Positions 1 to 42,479 of a stretch of 42,479 nt of DNA are shown one piece after another. Every line of letters begins with the position of its first letter. The stretch's first letter is position 1. Position numbers and translations under genes: made by a program. The stretch is taken from the sequence record SRR31156797_4835; one strand, 5' to 3'. The notes below the pieces were generated by a model. It had not been told where the DNA came from. It ran no database searches and worked only from the letters and a program-made list of their open reading frames with translations.

Positions 1-954
1 CCGGGCACCGGCCTTTCCTGCCGGGATTTCCACGGTAACGTTGTGTCCGGTGGGGTTGGGAAAAATGTGGATGCCTGTGTTTTGCCCGGGTTCGGATTCA
101 GGGGTGGTGACCATCAGATCGTCGCAGTCCACCTCGGTAAACTGGAGCTGGCCCTGGTTGTTGAGCGTGCCACGCCAGCAATTGCCATCAGGCGATTTCA
201 TCACAATGCCGTGGTCGATGTCTTCGATAAAGATGTCGCCTTCTTTAACGTGGACTTTGGCCTGCGGGTCGTCGGTGCCGATGCCGAGCTCTCCTTCATT
301 AAACACATAGTTATCATTGGTTAGAAACTCGAGATTGCTGTCAAACTTTTTCAATCCAAAGTTTTTGGTTCCCAGCCACAGATATGCAGAACGATCTTCA
401 TCAAATCCTTGTATATAAACACTTGCGGTATCATAATTTTCATCTTCGCGGATGTGGAGCTTGGCTTGTGGGGAAGTTACATTGCCAATGCCTATGCGGC
501 CGGTGTAGCCAATACCTATCGCTGATTGTATAAAAAACGTTGGTAAATCTGAGTTTATGCCCATCATTATTGAGTAATCAACATCATTAACCAGTGGATG
601 TGTTAATTGGCCATGTCCCAAAATAATAGATTTATTTCCATCTGAAATGGTATAGGACCCCAAGGTTATTGAACCAGTATATTTTGCTTTTGAAAGGGCT
701 CCAAAGGCCAGTGAGTAATTCCCTAAGGCGTTCGCATCATTCCCAAAAGCAAAAGAGTACTGACCCTCAGAATTAGAGTTATACCCACCCGAAAATGAAC
801 AATACCCGGTGGCTGTGTCTGATAGTCCGATTGTACTGGCATACTCTCCTGTAGTAACCGAAGTGCTATCACACTGCACACACTGTGCTTTTAAAATTTG
901 AATCCAGCAAAATACCATGCTGAAAATGAAAAGGGTTGTGGTGAATTTTTTCAT
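1..954 (-). CDS. T9SS type-A sorting domain protein with YadA-head-like (Hep/Hag) repeats and tail-fibre-like GIGT/GIGN repeats; 3' end runs off the window
   Basis: Not in the ORF track (no stop in window). Manual translation from ATG at 954 is open to base 1: MKKFTTTLFIFSMVFCWIQILKAQ (signal peptide), then 14-aa repeats GEYASTIG/GYCSFSGG/GQYSFAFG/GNYSLAFG, GRIGIGNVTSPQAKLHI, GELGIGTDDPQAKVHV, and IHIFPNPT marking the start of a T9SS CTD. Confidence 0.8.
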   Translation of the reverse strand, partial: MKKFTTTLFIFSMVFCWIQILKAQCVQCDSTSVTTGEYASTIGLSDTATGYCSFSGGYNSNSEGQYSFAFGNDANALGNYSLAFGALSKAKYTGSITLGSYTISDGNKSIILGHGQLTHPLVNDVDYSIMMGINSDLPTFFIQSAIGIGYTGRIGIGNVTSPQAKLHIREDENYDTASVYIQGFDEDRSAYLWLGTKNFGLKKFDSNLEFLTNDNYVFNEGELGIGTDDPQAKVHVKEGDIFIEDIDHGIVMKSPDGNCWRGTLNNQGQLQFTEVDCDDLMVTTPESEPGQNTGIHIFPNPTGHNVTVEIPAGKAGAR

Positions 955-1074
955 TTTAATTGAGTTTTAGTGATTAATCGGTTTATTATTAAAAGAAACT
1001 TTCATCGAATCTGATTTTGGGCTTACAGGTTTCTTTTCGGGTTCAAATCGGGGCAACTTTTTTGTAAGCAGAAA

Positions 1075-1106
1075 CAAATCTACAAAAGAAATAACCAAAA
1101 AGTCAA
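1075..1106 (-). promoter_or_regulatory. Bacteroidota sigmaA-type promoter for the 1..954 gene
   Basis: Minus strand reads TTG (1106-1104), 21 nt, TAGATTTG (1082-1075), matching the -33 TTG / -7 TAnnTTTG consensus. Confidence 0.55.
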
Positions 1107-1261
1107 GCATTTTAACCTTATAAATAATCCACCAGCCTGTATTATTATCTTTTGTGTTTTCGGGGAGGTTTGGATATCAATAAATTACCTTATTATTTAG
1201 AATGGTCGTGAATTTTACGCATGTAAAATAATTTTACACAAAGGGGTGCTGGTATTATCAT

Positions 1262-1369
1262 TGTCTCCTCCTTCGCGTAAGTCCCTCAAGTCTCTTCGTT
1301 CGCTTAAGTCGCTCAGTTCGCCTACTTCGCCTCCTTCTCTTAAGTCTCTTCCTTCGCTTAGTTCTCCAC
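1262..1369. repeat. Degenerate 9-bp tandem repeat, about 12 units (NNTCNCNNN), pyrimidine-rich
   Basis: Units read directly: tgtctcctc cttcgcgta agtccctca agtctcttc gttcgctta agtcgctca gttcgccta cttcgcctc cttctctta agtctcttc cttcgctta gttctccac. Confidence 0.85.
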
Positions 1370-1385
1370 TTCTCTCCTATAATTC

Positions 1386-1393
1386 TATATTTG
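1386..1393 (+). promoter_or_regulatory. -7 promoter element (TATATTTG) of tyrS
   Basis: Matches TAnnTTTG, 17 nt upstream of the ATG at 1411. Confidence 0.55.
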
Positions 1394-1410
1394 CAAAAAT
1401 TTTTCCGGAT

Positions 1411-2703
1411 ATGAAATTTATTGATGAGATGAAATGGCGCGGGATGGTACATGATATGACCCCCGGCCTTGATGAACAGTTGGATAAAGAAATGACCTCC
1501 GCCTACGTGGGCATCGACCCGACTGCGGATTCGCTGCACATTGGCCACCTTGTTTCGGTGATGATGCTGAAACATTTCCAGGTGCACGGCCACAAGCCCA
1601 TCGTGCTGATTGGCGGAGCAACAGGCATGATTGGTGACCCATCAGGAAAATCCAAAGAGCGTAACCTGCTGGATGAACCTACCCTGAGGCATAACCAAAA
1701 CGCCATTAAGGACCAGCTTGCTAAATTCCTGGATTTTGGTGAAGACAGTAAAAACGGAGCTGTGCTGGTGAATAATTACGACTGGATGAAAGAGTACAGC
1801 TTTCTCCGGTTTATCCGCGAAATAGGGAAGCACCTCACCGTAAACTATATGATGTCCAAAGATTCGGTAAAGTCACGCCTCAGCGCCGAATCAAACGAGG
1901 GTATGTCGTTCACCGAGTTTTCATATCAGTTGGTTCAGGGCACTGACTTCCTTACGCTTTACCAGGATCACAACTGTAAACTTCAGATGGGCGGCTCCGA
2001 CCAGTGGGGAAATATTGTTACCGGCACAGAACTGATCCGCCGCAAGCTGGGCCACGAGCAAAACGCTTTTGCGCTTACCTGTCCGTTGATCACCAAAGCC
2101 GATGGCACAAAGTTCGGGAAAACGGAAACCGGAAATGTTTGGCTCGATCCCGAGAAAACATCCCCTTATTCTTTTTACCAATTCTGGATCAATACTTCGG
2201 ATGAAGATGCCGAAAGATACATCAAGATTTTTACACTTTTGGGTAAAGAAGAAACCGAAGCACTCGTTGAACGCCACAAAGCGCAACCCCACATGCGCGA
2301 ACTCCAGAAAGTGCTGGCCAAAGAGGTAACCATCTTGATACACTCCGAAAAAGACTATGAAGATGCGCTGAAAGCTTCTGAAATTCTTTTTGGAAAAGCC
2401 ACAGCCGAAGACCTTGAATCTTTGGGTGAAAAAATGCTCGGTGGTATCGCTCAAACTCTTCCTTTAAGCAAAATAGCAGCAAATAAGCTGAAAGAAGGCA
2501 TGCCTATCGTTGACTTTGTAGAGGAAAACGGTATAGCCGGCTCCAAACGCGAGGCCAGGGAATTCGTGAAAAACAACGCCATCTCCATCAATAAAGAAAA
2601 AGTTGGAAACGGATTTACAGTTACCACGGGCACCCTGCTTTTCGGAAAATACCTCCTGGCGCAACGTGGCAAGAAAAAATATTACATGGTGGTTGCTGAA
2701 TAA
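1411..2703 (+). CDS. tyrS: Tyrosine--tRNA ligase
   Basis: [15 protein letters not shown] (HIGH), [17 protein letters not shown] (KMSKS equivalent) and C-terminal S4-like RGKKKY. The start is placed at ATG 1411; the ORF-track extension from 1246 only translates the repeat tract. Confidence 0.97.
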
Positions 2704-2714
2704 CGCACTTCAAA

Positions 2715-3515
2715 TTGAAACATTTACTTGTGCCCGTTGATTTTTCTGAGGTTACGCCTACTGTAACAGATATGGCTGCTAAACTTGCCGGTATCTTGCA
2801 GGGCCAAATTACCTTTTTGCATGTAAAGCACATCAAATCCTCGTCGGATGTGGATCAGCAGCTTCAACAACTTACAAAATCTGTTTCGGAAAAACATGGG
2901 ATAGATTGTTCATCTCAAACCAGGGAAGGCAGCATTTTTGCTGAAGTCAGAGCTGAAGCCACAACAGGAAACTACGATTTGGTAGTGATTGGGTCCCACG
3001 GATTTAAAGGAATTCGCGAAGTGATGTTTGGGTCAGACATCCTAAAATTATTGAAGCTGATACCCGTTCCAACAATTACAGTTTTGAAAGGATATGTGTT
3101 GCCGGATGAAGGATTCAGGAAAATAGTGTTGCCTGTTGCCTCACACAAAACTTTTCATCTGCTAATCGATTCCGTAATCCTGCTTGCAAAAACTTTCAAC
3201 TCAGAAATTCACCTGTATGCGGTTGAAAAACCCGAAATCAAATGGACCGACCAATTGATTTCAAATATTGCCAATGCAGAATCAGCCTTTAAAAATGCAT
3301 CGGTAAATTACATTCGGGTCACAGAAAAGCAATCTTCATTTTCGCTTGGTTATTCAAAACAAACCCTGAACTATGCCAGCTCAAATAAAACCGACCTTAT
3401 AGCCCTGATGGCCGTACCGGCCAAAGAACACTTTTATTTTGCTGATGGTGATAAAGAGCAAATAATTACCAACAAATCATTGATCCCGGTAATTAGTACC
3501 AGTGATCGTATTTAA
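2715..3515 (+). CDS. Universal stress protein (tandem USP domains)
   Basis: KHLLVPVDFS, DLVVIGSHG...FGS and a second KIVLPV repeat; TTG start 11 nt after the tyrS stop. Confidence 0.9.
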   Translation: MKHLLVPVDFSEVTPTVTDMAAKLAGILQGQITFLHVKHIKSSSDVDQQLQQLTKSVSEKHGIDCSSQTREGSIFAEVRAEATTGNYDLVVIGSHGFKGIREVMFGSDILKLLKLIPVPTITVLKGYVLPDEGFRKIVLPVASHKTFHLLIDSVILLAKTFNSEIHLYAVEKPEIKWTDQLISNIANAESAFKNASVNYIRVTEKQSSFSLGYSKQTLNYASSNKTDLIALMAVPAKEHFYFADGDKEQIITNKSLIPVISTSDRI

Positions 3516-3681
3516 GCCGTTGCCTTTTTTTTTACTACCTAAACCTCAGAATGGTAAATAAAATTTGCATGTTGCCACCCACTTTTTGTACTTTTGAGCA
3601 ATGGATTAATTTACAGGAAATTGAGACGATGGTATCAAAAATCAAAATCCGGTTGTTTCCTGTCAAAAACCAAAATTTAGC

Positions 3682-4356
3682 ATGAAAGTTAATAGTTTCC
3701 TGGTGATAATTTATCTGGCCTTTCCTGTATTTATGATTGCACAGACTGATTGTAAAGTACTGATGCCGGAGATCGACAGCATTTATGATGGTAAATGTAA
3801 AAAAGGCCTGGCACACGGTAAAGGCTTTGCGAAAGGTGTGGACACATATGAAGGAAAGTTTAAAAAAGGCTGGCCGGATGGAAAGGGCACATACACCTGG
3901 AAAACCGGGGAAGTTTATGAAGGTGATTTTGAGGAAGGCGTAAAAGAAGGCGAGGGGAAATACACCTATCAAATCAACGGAAGAGATACAAGCCTTGTTG
4001 GTATCTGGAAAGAGGATGTTTATCTTGGCCCCAGGCCTAAAAATCCCAAAGTGAAACAATCGGTGAGTGTAGACAGGTATAACTTTCGAAAAAATTCAGA
4101 CGTTCAAAACCGGGTACTCATCGATTTTTATCAGAACGGGGGACGGAATCAGGGAATTACGGATCTGTTGATTACAGCTGACGGTGGATATGAGTTTAAT
4201 TTGGGCCATTCCAAAGGTTTCAAAGACATGACCTTTCCGGTTACAGTCCTGGTAAAATATACCACCCCAAATAAGTTGCAAACGCGGAAAGTTTACTGCA
4301 TTTTCGAGTTTATTATATACGAGCCGGGCGATTGGCGGGTAGAATTGTTTAATTAA
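3682..4356 (+). CDS. Secreted MORN-repeat protein
   Basis: Signal peptide followed by YDGKCKKGLAHGKG, YEGKFKKGWPDGKG and YEGDFEEGVKEGEG; TACTTTTG -7 element at 3589-3596. Confidence 0.8.
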   Translation: MKVNSFLVIIYLAFPVFMIAQTDCKVLMPEIDSIYDGKCKKGLAHGKGFAKGVDTYEGKFKKGWPDGKGTYTWKTGEVYEGDFEEGVKEGEGKYTYQINGRDTSLVGIWKEDVYLGPRPKNPKVKQSVSVDRYNFRKNSDVQNRVLIDFYQNGGRNQGITDLLITADGGYEFNLGHSKGFKDMTFPVTVLVKYTTPNKLQTRKVYCIFEFIIYEPGDWRVELFN

Positions 4357-4370
4357 TATCGCCTGATAAT

Positions 4371-5150
4371 CTATTTCCCGCTCAGCCATCGTTTAAAAGC
4401 CCCTGACCTTTCGGCGCTGGAAACAAAATCCACGGAGATCGGCTTTTTCAGGGTCATATGAACCCGTGATTTCGAGTACGTTTCCATCTCGTCTATAGCA
4501 TCATAATTTACGATTGCTCCGCGATTTACACGGAAAAACTTTTCAGGATTAATCACTTCTTCAAGATTATCCAGCCGGTCATCAATCGGGTAACGATCAT
4601 TCCTGAAAGTGTGGAGATAAACCGCTTTATCTTCGGTATAAAAACAAGCCACATCTTTGATTTCAATGGATTTAAGTTTTTGCCCGAATCGCACCAGGAT
4701 GCGTGTTTGCAATGGTTGCTTTTTGCCGGAGATCACATCGGCAAGCTTGCCATAATCAACCGCAGGTATTTCTTCAGCCTGACCGGTCAAGGAACTCCTG
4801 AACTTATCGATCGCATTTTTTAGTTCATCCCGGTTTACTGGCTTCAGGAGGTAATCTACACTGTTAACTTTAAATGCCTGGATGGCGTAATTGTCGTAGG
4901 CAGTGGTAAAGATCACCGGGGCATCTACCTCAGCTTTTTCAAAAATTTCAAAACTGATACCGTCAGCAAGGTGGATGTCCATGAAAATGAGATCGGGCAT
5001 TTTATTTTCGCTAAACCAGACTACTGCATCTTCAACAGCATCAATCTCATCGAGAATTTCAAAATCCGGGGCAACCTCACTCAGCAACTTTATGAGCCTT
5101 TTGGCTACTGCCTTTTCATCTTCAATTATCAGTGTTTTCATGGTGGTCAT
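4371..5150 (-). CDS. LytTR-family two-component response regulator
   Basis: Receiver domain (IIEDE, LIFMDIHL, VIFTTAY, DYLLKP) plus LytTR motif FFRVNRGAIVN. Confidence 0.93.
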   Translation of the reverse strand: MTTMKTLIIEDEKAVAKRLIKLLSEVAPDFEILDEIDAVEDAVVWFSENKMPDLIFMDIHLADGISFEIFEKAEVDAPVIFTTAYDNYAIQAFKVNSVDYLLKPVNRDELKNAIDKFRSSLTGQAEEIPAVDYGKLADVISGKKQPLQTRILVRFGQKLKSIEIKDVACFYTEDKAVYLHTFRNDRYPIDDRLDNLEEVINPEKFFRVNRGAIVNYDAIDEMETYSKSRVHMTLKKPISVDFVSSAERSGAFKRWLSGK

Positions 5151-5160
5151 GATTTAAAGG

Positions 5161-8058
5161 TTAAAACATTTCATTCCTGATCAATGGGAGCCGCACCACA
5201 AATTTACCTGATTCGGATTTAATCTCAACCATGCTTTCACTGATCATTCCATACCTGTGTTTGATGGTTTTTAAGCCAAAACCCGTAGAACTTTCCACGA
5301 AGTTTTTGGGTTGCAGATTATTGGAGATAATCAAAAATCCAGCTGCTGATTCAACAGAAATATGAAGCGGTTTTAATATGGAAATGATATTATGTTTAAT
5401 GGCATTTTCGATGAGTAACTGGAGGGTGAGTGGTGGAATGTGTGTATTACGGTCATCGTCATCAACGGAAATATCAACCACCAGGTTTTCGCCATAACGG
5501 CTCTTTTGAAGATAGATATAGTTTTCGGCAATCCGGAGTTCCTCTTCCAGCATAATTAAATTTTTATCCCGCAATTCAAGGATATTCCTGAAAAACCCCG
5601 AAAGTTTTTCCACGTATTCCAGGGCCTGGTCTTTGTCCTCTTCAATAGACGTCATCAGTGTGCTAAAACTGTTAAACAAAAAATGCGGATTCACCTGTGA
5701 GCGCAGTGTTTCGAACTGGTACCGGATTTTTTCCTGCTGCATGGCGTTTATTCGCTCCAGGCGTTGCATCCTTACCTTAAAAATCAACCAGATTGAAAGA
5801 CCAACCAGTATGGCAAGAACCAGGTAAAACCAGATGGTAGACCAAAATGGCCTTAGAATGGTAAAGCTATAGGTAACTGCTTTTGCGCTTTTAAAATTTC
5901 CGTTTGCTGCAGCCTCCACAATAAATGTGTAATCTCCCGGTGATAATCGCGAATAAGTAATCTGCCTGTCGCCGGTACCAATCCAATCCATGTCGTTGCC
6001 TGTCAACTTAACGCGATATGTAACTGCATCAGGCTGCTGATACCACAGGCCGGTAAATTGAAATGTGAAATAGTTTTGTTCATAATCGAAAATGTGCTGA
6101 TCATGGAAATCCACAGGTTCAAACAAAACATTTACAGATGTAATTACAGGTAATGGTGAATTATCTGCCTTTTGGGGTACGGGCAAATATTTAATCAGCC
6201 CATTATCTGTCCCGATCCATATGGAGCCATCCAGGCTTTTTGTGGTTGAGTTGAACTCCGGATCAATAGGCAGCACGCCATAATTTTCACCATAAAAGGT
6301 TGCTGAGCCTGAATTGATGTTATAGCGGGTAATTCCATTTTCATGTACGATGATCAGGTTATCATTTTTGTCAGCCTGGAGTGCAGAAATGGTAAAATTG
6401 CCCGCCAGTCCTGCGTTGATCTCTACAAATTTGCCATTATCAAAATGGAAAACTTTATTGTCGTGGGTGGCACACCAAATTCCGCCATTTTTATTTTCGG
6501 TGATTGTGTATACTTTTTCGCTGGTCAGGCCCGATTCCAACCCGTAATTTGTAAATTGTCCATCCTCAAAAACGGTAATTCCAGTGCCATCGGTGGCAAA
6601 CCAAACCCGGTTTTTTCGATCCGAAATCACACAATAAATAAAATTGTTTCCTAATCCACCTGTTTTGTCGAAACCCTGAAATTGGATGCGCTCACTTCCG
6701 GAATCCAATTGAGCACGTGAGGCACCACCCAGTGTAGCAAACCAAATTTCATGTGCACCGGAAGAGATGGATAAAATATTGTCGTTTATAAATCCATTCT
6801 GGCTATTGAAAATCTTTCCGGTTTTAAATCCGGGGTTAAGCCGGTAAAGCCCTTCACCAAAAGTACCCACCCAAACATATCCATTGGGGTCCTGATGCAG
6901 GCAGGTAATATCACGATAGGAAATTGACGCAGGTAGATCGATTTTTTGTGATGTTGCATTTGCTGAAAAATCGTCAGCATGCCTGAAAAGTCCGTTTTCA
7001 GCAGCATACCAGATAAAACCTTCGCTATCTGTCATCAAGGCATGAACATCCTTAAGCGCATTGGTTTTATTGCCATAAACAAATTCGAAATTCATGGATG
7101 GAACGTGAACAATTTTATTTCCCGACCAGGCCATCAGATCGCCGGATTGTAACTGTGTCAAACCATTAAACCTTGACATCTGTAAATCACCAAAATTCCT
7201 GAATTGCATCGTTTTACGGGATGATGTGTCAAATTTGAGTAATCCTGAATTTCTGGTTGTTAACCAGACTTCTGATTTGAGGGGCAGTATTCCTGTAACC
7301 GGCCCATAATTCCATTCCTTCCCGGTTGTTGAAAATAGTATGCTGTGATTTTCCGGATCAATACAGCAGAACCCACCGTCGTATCCACCAGCCCAAAGGT
7401 TTCCACTTTTATCCGTTTCAAGTTGCTGGATCATCACATCGGGTAGGTCGTCGGCCATCGTTAACAGTTCGAAGTCAACATCAGTGTCGTTTATCCGGAT
7501 AATTTGGATTCCTGCATCAGAGGCCGCCCAAAGCTTTTTGTTGGTGAAAATCAGATCGTAAACATAATTATCAACCACGTCCGAATTTTCAGCCATCAGC
7601 ATCAGGGTGTCGTTTCCGCGGATCCTGCCCAGCCCGGAGCCATAATCTGCAAACCAGATATCATCATCATGCGTTTCGATCACAGAAGACATCCTTTCAT
7701 TGGTTGATGCATCCCGGATTTTTATAGCGGTGACTGAGATGTTTTGTTTTCTGAAAATCTCACCGGATTTACATCCCACAATAACCTCACCAGCCATGTT
7801 TTTGCTAAGCGAAGAAATTTCAGTACTAATTTCGTCGATACGCATAAAATTAAATCCATCGTAATATAAAAGCCCACAACTTGTTCCTACCCAAATCATC
7901 CCGGATCCATCCTGAATCATGGTATTGATTTTACAATCGTTAAACGCCGGCGGTAATTCAATAACTTTGAAATGAGGAGCCTGTGCGTAGAGCCTGATAG
8001 TTAGGATCAGGATGAAAAAAAACAGTGTGTAGCGTAATTGGTGTTTCAGGCCTGGCAT
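5161..8058 (-). CDS. LytS-type sensor histidine kinase with periplasmic beta-propeller (Reg_prop) and Y_Y_Y domains
   Basis: Repeated DxxGxxWxGT/WFAT motifs, YSRLSPGDYTF, a TM helix, then SQVNPHFLFNS and LQLLIENAIKHN. Confidence 0.92.
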   Translation of the reverse strand: MPGLKHQLRYTLFFFILILTIRLYAQAPHFKVIELPPAFNDCKINTMIQDGSGMIWVGTSCGLLYYDGFNFMRIDEISTEISSLSKNMAGEVIVGCKSGEIFRKQNISVTAIKIRDASTNERMSSVIETHDDDIWFADYGSGLGRIRGNDTLMLMAENSDVVDNYVYDLIFTNKKLWAASDAGIQIIRINDTDVDFELLTMADDLPDVMIQQLETDKSGNLWAGGYDGGFCCIDPENHSILFSTTGKEWNYGPVTGILPLKSEVWLTTRNSGLLKFDTSSRKTMQFRNFGDLQMSRFNGLTQLQSGDLMAWSGNKIVHVPSMNFEFVYGNKTNALKDVHALMTDSEGFIWYAAENGLFRHADDFSANATSQKIDLPASISYRDITCLHQDPNGYVWVGTFGEGLYRLNPGFKTGKIFNSQNGFINDNILSISSGAHEIWFATLGGASRAQLDSGSERIQFQGFDKTGGLGNNFIYCVISDRKNRVWFATDGTGITVFEDGQFTNYGLESGLTSEKVYTITENKNGGIWCATHDNKVFHFDNGKFVEINAGLAGNFTISALQADKNDNLIIVHENGITRYNINSGSATFYGENYGVLPIDPEFNSTTKSLDGSIWIGTDNGLIKYLPVPQKADNSPLPVITSVNVLFEPVDFHDQHIFDYEQNYFTFQFTGLWYQQPDAVTYRVKLTGNDMDWIGTGDRQITYSRLSPGDYTFIVEAAANGNFKSAKAVTYSFTILRPFWSTIWFYLVLAILVGLSIWLIFKVRMQRLERINAMQQEKIRYQFETLRSQVNPHFLFNSFSTLMTSIEEDKDQALEYVEKLSGFFRNILELRDKNLIMLEEELRIAENYIYLQKSRYGENLVVDISVDDDDRNTHIPPLTLQLLIENAIKHNIISILKPLHISVESAAGFLIISNNLQPKNFVESSTGFGLKTIKHRYGMISESMVEIKSESGKFVVRLPLIRNEMF

Positions 8059-8063
8059 GAGCT

Positions 8064-8621
8064 TTATTTTTTAAGCCTGAATTCTACATCTATATTCACA
8101 TCGACGGTTTCAGCAATCTTCTGAAAAACCATTTTGGGGATGGTAATGTTGTGGTCCTCCAGCATAACCTGGAATGAAGCATTGGCCATGATCTTTTTGT
8201 CATCAATTTTAAGATTGACCCGGATGACCCTTTCCTGTTCAACACCATGTATTTCGAGCGTGCCTTTTGCCCTTACGGAATGTTCGCCGGGCGACATTAA
8301 ATCAATAGACTCGATGACTTTTCCTTTGAATCGGGCATTGGGAAATTTCCTGGTTTCGATATAGTTTTCGTAGAAATGCTCCTGCTGTAGTGGACTGTTG
8401 AAACCTTTGAACGACCGGGTTTTCATTGTGAAAGCAAAGGTGCGGTCATCCGGCCGGAGCAAACCGTGTAATTCATCACTAGAGGCTTTTATGATCTCTA
8501 ATGGGGCATCCGAAACAAAGTTGACCTCTCCCCGTGTGGTTTCTAAAATCACAGGATCATTCTCCTGGGCAGCGCAAAATTGAAATAAAATTTGGACTAT
8601 AAGAATTAGTGTTACTCGCAT
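8064..8621 (-). CDS. YceI-family (lipid/polyisoprenoid-binding) periplasmic protein
   Basis: Signal peptide; LQQEHFYENYIETRKFPNARF, GTLEIHGVEQE; 5-nt gap to the kinase gene. Confidence 0.85.
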   Translation of the reverse strand: MRVTLILIVQILFQFCAAQENDPVILETTRGEVNFVSDAPLEIIKASSDELHGLLRPDDRTFAFTMKTRSFKGFNSPLQQEHFYENYIETRKFPNARFKGKVIESIDLMSPGEHSVRAKGTLEIHGVEQERVIRVNLKIDDKKIMANASFQVMLEDHNITIPKMVFQKIAETVDVNIDVEFRLKK

Positions 8622-8830
8622 AGTGCATTATTAAACCGGTTAAAATAAACAAGTAATTTATAAAATGGTTCTGCGAATTTTTATAGGTGTTACTTCAGTC
8701 TTATTTTTTGTATTCAATACAATATGGCCACCAACAATTCGGGCTCAAATGCAAACAATTAATTATAAATTCGATAAACACCTTAGCACGTGTATCGGCA
8801 GGCCAAATAGAACCTGCAAAAATGTAACGA

Positions 8831-11800
8831 TTACCTGACAAGCAGTTTTTGCACGGTTGTGTGATCCTCTTTGATTATCAGGTAGTAAACTCCGGGTGTA
8901 ACTTTGATCCGGATGTTAAACTCCTCACCCGCCTGAAGATTTACTCCGTTCATTGCGTATATTTCCTTTCCATAGATATCTAAAACGGAAATTGCAGCAT
9001 CAGCCAGTTTCTGCGCTGAAATGATGGAGAAAGTACCATTGGAAGGATTTGGATAAATAGTAATTTTCGCCTCAAACTCCGAAATTCCGGTACAGGCATC
9101 CACATAAATGTTTTGATCCGCAAAGTTTTCACAGCCAAACTCATCAGTGTAAGTATAAGTGATTGTGTGATTTCCAATTCCAGCCGTTTCGGGATGAAAC
9201 CAGCCATCAGTAACGCCATCGCCTGAATATTCACCGCCTTCGGGGTAGCCTTCGGTAAGCTCATGGGCAGGCCAATCCATGCACATGTTTTCAAGATCAC
9301 CAAAAGACACTTCCGGCAGTTGATGAACGACGATAAAATCGTCCTGGGTGAGGGTTTGTGAATTTCCCGGGTTAGAGACCGTGAGGATAACATCATAACT
9401 TCCGGGTGCATTGTAGGTTACTAAAGGATTTTGCACAGTGGAAGATTCCGGATCACCACCCGGGAATTCCCAGGCCCACTGGGTGACTGTGCCCTGCGAA
9501 AGGTCAGAAAACTGGACGATGCCACTTTCGCAAAAGTCGGTTTGATCTGCCGAAAATTGCGGTGTAATGGTGTTTCCCCCTTCAATCACAATGGTATAAT
9601 CCTCGGTTTCGCCATAGCTGAAAGATCCGCATGGATCTGTTGCGGAATCCAGCCATCGTGCTCTGATACGCATCCGGTGTTCTCCAGGCATAACATTTTG
9701 AGGCACTTCAAATTCGGTGGTATAAACCTGGCCTGAATTATCAATTTCAAAATCTTCAATCAGCATTTCATCCAATGAAAAATCCTTGTCATCATTAAAA
9801 TCGATCCATAAACAGGCATACTGACTGCTGTAACCAGCCTCCCATTCAACCTCATAGCTCAGCCCTGGTGTGAGTATCGTGGACATATCAACGAAATTGC
9901 CATATCCCTCAACGCCATTATCATTGCTACATCCGTTGTTCATGTTGCTGATCTCTTCGAGGGCAAACCCGGTAAAGCCATCGCCAAATGAACAGTTGGC
10001 CGTGGGATAGCAGTAATCCGGGAAACTCAGGTCGATGAATTTGGTTCCGGATACACCGACATCACCCGCATAATCAAAGTTAAGTGTGCTCACATGGCCG
10101 GCTGGTGTGATCTCTTCCGCTGAGATTTCAAAAGTGGCGGAGGCTGTTTCACCAATGGGTAAATCGCCCATTGTCTGGGGTTCTGTTGTAAGAATGGTTA
10201 CATATGTGTCATCGGTACTAAGCTCTCCTGTCAAATTTGTTGCATCTTCGGTTCCTATATTTTTTAGCGTTATGATGATTTCGCCCGTTTCACCCGGATC
10301 AAGCTGTCCGTTGTTGTTTCCATTTTCATCATTGATCACAAAACCTTCCATCAGGATATATGGCCCTGATATCGAACTCATCGCTTGTACAGCATCCAGG
10401 TCGAACCCGGCATCGGCTTCGTTGCTGCCATCCCCATCATCTTTGATCCTGAAATATCGTGCTTCACCGATGGTTGAATTTTCCAGATCGAACTCAGAAG
10501 TTCCATTACCGGTACCAATGAGTTCCCAGGGGCCATCAATGCCCGGCCCGGCATACAGTTCGAACCCCTCGTTTGTGGCATCGCCTTCAAAAACGATAAT
10601 GTCACTGCCTGTACCATTCAACACCAGTTCCTGCATATCGAAAACCATCCAGCCGTTTTTCCCCATCGAATAAAACAGATTGTCCGGCGGGCCAATCACA
10701 TCCCAGGACGGTTGTTCATGCAAAGAACTGGCAGAAGGCCTTTGCGAAGCACAAACCTGGTAAATGCTCTGGTGTTCCTCCGGTTCGAGCTGAATATCAA
10801 GTGTAGTCACATCCAGGTTTTCAATGGTAACATTAGGGATGATCTGGGTTTGGTAGCCATTTGCTTTAACTTTAATATTATAGGTTCCTCCAACCACAAA
10901 TTTGTGATAATCGCCAACCTCAGGGTCGCTGAAACAGGTCATTTTATTACCAACATAAATCACGGCTGGCAGAGGATCTCCCGTCTGCACATCCGTAACC
11001 ATTCCCTGAATTCCATAGCCTGCATATTTTATCAGGTTTACGCTTGGCTCCAGGTTGATATTGAAATAATACCCGATCTCGGATGCCGGTGGTTGTTTGT
11101 CGTATGAAAGTTCCATCACAATGCCATGAGAGCCTTTTACACCGTAATAGGATTCCGCGGTACTGCCGGTGGTTGGATAGAGTGATGTTCCGGGGCCTGT
11201 TTCCAGATTCGTATATCCCGAAGTTGATGCGTACATGTCCGCAAGTACTTCCTCTTCATCGATATCAGGGCAGGGGACTTCATAAAAATACCATGGATGC
11301 AAATACATGACGATGCCACTGTGGAGGGTCATGTGGATGGAAAACTGGTTGTCGAGCACCATCTGTCTAAGTGCTTTCGTTTCGGGCTGCGAATAAGGCC
11401 CGGGACTGCTTCCCTCGCCATTCCAAATATAGCCCCAGTCGCGGTTGAGGTCAACACCATTATTATTGTAACGCGAAAGGTTTTCCCTGCCATCGGGATT
11501 TACCATCGGGAATATCCATATTTCACGGTTATTGACCAGGTCAACTATTTCGGGGTTGTTCAGCTCGTACTGCTGGCAAATCCAGCGTGCAAACCGGATC
11601 ATGTTTTCGCCGCCGCCAATCTCATTGCCATGAATGTTGCCATCGAAGCCGATCTCCGCTTCAGGCTCATTAATTTGAACATTATCACTAATTTTAAGGG
11701 CTGAAAGTTCCCTTCCACCCACTGATTCACCATAAACAGTTTTAATGACCAGTTCCGGCAGGGCGTCTGCCAGACTGTCCATCACATAAATAATCTCTTC

Positions 11801-12118
11801 ATACGTGTGATAGGCATCGCGGGTTTCCCAAAAGCCTTCATAATAAGCGTTTAGGTTTTCTTTGGTGATTTCAAAATCCAGGCCTGCATGTTTCACCAGG
11901 TCCCGTTCAGCAGGTGTCACATACATCAGGGCATAATCGGTGTAAATATCGCCGTTTAACCGGAGATCGTATAGCGTTTGTGCGTTTTTCGGATCCTGAA
12001 AATCAACCCTGATTTCCATTTCATGATCCCGCCAGCCCTGGGCAGTTGTCGGAATAAAAAAAGTAAAGAGTAAAGCAAGTGTTAAAGTAATTTTGAGTAG
12101 TTGAGTAATGCGCTTCAT
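8831..12118 (-). CDS. M14 zinc carboxypeptidase with carboxypeptidase-regulatory, GEVED and PKD domains and T9SS CTD
   Basis: IHGNE, PMVNPDG, DLNRDW, TLHS and catalytic-like MEL; YGETEDY (GEVED), WAWEFPGG (PKD), IYPNP...KLLVR (T9SS type A). Confidence 0.9.
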   Translation of the reverse strand: MKRITQLLKITLTLALLFTFFIPTTAQGWRDHEMEIRVDFQDPKNAQTLYDLRLNGDIYTDYALMYVTPAERDLVKHAGLDFEITKENLNAYYEGFWETRDAYHTYEEIIYVMDSLADALPELVIKTVYGESVGGRELSALKISDNVQINEPEAEIGFDGNIHGNEIGGGENMIRFARWICQQYELNNPEIVDLVNNREIWIFPMVNPDGRENLSRYNNNGVDLNRDWGYIWNGEGSSPGPYSQPETKALRQMVLDNQFSIHMTLHSGIVMYLHPWYFYEVPCPDIDEEEVLADMYASTSGYTNLETGPGTSLYPTTGSTAESYYGVKGSHGIVMELSYDKQPPASEIGYYFNINLEPSVNLIKYAGYGIQGMVTDVQTGDPLPAVIYVGNKMTCFSDPEVGDYHKFVVGGTYNIKVKANGYQTQIIPNVTIENLDVTTLDIQLEPEEHQSIYQVCASQRPSASSLHEQPSWDVIGPPDNLFYSMGKNGWMVFDMQELVLNGTGSDIIVFEGDATNEGFELYAGPGIDGPWELIGTGNGTSEFDLENSTIGEARYFRIKDDGDGSNEADAGFDLDAVQAMSSISGPYILMEGFVINDENGNNNGQLDPGETGEIIITLKNIGTEDATNLTGELSTDDTYVTILTTEPQTMGDLPIGETASATFEISAEEITPAGHVSTLNFDYAGDVGVSGTKFIDLSFPDYCYPTANCSFGDGFTGFALEEISNMNNGCSNDNGVEGYGNFVDMSTILTPGLSYEVEWEAGYSSQYACLWIDFNDDKDFSLDEMLIEDFEIDNSGQVYTTEFEVPQNVMPGEHRMRIRARWLDSATDPCGSFSYGETEDYTIVIEGGNTITPQFSADQTDFCESGIVQFSDLSQGTVTQWAWEFPGGDPESSTVQNPLVTYNAPGSYDVILTVSNPGNSQTLTQDDFIVVHQLPEVSFGDLENMCMDWPAHELTEGYPEGGEYSGDGVTDGWFHPETAGIGNHTITYTYTDEFGCENFADQNIYVDACTGISEFEAKITIYPNPSNGTFSIISAQKLADAAISVLDIYGKEIYAMNGVNLQAGEEFNIRIKVTPGVYYLIIKEDHTTVQKLLVR

Positions 12119-12306
12119 TTTGTTTGATTTTTGAATTGAATGATCGTGTTTTTGAATGAATTGCGAATATAAGCCTTTTGGATTAGGTGACTGATTTTCA
12201 ACGATGGTTATTTCGTTTTAGCGTATTTTCCATAGCCCAAAAGTTAAAACCTAATATTCCCCAATCTTTTTTTTACCTTTGAGTACTTAATTAAAACCTT
12301 ATAGAT

Positions 12307-15300
12307 GTGAAACGAACTTTGCTATTTATTTTATTAATTGTGCCCTTTTTCATGCAGGCCCAATCCACAGGTGATACCATTATAATCCAAACCATTGATT
12401 ATTCCCAAACATTTACGCCCAACGGCAGGGACACCATAATCCAGTTTCCGGATAACCCCGGGCAGACTTATGAAAAGATCATCATGGCCTACAACATGCG
12501 CTGCAAGGACGGCAATGTGTCAGTGCCCGGAAATACAAATGTTGGATGTGGCGAATGGGATTATAAATGCAATACCTATATCACCGATTCGTCCAGGGTG
12601 GATTCCGTGATCAATTATTTGTCTTCCCACAATATTACGCATTTTCCAGGCGACACCTTTTACTATACCAACGGGGCGGTAAACAACTATTACCAGCATC
12701 TGCAGATGAATGTAGAGGTGGATAATATCCTCTCCGAAGCTCAGTCTACGGTTGGTTCGGGTAATCTGAACCTGGCTCCGGTGATCAATGCCGATAAACA
12801 TTCCGGGAAATCACAATATCTTTTTACAGCAGCCGAACTTGCTACTGCGGGAGCAACGACAGGCAACATTGATGGTGTTTTACTTGATGCCACCGGGAAC
12901 AGCGAGGTGGATTATTTGCGTGTAAAAATGAAACATACAGCAGCAGATGTATTAAATGCTTCTGAACCTGACACATCAGGATTTACGGAAGTCTTTTTCC
13001 AGGATTTTACTTTTGAAACCGGCCTAAATCGTATCCAGTTTTATGAGCCTTTTGACTGGAATGGATCATCAAATGTGCTGATTGAGTTCTCATTTACCAA
13101 TGCCGAAAATTCAGCGCCTTTAACCATCAAAGGTGAGGAGACCGGAGACTTTCACGGAATTTTTGTAAACAACGGAACCCACCTTTACAATGATGTTGGA
13201 TACCTGGATGTTCCTGCTGAGCCCATGTCGAATATTTCAAATGAAATTACTGTCTCGTTCTGGACTTATGGCAGTGCCGAATTTCTGCCTGCACCAACCA
13301 CCATCATTAGCGGTGTGGATGCCGATAACAACCGCCAGCTCAACATTCACCTACCCTGGAGCAATTCTTCGGTTTATTTCGATTGTGGTTTTGATGGCGG
13401 CTATGATCGCATAGATAAAGCGGCGACACCTGATGAAATTAAAGGCAGATGGAACCATTGGGCATTCACAAAAAATGCAATAAGCGGCGAAATGAAGATA
13501 TTCCTCAATGGAGAATTGTGGCACTCAGGAACCGGAAAAACCATCCCGATCAACATCCAGGATCTGATTATTGGAGATATCCACAGCCACAACCGGAATT
13601 ATTATGGGAAAATTGACGAATGGAGAATTTGGAGCAAAGCATTAGATCACTCAACAATCCAGGAGTGGATGAATGTTGGCCTTAACGAATCACATCCCAA
13701 CTATGATAATCTTGTAGCTTACTATCGTTTTGATGAAGGAACAGGTGAAACCACCGGCGATGATTCCCCTTTTGGTGAAACAGCCCAGATCCATGATTAT
13801 ATAAGCTGGGGTTTTGAACATGGAAACGACCTTGTAAGGGGCTTCCAGGCTGTTATGCAACGGCCGAATGTTACATTCCTGCAAGGCGAATATGAACTCA
13901 CAATCACCGAAAATATCGTTACAGAAGCCATTGAGAAAATCATGAACAATGTCACAGAATACGACATTATCCCAAGATACGGAACCATGCTTGACGACAG
14001 TATTCATGAAGTTTTCTCGGAATTGTACCACCAGGCAGGAACGGAATATACATATGATCCTGAAGGTGTGATTATTGACTCCACAGAAGTTGCAGCCTCA
14101 GGCTATTTTGCCATTTCTGAATTGAATTATTTCAAACGCTACCCTTGCAAATATGAGATTATGTCGTTTGTAACACCTTACGGGATTTACCTTGATCTTG
14201 GTATGGAAGGCAAAACATGGTTATTTGACGTAACCGACTTTGCACCAGTACTGAAAGGCTGGAAACGACTGAGCGTTGAATTGGGTGGCCAGCGCCAGGA
14301 AGATATGGATATTCAGTTCTGGTATATTTTGGGGACACCTCCACAGGATGTACTCGACATCAACCAAATTTGGCGAGCATCGAGTAATAATTACACCAAC
14401 CTGATGAATGATCGCGCTTTTGAGCCACGAGCGTTTTATTTCAGCCCTGATGGCGAAGCCTTTAAGGTACGATCGGTAATAACCGGCCACGGTCAGCAGG
14501 GCGAATTTACCCAACGCTGGCACAGCCTCAACATCAACGGCGACATCCCGGAATTTGAATGGAAAGTCTGGACCGAATGTTCTACAGTGCCCATTTACCC
14601 ACAGGGCGGAACCTGGATTTTCGACCGGGCAGGCTGGTGCCCCGGCGATCCAAGTGACCTTTACGAATATGACATCACCGAATTTGTAACTCCGGGGCAA
14701 ACACACACCATCGACTATAACCTGACCTACGCTTCGGGAACTTCAAATTACCAGGTAAGCAATCAGTTGGTAACTTACGGTGCGCCAAACTTCAGCAACG
14801 ATGCAGCGGTGGTTATGGTGAACAAACCCAACAGCGAAAATGCCGCTTTCGAGCGTTTCAATCCGGCATGCAGTTATCCTGTAGCCGTCATTAAAAATAT
14901 CGGCGAAAATACACTAACAAGCCTCACCATTGAATATTCAGCAAACAACAATGCGCCTATGATACTAGATTGGACCGGCTCACTTGCATTTTTGGAAACC
15001 GAAGAAGTGGAGTTGCCCATTACCGATTACGATTTCTGGGCCGGCGATAACAACATGTTTACAGTAACAATAAGCGATCCCAATGGCCAGGCTGACGAAT
15101 ATGAGTACAATAACAGCTACACCACAACTTTTTCCACTGTTGATTTGTATGACGTTTCCGACACCTACACCATCGAATGCATGACCAACAATCAGGGTTA
15201 CCAGACATCCTACTCGCTCACCGATCTGGACGGTAATGAGATCCTTTATATGGACGATCTGGAAAATGCCACCTTGTATTCCAATGATGTGAATCTTGAG

Positions 15301-15756
15301 TTGGGATGCTATCAGCTGCGTATTGACGATACCGGCGATAACGGGCTTTATTTCTGGTACACGCCCAACTATGGATCAGGTTATTTCAGGATCAAAGACA
15401 GCAACGGAACTGTGCTTTATGCTTTCGAACCAGAGTTTGGCCGCTTTGCCATTTATGAGTTTGGGATCGTGGATTTCACGGGCGTTGAGGAAGCAATGGC
15501 AGAACCAAATGTTGTAACTGTTTACCCGAATCCGGCCACAGATTTTGTACATTTAAATTTTCAGGGACTGGAAGACAATCTGGTGGATGCCCGTATTTTT
15601 GATGCCAATATGAACCAGGTTTATGAAAGCCGGATTTGTGTGGATGGCCATGATTTCACAGAAAGTATTTCGTTGGAAAAGTATCCATCCGGCGTTTATT
15701 TTCTGGAACTGGAATACAATGGGAAGAAATCTTTGAAGAAGGTTGTGAAGAAATAA
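12307..15756 (+). CDS. Peptide-N-glycosidase F-related protein with inserted LamG domain and T9SS CTD
   Basis: GCGEWDY, YEIMSFVTPYG, ITGHG...EF and WIFDRAGWCPG (PNGase F family); WNHWAFT/GKIDEWRIW (LamG); VYPNP...KKVVKK. GTG start; TACCTTTG at 12274-12281. Confidence 0.85.
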   Translation: MKRTLLFILLIVPFFMQAQSTGDTIIIQTIDYSQTFTPNGRDTIIQFPDNPGQTYEKIIMAYNMRCKDGNVSVPGNTNVGCGEWDYKCNTYITDSSRVDSVINYLSSHNITHFPGDTFYYTNGAVNNYYQHLQMNVEVDNILSEAQSTVGSGNLNLAPVINADKHSGKSQYLFTAAELATAGATTGNIDGVLLDATGNSEVDYLRVKMKHTAADVLNASEPDTSGFTEVFFQDFTFETGLNRIQFYEPFDWNGSSNVLIEFSFTNAENSAPLTIKGEETGDFHGIFVNNGTHLYNDVGYLDVPAEPMSNISNEITVSFWTYGSAEFLPAPTTIISGVDADNNRQLNIHLPWSNSSVYFDCGFDGGYDRIDKAATPDEIKGRWNHWAFTKNAISGEMKIFLNGELWHSGTGKTIPINIQDLIIGDIHSHNRNYYGKIDEWRIWSKALDHSTIQEWMNVGLNESHPNYDNLVAYYRFDEGTGETTGDDSPFGETAQIHDYISWGFEHGNDLVRGFQAVMQRPNVTFLQGEYELTITENIVTEAIEKIMNNVTEYDIIPRYGTMLDDSIHEVFSELYHQAGTEYTYDPEGVIIDSTEVAASGYFAISELNYFKRYPCKYEIMSFVTPYGIYLDLGMEGKTWLFDVTDFAPVLKGWKRLSVELGGQRQEDMDIQFWYILGTPPQDVLDINQIWRASSNNYTNLMNDRAFEPRAFYFSPDGEAFKVRSVITGHGQQGEFTQRWHSLNINGDIPEFEWKVWTECSTVPIYPQGGTWIFDRAGWCPGDPSDLYEYDITEFVTPGQTHTIDYNLTYASGTSNYQVSNQLVTYGAPNFSNDAAVVMVNKPNSENAAFERFNPACSYPVAVIKNIGENTLTSLTIEYSANNNAPMILDWTGSLAFLETEEVELPITDYDFWAGDNNMFTVTISDPNGQADEYEYNNSYTTTFSTVDLYDVSDTYTIECMTNNQGYQTSYSLTDLDGNEILYMDDLENATLYSNDVNLELGCYQLRIDDTGDNGLYFWYTPNYGSGYFRIKDSNGTVLYAFEPEFGRFAIYEFGIVDFTGVEEAMAEPNVVTVYPNPATDFVHLNFQGLEDNLVDARIFDANMNQVYESRICVDGHDFTESISLEKYPSGVYFLELEYNGKKSLKKVVKK

Positions 15757-15807
15757 CTCCTGTGTTTTCATTGAAACAGTGCTTTTATTAAAATATATTT
15801 GAAACCT

Positions 15808-15897
15808 GCTTAGTGCAGCTTAGTGAACTTTGTGACTTAGTGGTATTGTTTTAAATTCCACCACAAAGGCATTTAGGTCACATTAGTCACACTAAGG
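15808..15897. repeat. Degenerate palindromic intergenic repeat (CTT(A/T)GTG ladder and its ACCACAAAG/CACTAAG mirror)
   Basis: Left arm cttagtg-cag-cttagtg-aa-ctttgtg-a-cttagtggt; right arm accacaaagg-catttagg-tcacattag-tcacactaagg, an imperfect reverse complement. Confidence 0.7.
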
Positions 15898-15942
15898 CCA
15901 AATTACCTGAAAACAGCTAATTTTTGAAGGAATCATGGGCTT

Positions 15943-16023
15943 TGCAATTTCAAAGTTGGAGCCATGTAATTTCAAAGTTAAAGCCATGTAATTTCAAAGT
16001 TGGGAGCTTGTAATTTCAAAGTT
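15943..16023 (+). repeat. Direct repeat array, 22-bp period, about 3.7 copies, core TGYAATTTCAAAGTT
   Basis: tgcaatttcaaagttggagcca / tgtaatttcaaagttaaagcca / tgtaatttcaaagttgggagct / tgtaatttcaaagtt. Confidence 0.95.
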
Positions 16024-16028
16024 ATTGT

Positions 16029-16036
16029 TATATTTG
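16029..16036 (+). promoter_or_regulatory. -7 promoter element (TATATTTG) of the AAA/DUF4143 gene
   Basis: TAnnTTTG 5 nt after the last repeat and 20 nt before the ATG at 16057. Confidence 0.65.
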
Positions 16037-16056
16037 CAGTCTTTAAAAGACTGTAA

Positions 16057-17214
16057 ATGATAGTAAAAAGAACAATCAGACATGAAATTGGTAAGTACCT
16101 GACAAAGTTCCCTGTACTTGCTGTTACCGGACCCAGGCAATCCGGAAAAACAACCCTTCTAAAAAGTGTTTTGCCGGACTATCGGTATGTGAGTTTGGAA
16201 AATCCTGATATGCGGGATTTTGCAACAAATGATCCCAATGGATTTTTAAACGAGTACGACGATAAAGTAATTTTAGATGAAGTTCAGCAAGCCCCTAAAC
16301 TGTTTTCATACATTCAAACCATTGTAGATGAGCAAAAGCAAATGGGACAATTCATCCTTTCAGGCTCACAGAATTTTCATTTGATGGACCGTATAACACA
16401 AAGCCTGGCAGGCCGGCTAGCCATGTTCAAGCTATTCCCCTTTGATTTTGATGAACTTAAAGCTGTCGGGTTATTGGAGGATGATTTTCTGAAAGCAATG
16501 ATAAAAGGATTTTATCCCGCCATATTCGACCGCGAAATACCGTCGGGGAAATATTACCGGAATTATATCCAAACATACATACAGCGGGATGTTAGTGGCC
16601 TGATGGCTATTAAAGATATGCGCCAATTCAGGAATTTTTTGGCGCTGTGTGCTGACCGGTCCGGGCAATTATTAAACCTCAATGCCCTTGCAAAAGATTG
16701 TGGCATAAGCCAGCCAACAGCAAAATCCTGGCTGTCAATTCTCGAAAGCAGCTATATTATTTTCCTGCTGCACCCTTACTATGTAAATTTCAGTAAGCGG
16801 GTTATTAAATCCCCAAAATTATATTTCTACGACACAGGTTTGCTTTCACATCTCCTAAACTTTAGCAATCCCGACCAATTAATCAGTCACACCAAAAAGG
16901 GAAACTTGTTCGAAAACCTAATGATAGCAGAAACAATTAAAAATATGCACCACCAGGATTCTGATGCCGAAATATGGTTTTGGAGAGATTCGGCAGGCCA
17001 TGAAATCGATTTGATTGTGGACGACAGGCAATCCATGAAACTGTGTGAAATTAAAGCTACACAAACCATTATGACGGGTATGTTTAAGGAACTCAATTAT
17101 TTTGAAGAAATATCAGGAAAGCCGAAACTAAAAAAAATAGTTATCTATGCAGGCGATGAAAACCAGAACAGAAGCAATGGAAAAGTTGTTTCGTGGAAGA
17201 GTTTTCAGGCATAA
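16057..17214 (+). CDS. AAA_14 ATPase with DUF4143 (HTH plus PD-(D/E)xK-like) C-terminus
   Basis: Walker A GPRQSGKTT, Walker B ILDEVQ, SLAGR, KSPKLYFYDTGL, GNLFEN, WRDSAGHEIDLIV...EIK. Confidence 0.92.
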   Translation: MIVKRTIRHEIGKYLTKFPVLAVTGPRQSGKTTLLKSVLPDYRYVSLENPDMRDFATNDPNGFLNEYDDKVILDEVQQAPKLFSYIQTIVDEQKQMGQFILSGSQNFHLMDRITQSLAGRLAMFKLFPFDFDELKAVGLLEDDFLKAMIKGFYPAIFDREIPSGKYYRNYIQTYIQRDVSGLMAIKDMRQFRNFLALCADRSGQLLNLNALAKDCGISQPTAKSWLSILESSYIIFLLHPYYVNFSKRVIKSPKLYFYDTGLLSHLLNFSNPDQLISHTKKGNLFENLMIAETIKNMHHQDSDAEIWFWRDSAGHEIDLIVDDRQSMKLCEIKATQTIMTGMFKELNYFEEISGKPKLKKIVIYAGDENQNRSNGKVVSWKSFQA

Positions 17215-17284
17215 ATTAACCCAAAACATCTACATTTGAAGCTATTAGACTTCAATTTAATTGACACAAAGGAAACACAACAAT

Positions 17285-18955
17285 ATGAAAATCAAAACAT
17301 TTACCAGGCTATTTTCAATCGCTATAATTCTAACAGGGCTGGCGGTAAGCAACAGCACCCATTCACAAACCGTGGTTCAATGGTACACCTCCATGGGGGA
17401 TTTCAGGGCGCAGCTCCGGGAGGATTTGGTGCCCATGACGGCACAGAATTTTATCGACCTCACCAATGCCAATTTTTATGATGGATTGATTTTTCACAGG
17501 GTGATCAGCGGATTTATGATCCAGGATGGTTGCCCTTACGGCAATGGTACCGGAGGCCCGGGCTATACCTTTGATGATGAATTCCACCCTGACCTGCGTC
17601 ATGACGAACCCGGCATTTTATCCATGGCCAATTCAGGTCCGAATACCAATGGTTCACAATATTTTATCACGGTGGCTCCCACTGAGTGGCTGGATGATGT
17701 ACATTCGATTTTTGGGAAAATCATCGATGGTATGGAGGTGGTTTACGCCATAAGCGAAGTGCCAACAGATGGAAATGATAAGCCCCTGGTCGATGTGGTA
17801 ATCGACAGTATCAGGGTCGTTACAGGCGATGCACAACTGGCACTGACAGCACCAACCGGAGACACAAAATGGAATTCAGCCGTTGAAAATGAAATTACCT
17901 GGGATAGTGAGTTTGTTGCAGATGTAAAAATTGAGTTTTCTTCGGACAATGGCCAAACCTGGTCTGATGTCGTAGAGTCAGGCTCCGCAAATACCCGCGC
18001 CTATTCATGGAACCCGCCAAATATCACCTCCGAAGAATGCCTTATTAAAATCAGCGATGTGGCCAATCCGGATGTTTTCGACATCAACGATGAGCCTTTT
18101 ACACTTTGCCAACTGGAACTCACGAACCCTTCCGGCTTTACCTATGCACGGGTTGGTTCGCCTTTTGAAGTATCATGGACCAGTGAATTTGTGGATGAAA
18201 TATCGCTGCACTATAAAACCTCTGTTAATGGTGAATGGGTTTTAATTGATGAAGGCATACCCGCTGAAAATGGCTCTTTCATCTGGACGCCTGAGGTTGC
18301 TGCCCAATGGTGCAAAATCCTGATCTCGGAAACCAACTATCCCGAGGTGTATGATGAAACCAACAACTTTTTTATCGTCTTCAGCCTGGATATTGCCTCC
18401 CCAACCGGAGGCGAAAACCTTGAGGGAAACAGCATCCACGAAATTACCTGGGATCATGAAATCATCACTTCAGTGAGGATTGAGTTTTCACCGGACAACC
18501 AGCAAAGCTGGACCACAGTGGTAAACAGCACATCGGCCAATGCCGGAAGTTACGAATGGACAGTGCCGAACATCAGCTCCAGCAATTGCTTCCTGAAACT
18601 AACCATTCCAAATATTCCAGATTTATATTCCATTAACCAAAATCCATTTTCGATTACTGAGGTTGTCGGGGTTGATGATCGAGAAAAATCCATTGAAACC
18701 GGCTTTCAGCTTTCACCAAATCCAGTGATCGATGAGATTATTTTATCTTTTAACAACACCCACCTTTGGAATGGGAATTTAAATGTTGAAATAAGAAATC
18801 TGGAGGGCAAGTTGGTACTTAGCCAAAACATGGGAATAATTGAAGGTGATAACTCTACGAAAACCATTCAATTGGGTGACCTGCCTCAAGGATTGTATGT
18901 GTTAAGGGTATCTTCAGAAAAGGGAAATTCGGTATCGAAGTTTGTGAAGCATTAG
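17285..18955 (+). CDS. Secreted cyclophilin-type peptidyl-prolyl isomerase with Ig-like repeats and T9SS CTD
   Basis: Signal peptide from ATG 17285; FYDGLIFHRVISGFMIQDG, LSMANSGPNTNGSQYFIT; three ITW...IEFS.DN...W repeats; LSPNP...KFVKH. TACATTTG at 17231-17238. Confidence 0.9.
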   Translation: MKIKTFTRLFSIAIILTGLAVSNSTHSQTVVQWYTSMGDFRAQLREDLVPMTAQNFIDLTNANFYDGLIFHRVISGFMIQDGCPYGNGTGGPGYTFDDEFHPDLRHDEPGILSMANSGPNTNGSQYFITVAPTEWLDDVHSIFGKIIDGMEVVYAISEVPTDGNDKPLVDVVIDSIRVVTGDAQLALTAPTGDTKWNSAVENEITWDSEFVADVKIEFSSDNGQTWSDVVESGSANTRAYSWNPPNITSEECLIKISDVANPDVFDINDEPFTLCQLELTNPSGFTYARVGSPFEVSWTSEFVDEISLHYKTSVNGEWVLIDEGIPAENGSFIWTPEVAAQWCKILISETNYPEVYDETNNFFIVFSLDIASPTGGENLEGNSIHEITWDHEIITSVRIEFSPDNQQSWTTVVNSTSANAGSYEWTVPNISSSNCFLKLTIPNIPDLYSINQNPFSITEVVGVDDREKSIETGFQLSPNPVIDEIILSFNNTHLWNGNLNVEIRNLEGKLVLSQNMGIIEGDNSTKTIQLGDLPQGLYVLRVSSEKGNSVSKFVKH

Positions 18956-19007
18956 GCTTACCGGAGTTCATTTGAAAGACTGGTTTCCTACAATATGATT
19001 ATTATTT

Positions 19008-19300
19008 TTAATCTTTTTCGAAAGGGTCATTTTCCCGTTTGCTAAACCCAAATACATCAATGGAATTCTCTTTTTCGTTTATTTTGAATACAAAAATATA
19101 TCCCTTGAATACCAGATCCCTTATGTCCCTACGATCGAAAAAAATGGATTGACGAAAACGAAAAGGCATTTTGGGAATTTTATGAATTCTGGATAGTAAT
19201 TCTTTTTTGAATTTTTGGCTGCTGAGGGGTTATCATTGGCTATATAATTTATTTGCCTGTCTAGCTTTCTGGAAAATTCATCAGTAAATCTAATTTTCAT
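19008..19300 (-). pseudogene. ParE/RelE-family toxin with a 1-nt frameshift (or programmed -1 frameshift)
   Basis: Not in the ORF track. Frame 0: MKIRFTDEFSRKLDRQINYIANDNPSAAK..., stopping after about 59 codons. -1 frame: KKELLSRIHKIPKMPFRFRQSIFFDRRDIRDLVFKGYIFVFKINEKENSIDVFGFSK... to TAA at 19008. The ATG overlaps the end of the upstream small gene. Confidence 0.8.
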
Positions 19301-19523
19301 TTTTCCGAACTGTGCTTTCCAATTTTTCGTCTAATTCATCCATTGAAAGAAACTCACGTTTATCACTTTCCATTTCGATGAGTTCTTTTTGCAAATATTC
19401 CTGTACAGCTATAAACTGATCGTTTTCACTGATTATCTGGATTTCATTTTCATCAAAACGGCTTAGAAACCACAACAGGTTTTTAAGTATGTCATGGTTT
19501 ACCTTTAATCTTAGTGTTTGCAT
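19290..19523 (-). CDS. Putative antitoxin of the ParE/RelE module
   Basis: 77 aa, acidic C-terminus (FLSMDELDEKLE), overlaps the toxin start by 11 nt. Confidence 0.7.
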   Translation of the reverse strand: MQTLRLKVNHDILKNLLWFLSRFDENEIQIISENDQFIAVQEYLQKELIEMESDKREFLSMDELDEKLESTVRKNEN

Positions 19524-19604
19524 AATTCAAATTTTCAATAAATTTAGTTATTTCATTAACTAAATTCCAGCATGTTTATGTTAGGCTTTATTTGAAAATA
19601 TCTT

Positions 19605-19805
19605 CTATTCTTCTTCCAGCTCTTTTAAAATCTGATCTACGCTTGCCTCGGTTTGTGTGAGCTTGGTTTTACAGATTTTGATGAGTTGGGCAGCGCGTTT
19701 TACTTTTTCCGAAAGCTCATCAACGGAGATCTCACCCTCTTCGATGTCGGTAACAATTTGTTGAAGCTCCTCAAACGCCTCCTGATATTTTATTTTTTCA
19801 CTCAT
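19605..19805 (-). CDS. xseB: Exodeoxyribonuclease VII small subunit
   Basis: YQEAFEELQQIVTDIEEGEISVDELSEKVKRAAQLIKICKTKL; coupled to xseA. Confidence 0.95.
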   Translation of the reverse strand: MSEKIKYQEAFEELQQIVTDIEEGEISVDELSEKVKRAAQLIKICKTKLTQTEASVDQILKELEEE

Positions 19806-21199
19806 GATTTCGGTTTTTTATTTTTTACAATACTATTGATTTTTCCGTCATAGACGATGGTTTCGATTTTTTCATCTTCGCCAACCTGATCAACGGAGGT
19901 AATGGCTTTTCCATTTTTCATAGTAATGCTATACCCGCGCTTTAAAACATTTTCGGGGTGAAGCGCTTGAACTGTCCTTTCCAGGCTAATCAGTCCGGTG
20001 GCTTTCTTTTCCAGTTCAACTTTAATTTTTGATGGCAATTTCTCACCAATTGAATTAACCTCCAGCTGGTTATTTTGAATACAGAAACGACTCTGCCTTC
20101 CGGTTTGCATGGCGAGATGATCCAGAACTTTTCGTTCGTTTCTGAAAATGTAAACTGCACTTTGTCCGAGCGACTTCCCGGTGCTATTCACCTGCTGTTT
20201 TCCTTTTGCAAGGATGTTTTTGGTTACCGATCGAAATAATTTGGATTCGGATTGCAGCTTTGTTTTTTCATCCGAAATATTTTGTAACGTTTTATCGGTT
20301 ATGATTTCGTGCGCTCTGCGCACCGGCTCCGAGAAATTATGAAAATACTGGATCAGGAGTTCGGCAACCTTTGTGGGGGTAATGCCGTTTTCAAAGCCCG
20401 CCATTTCGGCAACCGTTTCGTTGGTGGCATGGCCAATGCCTGTAATCACCGGAAGGGGAAATTCGGCGATGGCCTTTGCCATTTCGTAATGATTATAGCA
20501 CGAAAGCCCAACATCGCCGCCACCACCGCGAATGATCAATACTACATCAAAATGATGTTTCACTTTTTTGATGCGTTCCAACTGTCCGATGATGCCCTCC
20601 ACGGCTTTTTCGCCCTGCAAAATAGAAGGGAAAAGCATGTGAAAAAAGCGGTAACCCCAGGAATTGTTTTCGATAACCCTGAGGAAATCTGCGTAGCCCT
20701 TGCTGGTTTCAACGGAGATGATGGCAACTTTCTGGGGGAGAAGGGGGAAGGGTAATCTTCTGTTTCTGTCGTAGAGTTGCTCCTCGTGCAACCTTTGGAT
20801 GGTCTCCTGCTTTTCCTTTTCAAGATCGCCCAAGGTAAATGAAGGATCAATGTCAAGGATATTTAAGGAAAGCCCGTAAACCGGGTCAAAAGTGATTTTG
20901 GCCTGAAAAAGAATTTTGATGCCATCTTTCAACGGCTCTTTCAGGATTTTTAGAAAGTTGTTATTAATCCTCAAATAATCGAACTTCCAAAGGTTGGCCC
21001 TGATTTGTGCAATGACTTTCCCGTCTTTTTTCTCCACCAGGTCGGGGTAGCAGTGGCCTGAGTGTTTGTAATAATTGAGTTTATTCATTTCGGCCTTTAC
21101 CCAAAAAGAACTGGTATAGCGCTTAGCCAGGGTTTGCCGTATGCTTTGACTTACCTGAAGCAGCGTAAAGACTTGTTTATTTGTAGTGATTTCTGACAC
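19802..21199 (-). CDS. xseA: Exodeoxyribonuclease VII large subunit
   Basis: OB-fold N-terminus (SGHCYPDL), IIRGGG, PVITGIGH, TPT, PENVLKRGYS; GTG start. Confidence 0.96.
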   Translation of the reverse strand: MSEITTNKQVFTLLQVSQSIRQTLAKRYTSSFWVKAEMNKLNYYKHSGHCYPDLVEKKDGKVIAQIRANLWKFDYLRINNNFLKILKEPLKDGIKILFQAKITFDPVYGLSLNILDIDPSFTLGDLEKEKQETIQRLHEEQLYDRNRRLPFPLLPQKVAIISVETSKGYADFLRVIENNSWGYRFFHMLFPSILQGEKAVEGIIGQLERIKKVKHHFDVVLIIRGGGGDVGLSCYNHYEMAKAIAEFPLPVITGIGHATNETVAEMAGFENGITPTKVAELLIQYFHNFSEPVRRAHEIITDKTLQNISDEKTKLQSESKLFRSVTKNILAKGKQQVNSTGKSLGQSAVYIFRNERKVLDHLAMQTGRQSRFCIQNNQLEVNSIGEKLPSKIKVELEKKATGLISLERTVQALHPENVLKRGYSITMKNGKAITSVDQVGEDEKIETIVYDGKINSIVKNKKPKS

Positions 21200-21246
21200 G
21201 GTTTAGACTTAAAAAAATGGATTTGCCCTTCTTAATATCCAAGGTT

Positions 21247-21684
21247 CTATTCCTGGGCCTGTTTTGCAAGTAGGTCAAGGTTTTTTCTTTGGATGCTTTT
21301 TAAAGTTCTGTTGTATTCCATAAGGTCTGACAACCTCACCCTCCTATGGCTTCCTGTTTTTGTGAAAGGAATCTCCCCTTCTTCGAGTAGTTTCACAAAA
21401 TAAGGCCTGGAGACATTTAAAATATCTGCGGCTTGCTGTGTAGTAAGTTCCGAATCTCGGGGCAATAAGTGAACGGATTTACCCAGAGCCATTTGCTCAA
21501 TAATTTCTATAAAAAGTATATATGCTTTTTTGGGTACCTGAATTGTTTCTCCTGAACCTTTAATAGTAATTTCGATATTCTCAGGTGAGATACTCTTATC
21601 GGCGATTGCTTTTTTGAGATAAGGAACACATGCTTCTGCAACTTGCTGATCCTTTTGTGTTGTACGTTTATAAATCGTTTTCAT
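21247..21684 (-). CDS. Excisionase-like HTH (HTH_17) DNA-binding protein of the type usually paired with PIN toxins; C-terminus shortened by a premature stop
   Basis: ELTTQQAADILNVSRPYFVKLLEEGEIPFTKTGSHRRVRLSDL; ends AQE-TAG-NLGY-TAA. Start placed at ATG 21684 because a TATCTTTG promoter lies at 21710-21703. Confidence 0.8.
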   Translation of the reverse strand: MKTIYKRTTQKDQQVAEACVPYLKKAIADKSISPENIEITIKGSGETIQVPKKAYILFIEIIEQMALGKSVHLLPRDSELTTQQAADILNVSRPYFVKLLEEGEIPFTKTGSHRRVRLSDLMEYNRTLKSIQRKNLDLLAKQAQE

Positions 21685-21702
21685 ACCTGTTACAGATTTC
21701 TG

Positions 21703-21733
21703 CAAAGATAATAAACGAAATAAACGAAACGAA
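21703..21733 (-). promoter_or_regulatory. -7 promoter element with adjacent direct repeats (probable autoregulatory operator)
   Basis: TATCTTTG (minus strand) abutting ataaacgaa-ataaacgaa-acgaa (plus strand 21711-21733). Confidence 0.55.
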
Positions 21734-21744
21734 ATTAAAAGATG

Positions 21745-22701
21745 TTAATCCTCAAAATCAGCTATTCCCTGCCTTTTTCTGTTCACGATAAGTTTTGTAA
21801 CATCCGGCCTGGAGTAGTGTCCTGAAGGATCGAAATTCTGACGCTCCTCATAAACCTTATTCAGGTCAAGGGTGGCTGTAATGAGTTTTTCTTCGTTGGT
21901 GAATGGCTCCACCAACCAGCTGCCATCAGGTGCTGCAACACATGATCCTCCATCGGTAAGAAAATCAGGGGCGTTTTCCAAAAGCTCATCAAGATAAGGG
22001 GTGTCTCTTGGGAAATCGCTTTTTCGCATCAATGCAGAAACCGAAACCACATATGAGCGTGCTTCTTTGGCGATGAATCGGGTAATGTCTTCGGTATTGC
22101 GTATAGAGCCGGGCCAAACAGCCACCCGCACATTTTCGCCCTGGGCATAAATGGACGCGCGCGTCAGAGGCATCCAGTTTTCCCAGCAATTTAATCCGCC
22201 AACTGTGAAACCCTTTAGAGGATGCACCCGCAATCCATTTCCATCTCCCGGCGACCATGCCAGGCGTTCATCATAGGTGGGCTGTAGTTTACGGTGTACC
22301 GAACAAATCTCGCCAAGCTGATTAATATATGCAAGCGAGCAATACAGGCTATGTCCGCCCCTGTTTTTGGCACGTTCTATAAAACCAAGATAAACAGCAA
22401 TTTTCCGTTGTTTAGCCAGGTTGCAAACTTCATCCAGTTCACCACTTTCGGGTTGAATGGCATTTTGCATGTAATGCGCATGCAGCTCTTTTTGCATGGG
22501 CGAATCGAAATCCGTGCCTTTGGTCAATCCCAACCAAAACGGATATCCGGGAAGCAAGGCTTCTCCAAAAGCCACTATATCGCAAGTGAGATCTGCGGCA
22601 CCAGCAATGCTGGTTTTTATTTTTTCGAGGGTCCGCTGTTTGTTCAGCCAAACCGGCGAGATTTGCGCGAGCCCTACGCTGAGATGTTGATCGTTTGCCA
22701 T
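21745..22701 (-). CDS. Nitrilase-class carbon-nitrogen hydrolase
   Basis: Catalytic triad contexts FGEALLPGYP, HRKLQPT, LNCWENWMP; C-terminal DPSGHYSRPD. Confidence 0.92.
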   Translation of the reverse strand: MANDQHLSVGLAQISPVWLNKQRTLEKIKTSIAGAADLTCDIVAFGEALLPGYPFWLGLTKGTDFDSPMQKELHAHYMQNAIQPESGELDEVCNLAKQRKIAVYLGFIERAKNRGGHSLYCSLAYINQLGEICSVHRKLQPTYDERLAWSPGDGNGLRVHPLKGFTVGGLNCWENWMPLTRASIYAQGENVRVAVWPGSIRNTEDITRFIAKEARSYVVSVSALMRKSDFPRDTPYLDELLENAPDFLTDGGSCVAAPDGSWLVEPFTNEEKLITATLDLNKVYEERQNFDPSGHYSRPDVTKLIVNRKRQGIADFED

Positions 22702-22779
22702 GAGAAAACGGATTAAATTTTGATTCCCAAAACTAAGTAAATAACCATTTAGAACTAAAAATGGATTTCATTGGTTAGA

Positions 22780-23517
22780 TTAATCCTGTAGTAAAACGGA
22801 TTTTATACTTTCCTCAACTTTGCTGATTATTTCATCATGAGAAAGGCCTGCCCTTTCGATGGGCTTGAGCGCATAATAACGGAGGTGTTTACCGACACAT
22901 AACGGGAAATAACCTTTTTTGTGCAGTTTGGAATTATCGCGAATCACAAAAGGAACCACAACTGCAGAGGGCATAGCATCAAGGAGGGTTTTTATTCCTC
23001 CTGGTTTGAATGATTTAAGCTTGCCGGATTTATGGCGAGTGCCTTCAGGGAAAATACAAACCGAGTAATTATTTTGCTCGGCCCTTTTGCCAAGATTCGA
23101 AATTTCGGCCAACGACTGCACTCTGTCTTTTCGGTCGATCAATGCAGCACCGCTTTTTCTGAGGTTATACGAGATGCTTGGGAACCATTTCCCCAACGAC
23201 TTTTTGGAAATAAATTTCAGATTTTGTCTGCGGAAACTCCACACAATGGGTGGTGCATCGAACATACTCTGATGATTGGAGATTATGATCATCGACCGCT
23301 TTTTAGGGAGTTTTTTTGTGCCATAAAATGACGGTCTTGAAAGCAAAGAATAAAAGTTAAGTACCAGGAAAAAATTGAGTGCCACCACCGATTTTCTGTG
23401 TCCTTCCGGACCAAATGCGTTATAAGCAACCACCTGAATGGGGTGAAAAATTGCCAACAGCAACCCGAAAAACAAGTAATGTATGGGGCTCAACAAATAA
23501 GCCAGTAATGTTTTCAT
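22780..23517 (-). CDS. Lysophospholipid (1-acyl-sn-glycerol-3-phosphate) acyltransferase family protein
   Basis: NHQSMFD (HX4D), IDR, IFPEGTR. Confidence 0.9.
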   Translation of the reverse strand: MKTLLAYLLSPIHYLFFGLLLAIFHPIQVVAYNAFGPEGHRKSVVALNFFLVLNFYSLLSRPSFYGTKKLPKKRSMIIISNHQSMFDAPPIVWSFRRQNLKFISKKSLGKWFPSISYNLRKSGAALIDRKDRVQSLAEISNLGKRAEQNNYSVCIFPEGTRHKSGKLKSFKPGGIKTLLDAMPSAVVVPFVIRDNSKLHKKGYFPLCVGKHLRYYALKPIERAGLSHDEIISKVEESIKSVLLQD

Positions 23518-23576
23518 ATAAGGATGTTATTGAAATGGATTTACTGCTGCCGGAAACCCGTTGGTGATTTTGAATG

Positions 23577-24533
23577 CTAAAATACCTTATCTGCAATCTG
23601 ACGGATATTGTCGGAGATACCGATGGTGAAATAGTGTAATGCCGGAACGCCGTGTTTCTTCAATTCCAACGATTGATTCACTGTCCATTCAATACCCAGT
23701 TCAAAAGCCTGTTGGTCGTTTTTGCATTTTCGCAACTCTTTTGCAAGCTCTTCCGGAATATCGATGTGAAAAACCAGCGGTAACGAGCGCATGTCATTCA
23801 GGCGGGCGATGGGTTTTAACCCTGGAATAATTGGTACGGTAATTCCTGCCTCACGGCATTTATCCACAAAATTGAAGAATTTCCTGTTATCAAAAAACAT
23901 TTGTGTAACGATATAATCGGCACCGGCATCCACTTTTTGTTTTAGATATTGCATGTCAACATCCATGTTTGCCGCTTCAAAATGTTTTTCAGGATATCCG
24001 GCAACCCCAACTGAAAAATCGGTAGCAGTCGTGTTTTGTAGTTCCTCATCCTGGTATTTGCCATTATTCAGATCGATGATTTGTTTCACCAGGTCTTCTG
24101 CATAAGCATGCCCATCAGGATCAGGCCTGAAAAACCGTTGAGTTTTTGGAGGATCGCCCCTTAGAACAAGCAGGTTTTTGACGCCTAAAAAGTGCAGATC
24201 GATCAAAGCATATTCGGTTTCTGATTTTGTAAAACCACCACAAATCAGGTGTGGTACAACCTCCAGCTTGGGGTATTTGCATTTGATAGCTGCTGAAATG
24301 GCCACAGTTCCCGGGCGCTTGCGAATGGTTTTCTTCTGTAGCAACCCATTATCCAGTTTTTTATAAACAACCTCCTGCTGGTGGTAGGTGATGTTTACAT
24401 TTACCGGCTCATAAGGTATTAATGGATCAATTACCTCATAAACCGAATCGATGTTCCCCCCTTTCATCGGGGGAAGTAACTCGAACGAAAAAAGTGGTTT
24501 ATCTGTATTTTTAAGCCTGTCGATGATCTTCAT
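23577..24533 (-). CDS. metF: Methylenetetrahydrofolate reductase
   Basis: FSFELLPP, VPHLICGG, LRGDPP, GVAGYPEKH, KVDAGADYIVTQMFFD, ALHYFT; TAATTTTG -7 element at 24581-24574. Confidence 0.95.
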   Translation of the reverse strand: MKIIDRLKNTDKPLFSFELLPPMKGGNIDSVYEVIDPLIPYEPVNVNITYHQQEVVYKKLDNGLLQKKTIRKRPGTVAISAAIKCKYPKLEVVPHLICGGFTKSETEYALIDLHFLGVKNLLVLRGDPPKTQRFFRPDPDGHAYAEDLVKQIIDLNNGKYQDEELQNTTATDFSVGVAGYPEKHFEAANMDVDMQYLKQKVDAGADYIVTQMFFDNRKFFNFVDKCREAGITVPIIPGLKPIARLNDMRSLPLVFHIDIPEELAKELRKCKNDQQAFELGIEWTVNQSLELKKHGVPALHYFTIGISDNIRQIADKVF

Positions 24534-24639
24534 GTGCGATAATTAAAGTACTTGATTTACTTTGCAAAAGCCGCAAAATTAGAATTTTTCGGGTTAGGAG
24601 TTAACCCATTTAAAACAGTTTGGTTCGCCGGCGGCCGGT

Positions 24640-26703
24640 TTATTCTTCAGTTTGTTTTTGTGCAACCGGGAGTTTCATGCGCATCAAAGTGCCTTTCCCT
24701 TCCTCTGAATCAATCTCTATTATCCCACCCATTTCTTTAGCTATACCCAATGAAATGGATAATCCCAGCCCGGTTCCCTTGCCAATATCCTTGGTAGTAA
24801 AGAAGGGTAGAAAAATTCGTGTTTTTATCGAATCAGGAACACCTGTGCCATTGTCCTGAACTTCAACATTGATGTAATTATCTTTCACATAACTTCTGAC
24901 GATCATTTTTTTACTGAATTCCTTCTCCGCTTTTGCAGCTTTTTCTTCGATAGCATCTTTGGCGTTGTTGAAGAAATTTACCACTACCTGCTCAAATTTA
25001 TATGGATTTCCCTGGAAATCGGGGATGGACTTGTCAAGTTCAAACTTCACGTCTATCCTGCGGTTCGAAAACCTTGTCCTGGCCAGTGAAAAAGCATTCT
25101 CGATACGTGTGTTGATGTTAAACCATTCGATGATATCCAATTGCTGACCCCGTGAAAAATTGCTGATTTCGTTAATGATAAATTTGATTCGCTTGATGCC
25201 CTCGGCAATATCTTTGGCAGAACTGGCAACAAAATTCCTGTCCACCTGTTCTTCTGTGATTTCCATCTGTAAGCCTTCATTGACCAGTGAAATGTTTTGT
25301 AGTGGTTGTTTGATCTCATGAGCTATTCCCGACGCCAGCTCGCCCAACGAGGTAAGGCTGGACTGGTGCACAATGATCTGCTGTTGTTCCTTTTCCTTAC
25401 GCAGGGCCTCGGCAATCTTAGTCTCCAACTCTTTATTCAGCTTCTTTTTGGTTCGGTACCTGTAATACACAACAAACGCCATGGAGAGCGCAACAATAAT
25501 GACCAGCAACAAATAAAACTGGCTTGCCTTCAGCCGCTGGATCGATACGTTTTGTTCCAGGATTTCCTTTTCCTTTTTCTCAACTTCATACACAATCTGG
25601 AGGTTTCTGATTTGCTTTGACTTTTCAATATCCAGTAGTGAATCGCTGTATTTATTTTTAAGTTTAAAGTACTTCAATGAATTTTCGAACTCCTTGCGGG
25701 CCTCATACCAGGTAGCAAGACCATCATAAGCATCACTCATCAATTTTAATGACTCCAGCTCTTTTGCAATTGTGAGCGCCTGATTTAGCGACAGAAAACT
25801 TTCGTGGTAATTTTCGAGCATCTTGTTTGCGTGGCCCAGGTTAACGAGTGCAACTACCACATTTTGGCGGTTTTTTATTTGCCTGAAAAGATCGAGGCTT
25901 TGCTGGAAATATACAATTGCAGTATCATATTGCTTTTTTGTATTGTATATCACACCCAGGTTTAAATAAATGTTGCCCACATTTTCCTGATCTTCGAGTT
26001 TCTTTTTGATGGGTAGGGCCTGGTTAAAGTAATTAATGGCATCTTTATTTTTCTCGAGTTCCATGCTGGCCACTCCTAAATTGATATATGATGTAGCCAT
26101 AAAATTGGTGTCGTTAAGTTGTTGAGCAATTTTCAGGGCTTCGAGATAATACCTGTAGGCGTTTTCATTTTCACCCATGTTATTGTAAATGTTACCAATA
26201 TTCAGGTTGGAATTTGCCGTACCATACAAATCACCGGTTCGTTCGTTTATTTTTAGCTGCTGCAGATGATTTTCAAGTGCAAGGTTGTAATATCCCATCC
26301 TGTTGAACATTACACCAAGATTATTATAACTGGCAGCAACCTTATCGTCATTACCTGCCTCGATATTTGCTTTTAGCGCAATATTGAAATACTCCACTGC
26401 CTGAGCAAATTCGCTTTGACGGTAATATAGTATCCCCACATGTCGCCCGGTCCTGGCTATCAGGTTAATATCCGACTGGTTGGTGGAAATTTCAAGTGCT
26501 TGCTTTCCATAATCCATCGCAGCTTCCTTATCCTCAATAAAAAGGCTGCTCGACAGGCTCATCATTGTTTCGACCTTTGCTTCAATGCTCGAAAATTTGT
26601 CTTTCTCTACGAGCAACTTCAGGCTGTCAACGTCATTGCTCCCTGTAACCAAAAGTGGGAACATCCAAAGGAAAAAAATGAATGATTTGTAAAGTATTGA
26701 CAT
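24640..26703 (-). CDS. TPR-repeat sensor histidine kinase
   Basis: Signal peptide, multiple TPRs (ASYNNLG, NLNIG, YINLG), TM helix, H-box IAHEIKQPL, N-box NAKDA, DNGTG, GKGTGLGL. No adjacent response regulator. Confidence 0.92.
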   Translation of the reverse strand: MSILYKSFIFFLWMFPLLVTGSNDVDSLKLLVEKDKFSSIEAKVETMMSLSSSLFIEDKEAAMDYGKQALEISTNQSDINLIARTGRHVGILYYRQSEFAQAVEYFNIALKANIEAGNDDKVAASYNNLGVMFNRMGYYNLALENHLQQLKINERTGDLYGTANSNLNIGNIYNNMGENENAYRYYLEALKIAQQLNDTNFMATSYINLGVASMELEKNKDAINYFNQALPIKKKLEDQENVGNIYLNLGVIYNTKKQYDTAIVYFQQSLDLFRQIKNRQNVVVALVNLGHANKMLENYHESFLSLNQALTIAKELESLKLMSDAYDGLATWYEARKEFENSLKYFKLKNKYSDSLLDIEKSKQIRNLQIVYEVEKKEKEILEQNVSIQRLKASQFYLLLVIIVALSMAFVVYYRYRTKKKLNKELETKIAEALRKEKEQQQIIVHQSSLTSLGELASGIAHEIKQPLQNISLVNEGLQMEITEEQVDRNFVASSAKDIAEGIKRIKFIINEISNFSRGQQLDIIEWFNINTRIENAFSLARTRFSNRRIDVKFELDKSIPDFQGNPYKFEQVVVNFFNNAKDAIEEKAAKAEKEFSKKMIVRSYVKDNYINVEVQDNGTGVPDSIKTRIFLPFFTTKDIGKGTGLGLSISLGIAKEMGGIIEIDSEEGKGTLMRMKLPVAQKQTEE

Positions 26704-27036
26704 AAGGCTGATTATCGGTGTAATGCTGATAAGCTGAATTATTACAAAAATACAAATTCCTGAATGATGATGCCAGCAAAGCGTTTTGGAAAATAAAAAT
26801 CATTTGTTATCAAAACTCCAGTGCTCACAATGAAAACAAAAGTGTGGCTAACCAAGCCCTTTCCAAAGGAATGCCCCCGGAATAGTTACCAGCAAAAAAA
26901 TACAGGATTTTTGAATAATTATTTTACACAGCGTGACTGAAACATTTTTCCCGGTATGTTTTCCACATGACCTGCCAGTTAGCAGAAATTTCATGTATTT
27001 TTGTAAAAATATCTACATTACAAAATTGAAATTATC

Positions 27037-27483
27037 ATGGCAGGAGTAAATAAAGTTATTCTGGTTGGAAACCTGGGAAAAGACCCGGATGTAATGACAC
27101 TGGACAATGGGGTAAGGTTTGCCAACGTAAGACTTGCTACCAACGAAAGTTATAAAGACAAAGAAGGAAACTGGGTTGAACAAACCGAATGGCACAGTGT
27201 GGTTTTGTGGCGTTGGCTTGCTGAAAAAAACCTGATTAAAGGCGATACCGTTTATGTTGAAGGTAAGCTTAAAACGCGTTCTTGGGATGATAAAGACGGC
27301 AATAAAAGATACACAACAGAAGTTGTGGCCGATAAGCTGATCAAGATCTCAAGAAGCGGTGAGGGTGGGTTTGGAGCACCTCCTCCGCCACCAGTTCCGG
27401 AAAACTTCCCGGAAAAATCAAACGAAGGAGAAAATGCTGGTGAAGGTGGAGAGGGCGCGCCCAGCGATGACCTTCCTTTCTGA
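27037..27483 (+). CDS. ssb: Single-stranded DNA-binding protein
   Basis: VNKVILVGNLGKDP, TEWH, VEGKLKTRSW, acidic tail DDLPF; TATTTTTG at 26996-27003. Confidence 0.97.
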   Translation: MAGVNKVILVGNLGKDPDVMTLDNGVRFANVRLATNESYKDKEGNWVEQTEWHSVVLWRWLAEKNLIKGDTVYVEGKLKTRSWDDKDGNKRYTTEVVADKLIKISRSGEGGFGAPPPPPVPENFPEKSNEGENAGEGGEGAPSDDLPF

Positions 27484-27595
27484 TTACATGGCCATTAGCA
27501 AACCAAATATTTTTTGATTAAAGACACAACCGTCATCAAAAAAATTATTTTTGCAGCCGTTTTGCCTGATATTGTTGAACTAATTTCAAAACATT

Positions 27596-28936
27596 TTGGA
27601 AGAAACCGAAATAGGCGCTGATTCATATGAGTTGTTTGTCATTGCAGAAGCATTATTCCAACCTGTAAATTATCCGGAAATTATTGGCTTTATTGCCATG
27701 CTGCTATTGCTGCTGTTTTCGGCACTGATATCCGGATCAGAGATCGCCTTTTTTTCGCTCAATCAGGGAAGCCTTAAACAGTTGCAGGCCGATAAAAATC
27801 CCAAAAACGAGTTGATCAACGCTTTGCTGGAAAGGCCCAGACGATTACTTGCCACAATCTTAATAGCAAACAATTTTGTGAACATCGGCATTGTTATTTT
27901 GTCAACATTTATCGTTGCCAATGTCTTTAATCTCGAGGTTTACCCCTTGTTGTCTTTCCTGATCCAGGTTATTCTGGTAACCTCGTTATTGCTGATTTTT
28001 GGTGAAATTATGCCAAAGATCTATGCCTCAAACCGCCCAATCCAGTTCGCAACATTTATGGCCGGTGCACTAAATAACATGATCAAGGTTTTTTATCCGC
28101 TAAGCAGTTTGTTAGTGGCCAGTTCATCTTTTATCGATAATATGCTGCAAAAAAAATCATCGCAGCTCTCCATGAGCGAGCTTTCAGAAGCCATTGAATT
28201 GACCTCCGATGAAGAAACACAGGAAGATGAGCGCAAAATCCTGAAAGGTATCGTGAAATTTGGCGATATGTTTGTTAAGGAGATCATGAAAGCCCGGATT
28301 GATGTTACTGCCGTGGAGGTTAAAACCACTTATGACAAACTGCTGGAACTGATCCTCAATGCCGGTTATTCCCGGATTCCGGCTTACAATGATAATTTCG
28401 ATAAAATTTCCGGAATTCTTTACATTAAAGATCTTTTGCCACATCTGAAAAAACCTGCCAACTTCAACTGGCCTGCACTGCTTCGACCTGCTTTTTTCGT
28501 GCCTGAAAACAAAAAAATAAATGATCTGCTGCAGGAATTCCAGGAGAAAAAAATACACGTGGCCATCGTTGTGGATGAATACGGCGGTACATCCGGGATC
28601 GTTACGCTTGAAGATATAATTGAAGAGATCGTGGGAGAAATATCCGATGAATTTGATACCGAAGAAGATGAAATTGCCTTCACAAAAATCAATGATAAAA
28701 ACTACATCTTCGAAGGCAAAACCCTGCTCAATGATTTCTGCAAGATACTGGAGATTGACGATAGGGTTTTTGAAGATGTAAAGGGAGATTCGGAAACCCT
28801 TGCCGGACTGATCCTTGAAATTGAGGGCCGAATTCCTGTGGCTAATTCAAGCACTAAATTCCAGAACTTTGAGTTTAAGATCAAGAAAGTTTCAAATCGC
28901 AGGATTGAAGAAGTCCTGGTAACATTACTGGATTGA
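27596..28936 (+). CDS. gldE: Gliding motility-associated protein GldE (CNNM/DUF21-CBS-CorC)
   Basis: SGSEIAFFS, FGEIMPK, YSRIP, VVDEYGGTSGIVTLEDIIEEIVG; ssb-gldE-gldD synteny; TTG start. Confidence 0.88.
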   Translation: MEETEIGADSYELFVIAEALFQPVNYPEIIGFIAMLLLLLFSALISGSEIAFFSLNQGSLKQLQADKNPKNELINALLERPRRLLATILIANNFVNIGIVILSTFIVANVFNLEVYPLLSFLIQVILVTSLLLIFGEIMPKIYASNRPIQFATFMAGALNNMIKVFYPLSSLLVASSSFIDNMLQKKSSQLSMSELSEAIELTSDEETQEDERKILKGIVKFGDMFVKEIMKARIDVTAVEVKTTYDKLLELILNAGYSRIPAYNDNFDKISGILYIKDLLPHLKKPANFNWPALLRPAFFVPENKKINDLLQEFQEKKIHVAIVVDEYGGTSGIVTLEDIIEEIVGEISDEFDTEEDEIAFTKINDKNYIFEGKTLLNDFCKILEIDDRVFEDVKGDSETLAGLILEIEGRIPVANSSTKFQNFEFKIKKVSNRRIEEVLVTLLD

Positions 28937-28944
28937 TACACATT

Positions 28945-29559
28945 ATGCTTAAAGTTCTTTCTGCATTTAAATTCCGAAAAATAATTACCGTAGTTATTGC
29001 TTTGTCCATCACTTTGGTGATCGCATCCTGCCACAACCAGGAATATTATCCCAGGCCCCGTGGCTATTTCCGCATCGACATGCCCGAAAAAGAATACCGG
29101 GCTTTCGACAGTACTTTCCCCTACGCTTTTCAATACCCTGAGTACGCAACCATTACTTTTGATGAGTACACCCGGCAAAATCCCTTCTGGATGAACCTGG
29201 ATTATCCGCAATACAAGGGCCGCATACACATCAGTTATAAATCGCTGGAAGATTACCAACTTTATGTTCTTACCGAAGATACAAGGGATATGGCTTTCAA
29301 ACATGCGCCAAAAGCGATGGGGATTAAAGAATCGTTGTATGCCAGCGCCAAACAGGATGTTTACGGGATGACCTATGAAATCCGGGGAAAGGATGCCGCT
29401 TCGCCATACCAGTTTTACCTTACCGACAGTACAAATCATTTTGTTAGAGGAGCACTTTATTTCAATGTTGTCCCCAATAATGATTCACTCCAACCCGTGA
29501 TCGACCTGATGATCCACGATATTAAACACATGTTTGATACTTTTACGTGGAAAAAGTAA
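28945..29559 (+). CDS. gldD: Gliding motility lipoprotein GldD
   Basis: Lipobox IASC, YPRPRGYFRID, QFYLTDSTNHFVRGALYF, PNNDSL. Confidence 0.92.
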   Translation: MLKVLSAFKFRKIITVVIALSITLVIASCHNQEYYPRPRGYFRIDMPEKEYRAFDSTFPYAFQYPEYATITFDEYTRQNPFWMNLDYPQYKGRIHISYKSLEDYQLYVLTEDTRDMAFKHAPKAMGIKESLYASAKQDVYGMTYEIRGKDAASPYQFYLTDSTNHFVRGALYFNVVPNNDSLQPVIDLMIHDIKHMFDTFTWKK

Positions 29560-29672
29560 TAAACAACCACCCTTCACCAAGATCCTTTTTATTTAGACCT
29601 GTTACTTTTAAGTAATGTAAGTTGATTACATTTGCATTTAATTATCAATCTAATCAAATTAAACAGGCCAAA

Positions 29673-31064
29673 ATGAAGATTAAATACCTCGACTTGATAG
29701 AACAAACCTTCGATTTTCCCCAGGAGGAATTTCAGGTTGAAGATGGCGAACTTCTATTCCACGATATCCCATTAATGGAAATTGTTAAGCAATATGGCAC
29801 ACCGGTAAAACTCACGTATCTGCCAGAAATCAGTAAACAAATTCAAAAAGCAAAACGGTTGTTCAACGTGGCAATGGCCAAGGTAGATTACGAGGGCGAT
29901 TACAAGTATTGCTATTGTACCAAGAGTTCGCACTTTTCATTTGTGTTGGAGGAGGCTTTGAAAAATAACATTAACATCGAAACTTCTTCAGCTTTTGATA
30001 TAAACATTGTAGAGGATTTGTACCTGAATGGATTAATCAACAAAGACATCTATATCATTTGCAATGGATTTAAACGCCCCCAGTATCTTGAAAATATCAC
30101 AAGAATCATCAATGAAGGGTTCAAAAATGTGATACCCGTGCTGGACAACATGGATGAACTTTCCTACTACGAGGAACACATTAAGGGTAAATTCAAGGTA
30201 GGTATGCGTATTGCTTCAGAGGAAGAACCCATGTTCTCGTTCTACACTTCACGATTGGGTATCCGGTATAATGATCTTGTTCCTTTTTATAATGAGCGCA
30301 TTAAGAAAAACCCGAATATTCAGCTTAAAATGCTGCACTTTTTTATCAACACCGGGATAAAGGATACTGCATACTACTGGAGTGAACTGAGCAAAAGCCT
30401 CAATGTGTATGTAGACCTAAAAAAGATTTGTCCGGATGTGGATGCACTGAATATCGGGGGTGGCTTCCCGATAAAGCGTTCGCTGGGATTTGAATACGAT
30501 TACGAATACATGGCCGAGGAGATTATTGCCCAGATTAAACTCACCTGCGAGCAAAACAACATTAAGGAGCCAGATATTTTTACGGAGTTCGGATCGTTTA
30601 CGGTAGGCGAAAGCGGAGCAGCCATTTATTCGGTTCTTAACCAAAAACGGCAAAATGACCGTGAGCTTTGGAACATGATCGACAGTTCCTTCATGACTAC
30701 CCTTCCGGATTCATGGGCCATCAACCAAAGATTTATCCTGTTGCCGATCAACCGCTGGGAAGATCCATACCAGCGCGTATTTATGGGTGGACTCACCTGC
30801 GACAGCCAGGATTATTACAACGATGAGGCACATTCAAACGCAGTGTTTCTACCCAAATTTGAACAGGATAAACCCTTATTCATCGGGTTTTTCCATACCG
30901 GCGCTTACCAGGAATCGCTGGGTGGATATGGCGGCATCCAGCACTGCCTTATCCCCGCACCCAAGCATATCATCATCGACAAGGATGAAAACGGAGACTG
31001 GTATCCCAGGCTTTTTGCAAAGGAACAAAGTTTTAAGTCGATGCTGAAAACGCTGGGGTATTAA
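29673..31064 (+). CDS. speA: Arginine decarboxylase (Bacteroidota short form, fold type III PLP)
   Basis: YCYCTKSSH (PLP Lys), ICNGFK, NIGGGFP, FTEFGSFTV, LTCDS, GAYQ; start at ATG 29673 downstream of TACATTTG (29627-29634). Confidence 0.85.
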   Translation: MKIKYLDLIEQTFDFPQEEFQVEDGELLFHDIPLMEIVKQYGTPVKLTYLPEISKQIQKAKRLFNVAMAKVDYEGDYKYCYCTKSSHFSFVLEEALKNNINIETSSAFDINIVEDLYLNGLINKDIYIICNGFKRPQYLENITRIINEGFKNVIPVLDNMDELSYYEEHIKGKFKVGMRIASEEEPMFSFYTSRLGIRYNDLVPFYNERIKKNPNIQLKMLHFFINTGIKDTAYYWSELSKSLNVYVDLKKICPDVDALNIGGGFPIKRSLGFEYDYEYMAEEIIAQIKLTCEQNNIKEPDIFTEFGSFTVGESGAAIYSVLNQKRQNDRELWNMIDSSFMTTLPDSWAINQRFILLPINRWEDPYQRVFMGGLTCDSQDYYNDEAHSNAVFLPKFEQDKPLFIGFFHTGAYQESLGGYGGIQHCLIPAPKHIIIDKDENGDWYPRLFAKEQSFKSMLKTLGY

Positions 31065-31222
31065 AATGTGCTGACTTGCAAATCGCGATTTGATTTATCA
31101 AAATATTTCATGATTGACACCCAATGCCGCTGATATAGCGGCGGACATACTCATAGGAATGTCAATTCTACAATAAATAATTCGGCCTCTTCTCACCTGA
31201 ATTAGGCTCGCTCCCTAAAAAA

Positions 31223-31329
31223 GTGTTGAGCTTTTATACACTGTTGCGTTTTTAAACAACATCAGGCAATGCCTTTGTAAATCGCCCTTTCAGGGGTTTT
31301 GTGAATTATAGTGTATAATTTCTCAACAC
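31223..31329. promoter_or_regulatory. Three TGT-N11-ACA sites: probable enhancer for a sigma54 activator
   Basis: tgttgagcttttataca (31224-31240), tgttgcgtttttaaaca (31242-31258), tgtataatttctcaaca (31312-31328); sites 1 and 3 are near-perfect reverse complements. Confidence 0.65.
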
Positions 31330-31405
31330 ATTAACAATCTGCGCCCATTACCCATTTTTATCGTATAGCGCTGTCTATAAGCGTTTTATATGCGTGAATT
31401 TATTT

Positions 31406-31420
31406 TGGTATTGAAATTGA
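31406..31420 (+). promoter_or_regulatory. sigma54-type -24/-12 promoter
   Basis: TGG-tattgaaa-TTGA has the TGG-N8-TTG spacing, lies 61 nt upstream of ATG 31482, and the operon encodes a GAFTGA activator. Confidence 0.6.
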
Positions 31421-31481
31421 GAAGGCACTATCCGACCAATATGCATCTCGAATTTATTATCACATCAAAAAATAAAATGTT

Positions 31482-33167
31482 ATGAAAAATTTAATTTCAT
31501 TTTTTACAGGATGCCTGGTGTTTTACCTGGTAAATATTGCCCTGGCAGGATCGGCTGATGTAAAACCTGAAGCCGTAAACGCTGAAATACTGCTGTATAG
31601 CACCCCCGAAATGGCCACCCTGGCACAAACCTGGGCGGATAACTATCAAAATGTATTTGATGATGTTATCGTACATACGAAAATAATAACTCCCGAAAAT
31701 ACCGGGATGCCGGTTTTTAAGGAAACTGACGTTGCGCTTTTAACAGGACAGGAAATCGACCGGCTGACCGATGCTTCGTATCTTAAATTTGTTGTTGGGC
31801 GGGACGTTATTGTACCTGTAATCAATTCAGAAAATCCGTTCTCAGCCTTGATCAGAAATACGGGTTTCACGCCTCAATATCTTCAGGAATTGTTTTCAAA
31901 ACAGAGCGAAACAAACTGGGGTATGCTGGGTGAGTCCGGGAAAAACCTACCGCTGAACATCTATTTGCCAAATGATGAAACTGTTCAATTTGCTGTTGCA
32001 GAATTTTTGGGTGTTCCCTTTTCAGAACTTACCCGGGAATCAGCTACCGGCGGAATCTCAGCAAAAATACAGGCCGACAAATATGGTTTGGGATGGTGCA
32101 TGCTTTCTGAAGTTTTAGACTCAAAAACCGGTAACCTGATTGAAGGGATTCAGTTGCTTCCGATAGATAGAAATGGAAACGGCGAAATACATCACTTTGA
32201 GAATATTTATAGCGGAATGTATGACTTTAACCGTGGGGTTTGGATTGGAAAATATCCCCACGATCTTATAACCAATATTTATATTGTGATACCTGAAGCC
32301 GGATTATATGGCGATGGCGCCGGCTTTGTGAAATGGGCTGTAACCGATGGACAAGAAGCATTGGCCTCACTTGGCCATAACCCCATGTTGGGCATCGAAA
32401 AAACCGATGTACTTGATGTGATGGCCCTGCCGGGAAACCTTACCAGTGATTCAGGGGGTCGCCTTTCTTCAATAGCGATCGTTCTGTTAATCATTGGTGG
32501 TATAATTCTATTGATCATTGGGGTTGCAACAATATTCAGCTACACAGGAAACGCTGCCATAGCCGCAATAAACAACAGCGAAACACCTGGCGGATACATC
32601 GATGAAAACAGGTTGTCGCTCCCGGGAGGCCTTTATTTTGACAAAACCCATATGTGGGCCTTTATGGAAAAAGAGGGCAGCCTCCGGGTTGGTGTTGATG
32701 ACTTCCTACAACATGTTACCGGCTCATTTTCACGCGTGATCATGAAAAAGAAAGGTCAAAAAATCAAAAAAAATGAACACCTCATCACCTTAATCAGAGA
32801 TGGCAAGCAAATCGATCTCTATTCCCCGGTGTCAGGAACTGTTGTTGACAGCAACCGGTCCATTGCCGAATCTCCTGAACTGATTAATACATCACCATAC
32901 AACGACGGCTGGTTATATATAATCGAACCCTCAAACTGGCTTCGTGAAATTAGTTTTATGCACATGGCTGAAAAACACCTGGAATGGCTAAAATCAGAGT
33001 TTGAAAGGTTGAAAGACTTTTTGGCTTCCAGACTGCATACGGGCAACAACATTGCCAATGAGTTGGTGCTTCAGGAGGGTGGTATGCTCAAGGACCATGT
33101 TCTGGAAGATCTGGACCCTGAAATTTGGGAAGACTTCCAGAAGTGCTTTATCGACAGACCCATTTAA
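31482..33167 (+). CDS. Fusion protein: signal peptide + PstS-like periplasmic binding domain + TM helix + GcvH-like domain
   Basis: GRDVIVPVINSENP and GKYP..L..NIY resemble PBP_like/PstS; TM IAIVLLIIGGIILLIIGVATIF; YFDKTHMW, RVGVDDF, LYSPVSGTVV..N, LINTSPYNDGWL are H-protein motifs. Confidence 0.8.
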   Translation: MKNLISFFTGCLVFYLVNIALAGSADVKPEAVNAEILLYSTPEMATLAQTWADNYQNVFDDVIVHTKIITPENTGMPVFKETDVALLTGQEIDRLTDASYLKFVVGRDVIVPVINSENPFSALIRNTGFTPQYLQELFSKQSETNWGMLGESGKNLPLNIYLPNDETVQFAVAEFLGVPFSELTRESATGGISAKIQADKYGLGWCMLSEVLDSKTGNLIEGIQLLPIDRNGNGEIHHFENIYSGMYDFNRGVWIGKYPHDLITNIYIVIPEAGLYGDGAGFVKWAVTDGQEALASLGHNPMLGIEKTDVLDVMALPGNLTSDSGGRLSSIAIVLLIIGGIILLIIGVATIFSYTGNAAIAAINNSETPGGYIDENRLSLPGGLYFDKTHMWAFMEKEGSLRVGVDDFLQHVTGSFSRVIMKKKGQKIKKNEHLITLIRDGKQIDLYSPVSGTVVDSNRSIAESPELINTSPYNDGWLYIIEPSNWLREISFMHMAEKHLEWLKSEFERLKDFLASRLHTGNNIANELVLQEGGMLKDHVLEDLDPEIWEDFQKCFIDRPI

Positions 33168-33216
33168 CTGAAATTAGTGTTCAAATCAATAAACCAGATT
33201 CAAAATTCATTGAGAT

Positions 33217-34083
33217 ATGAAAATTGACAGAAGAAATTTTTTCAGGGTAGTCGGTGTAACCGGTGCGTCACTGGCTCTGAACGAAAAATTAAATGCCGCT
33301 CCTGAAAATGAATTGGAAGATGATCCTTACGGATTGCTTATCGATTCATTTATGTGTGGTGGCTGCCAGAGTTGTGAGTTTGCCTGTGCTGAAACACACG
33401 GCTTTGCAGAACCCGTAGAGGAACCACAGGTTGGGGTAATTAGAAAAACAGACCATACCCGCCGAACAGTTGTTAATGCTTTTGAAACATCAGAAGGCCA
33501 GGTAACCATAAAAAAACAATGTATGCATTGCATTGATCCGGCTTGCGTTTCGGCATGCCTCACCAAGGCCATGTATAAAACTCCGGAAGGGCCTGTCATC
33601 TGGCGGGAAGATAAGTGTATGGGTTGCAGATACTGCATGATATCCTGTCCGTTTGACGTTCCAAAATTTGAGTATAACAGCCCAAACCCCAGGATTATAA
33701 AATGCGACATGTGCTACGATCGCATCAAAGAAGGGAAAATACCGGCATGTGCAGAAATATGCCCTGCCGATGCAATTGTGTTTGGCAAAAGAAGCGAATT
33801 ACGTAAAGAAGCGCGCAACCGCATATCGGAATTCCCGGAATTTTACCGTGATTATATCTACGGAGAAACCGAAGCTGGTGGTGCCGGAGTGATCTATATC
33901 GGACAGGTACCATTCGATGAAGTAGGATTTAAAACAGGGTTGGAGAAAAATTCCTATCCGTCCCTCTCCAAGGGATTCCTTTACAGTGTGCCTTTTGTGT
34001 TTGTGCTGTGGCCACCGCTGCTATTGGGAATTCATGAAGCAACAAAGAATAATCAAACCAAAAATCCGGACGAAGATGAATAA
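33217..34083 (+). CDS. Tat-exported 4x[4Fe-4S] ferredoxin-type subunit (HybA/HmcB-like) with C-terminal membrane anchor
   Basis: DRRNFF Tat motif; CGGCQSCEFAC, CMHCIDPACVSAC, CMGCRYCMISCP, CDMC...CAEICP; YIYGETEAGG; hydrophobic C-terminal segment. Confidence 0.9.
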   Translation: MKIDRRNFFRVVGVTGASLALNEKLNAAPENELEDDPYGLLIDSFMCGGCQSCEFACAETHGFAEPVEEPQVGVIRKTDHTRRTVVNAFETSEGQVTIKKQCMHCIDPACVSACLTKAMYKTPEGPVIWREDKCMGCRYCMISCPFDVPKFEYNSPNPRIIKCDMCYDRIKEGKIPACAEICPADAIVFGKRSELRKEARNRISEFPEFYRDYIYGETEAGGAGVIYIGQVPFDEVGFKTGLEKNSYPSLSKGFLYSVPFVFVLWPPLLLGIHEATKNNQTKNPDEDE

Positions 34084-35308
34084 TACAAGCCAGTACACAT
34101 TATCAAAACACGGTAACGGCAAGAACATGTGGAAATTTCTTGTTGCCGAACTAAAGCCAAAAGGTAAACTATTCACACCTTTCAACATTATTTCCATTCC
34201 GATTATACTAACAGGCCTGGTGCTCATTGTTATCCGTTTCTGGAAGGGAATTGGAGCGGTAACAAACCTGACCCAGGATGTTCCCTGGGGCCTCTGGATC
34301 GGATTTGACGTGGTAACAGGTGTAGCATTTGCCGGTGGCGCTTATGTCATCACCTTCATGGTGTATATTCTGAATATGAAAAAATACCATTCCATTGTCC
34401 GGGTAACCGTACTTAACGGATTCCTGGCCTATGTTTTTTATGCCGGAGCACTGCTGCTCGATTTGGGCCGTCCGTGGAATGTGATCAATCCAATTATTGG
34501 GAACAGTTTTGGTACAAGCTCGGTATTATTTCTCGTCGCCTGGCATTTTCTGCTTTATATGATCGCACAGCTAATTGAATTTTCACCGGCCATTGCCGAG
34601 TGGCTGGGGGCCCGGCGAGCACATCGTATACTTTCGGGCATGACCCTGGCAGCCGTAATATTCGGCATCACGCTGTCAACACTCCACCAATCCGGGCTTG
34701 GCGCGTTGTACCTTATGGCCAAAGAAAAAATCCATCCACTTTGGTATTCGGAGTTTATTCCCATCCTGTTTTTTGTGTCCAGCATCTTCGCGGGTCTTTC
34801 CATGGTAATTTTCGAAGGCTCTATCAGCAGTAAAGTTTTCTCAGATCAGATCAGCGAAAAAAACCACCGGTCGCACCGTAGGATCATACACGGTTTAAGT
34901 AAAATCTGTGCAGGTACGCTTTTCGCCTATTTCTTTCTGCAGGTTGTAGTATTCGTACACGGCCAGCACTGGAACCTGTTGAATACCCCAATGGGATACT
35001 GGTACCTCACTGAAATGTTGGGATTCGTTGCACTTCCCACATTATTATTTGTGCTTGGGTATAAACAAAATAGTGTAATTATCATCAAAATTGCATCCAT
35101 CCTAACCATTTTAGGGATAATCATCAACCGGCTCAACATTACTGTTATCGGGTTCAGGTGGGATGCTGCAACACCCTATGTTCCATCATGGATGGAAATT
35201 GTAGTTACCCTCACGGTGATCTTTACCGAGATATGGATTTTCAGGTGGGTAATTAACCGCATGCCTGTACTCCGCGAATCTCCGTCCTGGGCAAAACATA
35301 ATTCATAA
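34076..35308 (+). CDS. NrfD/PsrC-family integral membrane protein (HybB/HmcC-like)
   Basis: PWGLWIGFDV..GVA.AGG, LDLGRPWN, STLHQSGLGAL, Y.PSWME; about 10 TM helices; ATG 34076 overlaps the upstream gene by 8 nt. Confidence 0.9.
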   Translation: MNNTSQYTLSKHGNGKNMWKFLVAELKPKGKLFTPFNIISIPIILTGLVLIVIRFWKGIGAVTNLTQDVPWGLWIGFDVVTGVAFAGGAYVITFMVYILNMKKYHSIVRVTVLNGFLAYVFYAGALLLDLGRPWNVINPIIGNSFGTSSVLFLVAWHFLLYMIAQLIEFSPAIAEWLGARRAHRILSGMTLAAVIFGITLSTLHQSGLGALYLMAKEKIHPLWYSEFIPILFFVSSIFAGLSMVIFEGSISSKVFSDQISEKNHRSHRRIIHGLSKICAGTLFAYFFLQVVVFVHGQHWNLLNTPMGYWYLTEMLGFVALPTLLFVLGYKQNSVIIIKIASILTILGIIINRLNITVIGFRWDAATPYVPSWMEIVVTLTVIFTEIWIFRWVINRMPVLRESPSWAKHNS

Positions 35309-35338
35309 ACTTTTTGTAAAAATTAAATTTATTATATC

Positions 35339-36049
35339 ATGAACCAAATAATTTATACCGGCCTGTTTGAAACCAAAGGCATAGAATATATCATCGTCAT
35401 TGCCTTCCTGGTGGTTCTCATCCCATTTTGGATATACATCAGCAACAGCAAAAAAGTTGTGCAAACCATTAATCGTACCATCGACAACCTGACTCAAAAA
35501 ATCCTGAATTTGCCCCAGGGTATCTATTTCAGTAAAAATCATACCTGGGCTTTTATGGAAAAATATGGTGCTGCCAAAGTCGGGCTCAACGATTTTCTTG
35601 CTTCTATCCTCGGCAAGGTAAAGGTTAGATTGGTGAAAAACCCCGGAGACCTGGTAGAAAAAGGTGAAATCGTTGCTGAATTAGAACATGGAGACAAGCG
35701 GCTGATGATCAAATCACCATTATCGGGTACCATTGTGAAAATTAACGAAAATGTGCTTGAAAACCCGGGTTTGATCAACAGCAGTACCTATGAATCGGGG
35801 TGGCTCATTGATATAACTCCTGACCAGTGGAAAGCCGAAACCAACACGTTCCTAATGGCCGACAATGCCACCAGGTGGATACTCAATGAAGTAGACAGGT
35901 TTAAAGATTTTCTTGCTGTTACCATGGTGCGTAATAGCGCTGAACCGGAATTGATCGCCTTTCAGGAGGGTGGAGAACTGCGCAGCCGGATCTTGGACGA
36001 TCTGGATGGGAACATATGGGCAGAGTTCCAGAAATCCTTCCTCGAATAA
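35339..36049 (+). CDS. Membrane-anchored GcvH-like protein
   Basis: N-terminal FETKGIEY plus TM helix; YFSKNHTW, KVGLNDF, KSPLSGTIVKIN, YESGWL, FQEGG; clear paralogue of the C-terminal domain of 31482..33167. Confidence 0.85.
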   Translation: MNQIIYTGLFETKGIEYIIVIAFLVVLIPFWIYISNSKKVVQTINRTIDNLTQKILNLPQGIYFSKNHTWAFMEKYGAAKVGLNDFLASILGKVKVRLVKNPGDLVEKGEIVAELEHGDKRLMIKSPLSGTIVKINENVLENPGLINSSTYESGWLIDITPDQWKAETNTFLMADNATRWILNEVDRFKDFLAVTMVRNSAEPELIAFQEGGELRSRILDDLDGNIWAEFQKSFLE

Positions 36050-36155
36050 TGAAGGCCAGGATGTTGGTGTTAAAATATTTTGAATTGATTGTATTTTTTG
36101 TATTTTGCAAAACGCTGAACATCTGGCAATCCTCTCTGGAAATAGGCTAAAAAAA

Positions 36156-37826
36156 ATGAAAACTGAATGGAAAAACAGGTTTGGTGATATCAACAGGGTT
36201 ATAAAAAAATCCCTGCGCTTCCGGTCGTCCATATTTGGAAGGGTAATTGTAATTATCACCCTGCTGTCCATCTTTCTTTTTGTAAGTTTCGGGTTAATAT
36301 TCCGATCGGTTTATGAAAACCATCTAAATACGGTAATTCGCCAGAACGGAAACAATATCGGATCGATTGTTGAGGGAGCCCTATACCATTCGATGCTGAA
36401 AAATGACAAGGGAGCATTGCAAAACACACTGGACATCATCAATACCCTGCCCAACATTGATGAGCTCAATTTGTATGACAACAAAGACAGCCTTGTGTAT
36501 TCGTCCTATTCATTCGATACTCCCGATCACGGTGATCCGGACTGTAAAAGCTGTCATGCAGATATACACACCATGTTCCCGGCCAGGGAAAAATCATACC
36601 GCCTTATCAGCAATGCCAGTGTGTGTAACATGTCTGTTGGTGCCACAGAAGAATCATTCAGACAGTTGATGATCCGTTCACCCATTTTTAATGAAAAATC
36701 TTGTTACACCGCGTCTTGCCATGCCCACAGCAAATCAGAAGAAGTGTTGGGATCGCTGATCATCAAAATACCACTCCGGGAATTAGACACTGCAGTATCA
36801 AAATCTTCAACGGAATTTTTCCTGCTTGCAGCCCTGAGTACTTTTTTACTGGTGCTTGTACTGATATTTTTTACACGCCGAAATATCAAGGAACCGCTCA
36901 AGGCCATCATCACTGCCAGCGAGGCTGTTGCGAAAGGCAACAGGGAAATGCGCCTCGACATTAAACCAAATCTGCTTGACGACATGCGCCTGGTTTCGGT
37001 AGCGTTCAACAATATGCTTGACAACCTGCAACAGGCTAACAAAGAGCTCCGTAACTGGTCGCAACAGCTTGAATACAAAGTTCAAAAAAAATCTGAAGAA
37101 CTCTCTGAAATACAGAATGAGCTGATTCACGTGGAACGGATTGCGTCACTGGGAAAGCTGTCTTCATCTGTTGCCCATGAAATCAATAATCCATTGTCCG
37201 GCGTTCTCACTTACTCCAAACTGGTCCACAAACAACTCGAAAAACTGGAGGTAAATTTTAATTCCAAACAATCGATGCTGAAATACCTGACAGTGATCGA
37301 AAATGAAACCAAAAGATGCGGCGATATTGTGAAGGGCCTGCTGGATTTTTCGCGCAAGGACCAGCAAAATTTCGAATATAAACATCTGCATGCCATACTG
37401 CAGGACACCTTTACACTCATGGCACACCAAATGAAGATTTCGGATATTAATTTTTATACTGATTTAAAAGCAGATGATGACCTGATAAACTGCAATGAAA
37501 ACCAGGTTAAACAAGCCTGTGTGGCCATCCTGGTAAATTCGAGTGAGGCAACAGGCAGTGGTGGAGAAGTGGTCATTCACACCGAAAATCCCGATCCTGA
37601 ACATGTAAGGATGAATATTTCAGATACCGGAATAGGTATCTCCGGGGAAGATATGCAGCATATTTTCGAACCGTTTTTTTCGGCCAAGAAAAAAACCAAC
37701 GGTATCGGGCTGGGACTGGCCATCGTTCACGGGATTATTCAAAGTCACAAAGGAAAAATCGACATACAATCCGAAGTGAATAAAGGAACTACCCTGTCGA
37801 TAACATTACCATTGGGTAAAAAATAA
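36156..37826 (+). CDS. HAMP sensor histidine kinase with periplasmic c-type heme-binding motifs
   Basis: Two TM helices flank CKSCH and CYTASCH; HAMP; H-box VAHEINNPL; DTGIG, GIGLGL. Start placed at ATG 36156. Confidence 0.9.
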   Translation: MKTEWKNRFGDINRVIKKSLRFRSSIFGRVIVIITLLSIFLFVSFGLIFRSVYENHLNTVIRQNGNNIGSIVEGALYHSMLKNDKGALQNTLDIINTLPNIDELNLYDNKDSLVYSSYSFDTPDHGDPDCKSCHADIHTMFPAREKSYRLISNASVCNMSVGATEESFRQLMIRSPIFNEKSCYTASCHAHSKSEEVLGSLIIKIPLRELDTAVSKSSTEFFLLAALSTFLLVLVLIFFTRRNIKEPLKAIITASEAVAKGNREMRLDIKPNLLDDMRLVSVAFNNMLDNLQQANKELRNWSQQLEYKVQKKSEELSEIQNELIHVERIASLGKLSSSVAHEINNPLSGVLTYSKLVHKQLEKLEVNFNSKQSMLKYLTVIENETKRCGDIVKGLLDFSRKDQQNFEYKHLHAILQDTFTLMAHQMKISDINFYTDLKADDDLINCNENQVKQACVAILVNSSEATGSGGEVVIHTENPDPEHVRMNISDTGIGISGEDMQHIFEPFFSAKKKTNGIGLGLAIVHGIIQSHKGKIDIQSEVNKGTTLSITLPLGKK

Positions 37827-37835
37827 ACGTATACC

Positions 37836-39182
37836 ATGACCAAAAAAATTTCGCTATTGATTGTTGATGATGAAGAATCTGTAAGGGACTCGCTTAACAA
37901 CTGGTTTATTGAAGATGGGTATGATGTGGCCTGTGCTGCCAACGCCAAAGATGCACTTTCGATGCTCAAGGCCAAAAACTACGACATCATCCTGGCGGAT
38001 ATAAAAATGCCAGGGATGGACGGCATCGAGATGAACAAACGTATAAAAGCGCTGAACCAGGATGCAATCGTTATTATCATGACTGCCTTTGCCTCGGTGG
38101 AAACCGCCGTGCAGGCGCTCAAAGACGGTGCTTACGACTACGTAACAAAACCTTTCGACCCCGATGACCTGTCGCACCTTATCCGCAACGCTTCAAGCCA
38201 TATTACCCTGCAGGCTGAAAATGAAGCCCTGAAAAACAAAGTGATCACACTGGAAAACATCGATGACATTATCGGCACCAGTAAACAGATGGTTAATGTA
38301 CTTAAGGAAGTGGAAAATGTTGCCCAGTCAAACTCTTCGGTAATCATCACCGGTGAAAGCGGGACCGGAAAGGAACTCATTGCCAGGGCTATCCATTCCA
38401 ACTCACCCCGAAAATATTTTCCGATGGTTTCAGTCCATTGCGGAGCTTTATCAGAAAACCTGCTCGAGAGTGAGCTTTTCGGTCATGAGAAAGGTGCCTT
38501 CACAGGCGCCATGTTTAATCGTAAAGGCCGGTTTGAGATGGCCGATGGTGGCACCATTTTTCTTGATGAAATCGCCACAGTTTCTTCGAAAATGCAGGTT
38601 GAACTGCTACGGGTTCTCGAAACCAAAAGCTTTGTTAGGGTTGGTGGTAACAAGGAAATCACTTCCGATTTCAGGGTGATTTGCGCCACAAACCGCGACC
38701 TGAAAAAGCTGGTGGACAATGGAACCTTCCGCGAAGACCTCTACTATCGCCTTAATGTGGTCAACATCCGGATTCCTCCGCTCAGAGAGCGCCCCGAGGA
38801 TATTCCGATGCTGGCACAACATTTCGTGAAAAAATACTGCACCTCCATGAGCCGCGACACCATCACCATCGAAGGGGCAGCACTCAAAAGGCTTGAGTCA
38901 TACGATTTTCCCGGTAATGTACGAGAGCTGGAAAACATGATCGAGCGGGCCATTGTGGTTGGTAACGGAAAAGAAATTCGTTTGGGTGACCTGCCACTTG
39001 GCAAGGACAGCATCAGTGCTGCTTACGAAAGCCTTGAAGACCTCGAGAAAAAGTACATTCTCGAAGTACTCAACAACAACGACTGGAACATCTCCCGGTC
39101 GGCAAGGATCCTTAAGGTTGACCGTGTTACCCTCTACAACAAAATCAAAAAACACAGACTGGAATCGCAACAAGTAAGCTAA
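37836..39182 (+). CDS. sigma54-dependent NtrC/AtoC-family response regulator
   Basis: Receiver (IVDDE, ADIKMPGMDG), GESGTGKE, ESELFGHEKGAFTGA, FLDEI, FREDLYYRLNV, PGNVRELEN, Fis-type HTH. Confidence 0.96.
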   Translation: MTKKISLLIVDDEESVRDSLNNWFIEDGYDVACAANAKDALSMLKAKNYDIILADIKMPGMDGIEMNKRIKALNQDAIVIIMTAFASVETAVQALKDGAYDYVTKPFDPDDLSHLIRNASSHITLQAENEALKNKVITLENIDDIIGTSKQMVNVLKEVENVAQSNSSVIITGESGTGKELIARAIHSNSPRKYFPMVSVHCGALSENLLESELFGHEKGAFTGAMFNRKGRFEMADGGTIFLDEIATVSSKMQVELLRVLETKSFVRVGGNKEITSDFRVICATNRDLKKLVDNGTFREDLYYRLNVVNIRIPPLRERPEDIPMLAQHFVKKYCTSMSRDTITIEGAALKRLESYDFPGNVRELENMIERAIVVGNGKEIRLGDLPLGKDSISAAYESLEDLEKKYILEVLNNNDWNISRSARILKVDRVTLYNKIKKHRLESQQVS

Positions 39183-39235
39183 ACACTTGTTGTTTCCAAC
39201 AAATGAAATTAAGAAGCCAGAAAAGGTGAACGATA

Positions 39236-39766
39236 TTGGAACCGCAAAAAATAGTATTGATTTATCACGGCCCGTTTGAGCAGCATTGTCTCAACACCAT
39301 CGTTTCGGATATCCGGCAGATATACGGATTCCCGGTTGAGATGAGAAAATGCCACACCGACATCAGCGCTTTTTTTGATCCGGTCAGGCGACAATACAAC
39401 GCCAATAAGCTCCTGAATTATATAAAATCAAAACCTGACGGCAATACACTAAAAACCGTTGGTTTATTTCGTGTAGACCTGTTTATACCCATTCTCACTT
39501 ATATTTTTGGCCAGGCTGTATTCAAGGGCAATGCCGGTGTCGTATCTGTTTATCGTCTGCGCAATGAACAATATGGCCTCCCACCGGATCAGCAGCTGCT
39601 TCAGGAAAGATTACGTAAGGTTGTGATTCACGAGTTGGGTCACACCTTCGGTCTGGTGCACTGCCTCAACCCCGGTTGCGTTATGCGCTCCAGCACCTAT
39701 GTGGAAGACATCGACCAGAAAAAGCTGCACCTATGCAATCAGTGCCGGGAAGCGCTGGAGGTTTAA
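39236..39766 (+). CDS. Archaemetzincin-family (M54) Zn metalloprotease
   Basis: RRQYNA, YIFGQA, HELGHTFGLVHC, CVM, LCNQC (Cys4 structural Zn); TTG start. Confidence 0.9.
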   Translation: MEPQKIVLIYHGPFEQHCLNTIVSDIRQIYGFPVEMRKCHTDISAFFDPVRRQYNANKLLNYIKSKPDGNTLKTVGLFRVDLFIPILTYIFGQAVFKGNAGVVSVYRLRNEQYGLPPDQQLLQERLRKVVIHELGHTFGLVHCLNPGCVMRSSTYVEDIDQKKLHLCNQCREALEV

Positions 39767-39803
39767 CCACGGATTACACCGATAATTTGTGGCCATCTGT
39801 GGT
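39766..39803. repeat. REP-like imperfect palindrome between convergent genes (possible bidirectional terminator)
   Basis: accacggattacaccgat-a-atttgtggccatctgtggt fills almost all of the 40-bp gap; ACCAC...GTGGT ends. Confidence 0.55.
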
Positions 39804-39806
39804 GAT

Positions 39807-41387
39807 TTATACCATCCCCCTCAAATCATCCAAAGTATTGGCCTCCTCAATCTTTTTGTCCTTCCGCCAGCGGTGGATGCGGGGAAAACGGACGGCGATG
39901 CCTGATTTGTGGCGTGATGAATTGGCGATGGCCTCGAAGTGGATTTCAAAGACGAGTTCCGGCTTAACCTGCCGCACCGGCCCGAAACGCTGGAGGGTGT
40001 TCTGGCGCACGAAGCGGTCCACTTCAATGAATTCCTTGTCGGTTAGGCCGGAATAAGCCTTGGCAAAGGTCACCAGCTCACCGTTGTCCCACAGCCCGAA
40101 AGTGTAGTCGGTGTAGAGGTTGGCGCGGCGGCCATGCCCACGCATGGCAAAGGTCAGGACAGCGTCTATGGTGTAGGGATCCACTTTCCATTTCCACCAG
40201 TCGCCCTTTTTGCGGCCCACGCCATAGGGCGAATCCTTCCTTTTGATCATCAGTCCCTCGCAGTGCAGCTCCCGTGATTTTTCGCGCTCCCCGGCCAGCT
40301 CGTGCCAGCTTTGTAACGGCACCAGCGGCGACAGCCTCAGTGCCGGTGTTTTCTGCATTTCCCTGAAAATTCCTTCCAACTTTTCCCTTCGCTTCCCAAA
40401 GGGTTCTTCCCGTATATCTTTCCTGTCAAACTCCATCAGGTCGTAGGCCATGAAAATGACCGGGGTTCTGGTCAACAGGTTTTTGGAGATGTTTTTCCGT
40501 CCAATGCGTGTTTGAAGCGCCTGGAATGACATGGGCCTGCCTTCCTTCCAGGGCATGATCTCGCCGTCCATCACCGTCCCGTCGGGCAACAGGGTTTTGA
40601 GTACCTCAAATTCGGGATATTTTTCGGTGACCAGCTCTTCGCCACGCGACCACACAAACAGTTCCCCCTTGCGGAGGATGATCTGCCCGCGGATGCCGTC
40701 CCACTTTCTTTCAGCTGACCAGTCGATGGGATCGCCGAAATCCGCCAGTTCCTGCTCCACCGGATAGGCCAGGTAAAACGGATACGGACGCGAAAGATCT
40801 TCTGTTGCACTTTTTTCAAATACAAGCTCATGGAAAGATATGTTACCCGGATCCCAATTGCCCATCAAGCGGTGCGCCAGCAGGTTTTCCTCCACCTTAG
40901 TGGCTTTGCTCAAAGCGCGTGTCATCAGCTTTTGGCTCACACCCACCCGGAATCCGCCGGTGAGTATCTTGTTGAATACAAAACGTTCGTGGCTGTCCAA
41001 AGACTTCCAAATATTTATGATGAACGATTTCTTTTCAGACTCCTCGTACTCACGAATAGAGATCAGTTGATGAATAATTTCGGTGAGTGCGTATTCCTGA
41101 CGGTGCTCAGGACCGGGAAGGATTTTGGCGATGGTTTCGGCCAGGTCGCCCACTACATGGTAGGTTTCTTCGAACAACCATGCAGGAATACCCGAGACTT
41201 CTGAAGCCCATTCCCTCAAAAGCGCTGTGTTTACTGCTCGTTTGGGGCGCCGATGTGACAACAGCGCAATAGCCCAGACTTTATCCTTATCGGAAGCCTG
41301 CCTGAAATATTCGGCCAATGCCTCGACACGTACATTGGTTTTATTGGTCTCATCCAATTGCTGAAAGAGTTGCGCAAAACGTTTCAT
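39807..41387 (-). CDS. ATP-dependent DNA ligase
   Basis: ERKWDGIR (adenylated Lys), MDGEI, YDL, EGLMIK, WWKWK, IAVRFPRI. Confidence 0.95.
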   Translation of the reverse strand: MKRFAQLFQQLDETNKTNVRVEALAEYFRQASDKDKVWAIALLSHRRPKRAVNTALLREWASEVSGIPAWLFEETYHVVGDLAETIAKILPGPEHRQEYALTEIIHQLISIREYEESEKKSFIINIWKSLDSHERFVFNKILTGGFRVGVSQKLMTRALSKATKVEENLLAHRLMGNWDPGNISFHELVFEKSATEDLSRPYPFYLAYPVEQELADFGDPIDWSAERKWDGIRGQIILRKGELFVWSRGEELVTEKYPEFEVLKTLLPDGTVMDGEIMPWKEGRPMSFQALQTRIGRKNISKNLLTRTPVIFMAYDLMEFDRKDIREEPFGKRREKLEGIFREMQKTPALRLSPLVPLQSWHELAGEREKSRELHCEGLMIKRKDSPYGVGRKKGDWWKWKVDPYTIDAVLTFAMRGHGRRANLYTDYTFGLWDNGELVTFAKAYSGLTDKEFIEVDRFVRQNTLQRFGPVRQVKPELVFEIHFEAIANSSRHKSGIAVRFPRIHRWRKDKKIEEANTLDDLRGMV

Positions 41388-42388
41388 GTGTCCTCCCCGC
41401 TTAATGTTTCCCCTTCAAAATGTGTTTTTGCAATCATGGCATTGTAACCACGGTCGCGGAGCCATTGGGAAAAAATTTCAGAGTAACCATGAGTCACGAC
41501 CACATTTTCGGCACCGGTAGCTTCGATGGCTTTGTTTAGACCCTCCCATCCGGCATGGTCGCTGACTACAAAACCGCGATCTACCGCTCTTCTCCTGCGT
41601 GTGCCACGCAGGGCCATCCATCCTGAGGCCATGGCTGTGCTGTAGGGCTGGAACTTTCGCATCCACGGCGTTCCAAGCGCTGAGGGCGGCGCCACCACCA
41701 GCTGGCCTTTGTATTCGGTTTTCGGTATTTCCTGCGTAACCAGGGTGGTTTCCGGTATGTCGATCCCCTGCGCCCGCAGGATCACATTCACATTTTCGAT
41801 GGCACCATGGGTGAAAATCTTTCCATCCACATCCGCCAGCCCTTTGATCAACCGCTGTGCCTTGCCCAGGGCATATCCTATCAAAACAGATATCTTGTCC
41901 TCACTGCGGTTTTGCATCCACCAGCTTTTGATCTGATCGAAAACAATTTCCTGATCTTCCCACCTGAAAACCGGCAATCCAAAAGTGGACTCGGTGATGA
42001 AAGTATGGCATTTAACAGGTTCGAAGGGTTGTGAAAGCCCGTCGTTTTTCAGTTTGTAGTCGCCGGAAGCCACCCAGACCTCACCGTTGTATTCCACCCT
42101 TATTTGTGAGGATCCGGGAATATGCCCGGCCGGATGAAAAGAGAATTTTACGCCATTTATAGATATGTTTTCACCATAAGCAATCTCCCTCAGATTGATC
42201 TCCCCAAGCCGTTGCCGGATGATGGGTGCAGCATCTTTCTGAGCCAGGTAATGTTTATGGCCCCAACGGGCATGATCTGCATGGCCATGCGTGATCAGGG
42301 CTTTCTGCACAGGTTTCCAGGGATCGATGAAAAGTTCGGCCTGCCGGCAGTAGATTCCTTTTTCGGTAAATTGAAGGAGGTTGGTCAT
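41384..42388 (-). CDS. Ligase-associated DNA damage response exonuclease (MBL/beta-CASP)
   Basis: ITHGHADHAR, PAGHIPGS, SGDYK, ITESTFGLP, YALGKAQR, ASGWM, SDHA, THG; ATGA overlap with the ligase. Confidence 0.92.
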   Translation of the reverse strand: MTNLLQFTEKGIYCRQAELFIDPWKPVQKALITHGHADHARWGHKHYLAQKDAAPIIRQRLGEINLREIAYGENISINGVKFSFHPAGHIPGSSQIRVEYNGEVWVASGDYKLKNDGLSQPFEPVKCHTFITESTFGLPVFRWEDQEIVFDQIKSWWMQNRSEDKISVLIGYALGKAQRLIKGLADVDGKIFTHGAIENVNVILRAQGIDIPETTLVTQEIPKTEYKGQLVVAPPSALGTPWMRKFQPYSTAMASGWMALRGTRRRRAVDRGFVVSDHAGWEGLNKAIEATGAENVVVTHGYSEIFSQWLRDRGYNAMIAKTHFEGETLSGEDT

Positions 42389-42479
42389 GTTGATTAGAAA
42401 ACATGTGGTAATAGAAAAGGTTTAGGGAAATTAAACCTAGCAGGTCTGTTCCCAAAGATGAAGAGGATCACCCGGGAAT

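Follow-up and report, generated by a model that had tools for sequence, protein, structure and literature searches.

We find that seven genes (A to G) in a 42,479-nucleotide stretch of DNA from sequence record SRR31156797_4835 (hereafter the window) form a conserved, uncharacterized cassette that is widespread in anaerobic Bacteroidota. The seven ORFs are all co-oriented on the + strand and lie where an earlier reading of the letters alone (the sequence-only reading) had placed them; that reading knew of no characterized system of such composition, and our literature searches for a description of the cassette likewise returned none. Judging from domains and synteny, from which all functional steps discussed below are drawn, the cassette might be a redox-sensing, regulatory-plus-respiratory unit that controls an electron gate from menaquinone to the periplasm, with its proteins of the H-protein fold (H-fold) as signaling adaptors; we favor this reading tentatively, as something slightly short of an even chance. 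The features of the locus are as follows.

31224-31240, 31242-31258, and 31312-31328, +, TGT-N11-ACA sites, candidate binding sites for activator F
31406..31421, +, sigma-54-type promoter TGGTAT-N5-TTGAG, TGGTATTGAAATTGAG, 76 nt 5′ of the gene A ATG
31482..33167, +, gene A, Pfam GCV_H (1.2e-23, residues 384-496)
33217..34083, +, gene B, Tat-exported 4x[4Fe-4S] protein of the HybA/HmcB type (Pfam Fer4_11, 2e-21)
34076..35308, +, gene C, NrfD-like membrane subunit of the HybB/HmcC type (Pfam NrfD, 5.1e-12)
35339..36049, +, gene D, Pfam GCV_H (3.8e-24) C-terminal to a hydrophobic helix
36105..37826, +, gene E, sensor histidine kinase (Pfam HAMP, HisKA, HATPase_c)
37836..39182, +, gene F, NtrC-type response regulator/sigma-54 activator (Response_reg, Sigma54_activat, HTH_8)
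39236..39766, +, gene G, archaemetzincin (M54; NF033823, 167.3 bits, above the cut-off of 145)

The seven genes are kept together in a fixed order

A search of 185,579 species genomes gave 577 pattern matches, of which 395 encoded a relative of D, and we compared the loci of the best 80 of these 395 genomes, nearly all of them from metagenome bins, some with doubtful labels. The full order A-B-C-D-E-F-G was seen in 51 of the 58 untruncated loci, which bears out the claim that the seven genes are a conserved unit; the remaining orders were D'BCDEFG (three loci) and ABCDEFGF, ABCDEF, ABCDE, and ADEFG (one locus each). A, D, and G remain alongside the other four genes at identities ranging from 25 to 60%. 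The gene families of the flanks, of which Lgt, SecA, and ferritin are recurrent, each occur in 7 or fewer of the 80 loci. Because no other gene is common to more than 7 of the 80 loci, there is no catalytic partner in cis, and the earlier statement that the cluster is without a known catalytic subunit extends to its flanks in these best 80 loci. Genes for GcvP/T/L and sHdr were not found near the cassette either. Further, relatives of D at E ≤ 1e-30 fell into 446 clusters (50% identity) among 1.84 billion representatives.

A conserved promoter, a heme-motif kinase, a sigma-54 activator, and a protease

The sigma-54 promoter and TGT-N11-ACA sites first seen in the window are present and proved to be conserved across 66 regions upstream of gene A homologues. 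Set against 1300 control windows from the same loci, TGGYAY-N5-TTG was found in 55 of these regions (36 control windows) and two or more TGT-N11-ACA sites in 57 (30 control windows), so both motifs exceed chance. In the homologous regions, the TGT-N11-ACA sites lie upstream of the TGG at fixed distances of ~69, 93, 163, and 181 nt; those in the window, 182, 164, and 94 nt before the −24 TGG, match the family-wide ~181, 163, and 93 nt. Similar promoter motifs precede the first H-fold gene of distant (type-2) clusters.

The translation of F contains a REC domain, an AAA+ domain with GAFTGA, and a Fis-type HTH, which, together with the Sigma54_activat match, agrees with its initial assignment as a GAFTGA activator. 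E, for which the ATG at 36156 is the likely start, has a predicted layout of TM helix, periplasmic PAS/PDC-like domain, TM helix, HAMP, HisKA, and HATPase. The CxxCH motif originally noticed in this kinase is real, and a second motif, Cx4CH-x-H, lies alongside it; in an alignment of 72 kinases (E of the window and 71 from the compared loci), the motif residues C150, C200, C205, H206, and H208 are each invariant (72/72). We conclude from these residues that E carries two c-heme attachment motifs in its predicted periplasmic PAS/PDC-like domain; CcsBA is present in 5/5 carrier genomes. When the model of the sensor domain (pLDDT 80.1) was used in Foldseek, the sensor domains of WalK/YycG, KinD, LuxQ, and CusS were returned, as was, weakly, the GSU0935 periplasmic sensor 3b42 (E 1.5e-4; TM 0.28 and 0.47). 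GSU0935 binds heme c, and sensors of the GSU0935/GSU0582 type share with E a periplasmic PAS/PDC-like fold with CxxCH; they are, however, chemoreceptors, whereas E is a HAMP histidine kinase with two motifs (CxxCH and Cx4CH).

G is a small zinc protease in which the motif HELGHTFGLVHC...C..C is intact, with motif residues at least 90% conserved in 64 sequences. It shares HExxHxxGxxHCx4CxM...CxxC with the archaemetzincins (AmzA, M54) as described in PMC3427221, where very little is said to be known about the biological importance of the family; the spacer is 16 residues in G and 17 in archaemetzincins. G is fixed in a two-component operon. Its gene comes after that of F in most type-1 loci and likewise in 12 of 16 distant regions of the membrane type that we fetched, and it accompanies the kinase and the activator even where the versions are only 30-55% identical, which upholds its proposed status as the M54 protease of the cluster.

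B and C as a predicted HybA/HybB- or HmcB/HmcC-type pair

The translation of B contains RRNFFR, four Cys motifs (16 Cys), and a hydrophobic helix at the C terminus, and these motifs and the domain matches agree with the earlier description of B as a Tat 4x[4Fe-4S] protein and C as an NrfD-type membrane protein. B is 33% identical to Escherichia coli HybA (E 8e-52), with which it has the Tat signal, the four Cys clusters, and the C-terminal helix in common, and C aligns with HybB over 373 aa at 28% identity (E 1e-44). The HybB residues Asp-58, Asp-109, Ser-129, Arg-89, Tyr-99, Glu-148, and His-184, whose quinone-site and proton-channel roles are listed in PMC8076601, correspond in C to Asp-78, Asp-129, Ser-149, Arg-109, Tyr-119, Glu-168, and His-204, each of which is either invariant or ≥90% conserved across 30 sequences. 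By sequence, B and C are an intact HybA/HybB- or HmcB/HmcC-type pair with the predicted quinone-site and proton-channel residues of HybB.

The best NCBIfam matches were HmcB (295 bits; cut-off 420) and HybA (223 bits) for B and HmcC (407 bits; cut-off 550) and HybB (249 bits) for C, all below cut-off. Compared with hydrogenase-2, the cassette is without HybO/HybC and hydrogenase maturation genes and adds H-fold proteins, a kinase, an activator, and a protease. HmcD/E/F are part of the Hmc complex of Desulfovibrio, whereas the cluster in the window is without HmcD/E/F homologues and without a cytochrome; further, the cassette is found in Bacteroidota rather than in sulfate reducers.

We searched five whole carrier genomes for partner enzymes. 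A NiFe hydrogenase was found in only two (i.e. it is missing in three) and a molybdopterin oxidoreductase in four, and at least three genomes (G001, G002, and G004) have a molybdopterin gene with its own NrfD gene at a distance of 1-2 kb. Multiheme cytochromes c are encoded outside the cassette in 5/5 genomes.

Fold and sequence of A and D

The predicted layout of A is a signal peptide or anchor, a PstS-like periplasmic domain, a TM helix, a cytoplasmic H-fold domain, and a helical C-terminal extension of ~60 aa. The initial call of a PBP domain in A held by fold but not by Pfam: in Foldseek, the AlphaFold2 model of A (mean pLDDT 78.6) matched PstS-type phosphate-binding proteins at TM 0.6-0.7 and GcvH at TM 0.92-0.94, whereas the Pfam PBP_like_2 score of 21.1 bits is below the cut-off of 27. 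The PstS anion-binding SGT loop is not retained and few residues of the N-lobe are conserved; an EF-hand-like loop, D-x-N-x-N-G-x-I-x3-E, is on the other hand invariant, with D229, N231, N233, and E240 present in all 44 sequences compared. The model indicates that the periplasmic domain of A is PstS-like but degenerate.

D consists of a short conserved N-terminal peptide (FETKGxEY), a TM helix, a cytoplasmic H-fold domain, and a C-terminal extension, and the GCV_H match following the N-terminal hydrophobic helix accords with the TM-GcvH architecture ascribed to it. It aligns without gaps to residues 378-558 of A (40% identity, E 8e-43), which identifies D, at the sequence level, as paralogous to the C-terminal half of A.

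A and D share the fold of GcvH and LbpA (Pfam GCV_H E 1e-23 to 4e-24) but are membrane-tethered or receiver-fused, have the extra ~60-aa C-terminal extension, and are without the canonical Lys: gapless alignments to solved H-proteins place Asp or Gly at the lipoyl-Lys position, and the NCBIfam GcvH scores are 77-78 bits compared with a cut-off of 117. The adjoining (+1) position is Lys in all 67 sequences of the A family and in 78 of 86 D-type sequences (Arg in five, Asn in two, and Ile in one); in distant members it is Lys, Arg, Gly, Glu, or another residue. Because the +1 Lys of A is invariant and LipA and LplA/LipB-type enzymes are encoded in 5/5 carrier genomes, the type-1 proteins could still be lipoylated. 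Overall, we conclude that A and D reuse the H-protein fold, most likely for signaling and not as lipoyl carriers.

Distant versions of the cassette

Divergent clusters keep the order D'-B-C-D''-E-F-G at identities of 25-31% for D and 54-58% for F. In the Ignavibacteriales version (4/4 loci examined), B and C are directly followed by a cytochrome with 13 heme motifs, then by a diheme-motif kinase of the same kind as E and by REC::H-fold proteins of 267 and 387 aa, in which the H-fold domain is the C-terminal part of response-regulator receiver-domain proteins. The longer of the two (387 aa) has a hydrophobic helix at its N terminus, and its alignment with D spans residues 58-236. Like Desulfovibrio Nhc (NhcB/NhcC), this version combines a cytochrome c, an FeS protein, and an NrfD subunit. 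Loci L078, L081, and L086 keep the H-fold pair, E, F, and G, with B and C missing. Some variants that have lost B and C adjoin CbcL-like cytochrome-bc fusions; in L090, such a fusion comes after a second H-fold pair. The PBP domain is missing in 3 of the 58 untruncated type-1 loci and in all type-2 and type-3 clusters examined.

A possible mechanism and its alternatives

In the scheme that we tentatively favor, kinase E would sense the periplasmic redox state via its hemes and phosphorylate F, which, on the TGT-N11-ACA sites, would open the sigma-54 promoter and induce A to D. B and C would join the menaquinone pool to periplasmic carriers, presumably unlinked cytochromes c here and the 13-heme cytochrome in the Ignavibacteriales version, and would thus make up an inducible electron gate whose logic resembles that of the BccR-controlled CbcBA of Geobacter. 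A and D would serve as membrane-tethered signaling adaptors and not as redox carriers, their ~180-aa module (H fold plus C-terminal extension) being the unit found after the receiver domains in Ignavibacteriales, and would probably modulate the gate or act back on E and F at the inner membrane face. G would most likely process or remove one of the signaling proteins of the cassette. If the kinase hemes had to be fed by B and C, control of B and C by that kinase would be circular, and this counts against the scheme.

With H-fold genes on both sides of B and C, the gene order is as compatible with structural subunits as with regulators. Its occurrence in type-1 and type-2 clusters, the closeness of the fold to true GcvH, the Lys adjoining the canonical position, and the lipoylation enzymes would all suit a single stand-alone quinone-linked complex of A to D, with the H-folds as lipoylated redox-active or sulfur-carrying cytoplasmic subunits like LbpA in sHdr. 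We consider such a complex, which the sequence-only reading had put forward, quite unlikely. Its H-fold subunits would have Asp or Gly for the lipoyl Lys, other residues for the +1 Lys in wider relatives, and GcvH scores below cut-off; in Ignavibacteriales this domain comes after receiver domains; and B and C are wholly missing from some clusters. Further, NrfD-type subunits are described in PMC8076601 as having no cofactor through which electrons could reach the cytoplasmic face. The term “stand-alone” likewise goes too far given the multiheme cytochromes c elsewhere in 5/5 genomes and the 13-heme cytochrome adjoining B and C in Ignavibacteriales.

These cytochromes, and the best NCBIfam matches, instead speak for a role of B and C in simply anchoring to the membrane some known enzyme whose genes lie elsewhere, be it a hydrogenase, a molybdoenzyme, or a large Hmc/Nhc cytochrome. 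The cluster would then be a fragment of a described system of the Hyb/Hmc/Nhc type with an adjacent two-component regulator and incidental A, D, and G. Taken as a whole, this is unlikely: every equivalog cut-off is missed, the hydrogenase is confined to two of the five genomes, one genome is without a molybdopterin oxidoreductase and at least three others pair theirs with its own NrfD, and A, D, and G stay with the other four genes too consistently to be incidental. Very unlikely, in our view, is that the cassette is mainly an envelope-ligand sensor, in which the periplasmic domain of A would sense an anion or Ca2+ and signal via the H-fold to E and F, with B and C as redox input only. The receptor-like layout of PBP, TM helix, and cytoplasmic domain, the PstS fold match, and the invariant EF-hand-like loop are consistent with such a sensor, but the missing SGT loop, the poorly conserved N-lobe, and the clusters without a PBP domain argue against it.

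Comparison with Geobacter BccR-CbcBA

The cassette and BccR-CbcBA of Geobacter sulfurreducens have in common a sigma-54 response regulator and promoter over an inner-membrane quinone oxidoreductase module. In bioRxiv 10.1101/2021.04.15.440034, the G. sulfurreducens regulator is described as inducing a quinone oxidoreductase of the membrane when the redox potential drops, and related clusters are named in Prolixibacter, Marinilabiliales, and Labilibaculum. CbcBA comprises a cytochrome b and a heptaheme cytochrome c, whereas the module of the cassette is of the FeS/NrfD kind and is accompanied by a heme-motif kinase, an H-fold pair, and an archaemetzincin. The Geobacter operon includes GSU0597 and GSU3489, both of them hypothetical proteins.

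Seven co-oriented genes form a conserved cassette behind a sigma-54-type promoter

The sequence-only reading had proposed seven co-oriented genes behind a sigma-54 promoter and a set of TGT-N11-ACA sites. The seven open reading frames were found where it had placed them, and both the promoter and the sites were located in the sequence, with a footprint that is conserved upstream of homologues of the first gene, gene A. In the following, H-fold denotes the fold of the glycine-cleavage H-protein (GcvH).

Genes and upstream elements of the cassette
Starts at 31224, 31242 and 31312, plus strand: TGT-N11-ACA sites, located in the sequence
31406-31421, plus strand: promoter-like element TGGTATTGAAATTGAG, sigma-54-type, read in the sequence
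31482-33167, plus strand: gene A, PBP-TM-H-fold protein; Pfam GCV_H at residues 384-496 (E 1.2e-23), PBP_like_2 match sub-threshold
33217-34083, plus strand: gene B, FeS protein; Fer4_11 at 76.5 bits, closest NCBIfam models HmcB and HybA, both under cut-off
34076-35308, plus strand: gene C, NrfD-type protein; Pfam NrfD at 46.5 bits (cut-off 25.8), closest NCBIfam models HmcC and HybB, under cut-off
35339-36049, plus strand: gene D, TM-H-fold protein; Pfam GCV_H (E 3.8e-24) preceded by one hydrophobic helix
36105-37826, plus strand: gene E, sensor histidine kinase; HAMP, HisKA and HATPase_c (Pfam/NCBIfam)
37836-39182, plus strand: gene F, sigma-54 activator; REC, Sigma54_activat and HTH_8 (Pfam/NCBIfam), GAFTGA in the translation
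39236-39766, plus strand: gene G, archaemetzincin; NCBIfam NF033823 at 167.3 bits (cut-off 145)

A gene-neighbourhood search, the kind of check that the sequence-only reading had suggested, showed the gene order to be conserved. A pattern scan with one genome per species gave 577 matches, 395 of which encode a relative of D, and the 80 best loci were retained. Almost all of these come from Bacteroidales bins; one bin carries the label Fidelibacterota and another Omnitrophica. The seven-gene order ABCDEFG was kept in 51 of the 58 loci that extend far enough on both sides to show everything, the others reading D'BCDEFG (three loci, in which the first gene, D', is a D-like H-fold gene that lacks the PBP domain), ABCDEFGF, ABCDEF, ABCDE and ADEFG (one each). 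Median identity to the proteins of the window was 37% for A, 59% for B, 79% for C, 63% for E, 74% for F and 54% for G. When all 1055 open reading frames were clustered, no further family was shared by more than 7 of the 80 loci; the cassette is therefore self-contained and is placed in varied chromosomal settings. The genes that do recur in the flanks encode Lgt, SecA, ferritin and SurE and, being housekeeping genes, were dismissed as partners.

Phylogenetic footprinting of the region upstream of gene A revealed TGGYAY-N5-TTG in 55 of 66 regions, compared with 36 of 1300 control windows, and two or more TGT-N11-ACA sites in 57 of 66 regions, compared with 30 of 1300. Across the family the TGG is preceded by these sites at distances of about 69, 93, 163 and 181 nt; in the window, the distances are 94, 164 and 182 nt. 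The locus thus combines the elements of an NtrC-type sigma-54 two-component system, namely a REC domain with a GAFTGA-containing AAA+ domain and an HTH, a partner kinase, and a -24/-12 promoter with upstream sites. A scan of 31000-40000 for sigma-70 promoters and terminators returned no more than were found in shuffled sequence. Divergent clusters have TGGCAC-N5-TTG ahead of the first H-fold gene. In three distant clusters (L086, L087 and L089), we also noted a second sigma-54-like motif, TGGCACAAATCTTGCC, about 40 nt ahead of the kinase gene, a sequence that hints at autoregulation of E-F-G in these clusters.

E is a candidate heme kinase and G is an archaemetzincin

Residues Cys-150, Cys-200, Cys-205, His-206 and His-208 of E are invariant in 72 of 72 kinases and, with Cys-174 (70 of 72) and Met-176 (67 of 72) also largely kept, the conserved cysteines and histidines form CxxCH and Cx4CH-x-H motifs. 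An AlphaFold2 model of residues 36-270 (pLDDT 80.1) has the form of a PAS/PDC-type extracytoplasmic sensor, and its Foldseek matches include WalK/YycG, KinD, LuxQ and CusS. Another match, at E 1.5e-4, is the GSU0935 periplasmic sensor, which we take to be a heme-c PAS domain. Motif and model together make E a probable heme-c PAS kinase, with a predicted covalent heme motif within a periplasmic domain of PAS/PDC fold that spans residues ~65-245.

The translation of G contains HELGHTFGLVHC-x4-C-x-M-x16-C-x2-C, i.e. the HExxHxxGxxH motif and four cysteines of the archaemetzincin (M54) family, and these residues are conserved in 64 sequences. G follows F in most clusters like that of the window and in 12 of 16 regions that carry distant, membrane-tethered relatives. 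The biological importance of the archaemetzincin family is described as very little known in the available text of one paper (PMC3427221), and the cassette gives these proteins a fixed, testable genetic context.

B and C look like a quinone-coupled module

The translation of B has a Tat signal (RRNFFR), 16 cysteines in four ferredoxin-type motifs and a hydrophobic C terminus that would serve as an anchor, as found in 4x[4Fe-4S] proteins of the HybA/HmcB type; its identity to HybA is 33%. The alignment of C with E. coli HybB spans 373 residues (28% identity, E 1e-44). Both proteins fall short of the equivalog cut-offs (for B, HmcB 295 versus 420 bits and HybA 222.8 versus 263 bits; for C, HmcC 407 versus 550 bits and HybB 249 versus 450 bits). 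According to the portions of a review of the NrfD family that deal with HybB (PMC8076601), Asp-58, Asp-109 and Ser-129 of HybB are quinone-site residues, and Arg-89, Tyr-99, Glu-148 and His-184 are proton-path residues whose replacement lowers hydrogen oxidation. Their aligned counterparts in C are Asp-78, Asp-129 and Ser-149, and Arg-109, Tyr-119, Glu-168 and His-204, respectively, and in 30 family members each of the seven is either invariant or conserved in at least 90%. Because these key residues are kept in C and B resembles HybA, B and C look like a working quinone-coupled module.

Hyb and Hmc operons have an adjacent HybOC or HmcA, whereas no such catalytic or cytochrome subunit was found in the window or in the flanks of the 80 related loci; elsewhere the window has the content of an ordinary Bacteroidota chromosome, such as GldD and type-9-secretion cargo, and no redox partner. 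The sequence-only reading had proposed a stand-alone complex, and a search of five whole genomes that encode the cassette supported this in part. A NiFe hydrogenase is encoded in only two of the five, and we therefore reject an obligatory hydrogenase partner. A molybdopterin oxidoreductase is encoded in four, and in at least three of these four (G001, G002 and G004) a molybdopterin gene is accompanied, at a distance of 1-2 kb, by its own NrfD gene; this distribution likewise argues against an obligatory molybdoenzyme. Multiheme cytochrome c families, however, occur in all five genomes, as does the cytochrome c maturation protein CcsBA. The former speaks against a stand-alone complex, and unlinked cytochromes are possible partners of B and C. 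A complex prediction for C with D (score 0.08, mark 0.34) says nothing either way.

A and D carry an H-fold without the canonical lipoyl lysine

In an AlphaFold2 model of A (pLDDT 78.6), a signal helix is followed by a PstS-like domain, then by one long membrane helix and the H-protein domain, and finally by two more helices. Foldseek matched the H-protein domain to 1onl, 3a7l and 3ab9 (TM 0.92-0.94, rmsd 1.2-1.6) and the PstS-like domain to 4jwo, 4q8r, 4gd5 and 1twy (TM 0.6-0.7, 12-17% identity). D aligns with residues 378-558 of A without gaps, at 40% identity. The two H-protein domains score 83.8 and 85.4 bits against Pfam GCV_H, whereas their scores against the curated GcvH model NF002270 (77.2 and 77.9 bits) stay below its cut-off of 117.

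In the sequence-only reading, these domains were cytoplasmic subunits of the quinone-linked complex; a role for them there as lipoyl redox subunits is not supported. In gapless phmmer alignments, the lipoyl lysine of solved H-proteins (2edg, 1dxm and 3klr) falls on Asp-119 of D, and this position, which corresponds to that in the ESVKA hairpin, is glycine in 72 of 86 family sequences. A lysine (Lys-442 in A, Lys-120 in D) is conserved one residue further on, in 67 of 67 A proteins and in 78 of 86 D-type proteins (the others having Arg in 5, Asn in 2 and Ile in 1), and across distant members this position is Lys, Arg, Gly, Glu or Thr; moreover, the fold also occurs fused to receiver domains. 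LipA and LplA/LipB-type genes are present in all five carrier genomes, and thus an absence of lipoylation enzymes cannot argue against modification of A or D.

The possibility that A is a phosphate receptor was also considered and rejected. The anion loop of PstS, REDGSGTRDAF, aligns with PNDET-VQFAV in A, so that the SGT of PstS is not kept and a phosphate site is unlikely. The PstS-like domain does contain, at 32160-32204 (residues 227-241), a perfect EF-hand-type loop, D-R-N-G-N-G-E-I-H-H-F-E. In this loop (D229-x-N-x-N-G-x-I-x3-E240), Asp-229, Asn-231, Asn-233 and Glu-240 show no variation among 44 homologues, suggesting that the periplasmic domain of A has a Ca2+ site. We note that D begins with a short peptide ahead of its membrane helix (residues 1-17, 35339-35392), in which Tyr-6, Phe-10, Thr-12, Lys-13, Glu-16 and Tyr-17 are invariant in 40 sequences. 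This peptide is expected on the periplasmic side of the membrane, where B, C or the kinase sensor may be in contact with it.

The H-fold unit recurs in membrane-tethered and receiver-fused forms

In a search of 1.84 billion representatives, a profile of D picked up 446 clusters at E<=1e-30, and a search of the ESM Atlas with D returned only its own GCV_H clusters, from Bacteroidota. A separate search for longer fused forms of D returned only the PBP fusions of the A type and one irrelevant eukaryotic protein. Applied to 401 genomes sampled evenly across the same phylum, the profile detected relatives of 215-300 aa in 34 genomes, relatives of about 390-480 aa in 24 and both in 2, all additional to the ordinary GcvH of ~130 aa.

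Twenty regions were fetched from this sample, 16 of the membrane-tethered type and 4 of the longer type. B and C lie beside the H-fold genes in 14 of the 16 membrane-type regions and E-F-G in 12, in the order D'-B-C-D''-E-F-G (D'' is a second D-like gene without a PBP domain). Identities in these regions are: D, 25-31%; B, 38-46%; C, 32-39%; F, 54-58%; G, 36-47%. Two membrane-type regions (L081 and L086) and one close relative (L078) have the H-fold pair, E, F and G without B and C. L081 faces a cluster that encodes a CbcL-like fusion of 12 heme motifs with cytochrome b561, a cytochrome of the NapC/NirT type, and a cytochrome b whose partner has 11 hemes. L090 has a second H-fold pair ahead of a fusion of 13 heme motifs with b561. 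B and C occur in all four regions of the longer type, together with a 13-heme-motif cytochrome, a kinase with a diheme motif and two proteins, of 267 and 387 aa, in which Response_reg is followed by GCV_H. The 387-aa protein starts with a hydrophobic helix and aligns with residues 58-236 of D, including the extension; its relatives are named "response regulator" and come from Ignavibacteriales. In these response regulators, the H-protein fold thus recurs at the C terminus without its lipoyl lysine, an arrangement that our literature searches did not find described.

Because the H-fold with its extension attaches to a membrane anchor, a PBP domain or a receiver domain, it appears from these sequences to behave as a signalling module rather than as a lipoyl carrier. 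In one genome, the membrane-tethered and receiver-fused versions adjoin (L097 and L098); cassettes therefore duplicate and diverge in place.

A putative redox-sensing circuit and its relation to known systems

From its sequences, we read the cassette as a redox-sensing circuit. The candidate heme kinase E would sense the redox state and, by phosphotransfer to F, induce B and C, which would act as an electron gate between menaquinone and the periplasm and would serve a periplasmic partner. A and D would be membrane-tethered adaptors at the cytoplasmic face, and G would be a processing protease with a substrate in the same circuit. Each part falls within a known family, and there is a precedent for the regulatory logic, with the H-fold unit possibly being a new signalling domain. 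A bolder reading, which we regard as unlikely, is that the ~180-aa unit made up of the H-fold and its C-terminal extension, be it membrane-tethered, PBP-fused or receiver-fused, is an unrecognised signal-output or adaptor domain. Through it, a periplasmic redox sensor based on heme would exert post-translational control over quinone-to-periplasm electron gates (HmcBC-like or CbcL-like), with the archaemetzincin as its dedicated processing protease. If true, this would provide the first physiological role for bacterial archaemetzincins.

The closest published logic is that of the BccR-CbcBA system of G. sulfurreducens, in which, as outlined in the available text of the preprint (bioRxiv 10.1101/2021.04.15.440034), a drop in potential leads a sigma-54 regulator to induce a membrane cytochrome-bc, from an operon that also includes two hypothetical proteins. 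The likeness is in logic only: that system has CbcB (a diheme b) and CbcA (a heptaheme c), whereas the seven proteins of the cassette contain no Pfam cytochrome b or c family. Literature searches that paired the component families (GcvH, NrfD/HybB/HmcC, archaemetzincin, sigma-54 and response regulator) returned no description of this composition, and none of the 14 known complex types set out in the relevant portions of the NrfD-family review (PMC8076601) has it. How anaerobes sense redox potential and choose between membrane electron gates is an open question on which the cassette bears; in Geobacter, according to the same preprint (bioRxiv 10.1101/2021.04.15.440034), all that is known is the sigma-54 activator of one gate. 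Among the Bacteroidota of sediment and sludge, at least several hundred species combine such a gate with a candidate heme sensor in this cassette.

Other features of the window

The minus strand at 39807-42388 encodes an ATP-dependent DNA ligase (526 aa), the start of which overlaps a metallo-beta-lactamase-fold protein (334 aa). Because G+C rises to 0.52 there, compared with about 0.42 elsewhere in the window, the two genes may be an acquired ligase-nuclease repair pair. At 4371-8058, on the minus strand, lies a second two-component pair, in which a LytTR response regulator follows a 965-aa kinase that has a His_kinase domain along with Reg_prop/Y_Y_Y propeller repeats. Finally, three large proteins with type-9-secretion C-terminal sorting domains are encoded at 8831-18955, namely an M14 carboxypeptidase (with GEVED and PKD domains), a Laminin_G/N-glycanase-like protein and a cyclophilin.

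Follow-up and report, generated by a model that had tools for sequence, protein, structure and literature searches.

A Conserved Cassette of Bacteroidia Encodes a Pair of GcvH-Fold Proteins without the Canonical Lipoyl-Lysine

Introduction

Why would two genes for proteins with the fold of the glycine-cleavage H protein (GcvH) flank genes for an iron-sulfur protein and an NrfD-family membrane protein? This question is raised by a DNA stretch of 42,479 nucleotides from sequence record SRR31156797_4835, called the window below. A preliminary description, made from the letters of the window, had held that both H-folds lack the lipoyl-lysine, share a C-terminal extension, and act as non-lipoylated or differently modified interaction domains, possibly as a heterodimer, rather than as glycine-cleavage carriers. 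Here, we present the evidence that bears on these claims and weigh what the pair may do.

A Seven-Gene Cassette

The two genes belong to a cassette of seven genes preceded by a promoter motif:

31406..31420, + strand: sigma-54-type promoter, TGGTAT-N5-TTGA, 76 nt upstream of the first gene
31482..33167, + strand: long H-fold paralogue, 561 aa (ORF list)
33217..34083, + strand: HmcB/HybA-like iron-sulfur protein (NCBIfam; Pfam Fer4_11)
34076..35308, + strand: HmcC/HybB-like NrfD-family membrane protein (NCBIfam HmcC; Pfam NrfD)
35339..36049, + strand: short H-fold paralogue, 236 aa (ORF list)
36105..37826, + strand: sensor histidine kinase, HAMP + HisKA + HATPase (Pfam)
37836..39182, + strand: sigma-54-dependent response regulator with receiver, AAA+, and HTH_8 (Pfam)
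39236..39766, + strand: M54 (archaemetzincin-type) zinc peptidase, last cassette gene (Pfam Peptidase_M54, 85 bits)

The cassette is frequent in anaerobic Bacteroidia. Matches with an E of 1e-30 or better fall into 260 clusters (50% identity), and 286 stretches were confirmed in species-level genomes. The gene order H-fold, HmcB, HmcC, H-fold, kinase, regulator, peptidase is found in 55 of 80 loci, and four more show it with a second kinase. The peptidase gene follows the regulator gene in most related loci and also in two distant loci, L090 and L092, and the other flanking genes each recur in at most 6 of 52 loci. Some variants speak against our best reading (see below): the two H-fold genes are adjacent in locus L042, where neither HmcB nor HmcC was hit in between, and the full-length loci L039 and L063 have no kinase and regulator downstream. 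A literature search for a description of the seven-gene cassette or of the H-fold pair found none. These data allow one to judge whether the pair could be decaying gcvH duplicates devoid of a function of their own. The loss of the lipoyl-lysine and of the acidic surface, described below, would suit decay, but the breadth of the family, the ORFs intact in all 80 loci kept, the invariant tail residues, the fixed gene order, and the confident models contradict it; we find this reading scarcely credible and reject it.

The promoter motif, searched with the regular expression TGG[CT]A[CT]N5TTG[CA], has a single match in the window. Among 52 related loci of at least 16 kb, 37 carry it on the + strand directly upstream of the first cassette gene, where its density reaches 0.418 per kb versus 0.0085 per kb elsewhere on both strands. 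It is probably used by the cassette's own sigma-54 activator, the response regulator, which matches the Pfam families Sigma54_activat (237 bits) and Response_reg (113 bits). The periplasmic part of the kinase contains two haem-type motifs, CKSCH and CYTASCH, at residues 147 and 200; both are present in 68 of 70 kinase ORFs (64 related loci), and the kinase may bind haem.

The HmcB-like protein, as read from its translation, has a twin-arginine signal (DRRNFFR), four Cys cluster motifs, and a C-terminal membrane helix. Its best family is HmcB (295 bits, cut-off 420), followed by HybA (222.8 bits, cut-off 263), while that of its neighbour is HmcC (406.8 bits, cut-off 550, over ORF residues 63–435), followed by HybB (249.2 bits). 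The start of the HmcC-like gene is uncertain (ATG at 34076 or 34127, the ORF being open from 33986). In L090, the HmcB-like protein has no signal peptide, so the membrane side of the iron-sulfur subunit may differ between lineages, a further point against our best reading.

Two H-Folds on Membrane Helices

The long paralogue consists of an N-terminal signal or helix, a periplasmic PstS-like domain (residues 34–315), a membrane helix (residues 330–357), and, on the cytoplasmic side, an H-fold (residues 379–506) followed by a tail (residues 507–561). The twin-arginine signal of the HmcB-like protein and the positive-inside rule suggest this topology, in which the PstS-like domain faces the periplasm and the H-fold the cytoplasm. 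Pfam gives GCV_H with 83.8 bits at residues 384–496 and PBP_like_2 with 21.1 bits. The AF2 model (mean pLDDT 88.9) superposes in Foldseek on GcvH structures with a TM of 0.93–0.95 and an rmsd of 1.1–1.5 Å; it also matches phosphate-binding proteins (4jwo, E 3.7e-15), and the family profile of the long form matches PstS 4gd5 (E 4.3e-10).

In the short paralogue, a conserved N-terminal stub is followed by a membrane helix (residues 14–35), a cytoplasmic H-fold (residues 57–183; GCV_H, 85.4 bits), and a tail (residues 184–236). Its AF2 model (mean pLDDT 83.4) matches GcvH structures with a TM of 0.87–0.90 (Foldseek) and the pea H protein 1dxm_A with a Z of 17.6 and an rmsd of 1.6 Å over 130 aligned residues (VIA). 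The helix resembles HmcD, with 16 bits at residues 11–34, under the NCBIfam cut-off of 34; an HmcD match is found in 6 of 36 short relatives, with a best E of 2.8e-07. The short paralogue is a fusion of an HmcD-like membrane helix with an H-fold. The membrane anchors of both proteins, the PstS-like domain, and the cassette were absent from the preliminary description. The cytoplasmic modules of the two paralogues share 40% identity over 180 residues without a gap (E 2e-50).

Are these proteins glycine-cleavage carriers? Both exceed the gathering cut-off of Pfam GCV_H (PF01597, 22.2 bits), and both stay below the equivalog cut-offs, with 69.1 and 65.6 bits against 115.85 for TIGR00527 and 77.2 and 77.9 bits against 117 for NF002270. 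The same two models match all 36 short relatives scanned, for which best E-values rather than scores were tabulated. A separate canonical GcvH of 127 aa is encoded elsewhere in two of the three related genomes searched. The scores below the equivalog cut-offs, this separate GcvH, and the HmcB- and HmcC-like neighbours bear out the earlier claim that the pair does not serve glycine cleavage.

The comparison with canonical GcvH (PF01597; TIGR00527; e.g., 1onl, 3a8i, 1dxm) leads to the same point. The fold is shared over about 125–130 residues with 27–33% identity, and GcvH structures superpose on the two models with a TM of 0.87–0.95 and an rmsd of 1.1–2.0 Å. However, GcvH is a soluble, strongly acidic protein of about 130 aa, whereas the window proteins are predicted to be membrane-anchored, have a charge near zero, carry G or D in the lipoyl-lysine column with a Lys shifted by one, have a one-residue insertion in the FMEK hairpin, and add about 50 C-terminal residues with an invariant GG. 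Moreover, their genes are not adjacent to gcvT or gcvP. Identity with a functional GcvH was rejected on the loss of the lipoyl-lysine column, the near-zero charge, the membrane helix in each protein, and the lengths of 236 and 561 aa.

A Conserved Lysine Shifted by One Residue

The relevant residues lie at the tip of the hairpin that carries the lipoyl-lysine in GcvH:

32799..32807, + strand: hairpin tip D440-G441-K442 of the long paralogue (alignments; AF2 turn 440–441)
35693..35698, + strand: D119-K120 of the short paralogue (alignments; AF2 turn 118–119)

The two peptides singled out in the preliminary description were placed correctly, IRDGKQIDLYSPVSG being residues 438–452 of the 561-aa ORF (32793–32837) and EHGDKRLMIKSPLSG residues 116–130 of the 236-aa ORF (35684–35728). 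Its manual alignment, with G and D in the lipoyl-lysine position and a Lys one residue later, was confirmed as well. In ungapped HMMER alignments with the solved GcvH chains 2edg, 1dxm, 3klr, 1onl, and 3a8i, the column is occupied by G441 and D119, and K442 and K120 come next; a gap-free MAFFT alignment with two canonical GcvH (EAVKTVSD) from related genomes gives the same register. In the AF2 models, the tip is a turn of two residues (118–119 and 440–441), and the Lys is the first residue of the returning strand.

The shared register is no accident, as the identity of the two cytoplasmic modules given above and the conservation of the column across the family show. We counted column conservation over 150 aligned family members, 80 long and 70 short. 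The shifted Lys is present in 80 of 80 long and 61 of 70 short forms, the other short forms having R (6), Q (1), H (1), and one other residue; no exception to G441 or K442 occurs among 109 long forms. In the distant cassettes L090 and L092, this column holds Arg in three of three membrane-anchored forms and Gly in two of two Cys-rich forms. Because other lineages' cassettes place Arg or Gly there, the shifted Lys appears to be a conserved basic residue and not a general acyl site. Its invariance is confined to the long Bacteroidia form. There, the Lys and the Gly before it are more constant than a simple charge role would require, which counts against our best reading (see below). The canonical column itself does hold a Lys in the distant member P0265 and in one L092 paralogue.

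The acidic surface of GcvH is also lost. Indeed, the computed net charges of the cores are −1 and 0 (pI 6.1 and 7.0) in the window proteins versus −18 and −19 (pI 4.1) in the canonical GcvH of related genomes. Cysteines are scarce, with none in the cytoplasmic part of the short protein and one in that of the long protein, and this part is Cys-free in 45 of 70 short and 56 of 80 long relatives. A one-residue shift of the lysine of an E2 lipoyl domain reportedly abolished lipoylation in the work of Wallis and Perham in 1994. According to a 2026 preprint, the lipoyl-lysine is strictly conserved in a beta-turn across all GcvH and LbpA tested, and an LplA-type ligase depends on negative surface charge.

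One rival reading holds that the shifted Lys is modified (by a lipoyl, octanoyl, biotinyl, or other acyl group), at least in the long paralogue, which would provide a swinging arm, tethered to the membrane, that moves either reducing equivalents or an acyl group along the inner side of a complex. The invariant Gly-Lys of the long forms, the Lys of most short forms, a fold very close to that of lipoylated GcvH, the place of the residue beside the hairpin tip, where the predicted dimer leaves it unburied, and the canonical-column Lys surviving in P0265 and in the L092 paralogue would all agree with it. On the other hand, the register is off by one in every alignment, Arg, Gln, or His replaces the Lys in 8 of 70 short forms, and Arg or Gly stands in its place in all five H-folds of the L090 and L092 cassettes. 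Moreover, the acidic surface that the ligase is reported to need is gone, and the cassette and its flanks contain no ligase, lipoyl synthase, or thiol-redox partner. We consider such a modification improbable, and a lipoyl site at the shifted Lys unlikely.

The Added C-Terminal Tail

Beyond the H-fold, both proteins carry a tail:

33000..33164, + strand: added C-terminal tail of the long paralogue (Q531-E532-G533-G534 at 33072–33083)
35888..36046, + strand: added C-terminal tail of the short paralogue (Q209-E210-G211-G212 at 35963–35974)

The extension past the normal GcvH end, formerly taken to comprise the whole W...QEGG motif, is real but shorter. There are added residues with an invariant GG, but the first part of the motif, W..E..R.KDFL, coincides in part with the C-terminal helix that GcvH normally has and makes this helix longer. 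The structural alignment with the pea H protein extends to residue 190 of the short model, sequence alignments with GcvH stop near residue 183 in the short and 506–508 in the long protein (at profile position 508 for canonical GcvH), and the added part is thus about 46–55 residues. The GG of QEGG is kept in 150 of 150 aligned family members, as is W227 (G211, G212, and W227 in short-paralogue numbering); in the long forms, the pair corresponds to G533 and G534. Structure searches gave no match past residue 190 of the short model, and a Pfam search of the tails at E up to 1 gave no family.

The tail enters into another reading, which would make the pair a carrier of a new kind, tethered to the membrane. 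In one version, the long paralogue would be modified, by an acyl or other group, on its invariant Gly-Lys, a hairpin position that is not the canonical one. In the other, the M54 peptidase of the cassette would expose the invariant internal GG of the tail as a reactive carboxyl terminus, much as in ubiquitin-like sulfur carriers. In both cases, the two H-folds would carry a group back and forth between enzymes of the cytoplasm and the inner face of the NrfD-type subunit. To this proposal we give very little credence.

A Predicted Pseudo-Symmetric Dimer

The suggestion of a heterodimer passed a controlled fold test. Three runs gave an ipSAE of 0.77, 0.79, and 0.79 versus 0.01 for the best control, the mark of the test being reached by 51 of 78 complexes of solved structure and, among mismatched pairs, by 2 of 108; such a pass does not tell the heterodimer from homodimers of either paralogue, and it is silent on contact with the HmcC-like protein. 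Contact agreement among the runs was 100%, with a partner pLDDT of at least 87. The predicted interface uses the same positions in both chains, i.e., 381–384, 394–399, 473, and 486–487 in the long and 59–62, 72–77, 151, and 164–165 in the short paralogue, and contains the family invariants G383, G399, and W486 (long) and P59, G61, G77, and W164 (short). It includes neither the Lys hairpin nor the QEGG tail of either chain. At the level of the models, these results support a pseudo-symmetric heterodimer.

Comparison with Known Systems

In the Hmc and Nhc complexes of sulfate reducers (HmcA–F, NhcA–D), we find the families that best match the window neighbours (HmcB and HmcC), and the helix of the short paralogue resembles their small subunit HmcD. 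The likeness is stronger in the distant locus L092, where HmcB (446 bits, cut-off 420) and HmcD in the short form (36 bits, cut-off 34) both pass and where, as in Hmc/Nhc, a c3-type octahaem cytochrome is encoded. In contrast, no multihaem cytochrome c subunit (HmcA/NhcA) was found in the seven window genes or their conserved flanks, HmcE and HmcF are missing from the window, the HmcD-like helix continues into an H-fold, a PstS-like periplasmic domain is present in a second paralogue, and the host belongs to the Bacteroidia and is no sulfate reducer. The HmcB, HmcC, and HmcD scores of the window all fall under the NCBI curated cut-offs, which speaks against our best reading. HybA and HybB, the membrane module of E. 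coli hydrogenase 2, are the second-best matches; like HybA, the HmcB-like protein has a twin-arginine signal and a C-terminal anchor, but hydrogenase genes are absent from the cassette and flanks. We know of no H-fold partner of HybA or HybB.

H-folds recruited outside glycine cleavage also include LbpA (sHdr sulfur oxidation) and GcvH-L (Streptococcus, Staphylococcus), of which GcvH-L 5a35 matches our model (Foldseek E 2e-07; Z 11.9). Unlike the window proteins, both are soluble and, according to the preprint cited above, keep the lipoyl-lysine and are lipoylated; by the same source, LbpA has two conserved Cys, while the window proteins have no conserved one. We rejected identity with LbpA on the shifted Lys and the absence of the conserved Cys pair.

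Finally, the N-terminal barrel-sandwich domains of RnfC and NqrA are cofactor-less relatives of lipoyl and biotinyl domains, and belong to cytoplasm-facing subunits of membrane redox complexes. The window proteins match them weakly (Pfam RnfC_N 19.5 bits, cut-off 25.6; NqrA 4u9o_A Z 4.6, 72 aligned) and over the hybrid barrel only, whereas their place in the GcvH subfamily is clear and their tail is their own.

A Possible Role in a Membrane Redox Module

We propose, with a probability of roughly one half, that the two proteins belong to an Hmc/Nhc-type quinone-linked membrane module, as subunits that face the cytoplasm and bear no cofactor. One helix would anchor each protein, that of the short protein being the counterpart of the small subunit HmcD, and the H-fold with its new tail (about 50 residues) would lie on the cytoplasmic side of the membrane. 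The cytoplasmic modules would pair side by side through their membrane-proximal edges, forming the pseudo-symmetric heterodimer beneath the HmcC-like subunit, in one complex with the HmcB-like protein. They would not be swinging-arm carriers, because the lipoyl-lysine is lost, the neighbouring Lys is a conserved basic residue (Arg in other lineages), Cys is not conserved, and the acidic surface is gone; lipoate is probably absent from both.

The pair could also be a signalling part instead of an enzyme subunit, reporting the state of the quinone module, or a periplasmic ligand bound by the PstS-like domain, to the haem-motif kinase or the sigma-54 activator, with the whole cassette then serving as a self-regulated redox or flux sensor. 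The H-fold genes are accompanied by those for the kinase, the activator, and the M54 peptidase in Bacteroidia (same order in 55 of 80 loci) and in two distant lineages, a sigma-54-type promoter precedes the first gene, and a catalytic subunit is absent from the cassette and flanks. The long paralogue looks like a receptor (periplasmic binding-protein fold, one helix, cytoplasmic module), and the predicted dimer leaves the Lys hairpin and the tail accessible. However, the periplasmic part of the kinase, with its two conserved haem-type motifs, already provides a sensor, the HmcD-like helix of the short paralogue points to a structural place in a complex, and the cytochrome c3-type protein of L092 makes the module resemble a working Hmc/Nhc electron-transfer complex. 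We hold a signalling role to be possible, though doubtful.

If the pair are subunits of the quinone-linked module, the exposed Lys/Arg hairpin and the invariant GG tail would be left free for a further partner, for which the inner face of the HmcC-like subunit and the kinase or activator of the same cassette are candidates. A gating or docking role may be envisaged for them.

Conclusions

The public database label "glycine cleavage system protein H" is very probably wrong for these proteins, and such mislabelling would inflate glycine-cleavage counts in Bacteroidia metagenomes. Cultured hosts exist, e.g., Draconibacterium halophilum, which opens the question to testing. The cassette, unstudied and probably self-regulated, combines an Hmc/Nhc-type quinone module with the H-fold pair, the haem-motif kinase, and the sigma-54 activator. 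Should the pair turn out to be a subunit, it would be one more example of a respiratory complex that has taken over a carrier-protein fold for structure or regulation, and it would help to understand what small subunits such as HmcD do.

The cassette and its conservation

The Pfam GCV_H domain was found in two ORFs of the window, a long form of 561 aa (83.8 bits) and a short form of 236 aa (85.4 bits), for a cut-off of 22.2. Between their genes are encoded a four-cluster iron-sulfur protein of the HmcB/HybA type, which has a twin-arginine signal at its start and an anchor at its C-terminus, and a membrane protein of the NrfD family, of the HmcC/HybB type; both assignments are to the top-scoring families, yet below curated cut-offs.

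Genes of the cassette in the window
31482-33167, long form, 561-aa ORF, co-directional with the next three genes
33217-34083, HmcB/HybA-like protein, 288-aa ORF, co-directional
ending at 35308, HmcC/HybB-like ORF of the NrfD family, co-directional
35339-36049, short form, 236-aa ORF, co-directional
36105-37826, histidine kinase with two haem-type motifs in its periplasmic part (residues 147 and 200), downstream of the short form
downstream, sigma-54 activator, member of the cassette
downstream, M54 peptidase, member of the cassette

This seven-gene order is kept in 55 of 80 related loci, which come from species-level genomes nearly all named Bacteroidales or Bacteroidia, and 4 more loci have it with a second kinase; the remaining loci are for the most part short contigs. 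Cultured carriers exist, Draconibacterium halophilum among them. Exceptions were noted in full-length loci: L042 (6123-8705) has its two H-fold genes, long and short, next to each other, without an HmcB or HmcC match in between and with the kinase, the regulator and the peptidase downstream, and L039 and L063 are without kinase and regulator. Other flanking genes recurred in at most 6 of 52 loci. In the window, a gene for a PLP-dependent decarboxylase-like protein of the Orn/Arg type lies upstream of the cassette (29622-31064); none of the 80 related loci has a counterpart beside the cassette.

In 37 of 52 loci, the first gene is directly preceded by a TGG[CT]A[CT]-N5-TTG[CA] motif, around 50 times the rate found elsewhere, and the copy of this motif in the window is at 31406. 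We also observed a 23-nt inverted repeat, with arms at 31220-31242 and 31310-31332 that are 83% complementary and separated by 67 nt; it precedes the sigma-54-type promoter by 75-190 nt and could represent two binding sites for the activator. The sigma-54 operon cbcBA/BccR of Geobacter was considered as a relative and rejected; the accessible part of the source lists a regulator, two cytochromes and two hypothetical proteins for it, with no mention of glycine.

Of 70 kinase ORFs from related loci, 68 carry both haem-type motifs (CxxCH and Cx4CH, 51-53 residues apart), and the periplasmic part in which these lie matched no Pfam family over threshold. Both motifs are also kept in the kinases of L090 and L092, two cassettes from other lineages that were retrieved by a search with one distant member of the family.

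Membrane architecture and the cassettes of other lineages

In the short form, an N-terminal stub and a membrane helix, HmcD-like, are strongly conserved. The short form of the window scores 16 bits against HmcD, below the cut-off of 34, and HmcD matches were obtained for 6 of 36 short relatives (best E 2.8e-07), while the short form of L092 reaches 36 bits, above the cut-off. The HmcB-like protein of L092 also scores above its curated cut-off. Between its H-fold genes and its HmcB-like gene (8688-9476), L092 encodes a cytochrome of class III (c3-type), which has eight CxxCH motifs and resembles the C-terminus of HmcA and the nine-haem cytochrome. Therefore, judged by these sequences, the L092 cassette is a recognisable Hmc/Nhc-type complex in which HmcD is fused to an H-fold.

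The long form is composed, in order, of a periplasmic PstS-like domain, a single membrane helix, the H-fold and the tail. The first of these (residues 34-315, window 31581-32426) adopts a PstS-type fold with 12-16% identity to its matches (Foldseek E 3.7e-15 against 4jwo; profile E 4.3e-10 against 4gd5). PstS proteins usually have Ser/Thr/Gly-rich anion-binding loops, and such loops were not evident by eye in the translation. The twin-arginine signal and the positive-inside rule together would place the iron-sulfur subunit on the periplasmic side and both H-folds on the cytoplasmic side.

The HmcB-like protein of L090 (8754-9542) lacks a twin-arginine signal: its first Cys cluster stands at the very start, and the sequence upstream leaves no space for one; this iron-sulfur subunit may lie on the opposite side of the membrane, or be exported with a partner. 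After the HmcC-like gene, both L090 (10755-11606) and L092 (11794-12630) encode a third type of H-fold protein, which has no membrane helix, carries an N-terminal C-x12-C-x6-C-x2-C motif, presents no Lys or Arg at the hairpin and ends with the same GG tail.

The lipoyl-lysine column

The preliminary description had located two peptides at 32793-32837 and 35684-35728, positions that proved exact, and had placed a Gly and a Asp where GcvH carries its lipoyl-lysine, with a Lys one residue later. Ungapped HMMER alignments to solved H proteins gave the same register: the lipoyl-lysine column falls on G441 in the long form and D119 in the short form, K442 and K120 being one residue on. An identical register was obtained in a gap-free alignment with two canonical GcvH (EAVKTVSD) from cassette-carrying genomes. 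The AlphaFold2 models, which are confident (mean pLDDT 83.4 for the short form and 88.9 for the long one), match GcvH structures with TM of 0.87-0.95 and rmsd of 1.1-2.0 A in Foldseek, and VIA aligned the pea H protein with a model over 130 residues (Z 17.6, rmsd 1.6 A). In these models, the hairpin tip is a two-residue turn, 118-119 or 440-441, and the Lys opens the returning strand.

We consider that the shifted Lys is probably not a lipoyl site, as a property of the family. Indeed, with the register off by one, the Lys adjoins the turn and lies outside it. Moreover, the residue is replaced in part of the family. Among 150 aligned members, the shifted position of the short forms is Lys in 61 of 70, Arg in 6, and Gln, His and another residue in 1 each, so that Arg, Gln or His stands there in 8 of 70; in L090 and L092, each of the three membrane-anchored H-folds has Arg at this position and the two Cys-rich proteins of the third type have Gly, which adds to the doubt. 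The charge of the H-fold core argues in the same direction: canonical proteins from related genomes have net charges of -18 and -19 (pI 4.1), against -1 and 0 (pI 6.1 and 7.0) in the window. Preprint work of 2026, in its accessible part, reports that recognition by an LplA-type ligase depends on negative surface charge, and that the GcvH and LbpA examined there, without exception, carry a strictly conserved lipoyl-lysine located in a beta-turn. Finally, no Cys is conserved: there is none in the cytoplasmic part of the short protein, and among relatives 45 of 70 short forms and 56 of 80 long forms have none either.

These five lines of evidence support the loss of the lipoyl site, as had been proposed under the wording "non-lipoylated or differently modified", but the Gly-Lys of the long form does not share the variability of the short form: the position is Lys in 80 of 80 long forms, always preceded by Gly, and a second alignment, made of 109 long forms, shows no exception at G441 or K442. 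This invariance, together with the presence of a Lys in the canonical column of P0265, a distant member, and of one L092 paralogue, favors the reading that the Lys of the long form is modified and serves as a swinging arm; against the register, charge and Cys data, we regard such a modification as improbable.

The earlier claim that these proteins are not glycine-cleavage carriers stands. Both score far below the curated cut-offs of the NCBI GcvH models, and a separate 127-aa GcvH (140-150 bits) is encoded in two of three related genomes, where the cassette paralogues reach 81-90 bits. By these scores, the long and short forms are not the cell's GcvH, the name under which source databases label them (glycine cleavage H protein).

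A conserved tail and a broad family

Past the usual end of GcvH, about 46-55 residues of the tail are truly new. The W..E..R.KDFL part, initially counted in this extension, is a lengthened version of the normal last helix, because the structural match reaches model residue 190; sequence alignments stop at about 183 in the short form and 506-508 in the long one. With E allowed up to 1, Pfam had no match for the tail, and the ESM Atlas returned just fragments of the same family, with scores of 0.83-0.85, under the useful range. Foldseek and VIA searches, made with the protein models, gave no structure match beyond about residue 190. The GG of QEGG is invariant among the 150 aligned members. That the pair would represent decaying gcvH duplicates is contradicted by conservation, and we give this explanation almost no credit.

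A search of 50%-identity representatives returned 3988 proteins with E of at most 0.001, of which 260 had 1e-30 or lower, the relatives comprising the short form (about 236 aa) and the long one (about 560 aa). These two forms separate in 147 of 150 rows of a FastTree built on the core. In a further FastTree, built on 61 subsampled family rows and 8 others and rooted on two canonical sequences, the clade of long Bacteroidia forms is sister to that of the short ones, both within the membrane-anchored group, and the Cys-rich forms fall outside this group, with moderate support (0.58-0.94). Pfam revealed no noteworthy alternative N-terminal domain in relatives of odd length. One H-fold protein, P0215 (263 aa), shows a C-terminal match to the final part of a GH43 glycosidase (Pfam E 8.7e-12) and is probably a chimeric or misassembled record.

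Predicted pairing of the two modules

The cytoplasmic modules of the two forms share 40% identity across 180 residues, gap-free. The module of the long form (residues 372-561) was folded together with that of the short form (residues 50-236), alongside three controls, and we obtained ipSAE values of 0.77, 0.79 and 0.79, against 0.01 for the best control; of 78 solved complexes, 51 reach the mark used in this test, as do 2 of 108 mismatched pairs. Contacts agreed at 100% between runs, and partner pLDDT was 87 or higher. The predicted interface is equivalent in both chains (381-384, 394-399, 473 and 486-487 in the long form; 59-62, 72-77, 151 and 164-165 in the short form), adjoins the linkers to the membrane helices and contains family invariants (G383, G399 and W486; P59, G61, G77 and W164), the Lys hairpin and the GG tail both being outside. 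This model supports, and does not show, that the two modules bind each other; of the heterodimer first suggested, binding is thus favored, in a test that does not separate a heterodimer from homodimers of close paralogues.

A possible role in a quinone complex

Known elements here are the H-protein fold and the Hmc-type module; the fusion, the added tail, the loss of the lipoyl site and the predicted pairing are undescribed. In the literature searched, no description was found of NrfD paired with GcvH or glycine cleavage H protein, Bacteroid terms included, nor of glycine cleavage linked jointly to HybA, sigma-54 and the membrane, and no association of archaemetzincin with sigma-54; the proteins called "GcvH-like" there are lipoylated and soluble throughout.

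The pair could act as a signalling adaptor, linking the module or the PstS-like domain to the kinase or to the activator, a role that we hold as tentative and rather unlikely. Our preferred reading, to which we give about one chance in two, is that the pair would sit as a cofactor-free cytoplasmic module in an Hmc/Nhc-type quinone complex. Two helices, one of the HmcD type and a second one, would tether it to the membrane, and the basic hairpin and the GG tail would stay free for another partner.
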